A model generated the notes under the pieces. The model ran no database searches and was not told the DNA's origin. It was given only the letters and a program-made list of their open reading frames with translations. The position numbers and the translations under genes are program-made. Of a stretch of 64,000 bases of DNA, positions 1-64,000 are shown piece after piece. Position 1 is the first letter of the stretch. Each line of letters starts with the position of its first letter. The stretch is taken from contig NKIB01011255.1 in the NCBI GenBank assembly GCA_002256025.1, positions 1 to 64,000 of the forward strand. The letters run 5' to 3'. This DNA comes from Asterionella formosa. Its lineage: Eukaryota.

Positions 1-1074
1 TCGCTAGTATTTCGTTGTTGTTGCAAAAATCAGAGTGATGATGGATGGAAATGATGAGCCAAATTACATTACTTCAGCTGGTACATTATCCTACCAAGAA
101 AATCGAATACAGGAATCTAATAGAAACGATACATATAATAATTAAATATATGTAGTCAACAGGGTTACTATTTAAATTACAAGGGCATTTATCAAAATTA
201 TTAGATGATGTAACAAAAAATTATGATCAGATGATCTCAATCCTATGATGCATCATGAAAATATGATAGTTTTTATTTGCAGACAAGGTGAAATACTTCT
301 ATCCTTCTGTATATAGAATACGCTATAGTGTAGCAGTAGTCATAGTTGCAAGAGGCTGGAGAATCCTTCACCGTGTTGTCTCAGCGTTGACCATGATGAA
401 AATAATGAATATCTTGACAAGAATGAGAATGACGCTTTCCTATTTCGTATATGTATCAAGCGCAACATGTAAAGTACAATCATAAAAGAATAATCCTAAT
501 AATACTTGTATTGACAACGAAAATTGAATTTGCCGATGGCATATTTTTCATGCTATTTCGAGATGCGCAATTTTTAAAGAACGATGCTACGAGCAGATGC
601 GACACTTTTACTATAGCTACATAATAAATGAGACTACGAGCGAATACAGCAGTAACATGAATAATCGAAGCAAAAGAAGTGAAATAACGCTATTATCTAC
701 TAAGAATAGATTGATTGCGAATGGGCAATTTATATATAGTCCTCCTTGTAGAAGCCGGAAAATGTGAAGCATTTGCTCCGGTGTGTCGTCAAAACTTCTG
801 GTAATGCCCTATAGTCGTAGTAATGTGCAGCAGACATTCCTATTTACCACTACATATGAAACCTGGTCTATGCTCGGCAAGCCATCATGTGCCAACAGGA
901 GTGTACTGCTGGTAACTCAATTTCCTTCCATATGTAGTGACTTAGACAGCATGTAGAAATGAATTAAGGACTATGTTTGTCTAGATTTTAGTTTAAGCAA
1001 AATTTTGCTTAAAGTAGAGTCCATTTGCTTAAACTGAAAAAGTACCTAAGAAGAACTTTAACCCAACATTAATA

Positions 1075-1825
1075 TGGCTCATGTTTATACGTTAATATTG
1101 AATCTACATTGCTGTATATAGTTTCAATATCACTCCACGCCCAAAGGTATTTACAGAGTAATTGTATTTCGGTACTCGGAGTACCAGGTAGTACATAATC
1201 TTGGTTCATGATGACGGAAGACAGGAGGATGAAACTAGTACTGGCTGTTACTGATTTTATCTACTGGTATACAGTACATCTAATATGTGTACCTGGTACA
1301 GGTGAGTAAATTCAATTCAACCAATCAGAATATGTGTAGTGACGTGGCAACTTACCCTGGAGTCTTTTCGGAGTGAGAATTATGCAGCAAAACATAACTA
1401 CGCAAGACTCGAAGTCTACGAGAACATATTTGCACATACAAATTCTGATTCCAATATTTTGGCTACTGTTGAAAAAGCCGATTGGGTCAACTTTTTGGAG
1501 GAGGATTGCTCTACATCTTCGGGGTTTCATGAAGATTAAAATAGATAGCTGTGTATCCTAGAAGATCAGGAGTTAACTTCTGGAGAGAAACTGCAGTTAT
1601 GTAGCCCCTTTTTTGAATATTTTGCAATAGTTACGAATCTACAATTCATAACTGCAGTTTCTTTCCAGAAATGAGATCCTTAGCATATCTGAAGAAAGAG
1701 CATATGCCTAAGTCGACCAATGACTGTATCTAAGCATGTGCAAAGTGGTCGTATTGGTGAAAGCTAATTTTTCCCGTAATGTGTGGATTAAGTTACAGTA
1801 AATCATAAAATTATTTTGGGAAAAA
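1075..1825 (+). repeat. Repeat family B partial copy
   Basis: Matches 17545-18285 and the reverse complement of 43060-43770. Confidence 0.75.
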
Positions 1826-2552
1826 CGGGAAAAACGGACCCCAGGGCCGCTGTCGGGGAATAATCTGTCGGTTTTGGGAACATGTACACGAAGAAGCAAA
1901 ATTACCGCAACTCCTTGCTGGTCGTACGCACTGATATCCTGGTACCTGGTACCAGGGTATCAGGCACCTGGGACCTAGTACCAGGTACCATAGCAGGTAG
2001 GCTACGGGTACCTGGTACCACAGAATCAGGCACCTCATGCGTCATCAGTCATGATCGTATTTTGCAACAGCATCATCATGTCGTCAGCACATTGTTTGTG
2101 TACCCCCTTGTACCAGGTAAAGGCTCTGGAAGGATGACGATGCTGTGACGAAAATTGCATCGTGCGTGGTGTAATTGTCAGCTTCAGGTACCTGGTAATA
2201 CCCGGAACATAACGTATGATAGCTGATGGCTGCTGCAATGAAACTGACACTCGTCGTCAGGTGGGTCCTGTAACCTGGTACCAGGGTACCTGGTACAAGG
2301 TATTGGTACCTGGTATCTAATACGGTAATACGGGGTACATACCGGGTGGACTGTCGATATGATAGTATCATACGAGAAAAGTGTACGTGGTGTGCAAGGT
2401 TTATTTATTACCTTTTTTAAATGCATACATATGCACACGTATACCGGTAGTACGTCTCAATATACCTCTCCCTATGATTATTAGCTACCAGTATATTTAT
2501 TGTTCCGATCCCTCACAAAATCACATGTAAGGACCACGGCAACACCCACACA

Positions 2553-3716
2553 ATGCGCCATGTTGTTTACGTCGTGCTAATCTTCGCGACATTCACCCAA
2601 GCCTTTGTTTCTCGTTGCCATCAGATCAAGAAAACCAGTGCGTACTCTTGCAGCAGTCTCTTTGGCAATAGCAACAAGAACGAGCTAGAAGAACAATGGG
2701 AACTTCCCAATGACTTTCGAACGTTTCTCAATCAATGTTCCATTCAATCTTTCATGTTTTTGTTACGGCAACTTAGAGATATGCAGACTGTCTTGTGGAT
2801 GGAATCATTTACACAGCCATCTATTGTTCGATCTCCATCGGATGACGAAGCCCTTATGTCGGATGGGAGCTTCAATACCGGCGCTATAGTTGAAGAACCA
2901 TCCAAGCCACAAGCCAAGCTCCTTCAATACCATGGCCTTTCGGCTATCAATACCACGCTCTTTCCGACTTGGGAATCCTACTTCAAAACAATGTTACTAA
3001 AAGAGAAGGAATCTTGGACAATTACATCTACTCAAGCGTACATACCATCCTATGACTGGGAAGTCAATCCGGCGTCTCTTTGTGCGAGACTCATTTCAGT
3101 TAGAGAACAAATCGCCAACGAATGGGTCAAGGATCTATCAGTCATTGAAAAGATGGGAGGCCTATCAATAGAATCTTATTGGGAGGCATTGAAAAGACAT
3201 AATGCCTCTGACGAACGCGGACCAACCATTGAACGACCCAATTTGTTGTTTTTAGACTTTGATCCCAATTTTGGATCGGACTTGGCACCTTCGCCTTTGC
3301 GCAAAGGTAATTTTGATTTGCTATGCCTCTTGACAACTCAAGAAGCCATTCATCGTATCCTTAATGACCGTCAAGATCAACAAGACGGCAACTCACTTGT
3401 TGCCAATGCCTTCTTACAAGAATTCTATCAAGACCGTATGCACTACTTTACTGGAAGTCAGCGTTATGGTAGGGCCGATGATTTCTTGCAGGACCTATTG
3501 TCGGAAACACCAAGAATGATTTCGTCGAAGCCAGGGGTCACATTGTTTATTGATCCGATTCGTGTTGCAGAATCCATCATGTCGGCACGAGAGCAGGTGG
3601 CGGTTGAGTGGAGAGAATTGGCACGAGTGTCGCCAACAGAGCATTTTACTGTCAGGAAAATGATGCTCAACAAAATGATGGGCATTGATATTGGTCTGGT
3701 GGATTCACAGACGTAA
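2553..3716 (+). CDS. Plastid-targeted protein (387 aa) with two tandem RbcX-like helical repeats
   Basis: Intronless ORF; signal peptide ending TQA/F (ASAFAP-like); repeats WMESF..ESYFKTMLL..LCARLISVREQIANEW and FLQEF..ADDFLQDLL..VAESIMSAREQVAVEW resemble RbcX WLxxF..YLExM..LRIxxVRExLAE. The CDS is confident; the RbcX label is less so. Confidence 0.8.
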   Translation: MRHVVYVVLIFATFTQAFVSRCHQIKKTSAYSCSSLFGNSNKNELEEQWELPNDFRTFLNQCSIQSFMFLLRQLRDMQTVLWMESFTQPSIVRSPSDDEALMSDGSFNTGAIVEEPSKPQAKLLQYHGLSAINTTLFPTWESYFKTMLLKEKESWTITSTQAYIPSYDWEVNPASLCARLISVREQIANEWVKDLSVIEKMGGLSIESYWEALKRHNASDERGPTIERPNLLFLDFDPNFGSDLAPSPLRKGNFDLLCLLTTQEAIHRILNDRQDQQDGNSLVANAFLQEFYQDRMHYFTGSQRYGRADDFLQDLLSETPRMISSKPGVTLFIDPIRVAESIMSAREQVAVEWRELARVSPTEHFTVRKMMLNKMMGIDIGLVDSQT

Positions 3717-4041
3717 CCCCCATTTCAATCACTTGGGTGTAGCTCCTGAGCCGTCTAGGCAGTAGGTGCGATAAGGATATTGTTGCAGTCGTCACGCTTT
3801 CGACGATATCTGATTTCCCTAGCTATGAATGGAAATGAGAGGAAAGGAGTATATTATATATATATATATATCTTTATTATATATAGTTACACAAGTATCT
3901 GTTGTTGAAATTATAGAACGACATTTCTAGACATTGCATTAGATACTTCAAAAAGTTGTTCTGTTCTCGTCTAATCATTGTGCTCTCCAGGTCGTCAAGC
4001 AAAAGACCGCATTTTGTCCAACAAATATTCCAAGTTTAAAC

Positions 4042-5303
4042 TTACGAATTGTTAACAAAGGAATCATCTCCATTCTCTGGGGCAATTCTTCGATGTCGTG
4101 TCTTTCTTTCCTCTGGCGCTGATGAATTGCCCATTTCAATAGCGTCATCTGATTCGTCTATAACAGGGGCGTCCATGGATTTTTTCTTTTTCCTTCCTTG
4201 TTTTTCCAAAATCTATATGTGAATATAAACAAATGGTTTGATGAGGATTGAAAGTACAAGATAAATGTGGAACTCATAACAACCACAACCAAAAAGTTTG
4301 TCCTCCAACAATACAATATAATACACTTACCATCAATAATTCTTGACGAATATAATAGGAAATTCCACATATCATTAGGACTGATAGACCAATTCCCAAC
4401 ACTATCATCGTTTTATTATTTTCAATAGCATCAGCATCCGCAATGAGTGTCCCTGCACTTGCTCCAATAAAAACATACAGCGTCATGAGAGGAAGCGATG
4501 CCACCTTGGCAAGTACAAAACTGGACAATTTCATACTAGTCGTCCCCACCATGTAGGATACTGGCCCGAGTGGAAGCACGGGTGTCAGATAGAGCATGGC
4601 CATGATACGAAGTCCATGCTCTGCCACAGCTGGGTTTTTGCAAATAATTTGTAGGATAGACAGAGTGAGGGTGGGTGTTAGAATATTTCACGCCCCAATA
4701 GCAAAAACTCTTTATTTCATAATTTTTGGTACATAGCAGCAGTACTAGTAGCAGCAGCAGAACCCACATACCTGCATCAATCGCATCAAACAAGGGGTAT
4801 TTTCTAATCCACAGGCGAACTCGATCTCGCATCATGTACCGTCCAAGCAAAAAACACAGTACCGCCCCCAATGCGCTCCCTGCCATGCTGACAAATGTGG
4901 CAAGTCCCATGCCCCCCGCCCATCCGTACACGCCCTTGTAGATATAGCCACATCCCAGGGTGAGGGGCGTTCCGATGGGAATCATAAAGACGACGCATAC
5001 AGCGATAATGAGCAAAAAAGCCACAATAGCTGAGTGCGGATTGGCTTGTGCGTACTCTAGGAATTGTGTTGATTTTTCCTTAGTTAGCCATCGGTCTTGT
5101 GGAGCGCGGAATGTTGTGTCCCAAATGAGGAGGAATAGCGCGGCGCCCATTACGAAGCTGACGAATTGTTTGCCAGGGCCGGAATGATGAGCTTCTGTGT
5201 GCAGCTTCTTAGTTTTTCCGTCGTCATCGTCGTCATCATTATTGTCGTTATTTGTAGAAATCAGAGTTATCTTGAGGTGATCTGCATCGCCCAGTTGTTG
5301 CAT
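4042..5303 (-). CDS. TVP38/TMEM64 (SNARE-associated, DedA/VTT family) membrane protein, 3 exons
   Basis: Predicted exons 5303-4772, 4629-4331, 4212-4042 with GT-AG introns; motifs IPIGTPLTLGCGY, GAVLCFLLGRY, LYLTPVLPLGPVSY. Confidence 0.88.
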
Positions 5304-6280
5304 GATTTGACGGTGCTCGTGGGAGGGTACACGATGCTGCTGTCCGCGTCGCTTGATTTATTGAGGGCTCTCTGGCTTCGTCGTTGGTCTTGTTCGCGTC
5401 TCCTTTCGTTAGATTGTTCTGATTCTCGTTTTCAATCGTTTGTTTGCTGTTGAGTGACACCACAGCAAGTGCATACGGTGTGCACAGACTTGGCGAAATG
5501 GAAAGGACAAGCAATGTCTGGATTAACAATTTTTTGTCGGTACAGCTTTTTGTCGGTACAGCATATCAGCCTCTGTATTCAAATGATTATACATGTCTCA
5601 TGTAATACGTACAACCGGAAGTAAATACAGTCTTACACAGGTACACAACTACATACCTGGTACGGTATGTAGAATACGAGCTAAGTACCAGTAGTCATTT
5701 GTAATTATCGTCCGAAGACTGCTAGTAGTGGTACCCTGGTACTGGTACTCTAGACCTCGTGAGAACAATAAGCCAGTAAAATTAGGAGTACTGTACAGCC
5801 ATACATAGAACACCACTGGTAGTCTACCGGTATCATCATCACTGCAAATACAATCATACAGGAAGCAAAAATTAAATTTGTTAACTCAATTTCTGATTTT
5901 TATACACTAAACCGGCTTTTGACCTCGAAAAGAATCCGAGCATCATTTCTTTCTGAACTAACAACAACCATTCCGGAACGAATACCGGTATTTTGTTCTC
6001 AATCAATAAGTAAAATCGAGATATTGGAATCTCCACTTTCCTCCTTGCTGATGAAAAATCAAACCTTGATTGAGTGGACTGAGCCAGAACGTGAGAGCAG
6101 GAGCAAAGAATGCACGAACCCCCACAAGCACACCTTTAACAAGCTTCAAGGTGGATACACCATGACACTTGACCATCTGGAAAAGCAGGTTTCTTGCTAG
6201 ATAAACGTATTTTTTGGTTTCACCATGACAAAACTAAGTAACAAGCGAATTTTTTAAGCGACACTCGGTTGCACTGTAAA

Positions 6281-6433
6281 ATGTTAGAATCCTACCGGTA
6301 GAGTGCTGGGCACACTACCAGGTACCATAGTGTATAATAGCCTTCATACTTCTTGTACTGAAATATGTTAGAATCCTAGAGTGCTGGTCACACTACGTGG
6401 TACCATTGTGTATATAGCCTTCATACTTTCTTG
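6281..6433. repeat. Two-unit direct tandem duplication (about 80 bp)
   Basis: ATGTTAGAATCCTA..GAGTGCTGG.CACACTAC..GGTACCAT.GTGTATA..AGCCTTCATACTT occurs twice. Confidence 0.85.
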
Positions 6434-6578
6434 CCCCTATAAATCAGTATAAGTAGTAACACACTATAAAAGTGTATTGTGTGCGATGCTCTTAGAAGGA
6501 GGACGAGTCCGATTTGTTGACATGCAATCCTCTCATTCGAGCTAAATTGAAATGGTACGAATAGAAAGTTTGACAACA

Positions 6579-7970
6579 TCATCGCGCAGTCGGCTTGTGA
6601 CTGGACAGTTCACTCTTTCTGGAGGCATCCGCGCTTTCATTCATGTAATCATCGCCATTGGAGTGAAATTCCTCTGTCAAAGCCGAGCATACTTCCAACA
6701 TGTTAGGCCTTTTGGCAAGTTGTGAATGCCAGCATGCGGAGATCAATGACGCGATTTCGACCGGCCATTTGAGATCAATCTTTGGACGTGCGCCGCCACT
6801 GACTACCTTCTTTTCAATGAGAGCTAACGTGAAACCCTCAAAAGGCGTCGAAAGTTCCAAAATTTGCCATAGCAAAATACCAAAAGAATACACATCAGCC
6901 CTTTCATTATACGGTTCTTGAAGGGCAACCTCGGGAGCCATATAGGGATGCGATCCAGTATAGCCTGTCAGTTTGTATGTTCCGTCCTTGCAGCGACTAT
7001 CAGCATGGAGCTCCTTGGCAAGTCCCTATGCATGGGGTTAGTAACTCAAGATGACTTCTTTTTCATAATAATCAGTTCGAGAAAATGGTCGACTTACTAA
7101 ATCAAATATTTTGGCATCGCCTCTCACATCAAAGCCAATGTTCTCAGGCTTCAAATCCCGATAGACAATATCCAAACCATGCATGTACCTGAGCGCACTA
7201 CTCAAATCATAAGCAACATGAAGACGCTCCAACCAAAGGTCCTTCTGTTTTTTCCCCTTTCGATCCAACAACTTTCCAATTCCCTTGCACTTGACCTGTC
7301 GTTTCTTCCATGATTGTATTTTCGCTGGGAGAATATCATAAAGTCTGTCAAGCAGTAAAAAGTAATCAGGTGAACAGGACGTTCCACAAGCCACTGCTCT
7401 CATTTTGATAATATTAGGATGTCGTATCACTGCCAGAAACTTTGCTTCCATGGCCATATCAACAATACCATTAACAAACATTTGCACATCCCTGGTAACT
7501 TCCTTCTTGAGAATCTTAATCGCATATCTGGCATCTTTTCCATTGCGGAGATAGTTCGACTGCATGAAGTTACGATCTTGTACAATGTTGACCAAATGGG
7601 GACAGTCGTCGACATGAGTAGGCTCAGACATATGAGCCGCTTGGCCGTCGCCGAGATGCATTGCCTTGATCTCGGAAACAACACAAAAGGCGCCTTTTCC
7701 AAGAACCTTACCGATTGCGAGCTCTATCGTATAAGGATTAATAAAAAACCAGCTCAGATAAACTATGAACTCAAGTTATCGGAACTTGTATGACATCTTT
7801 TTCTTACCATTCATATCAAATTTCGGCATTCGTTCCACCGCATCTTCATCTAAAACAATCGTTTTCTTCGTCTTTTCGTTTATCAATTCTTCTGCAAGCT
7901 TCAGTAAATGGCCTTTAGAGAATCCGCCAATCATTACGCTCGAACTTTTAGGCGACGACATGCACTCCAT
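6579..7970 (-). CDS. Ser/Thr (TKL-like) protein kinase, paralogue 1, 3 exons
   Basis: Exons 7970-7808, 7723-7098, 7025-6579; LGKGAF, YAIK, YRDLKPEN, DLG, MAPE, DVYSFG. Confidence 0.92.
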
Positions 7971-10900
7971 TCTCCGTCGCGGTGACTTAATAGATAACCG
8001 AGATTATAACAACGATGAATGGTTGGCAGTTGCACTTCTTTGGCTTGCGAGAATTCAGCAACGCTACATATATTATATGATCATAAATAGCTAGTGAGCT
8101 AGCTGTATTCGTGGACACTCGCTACTTGTGCCTTCGTTATACAATACAATTTAGAGCTAATAGCTAGACTATAGACCACCAGGTATACGGCTGTTGCTCT
8201 GTTGTCATCAAGAATACTAGCAATTATTTTGTTGACGAAAGGTGTGGTGCCGGTATGTGAAGCTGCCAAAACTGCAAATTCAAAGAACGGAAGCAGTGGC
8301 TTAATTAATTGTAAAATTACACCCAATACATATATTTTTAGGACACATAACGGTACACATGCACTTTTGGGATAAGTTCCATATTGCATGTGCCCACTGT
8401 ACCAGCCTTGGGTCCAGCTGGCGATTCCTGGATACTTGTAAATACAATAACCTATGTATACGTTTACCTACATATCCCTAAATACGAGCGACCAGTACGT
8501 ATTCCGATATTGCGCGCTCGTACATAAAAACAAATCTACAGGATCGCCGGAGCATGAATTTTGCTTGTCGGTGGTTGGTTGTTCCTTGCGACTGTTCTCT
8601 GTCCTTTCCGAAAATTCATCTACCAGCCCCTGCCATCCCCACCCTACATGGCTATTCTCTTGCTTTTCGATAAGAACTGTGGGTGTATATGCAACAATCA
8701 ACAGAATGTACCACTGCTTGGGAATCGATTTGAGACATTAGCTAGGAACAACATTGCAGCCATAGCTGGAAGGAACAGATGTGATGCTAGCTCCTTGGAT
8801 AATTGGAATGTGAGTAAAATATACCATTGTTGAGATGTTCCATGTGGAAAACAATATAGTTTGATCATTTGTATTAATGTATTTCGTATGGAAGTGACCA
8901 AACAACAATCAACAGAACATATCATGCATAATGAACCAACCAAGACAACAAGAACAGTTTGATGATTCCTGTTGCCCTCCTGGGAGGTGCTTCTTGTTCA
9001 CTCAAGCTGATAGCTCTTTTAGGGTACCAGAAGTCGCTTCAAATTCTCGTTGACATTTGTAGATTTATGATAATGCAGCAATAACAATGATTGTGCTTCT
9101 TAGATTGCTAACCTACAGAAACAATGCTATTTTAGAACAGCGGAAATCGCCAACAATTGAGCATCAAAACTTGCTGCTGAGATCTGATTCGAAATAGTCT
9201 AGGACACCTAGATAACGTACCAAAGAATTATATTTAAAATTTGACGGCTGGTCATATCTGACAAAAATACCGAAATTTTGGCGCCACTGCGATGAAGCAA
9301 GTGCCACCAGAACTCGAATCATCCAACAACCAGCCAGCCTCATCCATGATAAGATGATGAATCACTACTTGTTTTATCAATGAACACAGTTTTCATGAGT
9401 TTGGATATGCTTGAAGATGGCAGGGATGGATATAGTGGAATTGCCATTGATTCTTCACAGAAAACCATCATTTTGTAGTACCTTCATGTGGTGGTTCATG
9501 CAGCTCTCTTCCAATTTCGACAGTCAATTTTCCGGCAGTCGATTGAGGGGTCATAGATATCAGTAATCAAAGTCCCTTAAATAAACGGCAGTCAAATTTG
9601 GCAATAAAATTAGGGGCTATTGAAAATATTGAAAGTAGTTTGGCAGTCAAAACAGGAGCGTATGAAATATAAAACATATGCTTTATGAAGGGCAATGCAG
9701 GATTGAGTAGCTAATCAAAAAAATAACATATGAAATATTCAAAAAATGTTTTGTACAAAGGTCAATTGGTCAGTTCTCATCCAACATACAAACTATCTAG
9801 AATAGGTTTTCAATGGTAACTGAAAAGGTAATGTAGTAGTGGCGAAAAGCGCGCTGATAGCTAGGCTGTGAATTGTCTTGGTAAGAACCTACTCGGGAGG
9901 AGTCTGTCTACTCGTAAAATTGTGTACTCGACTTGGTAGACCTTCTATCAACGCCGGGGGCACCGCTTGTTTGACCAATCTACCCGGCCTCCCCTCCCAA
10001 GCCTCAAACACAAGAATACTTGCAGGCAGTCTCCACCCTCGGTCGTGTCTTACTTTCAGTACTTGTGGATGCACACAAAGGTCAAAATTATCTGAGTTCT
10101 CATAAAGAAATGTGAACTAGTTTACCTAGTGATTCGCAATGATGGTAGGTACCTCGTACAAGTATACTATGTACTAGTACTGTCCTTCAGTTAACACTTG
10201 TACTAGCTATGTGTGCATACATACCGGTAGTTTCCCTAGCAGGATAACTGCTATTAGAATATTACTGGAAGGTTACCAGAAAGTTGCAGGCATTTTGTGG
10301 AAATGGACAATTTGATGCAGGACAGGCACTTAAGTTCATCATACATAGAGAACTTCATGTATCAGAACTCAGACACAGAAATTTTGGTTCTTTAATAGGC
10401 TAATTTTATTCTTCCAATTGCGAAAATGTCAAACATAGTCAAGTGACTGTAAAAAGCACATGACATTGACTGGTAAGCAAAATAAGCAAGTTTTGCTTAC
10501 TTTGATTTTCTCTCCAAACTCAAAATTTTGCTTTACTCTCTCCAAACTCAAAATCAATCTCCTTTTCCAGCAAAAGTGGTGAAAACAACCTATCTTAATT
10601 TACAGTTTGAAAGTCATTGGGATTTGAAATTTATAACTCCTAGCATCATCATGCCAACTATCCAACAACATAACTATCATTTAGCTGCAAAACATGTACA
10701 GTATACATAGTACATATATTGACTGACAGTGTCAAAACTATTATGTATATATATACTATTTACCGGTATATATATAGATGTAGTGTCTGTATGTATAGCA
10801 TTTGAAATGTCGATTAAATATTACAGGATGTTAAAGGTATCTAGTGATTTCACTCGTGCTCACTTGAATGGAAACAATTAGTGCACGTTTTTTCGTCTAT

Positions 10901-10980
10901 ACAATACAATGGGACCTGTCTCTTTGTCAGCCTCACGACCCCCGCCCGGAACCCTAGGAACTACATAAAAGAAAGACAGT

Positions 10981-11043
10981 TGGAGAATGCAGGAATCGAA
11001 TCCACCATCTCATGAGGTGCGCTAACCAATTAAGCCATTCCCC
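10981..11043 (-). pseudogene. tRNA-like relic or SINE head
   Basis: GGGGAATG...CATTCTCC-A acceptor-like stem, A box TGGCTTAATTGG, GATTCGATTCC B box, shortened anticodon/variable region, downstream T-rich tract. Confidence 0.55.
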
Positions 11044-11229
11044 TGTATTTATAGCATTTTACAGCGGTACCATGATCGTACATAGAACCGGTACTTACAA
11101 ACTATGGGTAGTCTCATGCCCCCTGCAAGTATACATGTGTTCGGGGCTGGTGGTGCAAGTAGGTTTACTGTGCGAGTTGCGTCCAAAGTGCTGCAAGAAC
11201 ATCGCCCTACAATAACCAACCCGCCAGCC

Positions 11230-12968
11230 AAGTAAACATGTACACAAGAAGGCGTGTAGCCGACGAGAAGGGTATTGTTGAGAGTCAATTCACAACCTAG
11301 CTATTGTTGTTCCATTCGATTACCTACTACTGTTCACTTGTTGAGCATACATATCATTTTTTGTTATTGCCCATCAAATAAAATATAATTTGTTTATTTC
11401 TGATCTTCAAACCAACATTAGCAATGGGTCTGATATTGCCCGTTCTTCAAATAAATTTTGTTTATTTCATGAATATCATGTTAGCATGTTGGTAATACAA
11501 TTTGTGCCGATTGCCCGACGGTTTTTCATGCCTGGAATTACCGACATTAGCAGGGGGTCTGTTAAAGGAAACTATTTTAAATACTCAACAGATTTAGTGA
11601 AACCTTGTTTTTGTTCATCTCCTGACATATGACTGCGGAAATTCACCTTTCACCATGCCATGCCCATTCTGAAGCGAAATGAGTTCATTGATGATGCCAG
11701 TAGCGATTCATGGTCAAACGGATGTGGTTGGTTGTTGAATTGCTCGTCTTCTCGTGGGGCTCAAGTACTCGCATGGTACATATTTCTTTGGACAAACAAT
11801 GATTCCGATTTACCGGGTATCTGAGGTTGGCAGCAAGTTCCTTTTGGCGCCGGTCATTTGTGTGGTTAATGGAAATTCTTGTCATCTAGCCTACATACAT
11901 GCATGGTACTAATAACAATCATGCATGGTTTAAGCTATTGACAGTGTTATAATTCAGAAGTATCTTTACAAGACCAAAATATTAAATTGTATTGTTCACA
12001 TATTCATTATGTATGCCCGATTTCGTCCTCACAATTATAATTCTCACTCTATCCTGTCTGCCGTTGCTCAATTATGGCTTGCAACAGGGACCTTTCGACT
12101 TTCGATTGATCCCATCGCTTGCTGCTTGTTATGCTAGTTAGAGCCAATCGGTGAGTATAACAATACTGAAACACAGAATGTGGTATATAGATGCTATTTT
12201 CACAATTTGCGACTTGATTGCTTCTATTCTCCATTTCGATCACTTCCGTCATTTTTGTTTGTTCTGCACTGTTGTTTTGGTTCTATTGTATCTATATACA
12301 TACGAGCCAATGTTTGTATTATTGCCTACTCTTTGAAGATATTTTGTTCCTGAAAACTTATTCATTGATTTGTACTGTTGCTGACCATGATGCCAATATC
12401 GCCGCGATTTTCTTGTACCAACTTGGTTGGTATCTTTCTACGCAGATTTCGAATCATTTGCTACATTTCAGAAATAATCGCTGATCATGTAAAGGGAGTC
12501 AATAGAGAAGTAGCCTGGCGATCACACATGACATGGAATGATCAGGTTTTTTGGGGGGAGACTCCTACCACCTGTATTCTACCATTAGGCGACAGGTATA
12601 CTTTGCATGGTTACTATCATGGCCAGATCAGCTATACTCTATAGTATGACACAGATCTCAATTGATTTCATGCTTTCTATATCATTGCTGTGATTTTTCG
12701 TCCTTCGATTTTGTGATGGAAAGTTTTTATTGATATTGTATGTTACAATCGTTCTCATGTGTTTGATGCTTCTTCTGCCAACACCAATGCCACATGAGAT
12801 ATATTTCGATATATATATCAGCATTATTCTGGCTGTCATGCCAAAAATCTGGAATTTCAATGCCGAAAAATTCTGTGTGCCCATACTGCCCCTAAATAAA
12901 ATTACTTATAGCCTAAAAAATACTTAGAACTACCCAAGTGGCAAGATGATAACTGGAGCAGGAATTGC
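11230..12968 (+). mobile_element. Repeat family A, older diverged copy
   Basis: Colinear with 55600-57589, including degenerate inverted repeats. Confidence 0.75.
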
Positions 12969-12984
12969 TGGAGCGCTTTTTTAA

Positions 12985-13210
12985 AATAAGGAATATCAGA
13001 TCAAAGCAGTCTCCATGACCATTTCAATTCATGAATGGTGGTATGTTGTCAATTATTCAAGAAAGTTTAGTCTGCCCATCACTTCGAGCATCTCCACAAG
13101 GAGTGAGCTCTGCAGTTATTGAGCCCTCCTGAGAGTGGCAGCAGAAAGTTGGGCCAGCATTCCATTGAAGGCAAAGGTCAGGCTAATTGGACAGCATTTT
13201 CCCCTGGTGT
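12985..13210 (-). mobile_element. Decayed pogo/DDE_1-type transposase relic
   Basis: Frameshifted fragments TFAFNG, PTFCCHSQEGSITAEL, LLVEML, IPPFMN*NGHGDCFDLIFL (cf. PFLLLDGHGSRF). Confidence 0.55.
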
Positions 13211-13808
13211 GTTTCCTTGTCATATTGTCCTCAGCCCCTTCCTATTCCACTGTAGTAGCTAGCTAGTATTGAAGCCCAACACTATCCACCACCCTGCCTT
13301 CTAATTCCTGTTATTTGATAGACCACATATAATTGGCAAGAATTCATACTCTGCAAGTTTGACCATCACTTCTTTTTGCGAGTACAAAATGCGTTCATTA
13401 AAATTTCCACATGATGGTTGGGTGCATTTCGATTTGCCCTCATTGTGACACAGTCTCGGGGTCATGTCGTACACAATGTGGGAATGTTATATTCTGGTGA
13501 TGTCTCAATGGAGATGCTAGTCAACAGGAAGTGGATTTGTTCTTATATTCTTGTAAAATAAACAAATTTCATACAGTATGTATCTAAAAGGCACCTATTT
13601 CGTAATACTTCCTCCAAAAATATGCGTCATGAGCACCAGTTTGGCAAACTGAGCACATTTATTAAAATATTTTACCTTCATTTCGCCATTCTCTAAGCCA
13701 ATAAAACATGTATTCAACTTTCCTTTTAATCGCACAATGTAGGAATATGACTTCCAGTTATCCCACGAAAGCTTTGATATCAAAATATTTCCAATCATGC
13801 GGGCGTGC

Positions 13809-15194
13809 TCATCTCACATTCGACCTGTGGACATGTTGGGACATTTCACTCCTTCTCGATGCATCCATAAATTCATTTACTTCTTCGTCACTCTTCGAGT
13901 TGATTTCATCGCGCAAGGCCGATACTACTCGTTCCATAGTAGGTCTTTCGGAAATCTGGGAATGCCAGCTTTGAGCGAGCAATTTTGAAATGTTGGCGGG
14001 CCATTTGGGGTCAAGTTTGGGACGGAAGCCACCACGAACCACCTTTTTGTCAAACATAGTCATATTGAAATTCTCGAAGGGCGTCGAGAGGTCCAAGATT
14101 TGCCAGGCCAAAATACTAAAAGAGTACACATCAGCCGTTTCGTTGTAAGGAAGTTCGAGCGCAACTTCGGGGGCCATGTAGCGGGGTGACCCCGTGTCAC
14201 CAGTCATTCTGTACGTCCCGTCGGCGAGGCGATCTTTGGTGTAAAATTCCTTGGCGAGACCCTATGCATATGGTTAGAAATACTATGATGGTTCAACAAC
14301 ATGTCTGTCAATTCAAATACCCATATGAACTGATCGACTACTTACAAAATCAAAAATCTTGACATCACCTCGCACATCAAAGCCAATATTGTCAGGCTTC
14401 AGGTCCCTGTAGAGAATATGCAATCCATGCAAATACTTGAGCGCACAACTCAAGTCATAGGCCACAGTAATTCTCTCTAACCAAAAGGCCGTCTGTCTCT
14501 TTCCTTTCCGATCCAAGACCTTTCCAAATCCAGTGACCTTTCGCTTTCTCCAAGAAATTAATCTGGTCGTAAGTATGTCATACAATCTGTCAAGGACGAC
14601 AAAGTAGTCCCGTGAAAACGGCGTTCCACAAGCCAATGCTCTCATTTTAACCACATTGGGGTGTCGAATCACAGAGAGAAATTTGGCTTCAATGGCCAAA
14701 TCGACAATGCCATTGATAAAGTAGTGCGGGTCGCTTGTTTTTTCGCTTTTAAGAATTTTGATGGCATACCTAGTATCCTTGCCCCCGCGAAGATAATTGT
14801 GTTGCATAAAGGACCTGTCTTGTACAGCGTTAGCAACTTGATGTTCATCGTCTTGGTCGGCTGGTACCCTCCGAGAGGCTTCGCCATCTGCGAGGCGAAT
14901 AGCTTTGATTTCAGATACGACACAAAATCCACCTCTTCCAAGGACTCGGCCAATGGTTAGTTCTGTGTGCGCGAGAACAAATAGAAAGCGTGTCAGCACA
15001 TGTGGTCGTGGGTAACATATCTTTTGCGCCTCAACGTTGTTCGTACCATTCTTATCGAATTTCGGCATTCGTTCCAGTGCATCTTCATCAATTATCGCGC
15101 TGGTCTTCATCTTTTCCTTGACCAATTCTTCTGCTCGCTTTAGTAGATGAGCTGTAGTGTATCCACCAATCATGATGTCCACTGGGTCCGCCAT
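13809..15194 (-). CDS. Ser/Thr (TKL-like) protein kinase, paralogue 2, 3 exons
   Basis: Exons 15194-15047, 14962-14346, 14261-13809; LGRGGF, YAIK, YRDLKPDN, DFG, MAPE; same intron positions as paralogue 1. Confidence 0.92.
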
Positions 15195-15932
15195 GATGTG
15201 AGGGAGGTTGTCAGTGTGTGTGTTACAGTGTGCACTCTGAGTTTTAGATTACTACCGGTATACTATGTGCACTATGATGTGAGTTTCGACAGTATTACTG
15301 TATCAAAGTGCTTGATGCAAGATGTTGACAGCAAAGCAAGGCAGGGACGAATGGAGTGAACTATGAACACTTTCGATCGTTTCCTTTTAGCTTTTATCCA
15401 CGATATGAGTGAATTTTCGTAAAGTCAGTTGCAAAACGACGAACTTCAATTGTGACGCTTTATCGCGTGCTGACATGTATTGCAGTGGTACTGGAGTACC
15501 TGGTACCTTGTACCTGGTAGAAAAATGTAGGACCTGGGGCTGAATTTGGGAGGGCTGTATGAAGTGAATTGGATCCTGTGGCATCCGATTGAAATTGCAT
15601 ACCGATAGGAGGAAGAAACGACACATCACTGAACGCCCTAAATGAAATAATCGCTCTCCAGAAATCGTGCATACCTTAAAACTACGGTACTCCGGAGTTC
15701 TCAGCAGCTATTTCCTACAATAGTGCGCAGGAATGCCAAACCTTAATGCACAGACGGACAGACTAGTGCGTCGACCGAGGCGGAACCATGTGCGTGGTTC
15801 CAAGAAGGGGTGGGAACTTTGTCGTCGAAACATCCAATGATCCTCATGCATCGTGGTGGCAGAACAAATATCATGCCCCGGTACTCGGAGAAACAGGTAC
15901 CGGTGCCAGGTACCGGTACGACAGGAGTACCT

Positions 15933-16110
15933 GCAAGTTGCGGTAATTTTGCTGAAACTTAAGATTTAGCCATCTTTTTCCCGGATTAAAATGTTAGTTT
16001 AAGTAAAATGACCGCAACTTGCTCTGGTACCTGCCTGGTGCCAGGTAAAGGAGTTTTTAACGCACTACATAATACTTGTTGTGGTCATTTTGCTGAACAA
16101 GCGGACAATT
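15933..16110. repeat. Short repeat with inverted ends GCAAGTTGCGGT...ACCGCAACTTGC; second copy at 28907-29040
   Basis: 12-bp perfect inverted repeat 15933-16022; the same motif begins family E. Confidence 0.6.
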
Positions 16111-16683
16111 TGGTGCCAGCGCGCACCTTATATATTTATACTTTCTTCTTTATGATATTTATATGCAGTTTTTTCAGAATGCAGCGAACGCAAATCCAGG
16201 CTCCCTACATATATAATATTTCGATTATTCCTAGTTCTAAGTCTATGGACACTGCTCCGCGCTGCTTACTAATTAGCCAGGGCAGAAAAATGGGGAGGGA
16301 GTGCCGTATCGTCTTCCAAAAAATTTTACTCCGAACTCCGTACTATCAAGAAAAGAGGACGCTCTTGTACCGGTTTTTTTAATCCTGTGAATAAAAAGTA
16401 CGCATTGAAGTACGTACGTAAATTCCCGATACACTCAAGCAATACCATAGCGGGAGTCTACGTGTCTACTTTAGGCATCATCAGATACATGCATCACATG
16501 TATTTTTATATATTTAATAAATAAACTACCGGTACCCTACCTTACATACAGTGGAGTTGACCTGTTAGACAGGTTCGACACACTCTTGGGGCAAAAAATC
16601 ATGTGCCCTCCATTTTCTTCGAAAAGGAAGTTCGAAATGCGGAATCGATAGCTGACCCTTTCTACTATCTAAAGCGGCCCCTT

Positions 16684-18349
16684 CAGAGGTTCAAAGCAGT
16701 TTTTGAGGTTGCGGCCCAACAATTACACATCGCGAGGTCTGTTTTTTTCCAAAATATTTTTATGATGTACTTCAAGATACACAGTAAGTTCAACTAAATA
16801 AAATAATTAAAGGAAAAATTAGCTTTCACCAATACAACCACTTTGCATACATGCTTAGATACAGTCATTGCTCAACTTAGGGGTATGATCTATATTCAGA
16901 TATGGTAAGGACCTCATTTCTGGAGAGAAGTGGCAGTTATCCCTCTTGGAATCGTAACTATCCAAAAAAGGGGCAACGAAGCTTTTCAAAAAATCTACGA
17001 AGGACAATTGCCACTTCTCTCCAGAAGTTAACTCCTGACATTATAGGATGCACGGAAAAAGTTTTTTTGATACGTAGTTGCCAATTTTTAATATACAAAA
17101 TATATATGAAATTTGGATCTGTAGCTTAATGTGAGTGTGCACATTAGGGCAATTGAGCAGGAGAAAATCATATGAATAAAGGAGAAATTATAAGAATTGA
17201 TGCAATTATTTCAACCAGAGGGTGTAACCTGGTGGGAGACCATGTATCAGTTAAGATTGCGGCCCCGGCTTAACGCTAGTTTGGAGAAAACATTGCTAGG
17301 GTTGTAAAAACGGCATGGAACAAAGAGTTTGCTTCTATGAATTGCTTACCATGATTCTAGTGTCCATTTGAATACTTGAATTATATAGGAATCGGCACCA
17401 GATTTATAGAGTTCCATTTTAAACAAACAAAAATGATATTTAAATGTTTATACCTTACCTTAGTGGCTGAATGTAGACATAATTTTGCTCCAAGAAGCCA
17501 AAACACATATATAAATCAGGAGTACCGGTATGCCAATATGCATACTCATTATATTATTTATACATCTATATTGGATCTACGTTGCTGTATGTAGGTTTAG
17601 TATTACTCTACGCCTGAAAGCACATCCCGGTATATAATTCGTCAGTACCGGAGTACTACTACTGGTATACTGGTAGTACATAATCTTCGTTCATGATGAT
17701 GGAAAACAGGATGAAACTACCAGTAGTACTGATTTTACCTACCGGTATTCAGTTCATCTAATACGAATGGTTCTAGGGGGTTTCATGAAGATTAAAATAG
17801 ATAGCAGTGTACCCAATAACGTCAGGAATTAACTTCTGCAAAGAAGTGGCAGTTATCCCTCCTCGTAATTTTTTAAAAGCTTGCTTCGTAGCCCCTTTTT
17901 TGGATAGTTACGATTCCTTGAGGGATAACTGTCACTTCTCTCCAGAAATGAGACCCTTACCATAGCTGAATTTAGAGCATATCCCTAAGTTACGATTCCT
18001 TGAGGGATAACTGTCATTTCTCTCCAGAAATAGGGCACTTACCATAGCTGAATTTTGAACATACCCCTCAATTACGATTCCTTGAGGGATAACTGTCACT
18101 TCTATCCAGAAATGAGGCCCTAAACATAGCTGAATATAGAACATACCCTTAAGTCGAGCAATCACTGAATCTAAGCATATTCCAAAAAATGATACTATTG
18201 GTGAAAACCAATTATACTTTTAAGTATTTTATTTTGTTGTACGTAAATTATGGATTGAAGTATATCATAAAAATATTTTGGGATAATACAGACCTCGCAA
18301 CAATGTGTAATTGCTGGGCCGCAACCTCAAAAACTGCTTTGAACCTCTA
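16684..18349. mobile_element. Repeat family B: foldback-like element with long inverted arms and internal ~66-bp tandem units
   Basis: Arms about 16684-17050 and 17810-18349 begin/end AGAGGTTCAAAGCAGTTTTTGAGGTTGCGGCCC; 3-4 tandem units 17905-18150. Confidence 0.75.
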
Positions 18350-19709
18350 TTTCACTATGTTCGATCGATTAGTACGACTTAACACTGAAAGATTTATTTC
18401 AAGCATCGTGGATTCTCCAGATGTTCATGAGAAGTGGGGAATTATGATTGGACAAACGATTCAATCAGATTCCATCTGCAATAGAAAATATGATTGTTTA
18501 TAATGACGCATTTATCCATTATAGAGGTTCATCAAAGTGGTACATAAAAATATCTTATTTTCGTAGAACTAATTTATGTTCCACAGGCGGGAAGAGGGAT
18601 TACAACGTTTCATAATGCAAATTCACCATCAATTACTCGTACTACATACGCTTGGTTTGATTTCTACTATGGGTCTAAACAAATGTAGGTGCGATCTAAA
18701 TAAATATATGAGGATATGGTTTACCTAATTCATGTATGTGTACATATGCCTGTATACTCCTAGGACATGGTAAACAGCTATTTTTTTTTAAAAAGGGTGA
18801 TCGACACTTTCACGTAGTAAACAAATCAATCATACAAATGAATGTTCAATGTAGCTCGTACACACATAGATAAGCGCTTCATGCTCAGCTACAGATAGAT
18901 CGTTTCAGATCTGTAAACTATCAGAAATTCATGACAAAACGTCTATTCTATGTATAGAGATTCAAAGCGGTAAACTTTACTTCTTTTACGATTGTATTTT
19001 CCATGTCGTTCTTACAGGTAGCAAGAAGCAAAGCGTCGTTCTCAATTTTCGTGGAGAAAATTCGTATTTTCGTCATGGTCAGCCAAGGTTGCTACAACAT
19101 GATGAAGGAGTCTCCAGCTGCTCACAATCACTACCCGTCTTCTCTTGCGTTTTATATGTACAAAAGAATCGCAACATGACAGCTAAATAATTGGGTGTTT
19201 GGTTCCACCTCGAGAAAAATGTACAGGCGGATCCAGCAACCATAGGGAGGTCCAAGACAATGAAGTATACGGTACCATTCTGAAAGAACTGCTTTGTTCG
19301 ATTGCATATCGAGATTATTTCCCATGAAATGTGAAATACCGGCAGTTGAATTAGAAATCAACATATTTGATAGTACTTTTAAATTACGTAAACAAATTTA
19401 ATACATTACGTGAACTATATTATAGAATTACGTGGACAAAATCATAAGGCAATGTGAACTAAATTACAGAATTAATTGAAGTATTTCAAATAATTATGTG
19501 AAGGTGATCACGTAATATAGTGATGATCAGGGATGCATGCATGATACTCTGATCAAATAATTAACGTGATGTATTCAGATAATATATAGATATATTCAAG
19601 TAAGCATTTTGATGTATTCAACTAATTCATGTCATCCATTCAAAATCAACTAGACTTATTTACGTGATGGTCACTTCACGTAATACGCGGCTTAGATGAA
19701 ACTGAGAGC

Positions 19710-20670
19710 AATGGCAGGCAGGATAGAGTGAGAATGATAATTGTGAGGATGAAATCGGTCATACGGTACGTAAAGTCAATGGAATATGTGAACAAAATAT
19801 TTTAACATTCTGGTGTCATAAAGATAACACCGAGTCAACAGCATAAATATTATAACGTGTTCAAAGTAAGCATTAAAGTTTAGCTTAAACCATGCGTGGT
19901 TGTTTTGAGTACCACGTGCTGCGTGGTATGTAGGCTAGATGACCAGAATATCTGTTAAGCATCATCACATGCATTACCAGAGCAAAAACTCGCCACCAAC
20001 ATCAGATGTATCGATATCATCGTTCATCCGACGAAATATGGACGGTGCGACTAGCTACATGAATCCCTCGAGAAGACAAGCAATCCAACAACCAACCGCA
20101 TCCGTTAGACAACGAATCGCTACTGGCGTCATCAGTGAACTAATTTCGCTTCAAACCGGTCATGATGGACGACGATTGGCATGGTGAAAAGGTGAATTGC
20201 CGGAGTCCACTTTTCAGGAGACAAACAAAAACGAGGTGAATTTTAGATATAAATTATTGAAATCTGTATAGCATATGTGATGGTTTCCTTAAGTAGACCC
20301 TTGCCGATTTCGGCAATCCCAGGGCTGAAAAACCGAGGGGCAATTGGCGTCTGTTGTCTTGCCAAAATGCGAACATATGAAATATACAAAATATATTATA
20401 ATGATGGGGGCCATATTGGACCTTTGGCAATTTTCGAGGTGAAGATAGGAAATATACGAAATATACTTTGTATGATGGGCAATGATAGTAAGCTAAAATT
20501 GACATTTATGCTTTTTTTCAGTTGGTAAGCAAATGACGCGACGATACTAGCTAGAGCGGGAATTGCCTCAATAATACCCTTCTCGGCGGCTACTTGCCTT
20601 CTCGTACACATGTGTACTCGCAGGCATAAGACAACCTCGGGCGTCTACTGGTATTGCCTTCAACAATTGC
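19710..20670 (-). mobile_element. Repeat family A, truncated copy
   Basis: Reverse complement closely matches 55560-56500. Confidence 0.8.
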
Positions 20671-23358
20671 TCTTATAATCGACTTACTTTTACTAGACAG
20701 ACTGATCTGAACTTAACTTAACTGATCTTACTGGTAGTAACTGTTACAGTACCTTACATTACCTACCGGTAGTTGATCATGGTGGGCCTGCCCGCCACTG
20801 GGAAAGAACCCCCATTTGCCAAGCGCATCTGTTGATTCTAGTCCCTCTCCCATGGCATTCCCGCGCAAATATTCAACGTTGACAGCTGTGTGGGGCGCAA
20901 ATGCCGGCAGACTTTTACAACGCGATGTGGCGCTGTCTGACATGATGGAATACCTCAGACAAGACGGAGTCAGAGTGGCGACATTTGATGCCACCAATAG
21001 CATGTTCAAGTGCCGCTCTCATGTACTACACAAGCCTAAGCCTAACCCTAAGCCTGACCCTAGTAACGGAAGCAAACATTGGAGGCAAGCGCATGTTTCT
21101 AGAAAGTATTTGTGACAATGACGATTTGCTGGAGGAAAGTAAAAATAAATATTCGAAAGGTCCTCAAGCTGAGCACATGTGACCGGATAACAGAAATATG
21201 GAGCCGGGCCAGAGAAGGCAATGGCGGATTTTAATTGGGAAGCATAGAGAGCAGTACATGTCTGTCTGCCTGTATCAGCCAGCCAGTATCCAACAACAAG
21301 GATGGGCCGCATGTTTAGATTATCAATTCAAAAACTTATTTATTGTCATCAACATTACAGGATACTCTGCACGTACCTTCCCCTCAAGAACAAAGTTGTG
21401 CACTTTGGTATCAATTTGCATATGCTTCCTTTGAACTGCCTGTTATCTGACTCGATATGGACAGTCAGAATACAATGTTCTGGGTAAGATATGTGAAGAC
21501 TCCGGACTCAGCGAAAAATGAAAGGAATATACATATACCCATCATCTGGCCAAGTTCGCCAATGACCATATTACCATGACGGATGGTACAATAAGATTTG
21601 CCAAGCAGGTTATATTCAGCAAATTTCTCATCAGCAACTCCACCTCGAGAAGCTGCAGCACCCCCACACCCACAGGACCAGCAGATCAATTCAAATTCAA
21701 AGTCAACGAAAAAAATTTCATTTCCCATTGGAGGAATTTCTCGTACTCTTGCTTCTTGAGGCTAAATTAACGGTACTCAGGCTATAACTTATCGTTGATA
21801 CAAATACACAGCTTTTGGGCCGTTAATCATGCCATCTTTTGTGTCACGCCAGACATTCTTGTGTACCGTGTCGGCCATCTTAACACCAAATAGTTGTATT
21901 GTATTTCAAATACAAATACATTAGTATCGCTAGGATGGAAACCAAAAAATAATTCCCCCCTTTTCGAAGACAAATTTACTACATTGTATATACATACTTT
22001 TCACCAGCAGTTTCCTTGTCAATGAATACTCATCTTCATTGACAAGGACGACATCGCATGTTCAAATCTCATGGTCTTTTCGCTTGTATGAACAACACAA
22101 CTGATTTGAATTGTAAACAGGATGGCTGTTCAAAGGGAATATCGTGCCGGCTGATCAATTCATGCTGTGCAACAGGCGCAACAGTTGCATCAGACACAAC
22201 AGCAAATTTCCGACTTGCTTTCCCTGCGGCTTTTGTTGTTGTTGCAGCTCAGTTGGATGACATGTCCTGCCTCCGTGCCTTCTTCTATGTCAGACCAATC
22301 TCCAGTGACGCTTACTGTCCCAGCAGCTGAGCGAGCCTACTGAAAATGATTTCATTGATAACTATGATTTGGATGGAAATGATAATGACTATTCATTGTC
22401 GGAAAAAGTTGTTCACTTCCTTGGTGGATACATCGCCCCTGAACATTGGGTAGCCTGCAAAGCTGTTTTGGTCTTTCATGCTGGCTCGAAAACCAGCAAG
22501 CTTGCATCTATGAACAAAACAGCAAAAGAGATGGCTTGTCTATTGGCATATAAGCAGGCGATTGCAGGATTAGACTCTACGCATTTTTCGGTTGAATCCC
22601 GGAAATATTTTGCTTGCTCCTTTAAGAAAAAGGATGAACCAATGACCTCTCAAGCTCTTTACCAATACTATTTGGATTCAAGGAGCAAGATGAGGTCGTG
22701 TGCTGTTATCCCTTTGTTGCCAGTAAATTTTGTATCTATCCTGCCAGTAGAGAAACAGATGATGGAATGGTGGGCAAGGACATAAGACCACGTTTGGAGA
22801 AGAGGCAACTCAGTGAAATGAAGCAACAATCATGAATGCAACGGCAACAGCAGCAGATGCAACAACAAATTCTTTAATAAAGTACTGGTAAGTGTAGCAA
22901 CTATCCTACATACATGTATATACTATCATGCAGCAAGACAAAATTTCTACTAGTCATGTTAGTCTAAAACTAAAATCGAATATTCTATTTGATTCTTGTG
23001 TGGCCACACCGAAAACCATTCAATGTTTTTGGTGTGGCCACACAAGAAATATGGTCGTTTGTGCTGTGTATTGTATTGGAAAAGGTGACGCACACAATGA
23101 AATTTGATGCACAGACACACAAATGGCATGTACTGGTATGTGTCTGTATTTGTGTTACGCTAAGAAATAGCCTCATTTACCGGGACCTTGTCCCTCATGT
23201 ACCAGTAGTCCGCCTCTACCTGTACCTAGTACAAACTGCTGTATCGTACGATTAAAATAAGGGAGTCATACCGCACTTCTACCGCCAGCAAAGGATGGCA
23301 TGACCAACAAAGAAAGATCCAAGGACATTTTGTTATTACTAACAAAACATCATTCACG

Positions 23359-24269
23359 ATGAAGGTCCTCTCTACCCTCTTGCTTCTCGTTTCCTTCCTT
23401 GCCTCGGCTCAGGCTTCCGTGTAAGTACCTCTTTGAATATTTCGCGTGGCTTCAACTGAACAGAATGAACGAATGGAAGCGCGCTCACTCGCAGGGAACC
23501 TCCCATGTCAGCAACCTCCGGTTTTTTTGCTCACTCGTTTTTGCGGTATATATTCATTCATCATTAGTGCAGGAGAAACTATCACCCACAAAGTCTTTTT
23601 TGATGTCCAGATTGAAAATGGCGAAGGTGGTCGTATTGTGTTGGGCCTCTTCGGCGATACGGTCCCAAAGACGGTAGAAAACTTTCGGGCCTTGTGCACT
23701 GGAGAAAAAGGCATGGGCAAATCGGGCAAGCCACTTCACTTTGAGGGAAGCTCCTTCCATCGTATCATTCCTAACTTTATGATTCAGGTACGTGCAGATC
23801 ATAGCTTACAACTGGATTGCTAGGTATTCGTTGGCTCATTGAAAATAAACTCACCATCATGGTCCGTTTCACAGGGAGGGGACTTTACTCAAGGCAATGG
23901 TCGAGGAGGAGAATCCATTTACGGGGATAAGTTTGCTGATGAAAATTTTATCCTCAAACACGAGGGGCCCATGTACCTGAGTATGGCAAATGCTGTAAGT
24001 GGGAATCACCGCCAGGTTCTTTTGTCCGGTAGTCAATTTCTTACCCGACCATGAATTCATTGCTACATTTGTTAAAGGGACCCAACACGAATGGATCACA
24101 ATTCTTCATTACCACCGTCAAGACTCCTTGGTTGGATGGACGACATGTGGTTTTTGGAAAAGTTCTGGAGGGAGCGGATGTTGTCCAGCGCGTCGAAGCT
24201 CAGGGAACTAACAGTGGAACCCCCAAGAATAAGGTCACCTTGCTAAAGACGGGAGAACTTAAAGACTAG
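23359..24269 (+). CDS. Cyclophilin-type peptidyl-prolyl isomerase with signal peptide (CypB-like), 4 exons
   Basis: Exons 23359-23420, 23568-23787, 23875-23994, 24078-24269; [59 protein letters not shown]. Confidence 0.96.
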
Positions 24270-24804
24270 GAAAAAGGTTGTTTAGTGGAGAATGATGAAG
24301 AGACAAGATCGATAACATTATTTTTACTATAGTAGTGCTAATGGTATTTTGGTTCACTGTATACATGTCGCTATGGTGAATACTGGTAGTAACTACCGTT
24401 GGTGATATTGACAACTTGTTGATGCGTTTGCTCCATTATGTAGAGCGAAATTCATCAATGCATTGAAAGTAGTACAGCATTGCAGGTTCCAATCAGTCTC
24501 ATGTCCGGGATCGTGAGAGCATCAATTCTTCTTAACGGGTGATGAATTATGTCATGAATCGAATGTGTACTTTCATCACTGGCCTTGTAGTAGCACAATA
24601 CCACCCTCCACGTCATCGAATGTACAACAACATGGTTTGTGGTTTTGATTAGATATACCTAGCTCTTGACGCGAATACTTTTATATTTTTATGATTACCT
24701 TCAATTTTCCATTTTTCTCTGGCTTGTCGGTCTTCTTTTTTCAAGCCACCAGTATCAATATGCACACACACTACTTCTCAAGTCACACAGTTTGTTTGGA
24801 GCTC

Positions 24805-26284
24805 TTAACGAGATCGGAATTCGTCCAGCACGGACGCTAACGCATTCTTCCTCCTCTTCTTCTCCGTGTGTTCAATGGTAGGTTCTTCGACATCAAAACT
24901 GGGCTCTTCAAAATGCCACAAAGCGTGTTCATTAGCAGATAAGCCCATACCAGCCGTCATATTGGCCAGGGGGAGAATCGAGAAAGGTTCTTCCAATTGA
25001 ACCGATAGCTCTTCAATACCAAAGAAAAAGAAGGAGATAATCGCGGAGATTGGAATCATACCAACGTGATTCCAGCTCTATAATGGTTCCAATGAGTGCG
25101 ATAGAAACGGGTAAGAAAAATGTCTTCGGTGATAGTAAATGATGACACATGCACTGATCACACATAATGCTTTACAACAGTCAATAACGTACATTTCCAA
25201 AGGAAGCCCACATGGCAAAGGGCATACCCAAAAGCCATCCACCCAAGAATCTCGCTGTGTGTCTCGTATACATGAGTGGGACCGGCGACGTGAAGATGCG
25301 ATCACAGGCTCCCATGGCATTGGCAAATTCTACGCAACTTTTATCGACTTCAATGCGGCGCAAATAAGTCATGGGCAAATCATTAATGGCATTGGAAAGC
25401 TCGAAGAGTGCCCGACTTGGTTTGTGACGAGCAATGATGAGGCCCTCGGCCATTTCTGGAGGGCAACGTTCTCGTACATCCTTGCAATATTCTTCGCCAT
25501 CTTCTACTTCACCCAACAAGTGACGTTGGAGAGATCTAGGAAAGGTCCAGATTGTTAGGGCCAAGCGCTCTAGAGCTTGCTTCCGCTTGACAGGGTCAGG
25601 TTCGGCTTCTTCACTGACCCAAGAAGCACCCATTCTGGCAATATTTCGCGCGTGGTTGACGACGAGACCCCATGCCTTCCGAGCTTCGTCCCAACGTCCG
25701 TACGCAGTGTTGGTTCGAAACACTAATAGAATGATAAAGTGTGAGTTTTTCTTTATCAAGCCTATGATGGTACCAAAAGCATGCTAGAACTCACCCAACA
25801 ATAAGCCCAAGGCTGGACTGGCCAAGGTAAAGGGGCTGAGTGGCAATTCCAACACGGGAAGGCCCTGAACCAGTGGATCGTGGAGATTTCCAGAGAAATC
25901 CGCGTATCCCCCCGCCATGAGACTATTCCAAGTTACAACAAAGAATGCTGTCGCCACAACGATCCCAACTTCCTTGGCCAACTGGCGAACAACGCCCGAC
26001 TCCAAAATGGAGAACATGGTCCTCAGAAAGCGATCCTCAGATCTGTGCTTCAACCAGTCCTTGTGAGTGAAGAAAGATCGACGGAACTTTCTCGATGTTT
26101 CTCCGTACGACTTCTCGGGTGGGGTTTGGAGGGAAGTCGCCGAGAGTTGCATGAGATCGGCAGTGCGAATTTGTTCTTTCACGGGAGACGCTGATTTCGG
26201 CGCCGAAATGAACGCAGTCGATGGATAAATCGCAAGCACCAACAATAAGCTCATCGCCTTCATTTTTTTGACTAAAGACACCAT
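24805..26284 (-). CDS. Plastid bestrophin-like anion channel (UPF0187/VCCN1/BST family), copy A, 3 exons
   Basis: Exons 26284-25795, 25722-25193, 25077-24805; STA/F presequence; LGLLLVFRTNTAYGRWDEARKAWG, PVPLMYTRHTARFL, GIEELSVQLEEPF. Confidence 0.93.
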
Positions 26285-26451
26285 TTTGAGGGGACCTGCT
26301 TGCTTCTGTAGTCAATGAAGTTACCTTTGAGTGCGATTAATGTCAACACAAAATGAGAATAAAAACGGCAAGGGATCCACAAGATTTTAATGAGAGCGTG
26401 ATGCAATGCTGTCGTCACTCTCATGTCTTCTACCGGTACATTTCATTACCA

Positions 26452-26627
26452 TGACGCACTGTCGTCACCACTGCTCCAACTATAGACATGGTATATCAGC
26501 TACATACGACAAGTTCAATTGAACCGTAACCAGCTCGCCTTGATTGAAGCAACTGAGTTGCACACGTACGCACACTATTCTAGTCAGCAGTTCTTTGCGA
26601 CGTCATATACTGGTTATGTCGACGTCA
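26452..26627. promoter_or_regulatory. CRE/CCRE-like bZIP motifs upstream of bestrophin A
   Basis: TGACGC 26452, ACGTCA 26600, ACGTCA 26622. Confidence 0.55.
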
Positions 26628-27179
26628 GTCTGAAAACACCACCCACTCTATTCCAGGTGTGCTCCACCCAATGAGTTAAAAATACGTGAAGGTCTAAGGT
26701 GCAGAGTTGGATATCTTTCCAGGAGAATTGCACATGACAAAGTCGAGGCAGCAGTGCATTATGTTAATTGTAATGCTGTGGTTGTTGAAGTCCTAAAAGA
26801 ATCTAAAGAAAAAAATGAATATTCTCTGTTGAGGTTATGGAGTTGCGCTATTTACGTTTCTCAATGTTGGGGTCAAATTGAAGCAGGATGCTGTTCATGA
26901 GAAAATGATCACTTCGATAGTAATAGCAATTCACTTCTGTGTAGATAAAATAATGTAGCTATGTAGACCATTAACAACCAGTGCTAGTATATATAATATT
27001 AAAAGGGGGGACATCCTTGATCCAATGCAGCCATAATGGCGCCAGAGAAGAAAAACCCCTTACCAGCACACCTTACTATTAAAACTGGCTGGTCAATCAG
27101 GAATGTGCCGGCCATCTCAATTGCTCCTTTTTCCAACTGCTAGCCTATCAGGTACCATCTGCTTCCACCCGCCCATTCC

Positions 27180-27450
27180 AAAGCCTCCTTCCCAATGTGA
27201 GGAATCTCATAGTTGTTGTTGCCATTTAACAGAATAATCTCCTCCAAGCAACCCTGTAAGGTTAAAGAGAACAATTTGAATTCCTTGCATCAAATATATG
27301 GAATGCTGCCTGTACTGCCTGTACTGCCTCTACCAAAACATCAACTTCGTCATTTGTTCTTCCACAGAGTTCCATTGACCTGACTGTAATGTCCAAAATA
27401 GATAGATCATTGATATTCAAATCCGAACTGTTCTCTGGTTGCTTAGTCAA
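27180..27450 (-). mobile_element. Decayed Tc1/mariner (DD39D-like) transposase C-terminal relic
   Basis: QPENSSDLNINDLS (cf. QPPNSPDLNxLDLG) then, after a frameshift, LTLQGCLEEIILLNGNNNYEIPHIGK (cf. LTLQSCM.EI...GGN.YKIPHM.K). Confidence 0.75.
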
Positions 27451-28023
27451 TCAAATATCCCATTCTTCATGTGTTGCTATTGCTAGCTATTACTAAGGGA
27501 GCAAAATCAGAACCAAAATGTGTATAAGTATTGTCATGCTGTAGATATAAATTGCTGCAATTATTTCTTCACTATTGTATTTCAGAGGACGACCAGCAGA
27601 GAATTTGCGGGAAAGCGATGCAAACACGTCACTATCACCATTTTAATAGGAATCGAACGCGCATTTCCAAATACATTGAATGGTTGTTTTATCTAGCCTA
27701 CTTTGAACTGTCCCGCCAAATATTTAATGGTACAATGCACTAAAACGAACTGACTATCTATTTCATCCCCTCGATCGGGTCCTCTTTTGAGGTTCCGTAT
27801 TCCATAATACAACACAAGTTGACGCACTTCTGGAGTTACTAGATCCTTTCTCACATACTTGTTGAGAAGAGTCTGTAGCAAGAAAATGGGGGGTCGGCCA
27901 TCTGCATTTACTCGAGATCTGCAAAAGGAAGTGGAAATCGAAAAAGCCCAAAAATGTTTTTTTCAAATGCATTTGGCAATTTTAATTTCTCTATATACAT
28001 ATATTGTTATATACATGCATCTG

Positions 28024-28408
28024 AGGGAATGGCTTAGTGATTTAGCACGTTGCCTTTGATCTGAGGTTGTGCGGTTCGATTTTCACAAATTTTTTGAGAA
28101 GCAATTGTTGGGTTCGACTCCCAGACCCACACTCCTTACCATCCCGCATGGTCTTGCCTGGTGTGCAAGAAATACCGTAGTGGGTTGCCCCCCTACAAGC
28201 AGCAGCTTGTACCGCCTTCCTAAGCGGTCAGAGTTTCCCCTAATGCTGCGACTACGACGAACACCTTTCTCAAAAGGTGGTTGGGGACTCACCTATGCTA
28301 ACAAAACCAGGGAAGCACAGGTCTTGTCTGCAGGTGGTAGTATAATGAAATACTTGCCTATAGAAATGTGGGAGTACGAATGAACTATAAAACATACTAA
28401 CCTTCTTA
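28024..28408 (+). mobile_element. tRNA-derived SINE-like element, copy 1
   Basis: A box TGGCTTAGTGA, CTTTGA loop, B box GGTTCGATT, second B-box-like GGTTCGACTCC; colinear with 43797-44166. Confidence 0.7.
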
Positions 28409-31043
28409 AAGATCCGTAGCTTTGAGCAAGCCACATGATAGAGAAATTAAGGGGGAGAAAATCATAGGAGTCAAAATGTCCCAGGAGAAATTTGAATTAT
28501 TGATGCAACTATTATAGGACAGAGGGGGCAATTGAGTTGGAGATAATCATAGGAGTCAAAATGGGCCTGAAAAAAATTGATTGATCGATGGAACTATTAT
28601 TGGATGGAAGGAGTGCTAAGCAGTAGTATTGCTCCATGTGATAAATGCAAGCCCATGAATAGTGAGGCAGAGCAAACAAAAATAAAATGAAGTAAATGCA
28701 AACATCATCAAAACTTACATAAAAAAATCAAACATACCCCCTGTAATCATGTGTCTGCATACTACTGCTACATAGTAGTTTTACCGCAATATCTTTTATT
28801 AGTAACCTGAAGTTTGACCAACCCAGTATTGAAGCCACCTGGTACATTTATAAATCTACAAGGTAGACTACTGGTAGACGCCTGACTGTTGCAGTGGGCG
28901 GTTCATGCAAGTTGCGGAAATTTTGCTGAACTAAGGATTTAGCTGTCTTTATCCAATATTAAATTGTTTTATTTGAGCAAAATAACCGCATATGGTTGTT
29001 GTAATACCTTCAACTTGCGGTCATTTTTCTGAAACAAACAATGTGTCACCGGACAGCAACATGTATTATAATGTATTAAAAGAACATTTTCTATTCATTG
29101 CACGATTCAGCGAAATAAACAGCGGAATTCTTCTAATTGCAAAAACGAGAACACACAGCATATGAATATGACTTTCAGGAAACTTCAGGAAAGGTTAGGA
29201 AATGCGTCAGGAAAGGTTAGGAAATGCGTAAGAAAATTTCAGGAAATGCATGGAATTTCCTGAAGTCTCTAAAATTATTCTTTCAGGCCAGAGTGAAAAA
29301 CAGCATATCCTTCGTTCTGTATTCTTTAATGTACCAGGTACCCTACCGGTAATAGTTATGATCATTTGAAATCCTGGTAGTGGTGTTCCTAACTATTATA
29401 TGCAGTATATATATTCAGTCTGTAGCCTCAAAGTGCCCCTAACCATACAAGAAAAGCTAATCATTATTTCCTTTAGTTTGCTATCATTTACCCTGTTTAT
29501 GAGGTCACTCATACTACTCAAAGCACCACCATTGTCAATCAATTGACATAGTTACTCCGAGTACTCCGTACCAGGTTAGTGCTATACCGGTAGATATATT
29601 ATCTAAAGAAAAGAATCCAATAATCTAAGCTAAATAATTACCGGTATATACAAGTGTTTACGAGTGCTACCTCGGGTACCAGTACCAGGTACGATGGTAC
29701 CACGTTACCAGGTACCCTGAGCTTCATGAGTCCAGCCACCAGCACCATGCAAACGGTGGAATTGTGTAATAGTTATATTGGGTAAGACTAGTTGTCACTT
29801 ATGATGACGCTAGCATGCAAATATTTCAATTCCTAATAGATATACCGGTAGAACCGTTCATTATTGGTTGTTTTCATCACTTCGGCCGGAAGAGGAGAAA
29901 GATTTTGAGTTTGGAGAGAATAGAGCAACGTAAGCAAGATTTGCTTACTTTTGCTTCGGGCCGCCCCTCTATTGCCCCAGTCATTGTCATTTTCTTTTTT
30001 CAGCCAATTGCCTCGTTTTGACGTATCCATGTTTAGACGAAATAATTATTTACGTCACTAACTAGTCGTGATACTTTACCGGTAGTCGTTTTGAGTGCCT
30101 GTCCTGCGTCATGTTGTCCATTTCAGCAAGATGACCGCAACTTGCTGGTCTTGGTAGCCAGTTTTGTATGCCATCCAAAATATTTTTGCACCTGAAATTA
30201 TGAAATGTGAAGGTACTGCATTGTATTCATATGCAAGCAGGCACAGCTTTTAGCCATACACTGTTGCATGAAAGACGAATACCGGTATATGATGATATAA
30301 GAATTACAGTTGCCTGCATTAGATATATTGTTGTGAAATTCCTTCAATTGTTGTTGTTTTAGCTAGCCAAGTCGTAACAAGAATCAATGAATCATTTTTC
30401 TAGCACAAATCTAGTTTGTACAAAACAAAAACAGAATTTCTAGTGATGATTGTTACTGTACATCTATCATAGTTCGAAGTGAGAAATTATCCCTTTGGCG
30501 TCATAAATGTAGAGAACTCCTTTTCAGTTTGTACTTAAAAAGCAAGAATTTCACTTTTTTCCAAGAACAGGTTTGTTGTTTCATTTCTATTTGCTGTCAT
30601 TTCCCAGTGCAACATTTGCTGTTGTGTTTTCATACCTCCCTTTAGAGCGACTTTGGCTTCTTGACTTGGCAGATTGTTCACTCCTACTTTTTATACTTTA
30701 CAGCAGAAGTTTATCTTAACATATTGCACAAAAAAGCTCTGCTCCTATCCTTGTCAAAATAGTAATAATCATGTTGTACTGTATGTCTTCATTGAATTGA
30801 TTGTATACTGAGAAAATCAGGAGTAACATCCAAAGATCAAACTGATCACCAACTGAACGGGCGTCTTTTGTCTACAAACAGCAATGTCATTTCTCAATCA
30901 ACACACAGAAAATGGTCCACCCCTTCTCCTAATGTAGTGCCAAAGTGCCAAGCAATCATATTTGCTCCAACTACTTGCACACACTCTCTCTTTCTTGTAT
31001 CTATAAATGTTTCTATCCTCATCAATTTGTGCATCAAGAACAA

Positions 31044-32422
31044 TTAATCAAATGGTCTTCTCCTTCCAGGATATCCTTTGCTATCAAGTTCAAAATGCCA
31101 TTCAACATGTTCCTCAGCTGACAAACCAATACGGTCTGTCATATTTTGCAAGGGGAGAATTGAAAAGGGCTCCTCTAATTGAATGGCAAGTTCATCAATA
31201 CCAAAGAAAAAGAAAGAAATCACTGCACAGGTTGGGATGAGACCAATGTGATTCCAGGTCTAGTTTTTAAAAACGTTTGAGAGGGGTTTAGTATCATTCC
31301 TGTTTTTCAGGAATGTGAAAAAATTTCATTTGATGTGCAAAATCGTATAAACTTACACTATCAAAGGAAGACCACAGACCCAAAGGCAATCCCAACATCC
31401 ATCCACTCAAGAATCGGGATGTGTGTCTTGTGTACTTTAGTGGAACTGGCGAAGAAAATATGCGATCGCACGCTCCCATGGCATTGGCAAATTCCACACA
31501 GCTCCTATCAATTTCAATTCTGCGCAAATAAGTCATTGGCAAATCATTTATGGCATTCGAGAGCTCAAAGAGTGCTCGACTGGGCTTATGACGAGCGTCA
31601 ATAAGCCCTTGTGCCATTTTGGGAGGTAGCCGTTCCCTCACTGCCTCGCAATATGCACACTGGTCTTCGATGCTACCCAACAGATGACGTTGGAGGGATC
31701 GAGAAAATGACCAAATGGTTATCGACAATCGTTCCAACGCCGCACGACGTTTGGCGGGATCAGGCTCAGTCTCTTCACTGATCCACGAGGCCCCCATTCT
31801 CGCAATGTTACTGGAGTGGTTAACAATGCTACCCCATGCCTTGCGAGCTTCATCCCAGCGACCGTACGAAGAGTCAGTTTTGAAGACTAATGGTATGTGT
31901 GTGTGAGGATAATTGATTGTATGCAAAATGATAAGACGGCGGAATCAGGTAGGGCTACTTACCCAACAATAAACCTAATGCCGGAGTAGAAAGCGTAAAG
32001 GGCTCATATGGTAATTCCATCAATTGTAGATTAGGCAGGAGCGCAGCATGGTGCAACCCTGAAAAATCGACATATCCTTCCACCAACAGAGCATTCCAAA
32101 GAACCACAAAGGCAGCCGTTCCCACAACGAATCCAACTGCTGTTGACAGTTGACGAACGACCCCAGAGTCCGCTGCGCTGAGAACGAGTCTCATGAATCG
32201 ATCATCGGATCGATGATTCAACCAGTCGTCATGCGTGTAGAATGTGCGACGGTACTTTCTCGAGGTTTCCCCGTAGGTTTGCTCAGGTGCTGGAGTAGTC
32301 TCGTCGATGGAAGCCGAAAGTTGTGCAAGACTGCGAAGTTGACGCTGTTCTTGCACCGCGGTGAACGCAGTTGATGAATGCATCACGAGGAGGAGGGCCA
32401 ATCGCAAAGGAAACATCATCAT
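31044..32422 (-). CDS. Plastid bestrophin-like channel, copy B, 3 exons
   Basis: Exons 32422-31963, 31886-31357, 31259-31044 (last exon translated by hand: TWNHIGLIP..GIDELAIQLEEPF..RRPFD*); STA/F presequence. Confidence 0.9.
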
Positions 32423-33668
32423 TTTCGTCAATGCAGGTGACTTATAAAATTACTTTTGTGACTTCTCGTTTTATCACAAAATGTAACGGTCATAATGGAT
32501 GGACTCTGGTAATTTTGCCGCACTGAAGAGCTGTACCGGTATTGTATCATCATTGTTCCTTAATCATTTTTTGCCGATGGTCTTCTTCGTCGTTATATAT
32601 CATCATGTTCAGCTCTCCGCCGGTCCATGCTCTCCTTTTTTCGTTGCATTTGCCATCACGGTGACGCCATCACTTCGAATTCACGACTCAATCATCAACT
32701 ATACTACCGGTACCGGTAGTACCTCGTATTTTGTGGGACTCACAAGAGTTCAACGCACACTAGCTGGTACAGTCCTATTCTAGATGCCAGCCGGTACCTC
32801 TTCAGGCTCCGAATTGTCTTTCACTACGCCTTGGATTCCTGATGTCTCAGGCATAATGCATATTGCATTATGTATACCAGATGCTGGTTCCAGTTAAAAA
32901 CTGTAAGCCACTGTTGTTTTACTCCATCTTCCAAATGAAAATGTTTAAGTAATATAACTATCGAAACCTGATGCAAGTTACTACTAAGTGTATGTTAGAC
33001 GATGCACTCCACTCAACGAATAAGTTATCATTTTTGATTCAGTGTATTGAGCCATGGAGATCTAATTTTTTCAAAGTCTGTAAGATTGTCGGATAATGGT
33101 GACTTATTTTTACAGTGCATATTTTTCTACACGTACATCAGTATATTTTCCCCCCAAACAACCGTGATTATTTTTACTCCGTTTTATGCTACAGAAATTC
33201 TTCGTATTACTTTAACTGTCATGCGCGATACAAGATGCGTTATGCGCTTGCATAATTTCTAAATTCTTCTCACGCATTCCGGGTACTGGTAGTGTGTTCG
33301 AAAACACAGTGACGTCGTACCCTTATTTAATTGTGCTAAATTAATTCTGTCATTTTTGTCCATGTACACATACCAATTATTTTCACAACAGATTTTCAGC
33401 CATCAAATTGAGCGGACCTTGGTATATTAAGTGTTTCGTAAAATGGCCAACCAACACCAAGAAATTTGACAGAATCAAATTTACCAAGTGACCTACAAAA
33501 AATCCTTTCGCTAGAAGCTATATACGTTGGGGTTCAACTTTCAGGGAATTTTGATAACTAACTATTCAAAAACAAGTGCTTTGTAGCTCAATTGTTATGT
33601 ACTGTGACTGTATCACTTACTGACTTGCACCCTTGTCATCCAGACATGGAGGTATACTTGTGTACTCT

Positions 33669-35109
33669 CTAAAACAAATCTCTAGATCGAGATGCCTCGG
33701 CCATGGAATCAGCAACCAAAAACTTTGTGGTTCCTCCATTCACGCGTCGGCCAGGGTTATCAAGTTCAAAATGCCAGTCAGCATATTCCTTGGCAGACAA
33801 GCCCATACCTGACGTCATGTTGGCCAAGGGAAGAATTGAGAATGGTTCTTCCAATTGAACAGCCAGTTCTTCAATACCGAAAAAGAAGAAGGAGATAATG
33901 GCCATGACTGGAATGAGTCCAACATGGTTCCAGGTCTGTGACATACCGGTTTACAGTGGAGAAATACAATGTCAAAAGAATGAAAATCAGAACTGCTTGT
34001 TCTCACACGAATTACAGCAAATCAACAACTTACATTACCAAAGGATGACCACAAACCTAATGGAAGTCCAGTAATCCATCCCCCCAAGAATCTTGCCGTG
34101 TGCCTTGTGTACACAAGGGGAATCGGAGACGTGAAGATACGATCGCAGGCTCCCATGGCATTTGCGAATTCTACACAACTCTTATCGAGTTCAATGCGGC
34201 GCAAGTAAGTCATGGGCAAATCATTAATGGCATTGGAAAGTTCGTAGAGAGCTCGGCTTGGTTTGTGACGAGCCACGATGAGTCCCTCGGCCATCTTGGG
34301 AGGGCAACGTTCTCTCACATCCTTGCAATACTCTTCGCCATCTTCCACTTCCCCCAACAAATGACGTTGTAGCGATCTTGGAAACGACCAAATGGTCACA
34401 GCCAAGCGGTCCAATGAAGCGCGTCTCTTGGCAGGATCAGGCTCGGCCTCTTCACTGGTCCATGAGGCCCCCATTCTGGCAATGTTGCGGGCGTGATTGA
34501 CAACAAGACCCCATGCTTTGCGTGCTTCGTCCCACCGTCCGTAGGAAGCGTTGGTTTTGAAGACTTTATTGAAGAAATAAGCATCATGTGTGAGAACAAG
34601 GATTTACTGCATGGACCGAATTCCGTAAATTGGAAATGTTACTCACCCAATAACAAGCCCAACGCTGGACTGGACAGAGTGAAGGGTTCAATAGGCAGCT
34701 TCATCAATGGTAGGCCCTGAAAAATAGGATCATGCTTTACACCCGTAAAGTCCACGAATCCCTCGCCCAACAGACAGTTCCAGGCCACGACAAAGGTCGC
34801 GGTTGCGACAACGAATCCAATTTCCTTGGCCAGTTGACGAACGACACCCGATTCCACTATGGAGACAAGGTTCCTTACAAAGCGATCTTCGGATCTGTGC
34901 TTTAACCAGTCTTTGTGAGTGAAGAAGGAGCGACGGAACTTTCTGGAGGTTTCTCCATAGGATTTCTCACTAGGTGGCTTCACTGAAGCTGCTGAGAGCT
35001 GCACCAGATTATTGCTCGCAGTCGTTCGCGGGCGCGACGTGAAGGCACCGGATGGATTCATTGCGAACAGGAGTAGCAAGCTCATCATAAGTTTGGTTGG
35101 AGACTTCAT
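33669..35109 (-). CDS. Plastid bestrophin-like channel, copy C, 3 exons
   Basis: Exons 35109-34647, 34563-34034, 33935-33669; SGA/F presequence; same motifs and intron positions as copies A and B. Confidence 0.93.
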
Positions 35110-35404
35110 GATTACTTTCTGCTTCAGAGTTCTGCTCAGAACAACTCTTTGATCAATGGAGGGAGAGATGAACAATTGGGGTAGAGAAATAAATGAGAAA
35201 TAATTTTAAAACAACAGAATACAGTACTACCGGTACCCATACATATAATTGCTGTGCATAATCATACGCAAACTGTATATACCCGCATGCAATGTATCAG
35301 AATATCTAGACATCACGTGAATCTTTTGTTACAACGCAAAGTGCAGGCGGGCAGCAGCGGGCAGGTACATACCGGTTTATACGTATTGATGTATGTTACT
35401 GCTT

Positions 35405-35539
35405 ACGTCACTCCTTGTCAGCAACGACGTCAGCGGAAGTGTTTATCATTGTTGGCTTCCTCATCTTTTTTCGTCATCGGGTTCGGCCACCGCCGTGATG
35501 GTCAAAGCGCGCATTACGTAGGTTGAAGTCTTGACGTCA
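35405..35539. promoter_or_regulatory. CRE/CCRE-like bZIP motifs upstream of bestrophin C
   Basis: ACGTCA 35405, ACGTCA 35427, perfect palindrome TGACGTCA 35532. Confidence 0.6.
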
Positions 35540-36881
35540 GCCAATATTATGTACAAGGAGTGAAGTCCCGGTACTACTAGGTAACATATCAGTTTTACCA
35601 CATACACGGAGGTCATATGACAGCTTGGTACATATGAGGAATTCAACGTACTGGTACCAGTATCATACTACAAGACGGAATCCAGAATCCATTTGTATGA
35701 CTCACTTGATGTTGTTTGAATTGATGAAATTGCTACATAAATAATGCATGTATGAAATCGTACATGGTTTTCCACGGTTCAACTGGGGCATACATAGTGC
35801 TCAATGCACAACATGTAACTTACGTCTAGACTTTTGAGTAAGTACTAGGTACCAGCATGATGCTGTTTCAAGGTGTTTGATACAACTGTCCATCATGACA
35901 ACAATGAATGCAAAATTCAGTTGGGGTCTACTGACAGCCAGTTCAACTCGAAAAATGAAACACGATTTAATTTGCATCAACTTGTTAAAATGAGGACCAA
36001 CTTATTTTTGAGTTGTTGGATGACTCTACAGTCATAACAAAAAAAGTAACTCATATGGAAAGCGAAATTTTATTTGGGTTTGCTGAGCGACAGATTATTA
36101 AAATTCAAATTATAATTTGGGTTGAGTTGAGTTTGACAAGTTTTATTTGAAGAAGAGAAGATTGACATAATTTACCATCAAACATTGAAAGTGATTCTGT
36201 TGATTATTACCAATTTATGTTAGCATGATGGAGGGGAAAATTGTGATACAAGGAAATAATACATGAATAGCAAATCTTGGTGTACTACTGGTACTTACCT
36301 AGCTAACTTGTTTTGATTATGCATATGGACCTACATCAACTACTAAATGCGTTTGTGCAAGGCCTAACAAGCGCAACAAACAGTCGCCATGAGGATGATT
36401 AATGGGAGCAGCCATCACGTCATGCAACAATGAAATGATGATGCATAAAATTGTGTTGATCATGATGGGGGTATGTCAATGTTTAGTCGTACTAATCGAT
36501 CGAACGTAGCGAAATAGTGGTTCAAAGCAGTTTCTAACTTGTACTGGGTACTGTATGGAAGTACCTGGTACCAGGTACCCCCCCCCACCAATGCTACATA
36601 GGCGGATATATCTTCTGATAGGTACCTAATAGTACCTGGAAGGTCTGGTAGCGCACATTTTATGTGCACCTTTTCAGTTTTGACCCACTCAAAATGATTC
36701 GTCTTATGCCTGCCAGATGAGATAGGACAGCTTTCGATGGAAATCATAATCCTTTATTGACCGATGACGATTGGCAGAATCAGTCTCTGAACACGACTCG
36801 GATTTGCTGACTGATGAACCTGTTCAGCAAACCGTTTTCTAGCTTCGGAATGTAAATAGGAATCATCTCTTTTTAAAGGGT

Positions 36882-36948
36882 AGAACTTGCTGACAACGAC
36901 TAGAATTTGCTGACAATGACTAAAATTTGCTGACAACGACTAGAACTT
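36882..36948. repeat. 20-bp tandem repeat x3; related array at 38370-38420
   Basis: (TGCTGACAAYGACTAGAATT)n. Confidence 0.8.
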
Positions 36949-38900
36949 GTGGATACGAATAGATTTTCTGAATAACCCTTATGCCTATGAAGTATATGCA
37001 TGAACAGACACAACCACTACCCCTGATAGCCTTGCCAATACTATGAACATAGGTAACATTATATCTATATACATGGTCACAGTCACTATCACGCCTAATG
37101 CAACAGCCTAACATCTGCGGTAACAGGCGCCACTATATTTGTAATATCATAAATATCACATATACTATGGCCATGCACATATGATATATGCTCAGGATAC
37201 CCAATGTAGCCCTTGTAGACGATAATATATAATTGTTTAGATTAGATGTTGCGATTTTTTTTATGTATTAAGCGCTACAATGTAGGAGTAGTTCTTGTGA
37301 GTGGCTGAAGAATCCTGCATCATGCTATCTCCGCCTTGACTATGATGAAAATAGCGAATTTCTCCACAAAATATGAGAATGATGCTTTGGGTACTACTAT
37401 CTAACACGACATAGATAATACAATCGTAAAAAGTAACTGTAATAACATTGATATTGATAACGAAAATTGAAGTCGCCGATGGCGCATTTTTTCATGTACT
37501 TTAGACAACAATGCACAATTCAAAACGACAAAGTAATGACGAGATTTAACACTTTCACAGTATGCGACCTCTAAACTACAGCAATCTGCAATTCGAACCA
37601 AATTATATTTGATTCTCTTTCTTATATAAGCATATCAATTAATAGTCCATTGAAATTTTCAAAATTACTCTTTTGTTAATAATTACTGATCCAGTTGGTC
37701 ACTACATATGGCCGGATGCATCATGAAACTACATTGGGTAGCCATCGTAGCTACCGGTACAAAATAATTTTGGCTACCAGTACAACATAATTTTAGCTCA
37801 AGTAAAATGTTCTATATAAATAACATACATATGTATAAAGTTTTTGCACACATGCATCCGTGATCTTGTTGTTGTCGACGTTGCATTCATTCATGACAAA
37901 CACGAAATTGAAGTCCAGCCATTGCGCAGCGATGGGTGCGTGTGAAATCGTTGTTGTATCTTCATTGCAACTTCTACATGATGTTATTTGAGACATTCCT
38001 GTAAAAAATTTCAACTCCAGCTTGCCCACTATCAAGCTCAAGAGGGTGAAACCATTGGTCACCATGTAGGCGTGGATCTCTGTGCCCAACAAAAAATAGT
38101 TCATATAAAAAGCAAAATGTGTCGTCCTGTGCCGCTTCCGGTGTTTAATAGTAGCGCTACTCATGGAGGAAAGAAAGCTATTTGAAGCGGCACGGGAGGA
38201 TGTTCTATTGTTGAGTAAAGCAACAGAATAATAACAACATGGTGGATGTGATTATAACATGCCAATCCAGGCGCAAAATATTATATACCATAGGTTTAGG
38301 GTTTATGCTAACACTAGGCCTACAGGGTAGGGTCTACGCGGTGGCCCCAAAAATTGCATCCAGCCATATGACTAGAAATCTGCTGACAATGACTAGAATT
38401 TGCTGACTACGACTAGAAGTTACTGATTGGTGAATTCAATTAGTAAACCAACTTCCAGTTGCTGAATACCAATACCAGTAGGAGTAGCTAGGTGAAAACA
38501 ATATCAATGATCAGAGCACGACTTGGATTTAATGATTTTTAATTAAACGTAACTGTATAGAAACTTACTCAAGGGACTTTGGAATGGAAAGCCACCCTAT
38601 CTTGTCCGGTAGGGATGGGACGAGTCATTGGGAGTGAGTCGAAACTGAATACCGGTACTGGTAAGCAAGTGCGTATGAAACGTGCGCTACCAGGCTTTCC
38701 TGGTACCAGGTAGTACCAGGTACCACCATCAGGGACGTCACAGAAGTTTTTTTACAGATACATCCTTGTGTCGTACATTCTGGTATTCCGGTAAATCCGT
38801 GAACATGTCGTGAAGAATATGCACTGTTTCCATTTCGTCTCCTTCCTTCGCATTCTGCCAATGATATTCAAAATCGCATCTGAGCAGCACCCCACTCATT

Positions 38901-39755
38901 ATGGTAACGATGATAGATTCTACAAGAGTGCATGCGCATCTGACATCGGCAGTTCTCGTAGCTTTGTTCTTGATCCAAGCAACGAACGCGTTTATGATTC
39001 ATAGTAGATCACATCAGCTTCATCCTGCAGTTCCCCGTATGTCGTCGTCGCCTGCCGAAGATTCAATTGACCTCTCACTGGATGAACGCTTGTACCGGGT
39101 CAAGATATCTCGCGCCACTGGCATTGAATGGGGTACCGACCTATCTTTTCGTTTCGTGTACGTTAGAGCCTTAGAACCAGCCGGTGCTGCCGACGTTCTC
39201 GGTATCATATCTAAAGGTGATCAGCTGTGCGAGTGTCGTCCAATCAATGGCGCTGCAACTAATTTAATGGGTGCTCCCTTTGATTTCGTTATGGATACTT
39301 TTGGTAGTTTAGGAAAAGATGTCAAAGTATTGGAATTGGTATTCTTTCGAGGCACCAAGGATCAACTCAAAGCTGCGTGCGAAGGAGGGAGTGCCAACAG
39401 CGAGCCAGACAAAATTACAATCACTGTCATCAGCAACAAGGGAAGTCCCGAGGAACGTACCCAATTCATTCAAGCTCCCGCTGGTTCTAATATTCGTCAA
39501 GTATGCGTTGACAACGGTATTAATGTGTATCAATCTGTGACACGGTGGACCAATTGCAAAGGCAAGCAATTGTGTGGCACCTGCATTGTTAACACCAAAG
39601 AGGGAAGTATCAATACGAATCGAAAGTCGATGGACGAAGAGTCCACCTTGAGAGAAAATCCAGATTCGTATCGACTGTCATGTGTTATGTTCGCCTATGG
39701 TGACGTGACAGTGGAAACCTTCCCTCCAGTAAATGCAGCGCAGTGGACGAGATAG
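38901..39755 (+). CDS. Plastid protein with PDZ-like N-terminal domain and C-terminal 2Fe-2S ferredoxin-like domain
   Basis: TNA/F presequence; GIEW..VYVRALEPAGAA..ISKGDQL (PDZ-like); NCKGKQLCGTC..RLSC iron-sulfur ligand pattern. Confidence 0.85.
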   Translation: MVTMIDSTRVHAHLTSAVLVALFLIQATNAFMIHSRSHQLHPAVPRMSSSPAEDSIDLSLDERLYRVKISRATGIEWGTDLSFRFVYVRALEPAGAADVLGIISKGDQLCECRPINGAATNLMGAPFDFVMDTFGSLGKDVKVLELVFFRGTKDQLKAACEGGSANSEPDKITITVISNKGSPEERTQFIQAPAGSNIRQVCVDNGINVYQSVTRWTNCKGKQLCGTCIVNTKEGSINTNRKSMDEESTLRENPDSYRLSCVMFAYGDVTVETFPPVNAAQWTR

Positions 39756-40071
39756 ACCAACAACATATTCCAATAGTACCGTAGATCTACTGTTTCACCA
39801 TCCTACTTTGTGCCAAATTGATTTTGCTGTAACGTTTCATGAAGGCATTTTGTTGGCCCCGGACATATTGTAGCTCAACATTCGGAACCTTGATGGAATC
39901 CCAAATTACAACAAACAAAATTATGCCAAACTATAGCGCTAAGTGAGGAGCCAATTTTAATTCTCAAATGCATGTTTTGACAAAGCTGAATTGATAATTA
40001 CCCGTTGACATTCTTAAGAAAATCAATTGTTCCACTATTCTACGATTCTAAACACTACAGTATTGTTCTCA

Positions 40072-42658
40072 CTATACTGACATTGCAGACGATTCCTCGT
40101 TGATCGCCGCCAACTCCGCCTCTGGTATTTGCATAAACTGGCTCGCCTTGAGGAGATCTTGATGTTGCTGATCCACTCTCGGTGGCAATGGAGGACAAGT
40201 AAGCACATCAATATGGTCAAACCGCCACAATCCCAAGCACGCTTCCGGTTCCTTCTCTTTTTGACCATTGGGAGTTTGAATCACAACAGCCAAATCCAAG
40301 GCAACTGACTTGATGTGCCGTTTGAGCATGGCAGAGATCCCTCGAATCGCAGAATTGGAAATGACATCAATCTCCATCTCCAAAATGGGCTGCAAGATAG
40401 TTCCATCACTGAGCGTTTCCATGCGATGTTTTTTCCACTTTGATGGAAGTGCCCGGGATGAAATTAACAGTTCCTTTTTCGGGGGCGCCATAATTCGGAC
40501 TGGTAGAGGGCCATCAACAAGACAAGGAAGAATCTTGAACCGTGCGTCACGATAGGCATCGTCACCCGAAAGAAAACGCTTAGTTGCCTTGACATCAGCT
40601 GGGTCGTCATCGTTTTCGACAATCTCATCAAAATCCGTAAACCAATCGGGCAATTGAAAATAAAGACAAACATTGGCCCATTGGACCAGAGCATTGACAA
40701 TTAACGTTGGCTTATCGCGCAAACCATGTTTCAACAAAAAAGGGTGTGAAGACATGTCCTCTTCGGCGGCGTCCGTCAAAAACAAATCCATACCGCGTAG
40801 CTTGAAGCAAGGATCGATGACATCATTCTCTAATGATTCTGCTGCCATTTCTTGGATTGGGATTTCTCCAAGAAGTTGCGCTGGAACGTGCCCGCTTTCT
40901 GTCAATTCAGTGTCATGTTCTTCAACTACTACATTCTTCAATTTTTTGCGATTCATGTCTGGATTTTTCAGCAATCGATTCATAAGGGGATCTGCCACGC
41001 GGACAAAGCCTCCTATTTCCCAAGGCTGTCGACATCGAGTGCCCTGTTCACCTAGGGTACTCCAGCCCTGACTCACACTTAAAAGAGGCAATAATGGTGG
41101 AAATTCCAAAGTCATTTTCTCCGTTGTCTTTTTCGGAAATACAACTTGGATTTGATGATAAGGTGCTGCAAAGTAGTAAAGCAGAGTGTAACCTTCCTTG
41201 GTTGGGGCAGGTTTCTTAACCTCGAACAAGATTTCGTGGGGCACGTCACGCTGCGTCGCTCCCATGCTGAGCACGCTCATTGTCGCGTCCGATTCTAGTC
41301 GCGTCTTCCCTGAATCCGGTGCGGCTCGCATTCCTAAAATCCGACCCATTTCAATTCCTACTGTGAAAGCCAAAAGCAACCAAGAAACGTGAACCGAAGT
41401 AGGAATGTGACCTTGAACAACAAGTGAATAGTAACGAAAAGTGGGAATCGAAAAAATCGACACCAATACGGCGACAGCTATTGTTGTATCATGTAAAAGG
41501 AACTCGAGAGTAGGGCTCATTTCAATCTTCCAAATTTTATGGTCGCAAACATGTACCTCTATCTGCGGAACAGGCACTTCAACTGATGTGGGAGGTTCAC
41601 AATATTCTTCCAGCTCACGCTTCTTGTTTCTTCGCAACTTTCCAATTCCATTTCTGGCTGTTTGATTGATCCATCGAAAGTGATGTGAAGTGTTCTATTT
41701 GTGGATTGTAGTGGTGAGTTGAATGATGTATAAATACAAATATGTGATTAAAAAATTCTCGAAATAAACTCACTGTTCTCACGCTGGTTGCATTTGTAGA
41801 CTCTGAAATGTCAGAGGATGAATGAAGATTCGATCGATCCTCCGCCGAGGCGTCAGTGTTGCAAGATGAAATTTTACTTTTGGGTACCATGTTGGAAAAT
41901 CCCTTTTTGAAATTTTCGATTGGTGCCACTATTGCCTTGGTGGTTCGAGCAGCGGCTTTGTGTAGCGAGCTATCGGTTCCTACTTGTGGATAAATTCTAA
42001 TGTCTTCCTCCAGAGGGCTTTTCCCCTCCGGATCACTGTTTTCCAATTTTTCGCACGGTTCAACCTTCTCGCACAAGACCTTGGCTTTCTGATCCATGTC
42101 AATTTCATCAGTATCCTGAGTAATCTTGCTTCCTGTTACCTGCTCGTTTGCCTCCACATTTCCCTCCACAACGTCACAATCGGCTATTCCTAGACTCTCG
42201 CCCTTCTTGATTCCTCCCTTGCGTTTGGAAATATGATCTCTTATGCGTGATAACCGACTTCCATTACTATGCGATGATTCATCAGTCTTATTGACCCTTC
42301 GTTCCCTTCTTGTTTCGGCGGTTACTCCTGTAACTCCTTCGTAAACGCCAGAAGCCACATCCTTGACGGCGACAGCGGTTCCCTTCATTAGTTTCTTGGT
42401 AGTTGATCCTGCCTTTTGGACAGGTTTGGTAATAAGCTTAAAAATAAATAAATTCATAAAATGCTTGTTAGTGAAAACAAATGAATTTGGCATAGTAATG
42501 TCCGTAATGACCTTCGCTGAACGCACCTTAGAGGCATCTGTCAGTTTGCGTGTAATGTTACTATTGTCTTTTTCAGACTCGTTAATTTTCTTGTACTTGT
42601 GGTGGTGATCCTGCTGATCAATCTTAGGAGGTTCATCCATTCCCGGCGTCTCGTCCAT
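40072..42658 (-). CDS. EDR2 C-terminal (DUF1336) domain protein with long charged N-terminus and hydrophobic segments, 3 exons
   Basis: Exons 42658-42527, 42436-41774, 41694-40072; RFKILPCLVDGP..LEMEIDV..ALDLAVVIQ..EPEACLG..RF. Confidence 0.82.
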
Positions 42659-43059
42659 CGTGATACGGTTTTCGGTTCTGAGTTTGTGTTGACTTAAAGG
42701 ATTTTTTATCGGCTGCTTATGTGGTATACCATGAAATTTCAAAGCAGAACAATTATGTGAATCTTCGTCCTTTTCTAAGATAATTGATGACGACGACGGA
42801 CCAGAGTCGTCACATGAAGCACCTTTGTTGTTGCGGATACATAGGACTTTTGATCCCCTATGTCACCAACGGGAACGTCATGTACTTATTTTTGCTTTAA
42901 GAAGCGATTATTTTAGATGCTCGACTTTATAGTATGTATAGTCGACTAATTTAGCAGTTGTTTATGCCCCTTGTCTTGAGGGCTGCACCTGATAAGATAC
43001 TATTTAGAGACAAATTTGCCTCCTGCTATTAATTAATGTTGCTGCCCCTCAGATACAAA

Positions 43060-44490
43060 TTGCGAGGTCTGCATTTTACCAAAATATTAATATGATGTAC
43101 CTTAATCAGTACATTACGTCCAACTAAATAAAATAGTTAAAGGTTATCTTAGCTTTCACCAATACCTCCACTTTGCATACGCTTAGGTACAGTCATTGGT
43201 CGACTTGAGGGAACCTGGTATATAAGATAGGGTAAGGTCCTCATTTCTGGAGAGAAGTGGCAGTTTTCATTTTTGGAATCGTAACTATCCCAAAAATAGT
43301 CAAAAAAGGGGCTGCAAAGCATTCTAAAAATCAACAATAAATAACTGCCACTTCTCTCCAGAAGTTAACACCTGATGTTATCACTTAACTCCTGAAATTA
43401 TCACGGCAAAAAATTCTAATCTTCATGAAAGCAACCCCACAGGAGATGTAGAGCAATGCTCCTCAAAAAATGTCGACCTGATTGGCTTTCTCAACGGTTG
43501 CCAAAATATTGGAATCGAATTTGTACAAGCGAAATGTAATCTTGCCTAGATATGATGTTTGCCTGCAGAATTCTCTGTGACAAGACTTCATGGTAGCTAA
43601 GTTCCGTTCCCGCATCGCTACACATATTCTAATTGGTTGAATTGAATTTACTCGCCTATTCCAAATTGGCTGGAGTCTACCAATCTTGTAAAATCACGCC
43701 AGCCACACTTGAACCAGTACTACTGGTAGTGGTAGTTTTTCCGTCATCATGAACCAAGATTACATAATACGTATGTGCTGATTTGCTGTTATATATGTAA
43801 AAAGTTAGTATGTTTTATAGCCCATTCATACTCCACTATTTCAAGGCAAGTATTTCATTGTGCTACCTGCCGACAAGCAAGACCTGTGCCTCCCTAGTTT
43901 TGTCAGTGTAGGTGAGTCCCCAACCACCTTTCACGAAAGGTGATTGTCTTAGCCGCAGCGTTAGGGGAAATTCCGACCGCCTAGGAAGGCGGCACAAGCT
44001 GCTTGTAGGGGGGCAACCCACTATTTCTTGCACACCAGGCAAGACTGTGCGGGACAGTAAGAAATGTGGGAGTTGAACCCAACAATTGCTTCTCAAAAAG
44101 ATTGCGGGAATCGAACCTCACAACCTCAGATCAAAGGCAACGTGCTAAACCACTAAGCCATTCCCTATTTACGGGTATATATATATGCCTGTGGGCATAG
44201 AGAAATATTAAATCTACATCCCGCAACATAGATCCAATATCAAGATGTAAATATATATATCATTTCTTTTGCTTGAACAAGACCCATCATTTTACATACC
44301 AGCATATGACTGATGTATATATGTGTTTTGGCGTGAAGTAATATCATATCTACATTCACGAATGAAGATATAATAAAAATGTCTAAATATCATTTTTTGA
44401 AATGGAACTCTATCAATCTGTTGCCGACTACTATTCAATATAAATATTCGAATGTGCACTCGAATCATGGTAATTCACAGAAACAAACTC
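43060..44490 (-). repeat. Repeat family B partial copy carrying a nested SINE
   Basis: 43060-43770 and 44190-44490 match 17340-18300 in reverse orientation. Confidence 0.75.
43797..44166 (-). mobile_element. tRNA-derived SINE-like element, copy 2, inserted in repeat family B
   Basis: A box TGGCTTAGTGG, B box GGTTCGATTCC; interrupts a repeat that is continuous at about 17.6 kb and 1.15 kb. Confidence 0.75.
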
Positions 44491-46913
44491 CCTGTTAAAT
44501 GCCAATTTTGAACACAGAATAACACGTTTTGCTATCAAAAATTACGTAGATCTAAGTTCTGAGAGTTCTGGCTCCTTCCTGAGCATGTAAGCTAGTCAGC
44601 TATGTTACTAGTTTGAGACTTGGAGCAAGTTGTTCATCTTGATAGATCGCCTGAAATGGTCAATCGACCAAAAAACCATGAAGAGCACGGATTAGGGTAA
44701 GTTTAGAAGTGTCTATGCCATATGAAATACAATGATCAAGATAACATTTTCAATATTGATTTGAAACTTAACCTCATACTATGCGACAATTTATATCTTG
44801 TCTTGGTATTGACTTCTATGGAGACGGCAAATTATTTAGGTATGAACATGCGTCATGTATGGTTATGGGTAGTATACCAAGCAAGTAGGGTGTACGTAAC
44901 AGGTTTTCACAAGATGTTTATTAACACGCATGACAATTGCTTTAACACATGGCCTAATCCGTGATCAAAAATTTATATACATTTATCTAGAAAAAAGTAT
45001 ACACTGCCGGGACCCATTGAAATCACTTTTTAGTTGTTTTATAATCATCGTAGCATCTGATGAAATCGTTCAATGAGAATTTTAACAAGACAGCTTGACT
45101 GCCCCAAAAATGCTTGATGGACAATAATAAAATTAAAATATTGCTTAGGGTTGCCGAAATTCCCTGGAACTAAGAACTTTTATGAGCTATTTTTTAAAAA
45201 CATAATTCCACTTGAAATATTCAAATCAGTGGAAATTTGCATGTACATGCATAGATTCCTTCTCTAATTTGCTAAATATATAGATATTATATGTATACTG
45301 GTATACACTCTATACACCAATTGACCATTTTTGTGTCACATGACCGGGCGGCTTGGCAAATATTTGAAAGTGCACTCTAGGAGTGGTAGGCATATGTCAA
45401 ATGATAATCATCTACTGGTACCCATAGTGAATAGTATGGTACTGGTGTACCAGCGATCACCCAAGAAAATCTTACATGTGTGGCCGGTTAGGGTTTGCAA
45501 AAAAAGACCTCACAAACCAGGCCAATCAAAAATCGGTAAGTAATTGAACTTGACCAATAAAAATATTTATTGTGAAGCGGGCACTTGCAATGGCATTTTT
45601 GTCAGAAGACTGTATCTAAGCATATGGAAAGGGTGTAAATTGGGGAAAGGGTGTAAATTGGTGAAAGCTCTGTTTCTTAGTGATATACATTTACATTTTA
45701 CTTGTAAGAAGTTGTGTTCGACTACTCTGACTTCATATTTTTTTTTGTAACCCACCTCTTGCTTATCTAGGGTTGAAATGCAGGAACCTTACTTACTACA
45801 GGTAAGCAGGTTCTCCGAGTGTGGTACCAGGGGGGTACCAGGGACCTGATACCTGGTCTAGGTACCAGTTGACAATCAGGGAACAAGAAGGGAAGGATGC
45901 TGATATACCCCGGTATTCGGTGGCACTATCATACAGGCATTTGGTCTATCCACGGCCTGTTGTGTACCGAGTAATAGGTACCCTTGGAAGGTCGGAAATC
46001 GAGATATTTAGCTTCATCTTTTGTTTTTGTTAAGTAAAACCGTGTTTTACCGGACCTTCCCTGTAGCTTGCACAAGGTACTGGTACCTGGTAGTCTATGT
46101 AGAGTTTAATATGTATTCCAGCGTACCACCAGTACCAGCATCGGTACTCCTATCTTATACATCTTCAACTAATTAGAGTAACTACCTGGTACCTGGTACC
46201 TGGTACCAGATACCAGATACCTGACCATCAGGTATCATTCTACTGGTGTGCATGATGCATGATGCTGACGAACTGATGCATCTCACTCCAACTCTGCTGC
46301 AGACAGACGCTTCCATGATGCCAGTTGATGGACGCTGGGGACCACAACAGGCATTTCAGCACGCATATCAAAGTAAATAGTCAAGGGTGAGTGAAACGTT
46401 GGATAATTCGACAAATACGGATTCATTGCCTGCATTACTCCAAGGATAACGTTCTTGCTTAAGTGTGTTAGGACCTGGAGGAAAAGAGGGGCGAGAACAA
46501 AGTGCATTCAGTACTCGTTTCTTCCATTGATTGCGAGCCTCAGAAACGAGGTCAGCATCAGGGTTCCTAATCCTTGTACTGGCGCTCTACACAAGCGTTA
46601 GTACTCCTCTACGCAACCTTGAGCCCCTTGTATATATGCCCTGCACAGCTATAGTAGGTATCTTTGTGGTCGATTCCTTTCACAGGTGGTTCTGCAGTTG
46701 TCGTTAACATGGATCGCATTCGTTTGCAACAACTTATCTAACCTACAATCATTCTGCTTCTCCTTCCCGGTTGGTGTCTGCGATTTTTCAATGAGGGCAG
46801 TGTGGCGAGGCTCTATTATAGAACAAGGAAAGGCTGGATAGACTCGTACATTTCGACTTCGCAAAGATCACGTTCAAACACAAACACACTCACACATTTA
46901 GCATACAAGGACC

Positions 46914-49900
46914 ATGAGTTCACAACAACCCAGCGGAGCCTCACTGCCTCGTCTAGGTCCGACCTGGAGAGGCAATCAAGGCGGCCGTGGCTTTCAGCCA
47001 CCACCTCCAGCAGAAAATCGACGATCAAGGTCAGAATCGTATTCGTCGGCTGGATCTGGAGATAGCTCCACCAACAAACCGAAAAATGTCAACAAATTTG
47101 CATTATTGGACGAAGATGAAGATATCATGATCAACGGTGATACTGAAGACTCTAAACGATTTACGCCAGTGGTGGTGCGATCATCTACCAAGGCTGGACG
47201 ATCGCTGGCTGATTTGGCAGCCAGAGCACCGGACGTGCCTCCAACGAAAGGAGTAAAGCCAGCAATTGCTCGGACCGAAAGCTACACCAAAGATGAGGCC
47301 AAGGTTATTCGAGTCACCAGAGAAAAGCTTTTGGCATTGCGCCCGAGACCTTTGCCCAATGCGGAACCACCGGCGTGCTTAAAACATTTGGAGGGAAGTG
47401 CTATCATATCAAAAGAACCACTAGATCCTGGTAAGTTAGCTGTTGTTGATGATTCGGTGCATCTGGACTCTATATTTTAAACCAGGTCGCTCTCATTGAT
47501 AAACCCGCATTATATAGTCTGCTGGGATTCCTTTGATGCGGATGAAATTTGGGCACAAGTTCCTCGGGACCGTCCGCGAGCGCCTGGTTTGGCGGCACCC
47601 AAAGGAACACCGGGGGCTCTGGCGGAGCAAGTGCCCGTTGCTCCCCCGAATCGTAGGTCATTATCAGTGACATCTATTGGAGGCGTTGGAAAGTGGGCAC
47701 GTGGAGTAGCCTTGCCTCCTCCCGAGGAAGGGGCCAATCGACGACGTCAAGATGCAGAGAATCCAAACGAGTTGTGGGATGATCCATTGGACTCGAACAA
47801 ACCAGCAGCAGACTTTAGTTCATTTGGGAATATGCCGGACGATCTGAAAGATGATGCTACTGACGCCTTTAACTTCGATAGAATGGCAGAGGCTACACTG
47901 GAATTCGAAGAAGAATTGCGTGGAGGAAATAACGGCGAAGCTGGAGAACAGAACGAGGAATTGGAAGTTAATGCTGCTCCAGTGGATGCGAGTCGACCTT
48001 TGGCGACGACGGGGACGACCATTCGATCTGGATCTGGCGACAATGTTAATGTTTTTGAAGACTTTGATGAACCCTGCAGTGAGTTACAACCCGAAGCTCC
48101 AGCAGTAAAGGCTGCTGACGAGAATCCGGATGCTAGTTCGCGTTTGATGCAAATGATTGGTGTCACTCCTTCAGCAGAACCCGAATTGGCTCCTCCTGTG
48201 GACGGAAGGAATCTCAATCCATGGGCTTCGTTGAGTGGACAGCAAGATCCCATTGTTCCTGCTGTTGAAGGTATTGCAGGGTTATCCAGGAATCCTTGGG
48301 GAGGGGCAGCTGCTGCGCCGCAAGCAGGTTCTGGCTTTGACCTTGTGGCACGACTGGAAGCTGTTGCTCAAGAGCAGCAAGCTCAGGAATCAATGCAAAT
48401 GCGTCAAGCACGAGAGCAAGAAATTCTTCGTCGTCGACAAGTAGAAGAAGAAGCACAGCGCCGCGCCATGGCACAAAAACAAGCAGAAGAACAAGCTCGC
48501 CAGCAACAAATGCAGGGCCCTTCGCAGGTCGAGCTCATTCTTATGGAGCGGATATCTCAAATCTTGGAAAACTCTTGGGGGAGGTCGGATCTCATTTCGG
48601 TTCTCTCTACTTTACACACAGAGGACTCACGAGTGATTCCGCTTCTTGGAAATGTGGATGCACTGAGATCTCTTGTAGCTCGTCATCCGCGTCGTGTCGC
48701 GCTACGACACGATCCTGCTTTTGGGTCCGAAATGGCAATCCTGCTCATGACCAACGTACAGTTCCAGCAATATCAACAGCAACAACAGGACGCTGAGAAT
48801 CGTTCACGTCGCGAGGAGATTCAACGTCTTGAACAGCAACGCCGGATGCAGACCATGCAAAAGAAGCAGAGCACACCATCTATTGACCCGAATGCTCCGT
48901 GGTATTACTCTGATCCTCAAGGAAATGTCCAGGGACCTTTTCGTGGCGACGAGATGCGACAATGGCTTGAAGCTGGTTACTTCAAGGGTGATTTGCCCAT
49001 AAGTCAGCAAACTACGGGACAATTCATCCCGCTTGCAAGCATCTTTCCTGATTTGTCAATTGCTTTCAGAACCCCGTCAGATGAAGCTACCGAAAACGCG
49101 GCAAAAGTCGAAGCCGAAAGGCGTGCGCAAGAAGAGGCGCAGCGACGAATGGTAGAAGCAAAGGCTGCAGCTGCTGCCACCGAACGAGAGCGTAGGGAGC
49201 AACAAGCGGCAGTCTCCGCCAAGGCTGCAGCTACGCAATCGAACAGTAATGGTAGCGATCAGAACGATTCTTCTGCTCAGTTGAAAATGATACTTGGTCT
49301 CGTCGGACAGGCTGCCGATAATGGTACCGACGAGGCTTACTCATCACAGCACGACCCCTTTTCTCAACAGAGGCCATCGTTGTCTGTGAAACCATCCAAC
49401 TCGAAGCAACCACGTGTTTTCACAAATGCGCCGGCTCCTTCTATGCCAGCTGCGAAGCCACCTGCTACAACTGTTGCACCTGCCTGGGGTGGTGCTTCGA
49501 TGGGTACTCCTCGCAAGAGCATGCCTGAGATACAACAAGAAGAGGCTCGTACTACTGCTTTTCTTGCCATGGAAAGGCAAACAACTGGTCGCTCTAACAA
49601 CAGCGGCTGGGCGAATGTTGCCGCTACTAGTGGCCAAGGATGGCAAAGTGGTGCACTCAAACAGCAGACTGCACGAGCCGTTGTGACTGGACCTAATACC
49701 TTTTCCCTACCTACAACGAATAGTTCTCGATCAATTCCGGTCCGTGCAAGTTCTGTTCCGGCAACCGGCGCACCTGCTCCACGTGGCGGTGCGCAACAAC
49801 AGCCAGCAGATGCCTTTGGCGCTACCATGAACCCTGCTCTTGAAGCTTGGTGCAAGGAACAAATGCGTAAACTGAATGGAAGCGATGACTTGACATTGGT

Positions 49901-50090
49901 TTCTTTTTGTATGACTTTGAATGACCCTGCTGAGATTCGACAGTACTTGACTGCTTACCTTGGTTCGACGCCACAAATCAATAATTTTGCTACTGAATTT
50001 ATCAATCGAAAAGGAGGTGGCAAGGCAAGGACAGAAGAATGGGAGACGACAGTGAAACCAAAGAAAACCAAAAAGGTAATGAAGAAGTGA
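46914..50090 (+). CDS. GYF-domain protein, GIGYF/Smy2/EXA1-like translational regulator, 2 exons
   Basis: Exons 46914-47430, 47518-50090; WYYSDPQGNVQGPFRGDEMRQWLEAGYF; Q/E-rich coiled coils; C-terminal WC..L..F..EI..YLG..FA.EF domain. Confidence 0.9.
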
Positions 50091-50548
50091 ACCAAAATCG
50101 AGAGAGTGCACAATGCAAACGTTGAGAATGTGCCTTTTCCACGTACTAATAAAACATGCGTGGGACAGAGGGTTATATTACATGTACTCTAGTTGGTAGT
50201 TTGCTAAATGGACGTTTCGAATTTTCAGAGTGTGCCAGACTATGTGTACGCACACTTATAATTCCACACAGCAAACATCCTTCAACACCATTCGGTTCCT
50301 CCCGAATTCCACCAAGGTATCTCGTTATTTCTCCTATCGTATGGGTTACTTGAGTAGGAAATGTTCATGAAGGGTCTATGTTGCAGATGATTTCTCAATT
50401 ACATTTTTGTCGACTTATGTGAAGAAGGTTGCTTCGCCTACTGTTACATTCATTCTCTCCCCCCCCCTCATCACTTTCACTTGGTATGATAGCTGAAAGC
50501 CAAGCCTTGGTCACTATTATTTTACGATTTGTCAGAGTAGCATGTATT

Positions 50549-51016
50549 CTACTTCCCATTGTTTCCCGCCCCATGGGTATCTGCTGCTATCTTGACGGCG
50601 TAATCTGTGCGAGATGCTGTCACAAATGAATATTCCCTCCAGGATTTCAAGCCTTCCAGTTCCTCCATGCGCAGGACTAAATCCAAGTCCAGATCGTCTC
50701 GCCCCTTTTGTGGAACACATTCAAAACAAATCAAATGGTGTGTAAATGTAGTTGGAATTGATGGAAGAGGAATTTCCCTCATGGCAATCCACATAAGTTG
50801 ATTCAGTGGCCATTCTTTCTCACATGATCCACAACATAACTTTTGTCGTCGTGAACGTCGTACTGTTGCTTTTACTTTTTTGGGCGCACACGGTTTGACC
50901 CCCACAGGAAGTTTCCTCTTGATTGGTACCGATTTCGATGCTATTGATGCCATCAGTAGTGGTGAATCTGAATTTGAATTTCCAGGAACGCTATTAGGAT
51001 TTACAGTTGCTGTCAT
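50549..51016 (-). CDS. Small hypothetical protein with putative CxxC...CxxC zinc-binding motif and basic patch
   Basis: 155-aa ATG ORF in gene-like composition; CGSC and CFEC; KKVKATVRRSRRQK. Confidence 0.55.
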   Translation of the reverse strand: MTATVNPNSVPGNSNSDSPLLMASIASKSVPIKRKLPVGVKPCAPKKVKATVRRSRRQKLCCGSCEKEWPLNQLMWIAMREIPLPSIPTTFTHHLICFECVPQKGRDDLDLDLVLRMEELEGLKSWREYSFVTASRTDYAVKIAADTHGAGNNGK

Positions 51017-51939
51017 TTCGGTATTTGTTCCATACGCGTGTTGCGGAGTGAATTCTTCCAGGAGTAATGGTTCTTATCGGCTCCTCAACTGTTGTTTGTT
51101 TTCGCGATGTTAGCAATGCTATTCCATGGATCTAAATACACTTGGAAAAAATCTGAATAGTTTACTGTTGTTTAAGTTTAGAAATTATAAGACAACTACC
51201 GTACGGAATGCTATAGGAATAAGATTTGGAGAAAAGGGCAGTCAACAGAAGCAAAGAAGAAAGAATCACGTGACGACGACAACGGAAAAATAGAATGACT
51301 GACCATAATACCAAGCAATGACAATTTTTGACTGGGAAATGACGTCAGGCAGTAGATTCCTCGTGAGCCAATCGATAATCTCACATGTACCGGTACTTTT
51401 AGTACCACTGCCGGTACTCTTTCCTCGTGGCTGAAGGAGCATGGATACCGAAAAAAGAGTTTCATGTGACCCACCATGGGCCAACGCCCTGACGGGTAGC
51501 GTACTGGTCAAGACTGGGGCTGCATACAGGTTTTTAGTGGCTGAAAGCCTCACACTACTTTGCCCAGATGATAGGGGTGGAGTGCCTCACCAGACGCCAT
51601 GAAAGTTAAGGATGATGGGGTACCTCAAGACCACTCCTGAACAAGCAAGTGAATTGGTGAGAGAAGTTAGAATCCTCCCATGATGCCTCCCAAGCACCCT
51701 GCACAGTAAGGGCAGGTGGGCAAAGCGGCCAGATTGGTTTTCTCCTGGTGCCTTGGAACAGCCAAATTACTGGTAACACAGGAGGCAGGCTGCAGAGGAG
51801 GACAAAAATAAAGCAAACCTGAAAGCAAGGAGGAGAATGAAAATGAAAGGAAATTACTACCCATCAATTTGCTTGCAGATGACTGGATGTTCCTGGAGGG
51901 CACCTGGCATGCATGGTCTACTTGGAGTAAGAGTGAGTA

Positions 51940-52820
51940 CTAGCAAGTTGCAATAATATTGCGGAACGGAAAAGGTGACACAGGACAGGCACTCGAAAAG
52001 AATAAATAGAGAATGTCATCAATTTTCATTTTGAATCGACAGTATCATGACTTGTTGTTAGTGATGTCATTGGTTTGATGCTAATTATTTCATCCACATG
52101 CGGAAATATCCAAGCAAGGCAAATGGCTGAAAAAAAGGAAATGATAATGACCAGGACAAAAGAGGGGCGGCCCAAAGCAAAAGTAAGAAGGTCTTGCTTT
52201 GCTTACCATTACTCTGCTTTATTCTCTCCAAACTCAAAAATGTTCTCCTTTCCTGGCCGAAGTGATGAAAACAACAAAAAATGAACGGTTCTACATCCAT
52301 TAGGATTTGAATATTCATATGCTAGCATCATCATACATAACAACTAGTGGTAACCTATATAACTATTATACCATACACTAAATGCATGCTGGCTGGACTC
52401 ATGCTGCTCAGGGTACCCAAGGTAGTAGCACTTGTAAGCGCTTGTATATAATTGTTTAGCTTACATTTTTCGATTCTTTTTTCTTGTATAATATAAATAC
52501 CCCAGGTACAACACTTAGGAGTACAGTGTAGTCATCGTGAGTGGCTGGAGAATGCATGGTGCATCCTGTCATCTCAGCCTTGACCATAACGAAAATAACA
52601 AGCAAGTATCTCCATGAAAAATGAGAACAACGCTTTGCTATTTGGTAGATATATTAAGCGCGATATGAATGAAAAATGCAATCGTAAAAGAATAGTTGTA
52701 AAATCACTAATATTGACAACAAAAATTGAAATAGCCGATGGTGCATTTTAAATGAAATTTATAGACTCAAAATTCAAAACAAGAATGTTATGAGCAGATT
52801 TGATACGTTCGCAGGAGCTG
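51940..52820 (+). repeat. Repeat families E+D; E copies also at 10280-10710 (+) and 29590-30145 (-); D copies at 335-610 (+), 37280-37560 (+), 19030-19125 (-)
   Basis: Shared strings such as CAGGACAGGCACT, CTCTCCAAACTCAAAA, GGCTGGAGAAT..TTGACCAT.A.GAAAATA, GAAAATTGAA...GCCGATGG. Confidence 0.75.
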
Positions 52821-55559
52821 TACAATGACTAAAACAATAGCATGATTTATTCAAGCAAATGACATGAAACAGGTTATTAGCTTATATTTGATTGCTTGTA
52901 TTGATAGGATCAATATTTACCGGTAGTACTATGTGGCACTCGGAGTACCAGGAACCAGCCAGGTAGTACGGTCACCCGCTTACCGATATTTATAGAAGGC
53001 CTCAATAGATTGATATATACCTATATATACATCATATATATTTTTTAAATTAAAGCAAAAATTAGACCATGTTGATACTTAGGAATGAACCAACCTTCGC
53101 AATGCCCTCAAAACAGGAGGATTTTAATGGCTATGGTGACCTACAAAGATGGGATAGAATATGATAATGACAATTAGATAAGTGTACAGGAGCTTGTAGA
53201 TATGCATCAAGCCCAAAGTATATACACATGGATAGCAGTGAAGATTCATGGATATCCGGACCCATACAAAAATTATAATCCAATATATTGTAGTTTTGCC
53301 TCATTTGAATATTACAAAAATGCATTGTCCTATTTCATGCCAGCACTTGTCTTCGCCTCTCTAGTACTTGGAATGTCATGACCAACTGAAAAAACCCCAC
53401 TAGATCTGTGCTTGTCCTTGAGCCCTGCTAGCAAGGAAAAGCATCACCAGCATGTCCTCCACTTGGAGCCCAAGAATTTGCTTACCGGCATACTAATCAA
53501 CGAACTTCAAGGATGCAAAGACTGTATCTCCCACCAACAGAAGGTTTCCCTATTTTCTTTCCAATTCTACATGATTGACACGATTGAAAATTTTTAGTTC
53601 CAAAAATTCTTTCACAGTTCTAACGTGAAGAAGCATCCACGCTAGCAAAGCCACTACTTTGGGCTGTGATTGAGCAACGCCTAGTATATGGCTACCTAAC
53701 AGTAACTCTGAGAGGGTGTTTCAGGCAGAGGTCGGTGAAAGTATACTGCAGTATTGGATACTGATACTGCTCCAGACGCAGAATCAGTATACCAGTATAC
53801 TGTCATCTTATATTCCAAGTACCATACTGTTCCAAAATTTTGCCAGTATATTGGTCTAGCTTGCCAGTATACTGCTATGTAGGAATCTTTAGAAAATTCG
53901 GCATGTCTTGTAGCATTGGAGAGCGAAATTCCGTTCAATGCTTGGGCTATTAAGCAACACTAAAATAGAAAAAATCGGCATACTATAGAAATTATATTTG
54001 TCTTGACCTCCTCCTGCTTGGTACTTCTGTTAGTTGTAAAAGGCTCTTTTCAATTGCCAAGCACATTCTTACTTGTGTGAGGAAAACAACATCACCTGCT
54101 GTGTTTGAAGCGATGCTATTTCTAAAAATGAATAGACATTACTGGAATGAGGTTGTGGTCAGTAAAGCAATGGGTGGGACTATCACATTAGAGATGGATG
54201 ATGATCAAGTAGATCAACATGATTGAGCCAAAGCACTTAAGTAGCTGCCATTATTGCCTGCTGCATCCTTTGTTATTGGCAGAAAAACAATTCCCGCACG
54301 AGCGCGCATGTTTGAGTGACAATAAGATTACTGCTTTGGAAGTAGTACTAGTATCAGTATACTGGTATACTGTCATTTCAATATTGAAATACTTAATTGT
54401 TCGCCAAGTGAATACAGTATACCAGTAAACTGTCATTCTCTAAAAAACCCTGCAGTATTACAGCAGTATAATAATCACCAACCTAGCTATGGTTTCAGGT
54501 AAGCATACTCACTTGTCTGTCACCTTCCACCGGCTGCCAATTCAGTGACGAAAATTCTTGTATTAATCACTGACAGGCGCATAATGTGAGGCATTTATTA
54601 GTGAGGTTGGTGTTGATCTCGATCAAGGTGGTGGTAGTGGTGGTGGTGGTGGTGTAGGTGAGTTAGTACAAGTGGAGCTGGCAGGTGGAGGACAATGACG
54701 ACTAGCTGGTCAGCAGAAGAAAAAGTCGCTTGGGTTGTTTGCACAAGATAACAAGGAAGCAAAACAATACATGCAGTTATGCTATCGCAAATAGTGCTAC
54801 TCTGGACAACAATGAAAATGGGGATGACAAAGACGAGTACAAGCAAGTCTCAATTGTTTTACAAGAATGCCACCATGACACAGTTTTACAGTTGTTGGTC
54901 CCAATTTTCCCTTAACTGTTTCAACAATTGTCAACAATGTGCATTTCAGGCTGCAAGAGTTGACAATAAGATACAAAATGATAATGAACAAGCAGTAGAC
55001 AATGGATTCGGATTTGGTGTCATGGGCATGGCTGTGCAGTCAGAATACAATAACTGACTAAGAAAGTCCCTAACAAGTCAAAATAAGCTATTTGTCGCCT
55101 GGCAGGATTTCGAAGTGGAAATTAGTGGTCGAAAGCCAGCTAAGATATATAGATTTGTTGAAAGACAGGGTTTTCGTGAAATTCCTCTCTTGTTTATGCA
55201 AGGTTTTGTGGGAAAAAGGGGCATGCATACTTCAAGCTGGATGTACTGCACATGTAGTAGCCATTGACCATATTTATGAATGATATGGTGTTGATACCAC
55301 AACAGTCTCCCACATAATCAACAAAATGATGCCAGATCGTTGCAATGGCGTGCATCCACTTCTAATATATGTTTTGGTTGTACCTGATACTAGCAATAAT
55401 ATATTTACTAGCATTAATGCTGATACATTTCCTAGTATTATTTTTCTATGTTCTCCAATTATTTATGCCTCACAATTCGATTTTTGTTAATAGAATGTAA
55501 TTGAATTTATTTTTCTTCCATTTTGCTTGTCATCTATTCTTTTGCTGTTGTTGCGGCAT

Positions 55560-57589
55560 AATTGCTGAAGGCAATACACGCCCGAGGTTGCCTGCGAGTA
55601 CATATGTATACGAGAAGGCAAGTAGCCGCCGAGAAGGGTATTGTTGAGGCAATTCCCGCTCTAGCTATCGTCGCGTCATTCGCTTACCTACTGCCCACAA
55701 ATTTAGCATAAATGTCAACTTTAGCCTACTATTGCCCATCATATAAATTCATTTTGTATATTTCCTATCTTCACCTCGAAAATTGCCAAAGGTCCGATAT
55801 TGCCCATCATTAAAATATATTTTGTATATTTTATATGTTCGCATTTTGGCAAGACAACAGACACCAATTGCCCCTCGGTTTTCCAGCCCTGGGATCGCCG
55901 AAATCGGCAAGTGGTCTACTTAAGGAAACTATTTTATATACTACAGAGATTTTTATAATTTATATCCAGAATTCACCTCGTTTTTGTTTGTCTCCTGAAA
56001 AATGGACTCCGGCAATTCACCTTTCACCATGCCAATCGTCGTCCATCATGACCGGTTTGAAGCGAAATCAGTTCCGCGATGACGCCAGTAGCGATTCTTT
56101 GCCAAACGGATGTGGTTGATTGTTGGATTGCTTGTCTTCTCGAGGCATTCATGTAGTCGCATCGTCCATATTTCGTTGGACGAACGATGATATCGATACA
56201 TCTGATGTTGGTGGCAAGTTTTTGCTCCGTTCATGTATGTAATGATACTTAATGGATATTCTACCGGTTCCCAGCAGTCATCTAGTCTACATACGTACGT
56301 GGTACTAAAAACAACCATGCATGGTTTAAGCTATGCTTTAACGCTTACTTTGAAGACGTTATAATATTATCTCTGTAGACTCGGTATTATTTTTACGAGA
56401 CCTGAAATGTTGAATTATATCGTTCACATATTCATTGATTTTACGTACCGTATGCCCAATTTCGTCCTCACAAATATAGTTCTCACTCTATCTTGCCTGC
56501 CTTTGCTCTATTCGGGCTTGCGATAGGCAACGTTCGTCTTTCTTTTATCCCATCGTCTGCTGCTTGTTATGCTAGTTGAAGCGGATCGGTGAGTACAACA
56601 GTGAAAAACTGAATGTGGATTGTAGATGGTATTTATCAGGCCGACTTTCCGATTTGATTGCTTCCGTGGTTTGTTTTGATCGCTTCCATCGTTGTTTGTC
56701 GTTACGCACTGTCGTTTTGTTTTGATTGTACATATCTAAATAAGAACCAATGCATTTATCAATGACTACTCATTGAGATGTGGTATTGTGCCGTTGTTGA
56801 TTGTATTTGTTGATTTGTATAGTCGTTGACAATGATGTCAATATTGCCGCCAAGGAATGCTTTTCTTGTACTAACGCGCTTTGCTACATTTCTACTACGA
56901 GTTCGTATCAGAAGCTACATGAAGAATACTCAGCTAGAGAGAGTCCATAGTGCTGGAGCAGCGTGGCGATCACGCTTGCTCAGAATGGAATGATCAGGGT
57001 TGCTTGTTTGGTGGGCGGCGGAGAGGAATGACTGTGGCGGAAATACTGCTACTGGTGTCAGGCTACTACAGCGATGCGCATGGTTGCAGAAACCAGACCA
57101 TTTACGCTACATAACAATGCAGGTCTACATTGGATTCAGCTTTTGTTCTTCTTCTTTCGGACTTCGATTGTGTGGTGATGGAAAGTGAATGTTGCCTGGT
57201 GTGTAAGTACTACAATGATTCAAAATGCATACGTCTCCATTGGAACTCTTATTTTTTATTTCATTTCTAACCCAAAACAATTTTTTCTATTTCTCATTTG
57301 ATGCTACTTATTACATCGCATTTCATCCTTTGGTTGCTCCAAACATCATGTTCAATTTTCATTGATGTTGCATGTTACAATCATTCTCGTGTGTTTTACG
57401 CTTGTTGTACCATCTATGCATATTACCGTTATTTTGGTTGTCATGTTCTAAAATCGGCAATTTTATTGCCGAAAAATTCGATGTGCCCCATATTGCCCTT
57501 AAATAAAAATTACTTAAGAAATTACTTATTGCCTAAAAATTACTTAGAAGTACCCGAATGGCAAGACGACAGCTGGAGCGGGAATTGCC
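55560..57589 (+). mobile_element. Repeat family A: about 2 kb non-autonomous element with asymmetrically placed 35-bp inverted repeats
   Basis: IRs at 55648-55682 and 57555-57589 (30/35 match); homologous to 11230-12968 (+) and 19710-20670 (-). Confidence 0.8.
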
Positions 57590-58059
57590 ACTGTACATAA
57601 ATGCAGGTGGAACCAGGTACCATATTTGGTGGCTACACTGGTCCGGCCTGTACTGCGCATGGGCGGTGCGCCTACCGGGTACTCAGACATTATTAACAAT
57701 TCTGGCCGTGTATACCGGTATCATGCCGGCATGGATAACACGCATCCTGGTCCAGCCCAGGTACCATGTACGCACAGCCACCCCAACCCTCAACCAGAGG
57801 ATGTGGAAATAATTTTAGTCGCATGTGCGTATGTAGAAACAACCAACGTGGCTCGTGGTTGGAGTAGAGTTTCTTCGTCCCTTTTCTGGAAGTGTCTTGG
57901 CTTGCCGCTCTTCCTCATCAAGGAGCCTGTACACGAGCAAATGGTTTAGTTGGGTAGCATTGTTTGAGCACCAACTGTACCAAATAGCCAGCGGATAGCG
58001 CAACTCGCCTTTGAACGTTTCTCTTCGTTTTGTGTTGTCACCACCACGCATCCCTACCT

Positions 58060-60848
58060 ATGATGTCGAACGTGCAAGTAGCATCCGACGACCCTGTTGT
58101 GTCGACTTCTCCCGAGGTTCTGAATGCATCGGAACACTCCTCCACCTCTTCCGCCAAGGACGAACTCCAGCAACAACAGGATGACGAGATGGACGAGGAA
58201 GAAGCTCTTTTGTTGGCATTGGAACAGCAGCAGGAAGAAAATGTGCTGGTTGTCAAACAACCGACATGTATTGACGAAGCACCCAAACTTCTCCAAGATG
58301 CCTTGAAGAAGGGTGAAGTCAAGTCTGATGATGAAGATGAACCGACGAAACAAGAAGAGAAGAAAGGCGATGAAGGAGATTCCAAGCTGGAACATCACAG
58401 GGTAAGTAAAGTCAGTTAACTTTGAAGTTTAGATTGCTTGTGTTTGTTTGAGCGGTTGAGACATGTACCTCAGTAATCCCTGATACACTGAGCCTTTCAT
58501 GGGCGTCGTATGTCTCTTTCTCAGTCGAGGGTGAACTACATGATTTCTCTCGGATCAAAGCGACAAGCCCTTTCGAAAAGAAGCTTTTGGAATCTTTTCT
58601 GTTGAAAGCGTACATGCCTACGTTCGACCAGAATTTACCTTGGTCGTGGCATGGAATATTTTAGGAAGGGTTGCAATGATAGACAATTTGAACCCTTCAA
58701 GTTTTTGCTAACTCACCCTCATCGCTATGCAGGTGGTCCAACTTGAATATTTGCTGAACAAGGCTAGTGAATATTCTTCATTTATCTCGAGAGATCTTCA
58801 AGAACTCCAAGATAGTTTGGCTGACAAGGCGAGGCGAGCGGTTAAGAAGCGCAAGTCTTCTTCCAAGGACGGATTTTCGACCAAGGAAGGATCTACCAAA
58901 AGGCAAAAGAAGAACGATGCGTCAGCTGCGGCCTTCAAGAATGCTCAAGAAAAAGACGCCAAGGCTCGGACAGGGACCGGGAAAGCAATCTTTGTTCAAC
59001 CTGCCAACTTAGCCGAAGAGTGCGTCTTAAAAGATTATCAGTTGGAAGGTGTTCGTTGGTTAGTGTCGTTGTTTGAGAATGGTGTGTCTGGGGTCTTGGC
59101 AGACGAAATGGTGAGTTGCATGATACAAGGAGTTCCACGATGCCTTAACGAATAAATGTTTCTCACTTTTCTCAATTCAGGGTTTGGGAAAGACAATTCA
59201 AGTCATTGCATTGATCGGGCACTTGCTCACACAGAATGTCTCAGGACCATTCCTCGTTGTAGCGCCCCTGGCCACGCTACCCAACTGGGTAAGGGAGTTT
59301 GAGAAGTGGTTGCCACATCGTCCAGTTGTTCGTTACCACGGTCCTGCCCCCGAACGTGAAGCCATGCTTAGGGGATGTATGAACCCCAAAGACAGAAGAA
59401 TGCCAACGTATCCCTTTATTGTCACTTCTTTTGAAGTGGCAATTCGGGATCAAAAAGTTTTGGAAAAATTAGGTCCATTTACCTACCTCATTGTTGACGA
59501 GGGTCATAGATTGAAGAATCACCGTTGCACGTTGTTGCAATCGCTCAAAAAAATAAACGCACAAAACCGGTTGCTCCTTTCTGGGACTCCCATTCAGAAC
59601 AATCTTGATGAACTTTGGTCTCTGCTCAACTTTGTCAACCCGCAAATCTTTGATGATTTAAGTGTCTTTCAAAGCTGGTTTGGCTTTCGTGACATAGGAC
59701 AAAAGAATTCGCAGAAAGCTACATCAGAAGAAGAAGTCCTAATCGAGCAAAAGAAGAACCAGACCGTGTCAAAGTTGCACCATATCTTACGTCCCTTTCT
59801 ACTACGGCGTATCAAGACAGATGTTCTCAAAGACATGCCTCCCAAAAAGGAAGTAATTGTTTATTCGGGAATGTCAAAGCTCCAAAAAGGGTATGCTGAT
59901 CTCATTGAAAATGGAGTCCTTCGGGACCAGTTGGTGGCGCAAGGTATTGAAGCAGGACGTACGCTGAGCCAAACCAACAAGCAAATGAACCATCGCAAGA
60001 ACATCAACCACCCGTTTCTCTTTGGAGAACCTATGGATCCAGCAACAGGCGTTCCACTTGGAACCGCTTATCCACATTTGCTTGTTCGTGCTAGTGGAAA
60101 GTTCGCACTCCTTGATCGTATGTTGGAACGTCTTTTCAAGGACAAGCATCAAGCCCTCATCTTTAGTCAGATGACTGCTTTGCTCAATGTTATCGAGGAT
60201 TATTTGATTTACCGCAAATGGAAATATTGCCGAATTGATGGAAGTACCAACATTGACGAACGTCAACGACAAATGGATGTCTACAACAATGAAAAGACGA
60301 GTGGTTCAGATGGCGGCCGCAATGAGAGTGACGATAGATACTTTGTCTTTTTGTTGAGTACCCGTGCTGGTGGATTGGGAATTAACTTGACATCGGCGGA
60401 TACATGCATAATTTTCGATAGTGATTGGAACCCCCACCAAGATAGTCAAGCAATGGATCGATGCCATCGGATAGGTCAAACCAGACCTGTTGCAGTATAT
60501 CGTCTCCTTACGGTTAACTCCGTGGACATTGATATGATGCAAAAGCAAATATCGAAAAAGAAGCTTGAGCGCATGACCATTGCTGGCGGCGAGTTCAAAA
60601 CTCCTGGGTCTCGCCGAGGTGCGTTGTCTGAAAACTATCTCACCAGTCTCCTGACCGATGATATTCAGAACCTGGACGCCAAAGGAGAGGATGTCGAGAA
60701 TGTAACGATTAGTGCTGAGGAGTTTGACTCTATTATGGACCGAAAGAAACTTTTTTCTGGTGGAGACAATGCTATTCCTGTTGAGGGGAAAATGTATGAC
60801 ATATTGGAGGCTGCCTCTGGAGATGTGCTTGGTGCAATGAATGCTTAA
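58060..60848 (+). CDS. SNF2-family chromatin remodeller, DDM1/HELLS(Lsh)-like, 3 exons
   Basis: Exons 58060-58401, 58733-59110, 59181-60848; [73 protein letters not shown]. Confidence 0.92.
58402..58732 (+). other. Unusually long (331 nt), stem-rich intron 1 of the DDM1-like gene; candidate intronic structured RNA
   Basis: GTAAGT..CTAAC..CAG; at least six complementary stems visible by eye. Confidence 0.5.
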
Positions 60849-63800
60849 CAAACCCAGGATTTCTGGTATAGGGAACAATCAACCCTGTATAATATGCATT
60901 ATGAAAGTAGAATAAAGAAGGGGGTAGAAATTAGTTTAGCAACAATTAACAATAGCGAGGGAATGGTTCATGATAAAGTGTATGATCAATCATGTATAAT
61001 TACTGGCACGTGGCAAATGTAATCAACACCATCGCAGTTGCAATCCATGCATAAGAGGGGTATTACCAGTAGGCTGATGCCATCACTCAAACTGCGCAAT
61101 TAACCTAAGGACACTGAGATGCAGCACTAATGGTGAAGCAATCAAATTATTGAACTTGAAAACTGATTCCCTGAAGGAAGCATTGTAGCTGGCAAAGCCA
61201 TTGATGGCTTGGTTTTTGTCAGAGTATTCCTCATTGCTGCAGCAAACTAAGCAGTAGACTAGAGGCTTCCAATATGCACGACTGCACAGGCCTACGACAA
61301 AACCAGCAATTAAGGAAATGTTGGGCGATGGTGTCAATGGTGAACCTGCAGAAAGACAATGAAACTACAGTTCGATAGTAGGTATGCTACATCTAAGCTG
61401 CATATTAGGTGAAGTGACCTTCACGTAAATAAGCCTAGTTGATTTTGAATGCATCGCATGAATTTGAATACATCAAAAAACGTAATGAATCGATTAATGA
61501 TAAGTTGCACAACCATTTTACCGGACACTAAGGTTGGTGTGTTCCGTTTGTACCAGGCAGGTACATACGGCAAATTCTAAACTCGATTAAAACGAAGAAA
61601 CGGAGTCCAGAATCAGCTTGGATGTAATGCTTGATGTCGAAATCGAGCATCACATCATCAGCATATCACCGCGGCACTGGTAGTAAGTATATTTTGTGAG
61701 GGAGTATACGGTCATTTACTGTGGTTGGATCAAAAATGGAACAGCAGTAATTCATATGGACATTGTAACTGTCTAAAATCATACACATAAATACATTCCA
61801 AGTGCAAAGATTAGACAGATAGCCATTGGATTGGGATAAGTGGGCCTTGACTGGTCACCTTGTTATATTTATCACTCAAAAATGCTTATTTTTTGGTCTT
61901 CATGATGGCCATTGCAAGGGCCATCACTAACCTTCTTTTATCCTTGTTCCTTACTGTTATCTTGTGGAATGCTGGTTCACTGCTGGTTCAAGAATTGTAA
62001 CATTTGGAATTAAAGAATAATTTGATGGTTCCTTGAGGTCACTGATTCCAATTTAGTTTTGAGCGATTTTAAAATGGGTTGTCAAGGCAAGCAACAGCAA
62101 ACATCTTAGAATTACAAAGAAGAATGCACTGGACATTGCTTAGTTCTGAGAAGGAGGAATAAACCATGACAAGTTTGATGAACCTCAAAACTACTAAGGA
62201 AGATAATTAAAGCTAGAATATCATTATAAACATACATTAGTAAGTGGAAAGGATTGGTAAGTTCATTTATATAGCACCATCATGAATCATATGTGTTTGA
62301 GAACAAGTATCTTCATTGCTTTGGTCCACCCTTGTGAACTTTTGCAACAAGTATGTCAAAGTATGTATGGCCAATAGTTGAGAACAAAATGCAATGCATT
62401 CAAGATTTTAATTGCCTTTCTTTTTTCCTTCCTCCAAAGATGTTTACAAACAGAAATTATAGAGGTAGATCAATTATGATGAGCACACTCAATTTCAGAA
62501 AATGAATTTGCGTTGAAAATGAATTTGCGTTGGTACATGTACCTGTTTCAACAAACAATAAAGGAGGACCCACATTCCCCGTAACATCATCCTTGTATCC
62601 TTGATTGATGCAAGGCATTCTCTTGTTGACACGATAATAAATCGTCTCAATTCCAAGTCTCTCTTATCAATTGTTTCATTTCAAATTACTTCTAAATGGA
62701 TCATATCCTTCTTGTACTTTTTGTTGAAACCTGTAGGTATCTTTCTCCTTTCCTGTTTTTGTTGAAACTTGTAGACAGTATTCACCTTGGCAAGCTTTTG
62801 GCAATTCTGACAAATTGACTCTTCATGTTCAGACATGGGCATTGGATTTATGCTGACAGGCAAGGATTACCTACAGTGCCTTCCTTTCTTGTTAGTCTTG
62901 TTATCATGCGTCGTTTTTCTTCCTCTTTGTTCTCCCTTTGTCACTGAAAATCAATTGCAAGTTTCCAACAATCTTATGGAACATGGAACGAATGGTACTA
63001 CCTGTCACCAAGAGCATCTGGGACTCAATGAGGAAGGCATTGCTGGTTGATCATAGTAATAACAAGGCATTGATGGTGAAGGCAGATCAAACAATGACTA
63101 ACAGAGGTATCATCATGGTGAGTGAAGCAATCGAGTGTGAGGCTGTGGCTCAGTGTATGTTGCATGTATTTGTCAAGAGATTCATGATGATTAATTATTA
63201 ACAAGTGGAATGTTCATTCATATATTTAATGGAGAGAAAAGGAACGACATCAACTAGGACGACTCTACTTTGATGTGTGCAAAATAAATAATGGGTTGTG
63301 CTAAATTTTACAACATAGAACCAGCCACTGGTACAACGGGCCTGTGCGTGCATGATGTACCGGTACTTTGGGGGCGCACCAAGCCATAATTTGGATCGAA
63401 GTGCTGTATCCTACCGGTCGGTACATCGAATGGTACTTGGTACTGGTACCGGGTACACCAGGAACGAGGGTCTGTTGTGAGAGACCGCATGTTCATCAAT
63501 CTGGTTCCTATTGGTAGTTGACTATCGCCCATACACACATGATACTTACGTAATTTGCATCGAAGTGCATAAACACAGATTCCATCCCGACAACTGCTAC
63601 ATTAATGCCACGAGAAAACAACTACCAGAAGGAAACGGCCGTTCGTCCAGTATTCCCCTCAAATGATCAAACCACTCCAAGTTCAAGATAGAAGTCTTAG
63701 AACTGGGAATGAACGGAACTTCAGGCCTACCGGTACTGTCCGAACATTTCTACGAAAATCAGCGTAAGTGTCCAGTAGATGTCTGATGATGCATGTCCTC

Positions 63801-64000
63801 TCCGCAAACGTGATATTGTGCATTGACATCAAGCCATGAGCAACTCAGTTTTAACTAATACATAGTTCACAATAAAGTAAAACATTTCTTAGTTGGCTTT
63901 GAAATCCGATTTCTCGTGGATGGATTAAGTGTAGAAGGACGGAGGGAGACAATGATTGGTTACGTCGATTTTTTTGTAGGTTTTTTTTTTTTGGTAGGCA

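Follow-up and report, generated by a model that had tools for sequence, protein, structure and literature searches.

Short palindromic words framed by TA dinucleotides are scattered over the non-coding part of the 64-kb stretch of DNA analysed here (the window). What process wrote them? We suggest, with a probability of roughly 0.6, that cut-and-paste transposons of IS630/Tc1/mariner type left TA-CCGG-TA, TA-CC(A/T)GG-TA and TA-C(C/T)GG-TA behind as scars at their donor sites; the ends of these transposons would start with CC(A/T)GG or CCGG. This reading draws on analogy with transposons whose footprints have been studied by experiment.

The window is eukaryotic DNA of about 42% G+C. Its intron-poor genes encode kinases, a VTT protein, a Fer2 protein, an EDR2_C protein, a GYF protein, an SNF2 ATPase and three bestrophin-family paralogues (24805-26311, 31089-32449 and 33669-35205, all on the minus strand). 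These paralogues and two of protein kinases (6579-7775 and 13809-15248, also minus) are 68-74% identical in DNA. The source runs of this DNA are labelled as algae, freshwater or lake metagenomes. Neither ARAGORN nor Rfam gave a match anywhere in the window.

Overrepresented words between TA dinucleotides

Under an order-1 Markov model of the window, TACCGGTA is expected 0.38 times and occurs 30 times, and TACCAGGTA and TACCTGGTA, together TACC(A/T)GGTA, are expected 0.32 times and occur 24 times, which amounts to a 75-80 fold enrichment. TACTGGTA and TACCAGTA, which form the TACYGGTA class with cores CCAG and CTGG, number 32 against 1.51 expected. Among the 136 classes of four bases between two TAs, CCGG and CCAG/CTGG take ranks 1 and 2, and CCWGG is first of the 512 five-base classes. 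Composites such as TA-CCGGTA-TA are among the leaders of the six-base classes, alongside words of repeated TA. Shorter cores are only mildly enriched, both CCG/CGG (9 against 3.5 expected) and the still shorter C and G. All classes of main words taken together count 86 in about 45 kb of non-coding DNA, or approximately two per kb. The overrepresentation described in the earlier note is therefore real.

The same holds for its claim that TA is the specific target. When CCGG is flanked on both sides by one and the same dinucleotide, an excess is seen for TA only; the other 15 dinucleotides count 0-2 each. Thirty of the 126 CCGG tetranucleotides in the window lie within TACCGGTA. At motif flanks, G precedes the TA in 42% and C in 28% of cases, as compared with 26% and 19% for all TAs. 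Because contigs from the runs of other studies cover the motif sites 30280, 32534, 32705, 32711 and 35228 without gaps, the words are not an assembly artefact. A contig of run X2 differs from the window within 34211-35700 by one other letter and is seven letters longer; this stretch includes the motif sites 35228, 35649 and 35655.

The TACYGGTA class deserves separate consideration, since a CCGG core can become CTGG by a CpG transition. Such transitions do convert the words: TACTGGTA at 1262-1269 is paralogous to TACCGGTA at 17740-17747 and has undergone a CpG transition after the insertion. At least this one TACTGGTA, therefore, does not stand for an insertion type of its own, which corrects the earlier listing of CCAG among the inserts. 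CpG decay as the sole source of TACYGGTA is not supported. Non-coding DNA of the window is only mildly low in CpG (observed/expected 0.70), and the 11 other classes of one-substitution neighbours of TACCGGTA count just 0-5 each versus 32 for CYGG. Two nearly identical metagenome loci discussed below (L070 and L071) contain two CYGG words and no CCGG. Judged from these counts, most CYGG words were probably made directly, and CpG transitions from CCGG to CTGG, together with slippage, supply secondary variants. That TACYGGTA is about as frequent as TACCGGTA counts against the account which the excision-scar explanation gives of this class.

Filled and empty paralogous sites

The window contains repeat copies that can be aligned to each other, and the earlier note had pointed to six places where one copy carries a TA-x-TA word and the other one a plain TA. 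All six pairs were recovered in gapped alignments. Each filled site is bounded by duplicated TA and each empty site has a single TA, with an extra substitution in two of the pairs. Four of them are exact TA-duplication indels. TACCGGTA at 6293-6300 lies in one of two tandem 84-base units, and the next unit has TA at 6371-6384, giving an exact 6-base indel. TACCGTA at 28173-28179 faces TA at 44015-44030 (exactly 5 bases), TACTA at 20545-20549 faces TA at 55659-55672, and TACCGGTA at 29639-29646 faces a plain TA within TATATA at 52440-52457 on the minus strand, the last pair being seen in the MAFFT alignment only. At the two remaining sites the TA duplication requires one extra substitution beside the site, and microhomology is absent if they are taken as exact indels. 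The first is TACCGGTA at 29843-29850, six bases of which are absent at 52286-52303 and at about 10600, with one adjacent A/G substitution. The second is TACTGGTA at 20646-20653, facing TA at 55570-55582, where the outgroup copy is unalignable. With the copies 76% and 86% identical, respectively, one additional substitution appears unremarkable, but it is a caveat.

Several other sites belong to the same picture. TAGCTA at 20052-20057 faces TA at 56147-56160 and might equally be a 4-base tandem duplication. TACCGGTA at 29585-29592 corresponds to TACCTGGGGTA at 52492-52509; here both copies are filled and their cores differ. A 13-base insertion at 56263 (56259-56279, plus strand), which starts with ACCGGT, is found in one copy only. 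Neither this indel nor the one at 19925 is a clean TA-x-TA.

The direction of change can be read from a repeat present in three copies: A (19600-20700) and B (55540-57050), which are closer to each other, and C (11180-12600), which serves as outgroup. None of the insertions at 20545, 20052 and 56263 (the last confined to copy B) is present in copy C; they are thus gains. At 20545, moreover, the three bases are absent from 96% of the contig depth summed over the repeat family (142,648 of 147,949 in run X1). At 29843 the six bases are missing from both of the other copies, so that by parsimony this is a gain as well. Third copies or read depth consequently make the long allele the derived one at all four sites that can be polarised (a third copy does not exist for the others), and the opposite polarity, a short allele left by deletion between TA repeats, was found at none of them.

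How large a share of mutation do these events make up? Self-BLAST of the window yielded 259 gaps, 62 of them clean. Three of the five clean six-base gaps are of motif type (four of six when 29639 from the MAFFT alignment is added), and none of the three seven-base ones is. By our own reading, the 62 clean gaps contain about 30 distinct indels of at least 3 bases, and some 6-9 of these involve motif words. In four repeat pairs we tallied about 13 motif events, to be taken as an order of magnitude, against approximately 350 substitutions. The pervasive mutational role proposed earlier is borne out in that motif words account for a large part of those indels between repeat copies that are at least 3 bases long. 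In a comparison with reads at 90% likeness, where repeat copies dominate, only 20545 touches a motif among the best 12 of 105 indel rows. We consider the interpretation of the motifs as derived micro-insertions at TA dinucleotides well supported by these alignments.

Stacks and arrays

Splitting the sequence at every TA gives 57 runs of short units that contain a main core. The runs combine CCGG, CCAGG, CCTGG, CTGG and CCAG with degenerate cores (CCAGGG, CCCTGG, CCGGG, CAAGG) and with very short ones (C, G, CA, CC). A stack at 29677-29714, for example, reads TA-CCAG-TA-CCAGG-TA-CGATGG-TA-CCACGT-TA-CCAGG-TA and has 33 extra bases, that is, five TA units, in comparison with its paralogue at 52 kb. 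Directly upstream of the ORF at 2553-3716, the region 1935-2315 holds several stacks in which TA-CC(A/T)GG-TA is mixed with degenerate units, and a double unit, TACCGGTACCGGTA, is located at 32705-32718 upstream of a bestrophin paralogue.

Such arrays invite an explanation by replication slippage, which would make the words microsatellite-like repeats of GGTACC(W) and the isolated ones their decayed remnants. TRF indeed reports period-7 arrays at four places (1938-1989, 2273-2315, 15496-15519 and 46183-46223), although with only 71-91% matches. At 46183-46205, three identical TACCTGG units form a homogeneous array which slippage fits as well as repeated hits do. Head-to-tail identity of units, the mark of a microsatellite, is local to this place and does not extend to the arrays overall: they are uneven in unit length and core (down to 71% matches), and five of the eight pairs of neighbouring main cores in stacks differ, while three are identical. 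Besides, most words are single units amid unrelated flanks, the empty site is TA only, and slippage cannot make CCGG out of a lone TA. We therefore find slippage hardly credible as the general origin of the words. Repeated independent hits would fit the arrays better, except for that at 46183-46205. The earlier equation of arrays with insertions can be kept for the heterogeneous mixed stacks, but a few arrays, such as the one just mentioned, look like plain 7-base slippage.

Position relative to genes

The enrichment in intergenic over coding DNA expected in the earlier note is nearly complete. Our coding proxy comprises 29% of the bases and 17% of the TAs of the window, and 85 of the 86 main words are outside it (P about 2e-6). 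The sole word inside, at 2486, is upstream of the first ATG of its ORF.

Many words are situated no more than 300 bases upstream of ORF starts (15253, 26431, 32534, 35228, 2442 and 38650-38714) and they are palindromes. Both properties would suit selected promoter sites for a dimeric factor, the filled and empty pairs then being produced by deletion between TAs. We regard this as very unlikely. The long allele is derived in all four polarisable cases, insertions are found within dispersed repeat copies, and deletion cannot produce an 80-fold excess. Further, TACCGGTA occurs 23-120 bases upstream of each of the three bestrophin paralogues, in unalignable sequence and at non-homologous positions, which indicates independent events and not an inherited promoter box. 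The mixed stacks with their degenerate units are also unlike the architecture of binding sites.

Related loci in metagenomes

A search of metagenomes with the SNF2 ORF provided 78 loci (610 kb), mostly of 70-80% protein identity and none from the same species; the closest one has 89% amino-acid identity over 160 residues. The same search with the ORF at 2553-3716 found no relative. Over all 78 loci, TACCGGTA occurs 22 times against 2.35 expected. The distribution of the two word types among them is uneven. L070 and L071, which represent one organism and are 99.95% identical to each other, have 9 and 10 TACCWGGTA, respectively, against 0.05-0.07 expected, and no TACCGGTA. These words lie in spacers rich in TA-C-TA and TA-G-TA. 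Conversely, TACCGGTA without TACCWGGTA is found in L040 (4 copies), L030 and L055 (3 each) and L044, L056 and L037 (2 each). Loci with a single type indicate that there are two separable scar types in different lineages, and the organism of the window carries both of them. No scar polymorphism was found within the near-identical pairs L070/L071, L055/L056 and L037/L038.

A few observations on individual loci may be added. The spacers of L070 and L071 (e.g. L071 12491-12506 and 5442-5466) contain many TACTACTA, TACTAGTA and TAGCTAGTA words. L006, L008 and L015, about 96% identical, show an ordinary indel spectrum free of cores of the CCGG or CCWGG type; two of their few clean TA-duplication indels (e.g. 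L008 1136 and L006 1644) have the core CGA, a hint that other lineages may own different scars. L052 (3255-3275) and L051 (4005-4020) exhibit a 5-base strain difference, TA-TGG-TA versus TA, and the longer form makes a perfect 16-base palindrome, GCTACCATATGGTAGC; this was seen once only, in an organism whose DNA is not enriched in the motif. Finally, L012 has at 5704-6115 a TA-flanked 408-base stretch with perfect 20-base inverted repeats (GAGGAGTGATC...) at its ends, likely a miniature transposon of another organism.

A possible model of scar formation

Tc1/mariner elements, in the portion of the review available to us, target TA, cut in a staggered manner and are repaired by end joining. 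Sleeping Beauty and mariner nick 3 bases inside the element, so that 3-base 3´ overhangs stay on the donor flanks and are joined into footprints between the duplicated TAs (PMC7827188). The available text on Sleeping Beauty lists the canonical scars TACAGTA/TACTGTA and six shorter ones, TACATA, TACTA, TATGTA, TAGTA, TACGTA as well as TATA (10.1101/659086).

The words of the window could be formed in a corresponding way. An element would insert at a TA and duplicate it. On its excision, staggered cuts would leave each flank with a few bases from the element's terminus (CC...), and end joining would close the flanks as TA, CC(W)GG and TA. Because each scar offers two TAs, later hits might stack scars into mixed arrays rich in GGTACC, and selection would clear scars from coding DNA. 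For ends that start with CCAGG, CC(A/T)GG corresponds to the full form, CCGG to the form without the centre and CCAG/CTGG to that without one base, while CCG/CGG, C and G are shorter still. This spectrum matches the canonical and base-missing series of Sleeping Beauty; since the grammar was fitted after the words had been seen, the analogy is weak as a test. If valid, it calls for a stagger of 5 bases with a mismatch at the centre, or else for overhangs of 2-3 bases joined with little loss. Were both ends to keep 2 or 3 bases independently, then about five CCATGG cores would be expected between TAs by our own arithmetic, and the window has none. An origin from hairpins or P-nucleotides was rejected because the inserted bases are identical at unrelated flanks.

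We infer the transposon as source, as well as its end sequence and the length of its stagger, from the words. An inverted-repeat element of the form TA|CC...GG|TA, for which the earlier note suggested a search, was found neither in the 64-kb window, where only arrays matched themselves, nor in the 610 kb of the 78 related loci. A transposase domain is likewise absent from the 73 ORFs of the window, and the 50 ORFs selected out of the 96 in nine loci, either scar-bearing or used for comparison, include no transposase. The idea of excision scars from an element with CC...GG ends accordingly stands in part: the words are derived, non-coding and stacked micro-insertions at TA sites, and their excision origin is put forward with neither element nor transposase found in this material.

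These null results would be natural if the micro-insertion did not involve excision of any full-length element. Candidates would be a transposase that is domesticated or acts in trans, an integration that is aborted, or a nuclease that cuts at TA, with the break filled from a fixed short template. The very high density of scars (86 main words in some 45 kb) speaks for a process of this sort, and so do cores of 4-5 bases, which exceed the staggers of 2-3 bases published for Tc1/mariner in the sections accessible to us (PMC7827188; 10.1101/659086). To yield such cores, excision would need a longer stagger or the retention of both overhangs, and this is a point against the scar reading. Against that, the grammar of the words matches transposon scars made experimentally, as far as the available text describes them (10.1101/659086), and a low-copy active cut-and-paste element would also leave many scars and few copies. 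We consider a process without excision unlikely and retain excision scars of a transposon as the preferred reading.

Other repeats of the window are described here for completeness. A 20-base inverted repeat at 9858/11303 was rejected as an element, since it belongs as a fragment to the A/B/C repeat family. Of large inverted-repeat elements there is only one, which is 1.7 kb long (16685-18348), has long inverted arms starting with AGAGGTTCAAAGCAG, ends in AGAGGTTC... and contains three copies of an 82-base tandem repeat (17906-18154), with relatives at 1480-1800 and 43033-43381. None of its ORFs has a Pfam match, and it is possibly a DNA transposon of the non-autonomous kind. At 19370-19700, some seven boxes resembling TTACGT(A/G)A are clustered; this region has the highest summed contig depth (approximately 2 million versus 900 in single-copy parts, run X1), so it is part of a very abundant repeat. 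A repeat with tRNA-like stretches occurs as two mutually inverted copies of 84% identity (28024-28404 and 43801-44166) and is perhaps SINE-like.

Implications

If the words are transposon scars, then a rare or vanished element wrote those words that are the most overrepresented in the non-coding DNA of this genome, and its scars would account for about a fifth to a third of the indels of at least 3 bases between repeat copies. Excision, and not insertion, would be the main mutational legacy of the DNA transposon. It would also have left a datable record of past transposition and a continual supply of palindromic GC-rich words beside genes. The words provide a simple k-mer signature by which such activity can be followed in other algae from metagenomes alone.

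A wider proposal can be made quite tentatively, as we ourselves hold it to be doubtful. Stramenopile algae might harbor undescribed TA-targeting cut-and-paste elements, or an activity derived from transposases, with a stagger of 4-5 bases and in two lineages leaving CCGG and CC(A/T)GG scars, respectively. At about one scar per 25-30 substitutions in non-coding DNA, it would be a leading source of indels and of new palindromic promoter sequence in these genomes. The portions of the literature available to us describe neither such scars in diatoms, nor the word, nor a genome-wide accumulation of footprints, and report no Tc1/mariner-type scars at a density of about two per kb. New in this work are the comparison with the non-canonical series of Sleeping Beauty, the paralogous CCGG/CTGG pair, and the contigs that contain only the CCGG or only the CC(A/T)GG scar.

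Comparison with known transposons

With Tc1, Tc3 and mariner, as presented in the accessible parts of the two sources (PMC7827188; 10.1101/659086), the proposed system has in common the TA target and its duplication, staggered excision without hairpins, and end joining that keeps bases of the element ends. It differs from them in that this window holds no mariner-like element or transposase.

The likeness to Sleeping Beauty, within what the available text tells of it, is closer. In both cases a duplicated TA stands on each side, the inner bases are nearly palindromic with an ambiguous A/T centre, shorter forms with missing bases accompany the full one, and the spectrum can be composed from a prefix of one end and a suffix of the other. 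Unlike the 3-base core of Sleeping Beauty, the core here has 5 (CCWGG) or 4 (CCGG) bases, and the source element is deduced from its presumed scars. Whereas the scars of Sleeping Beauty were made in assays, those in the window are fixed in a natural genome, at about two per kb of non-coding DNA, and are stacked upon each other.
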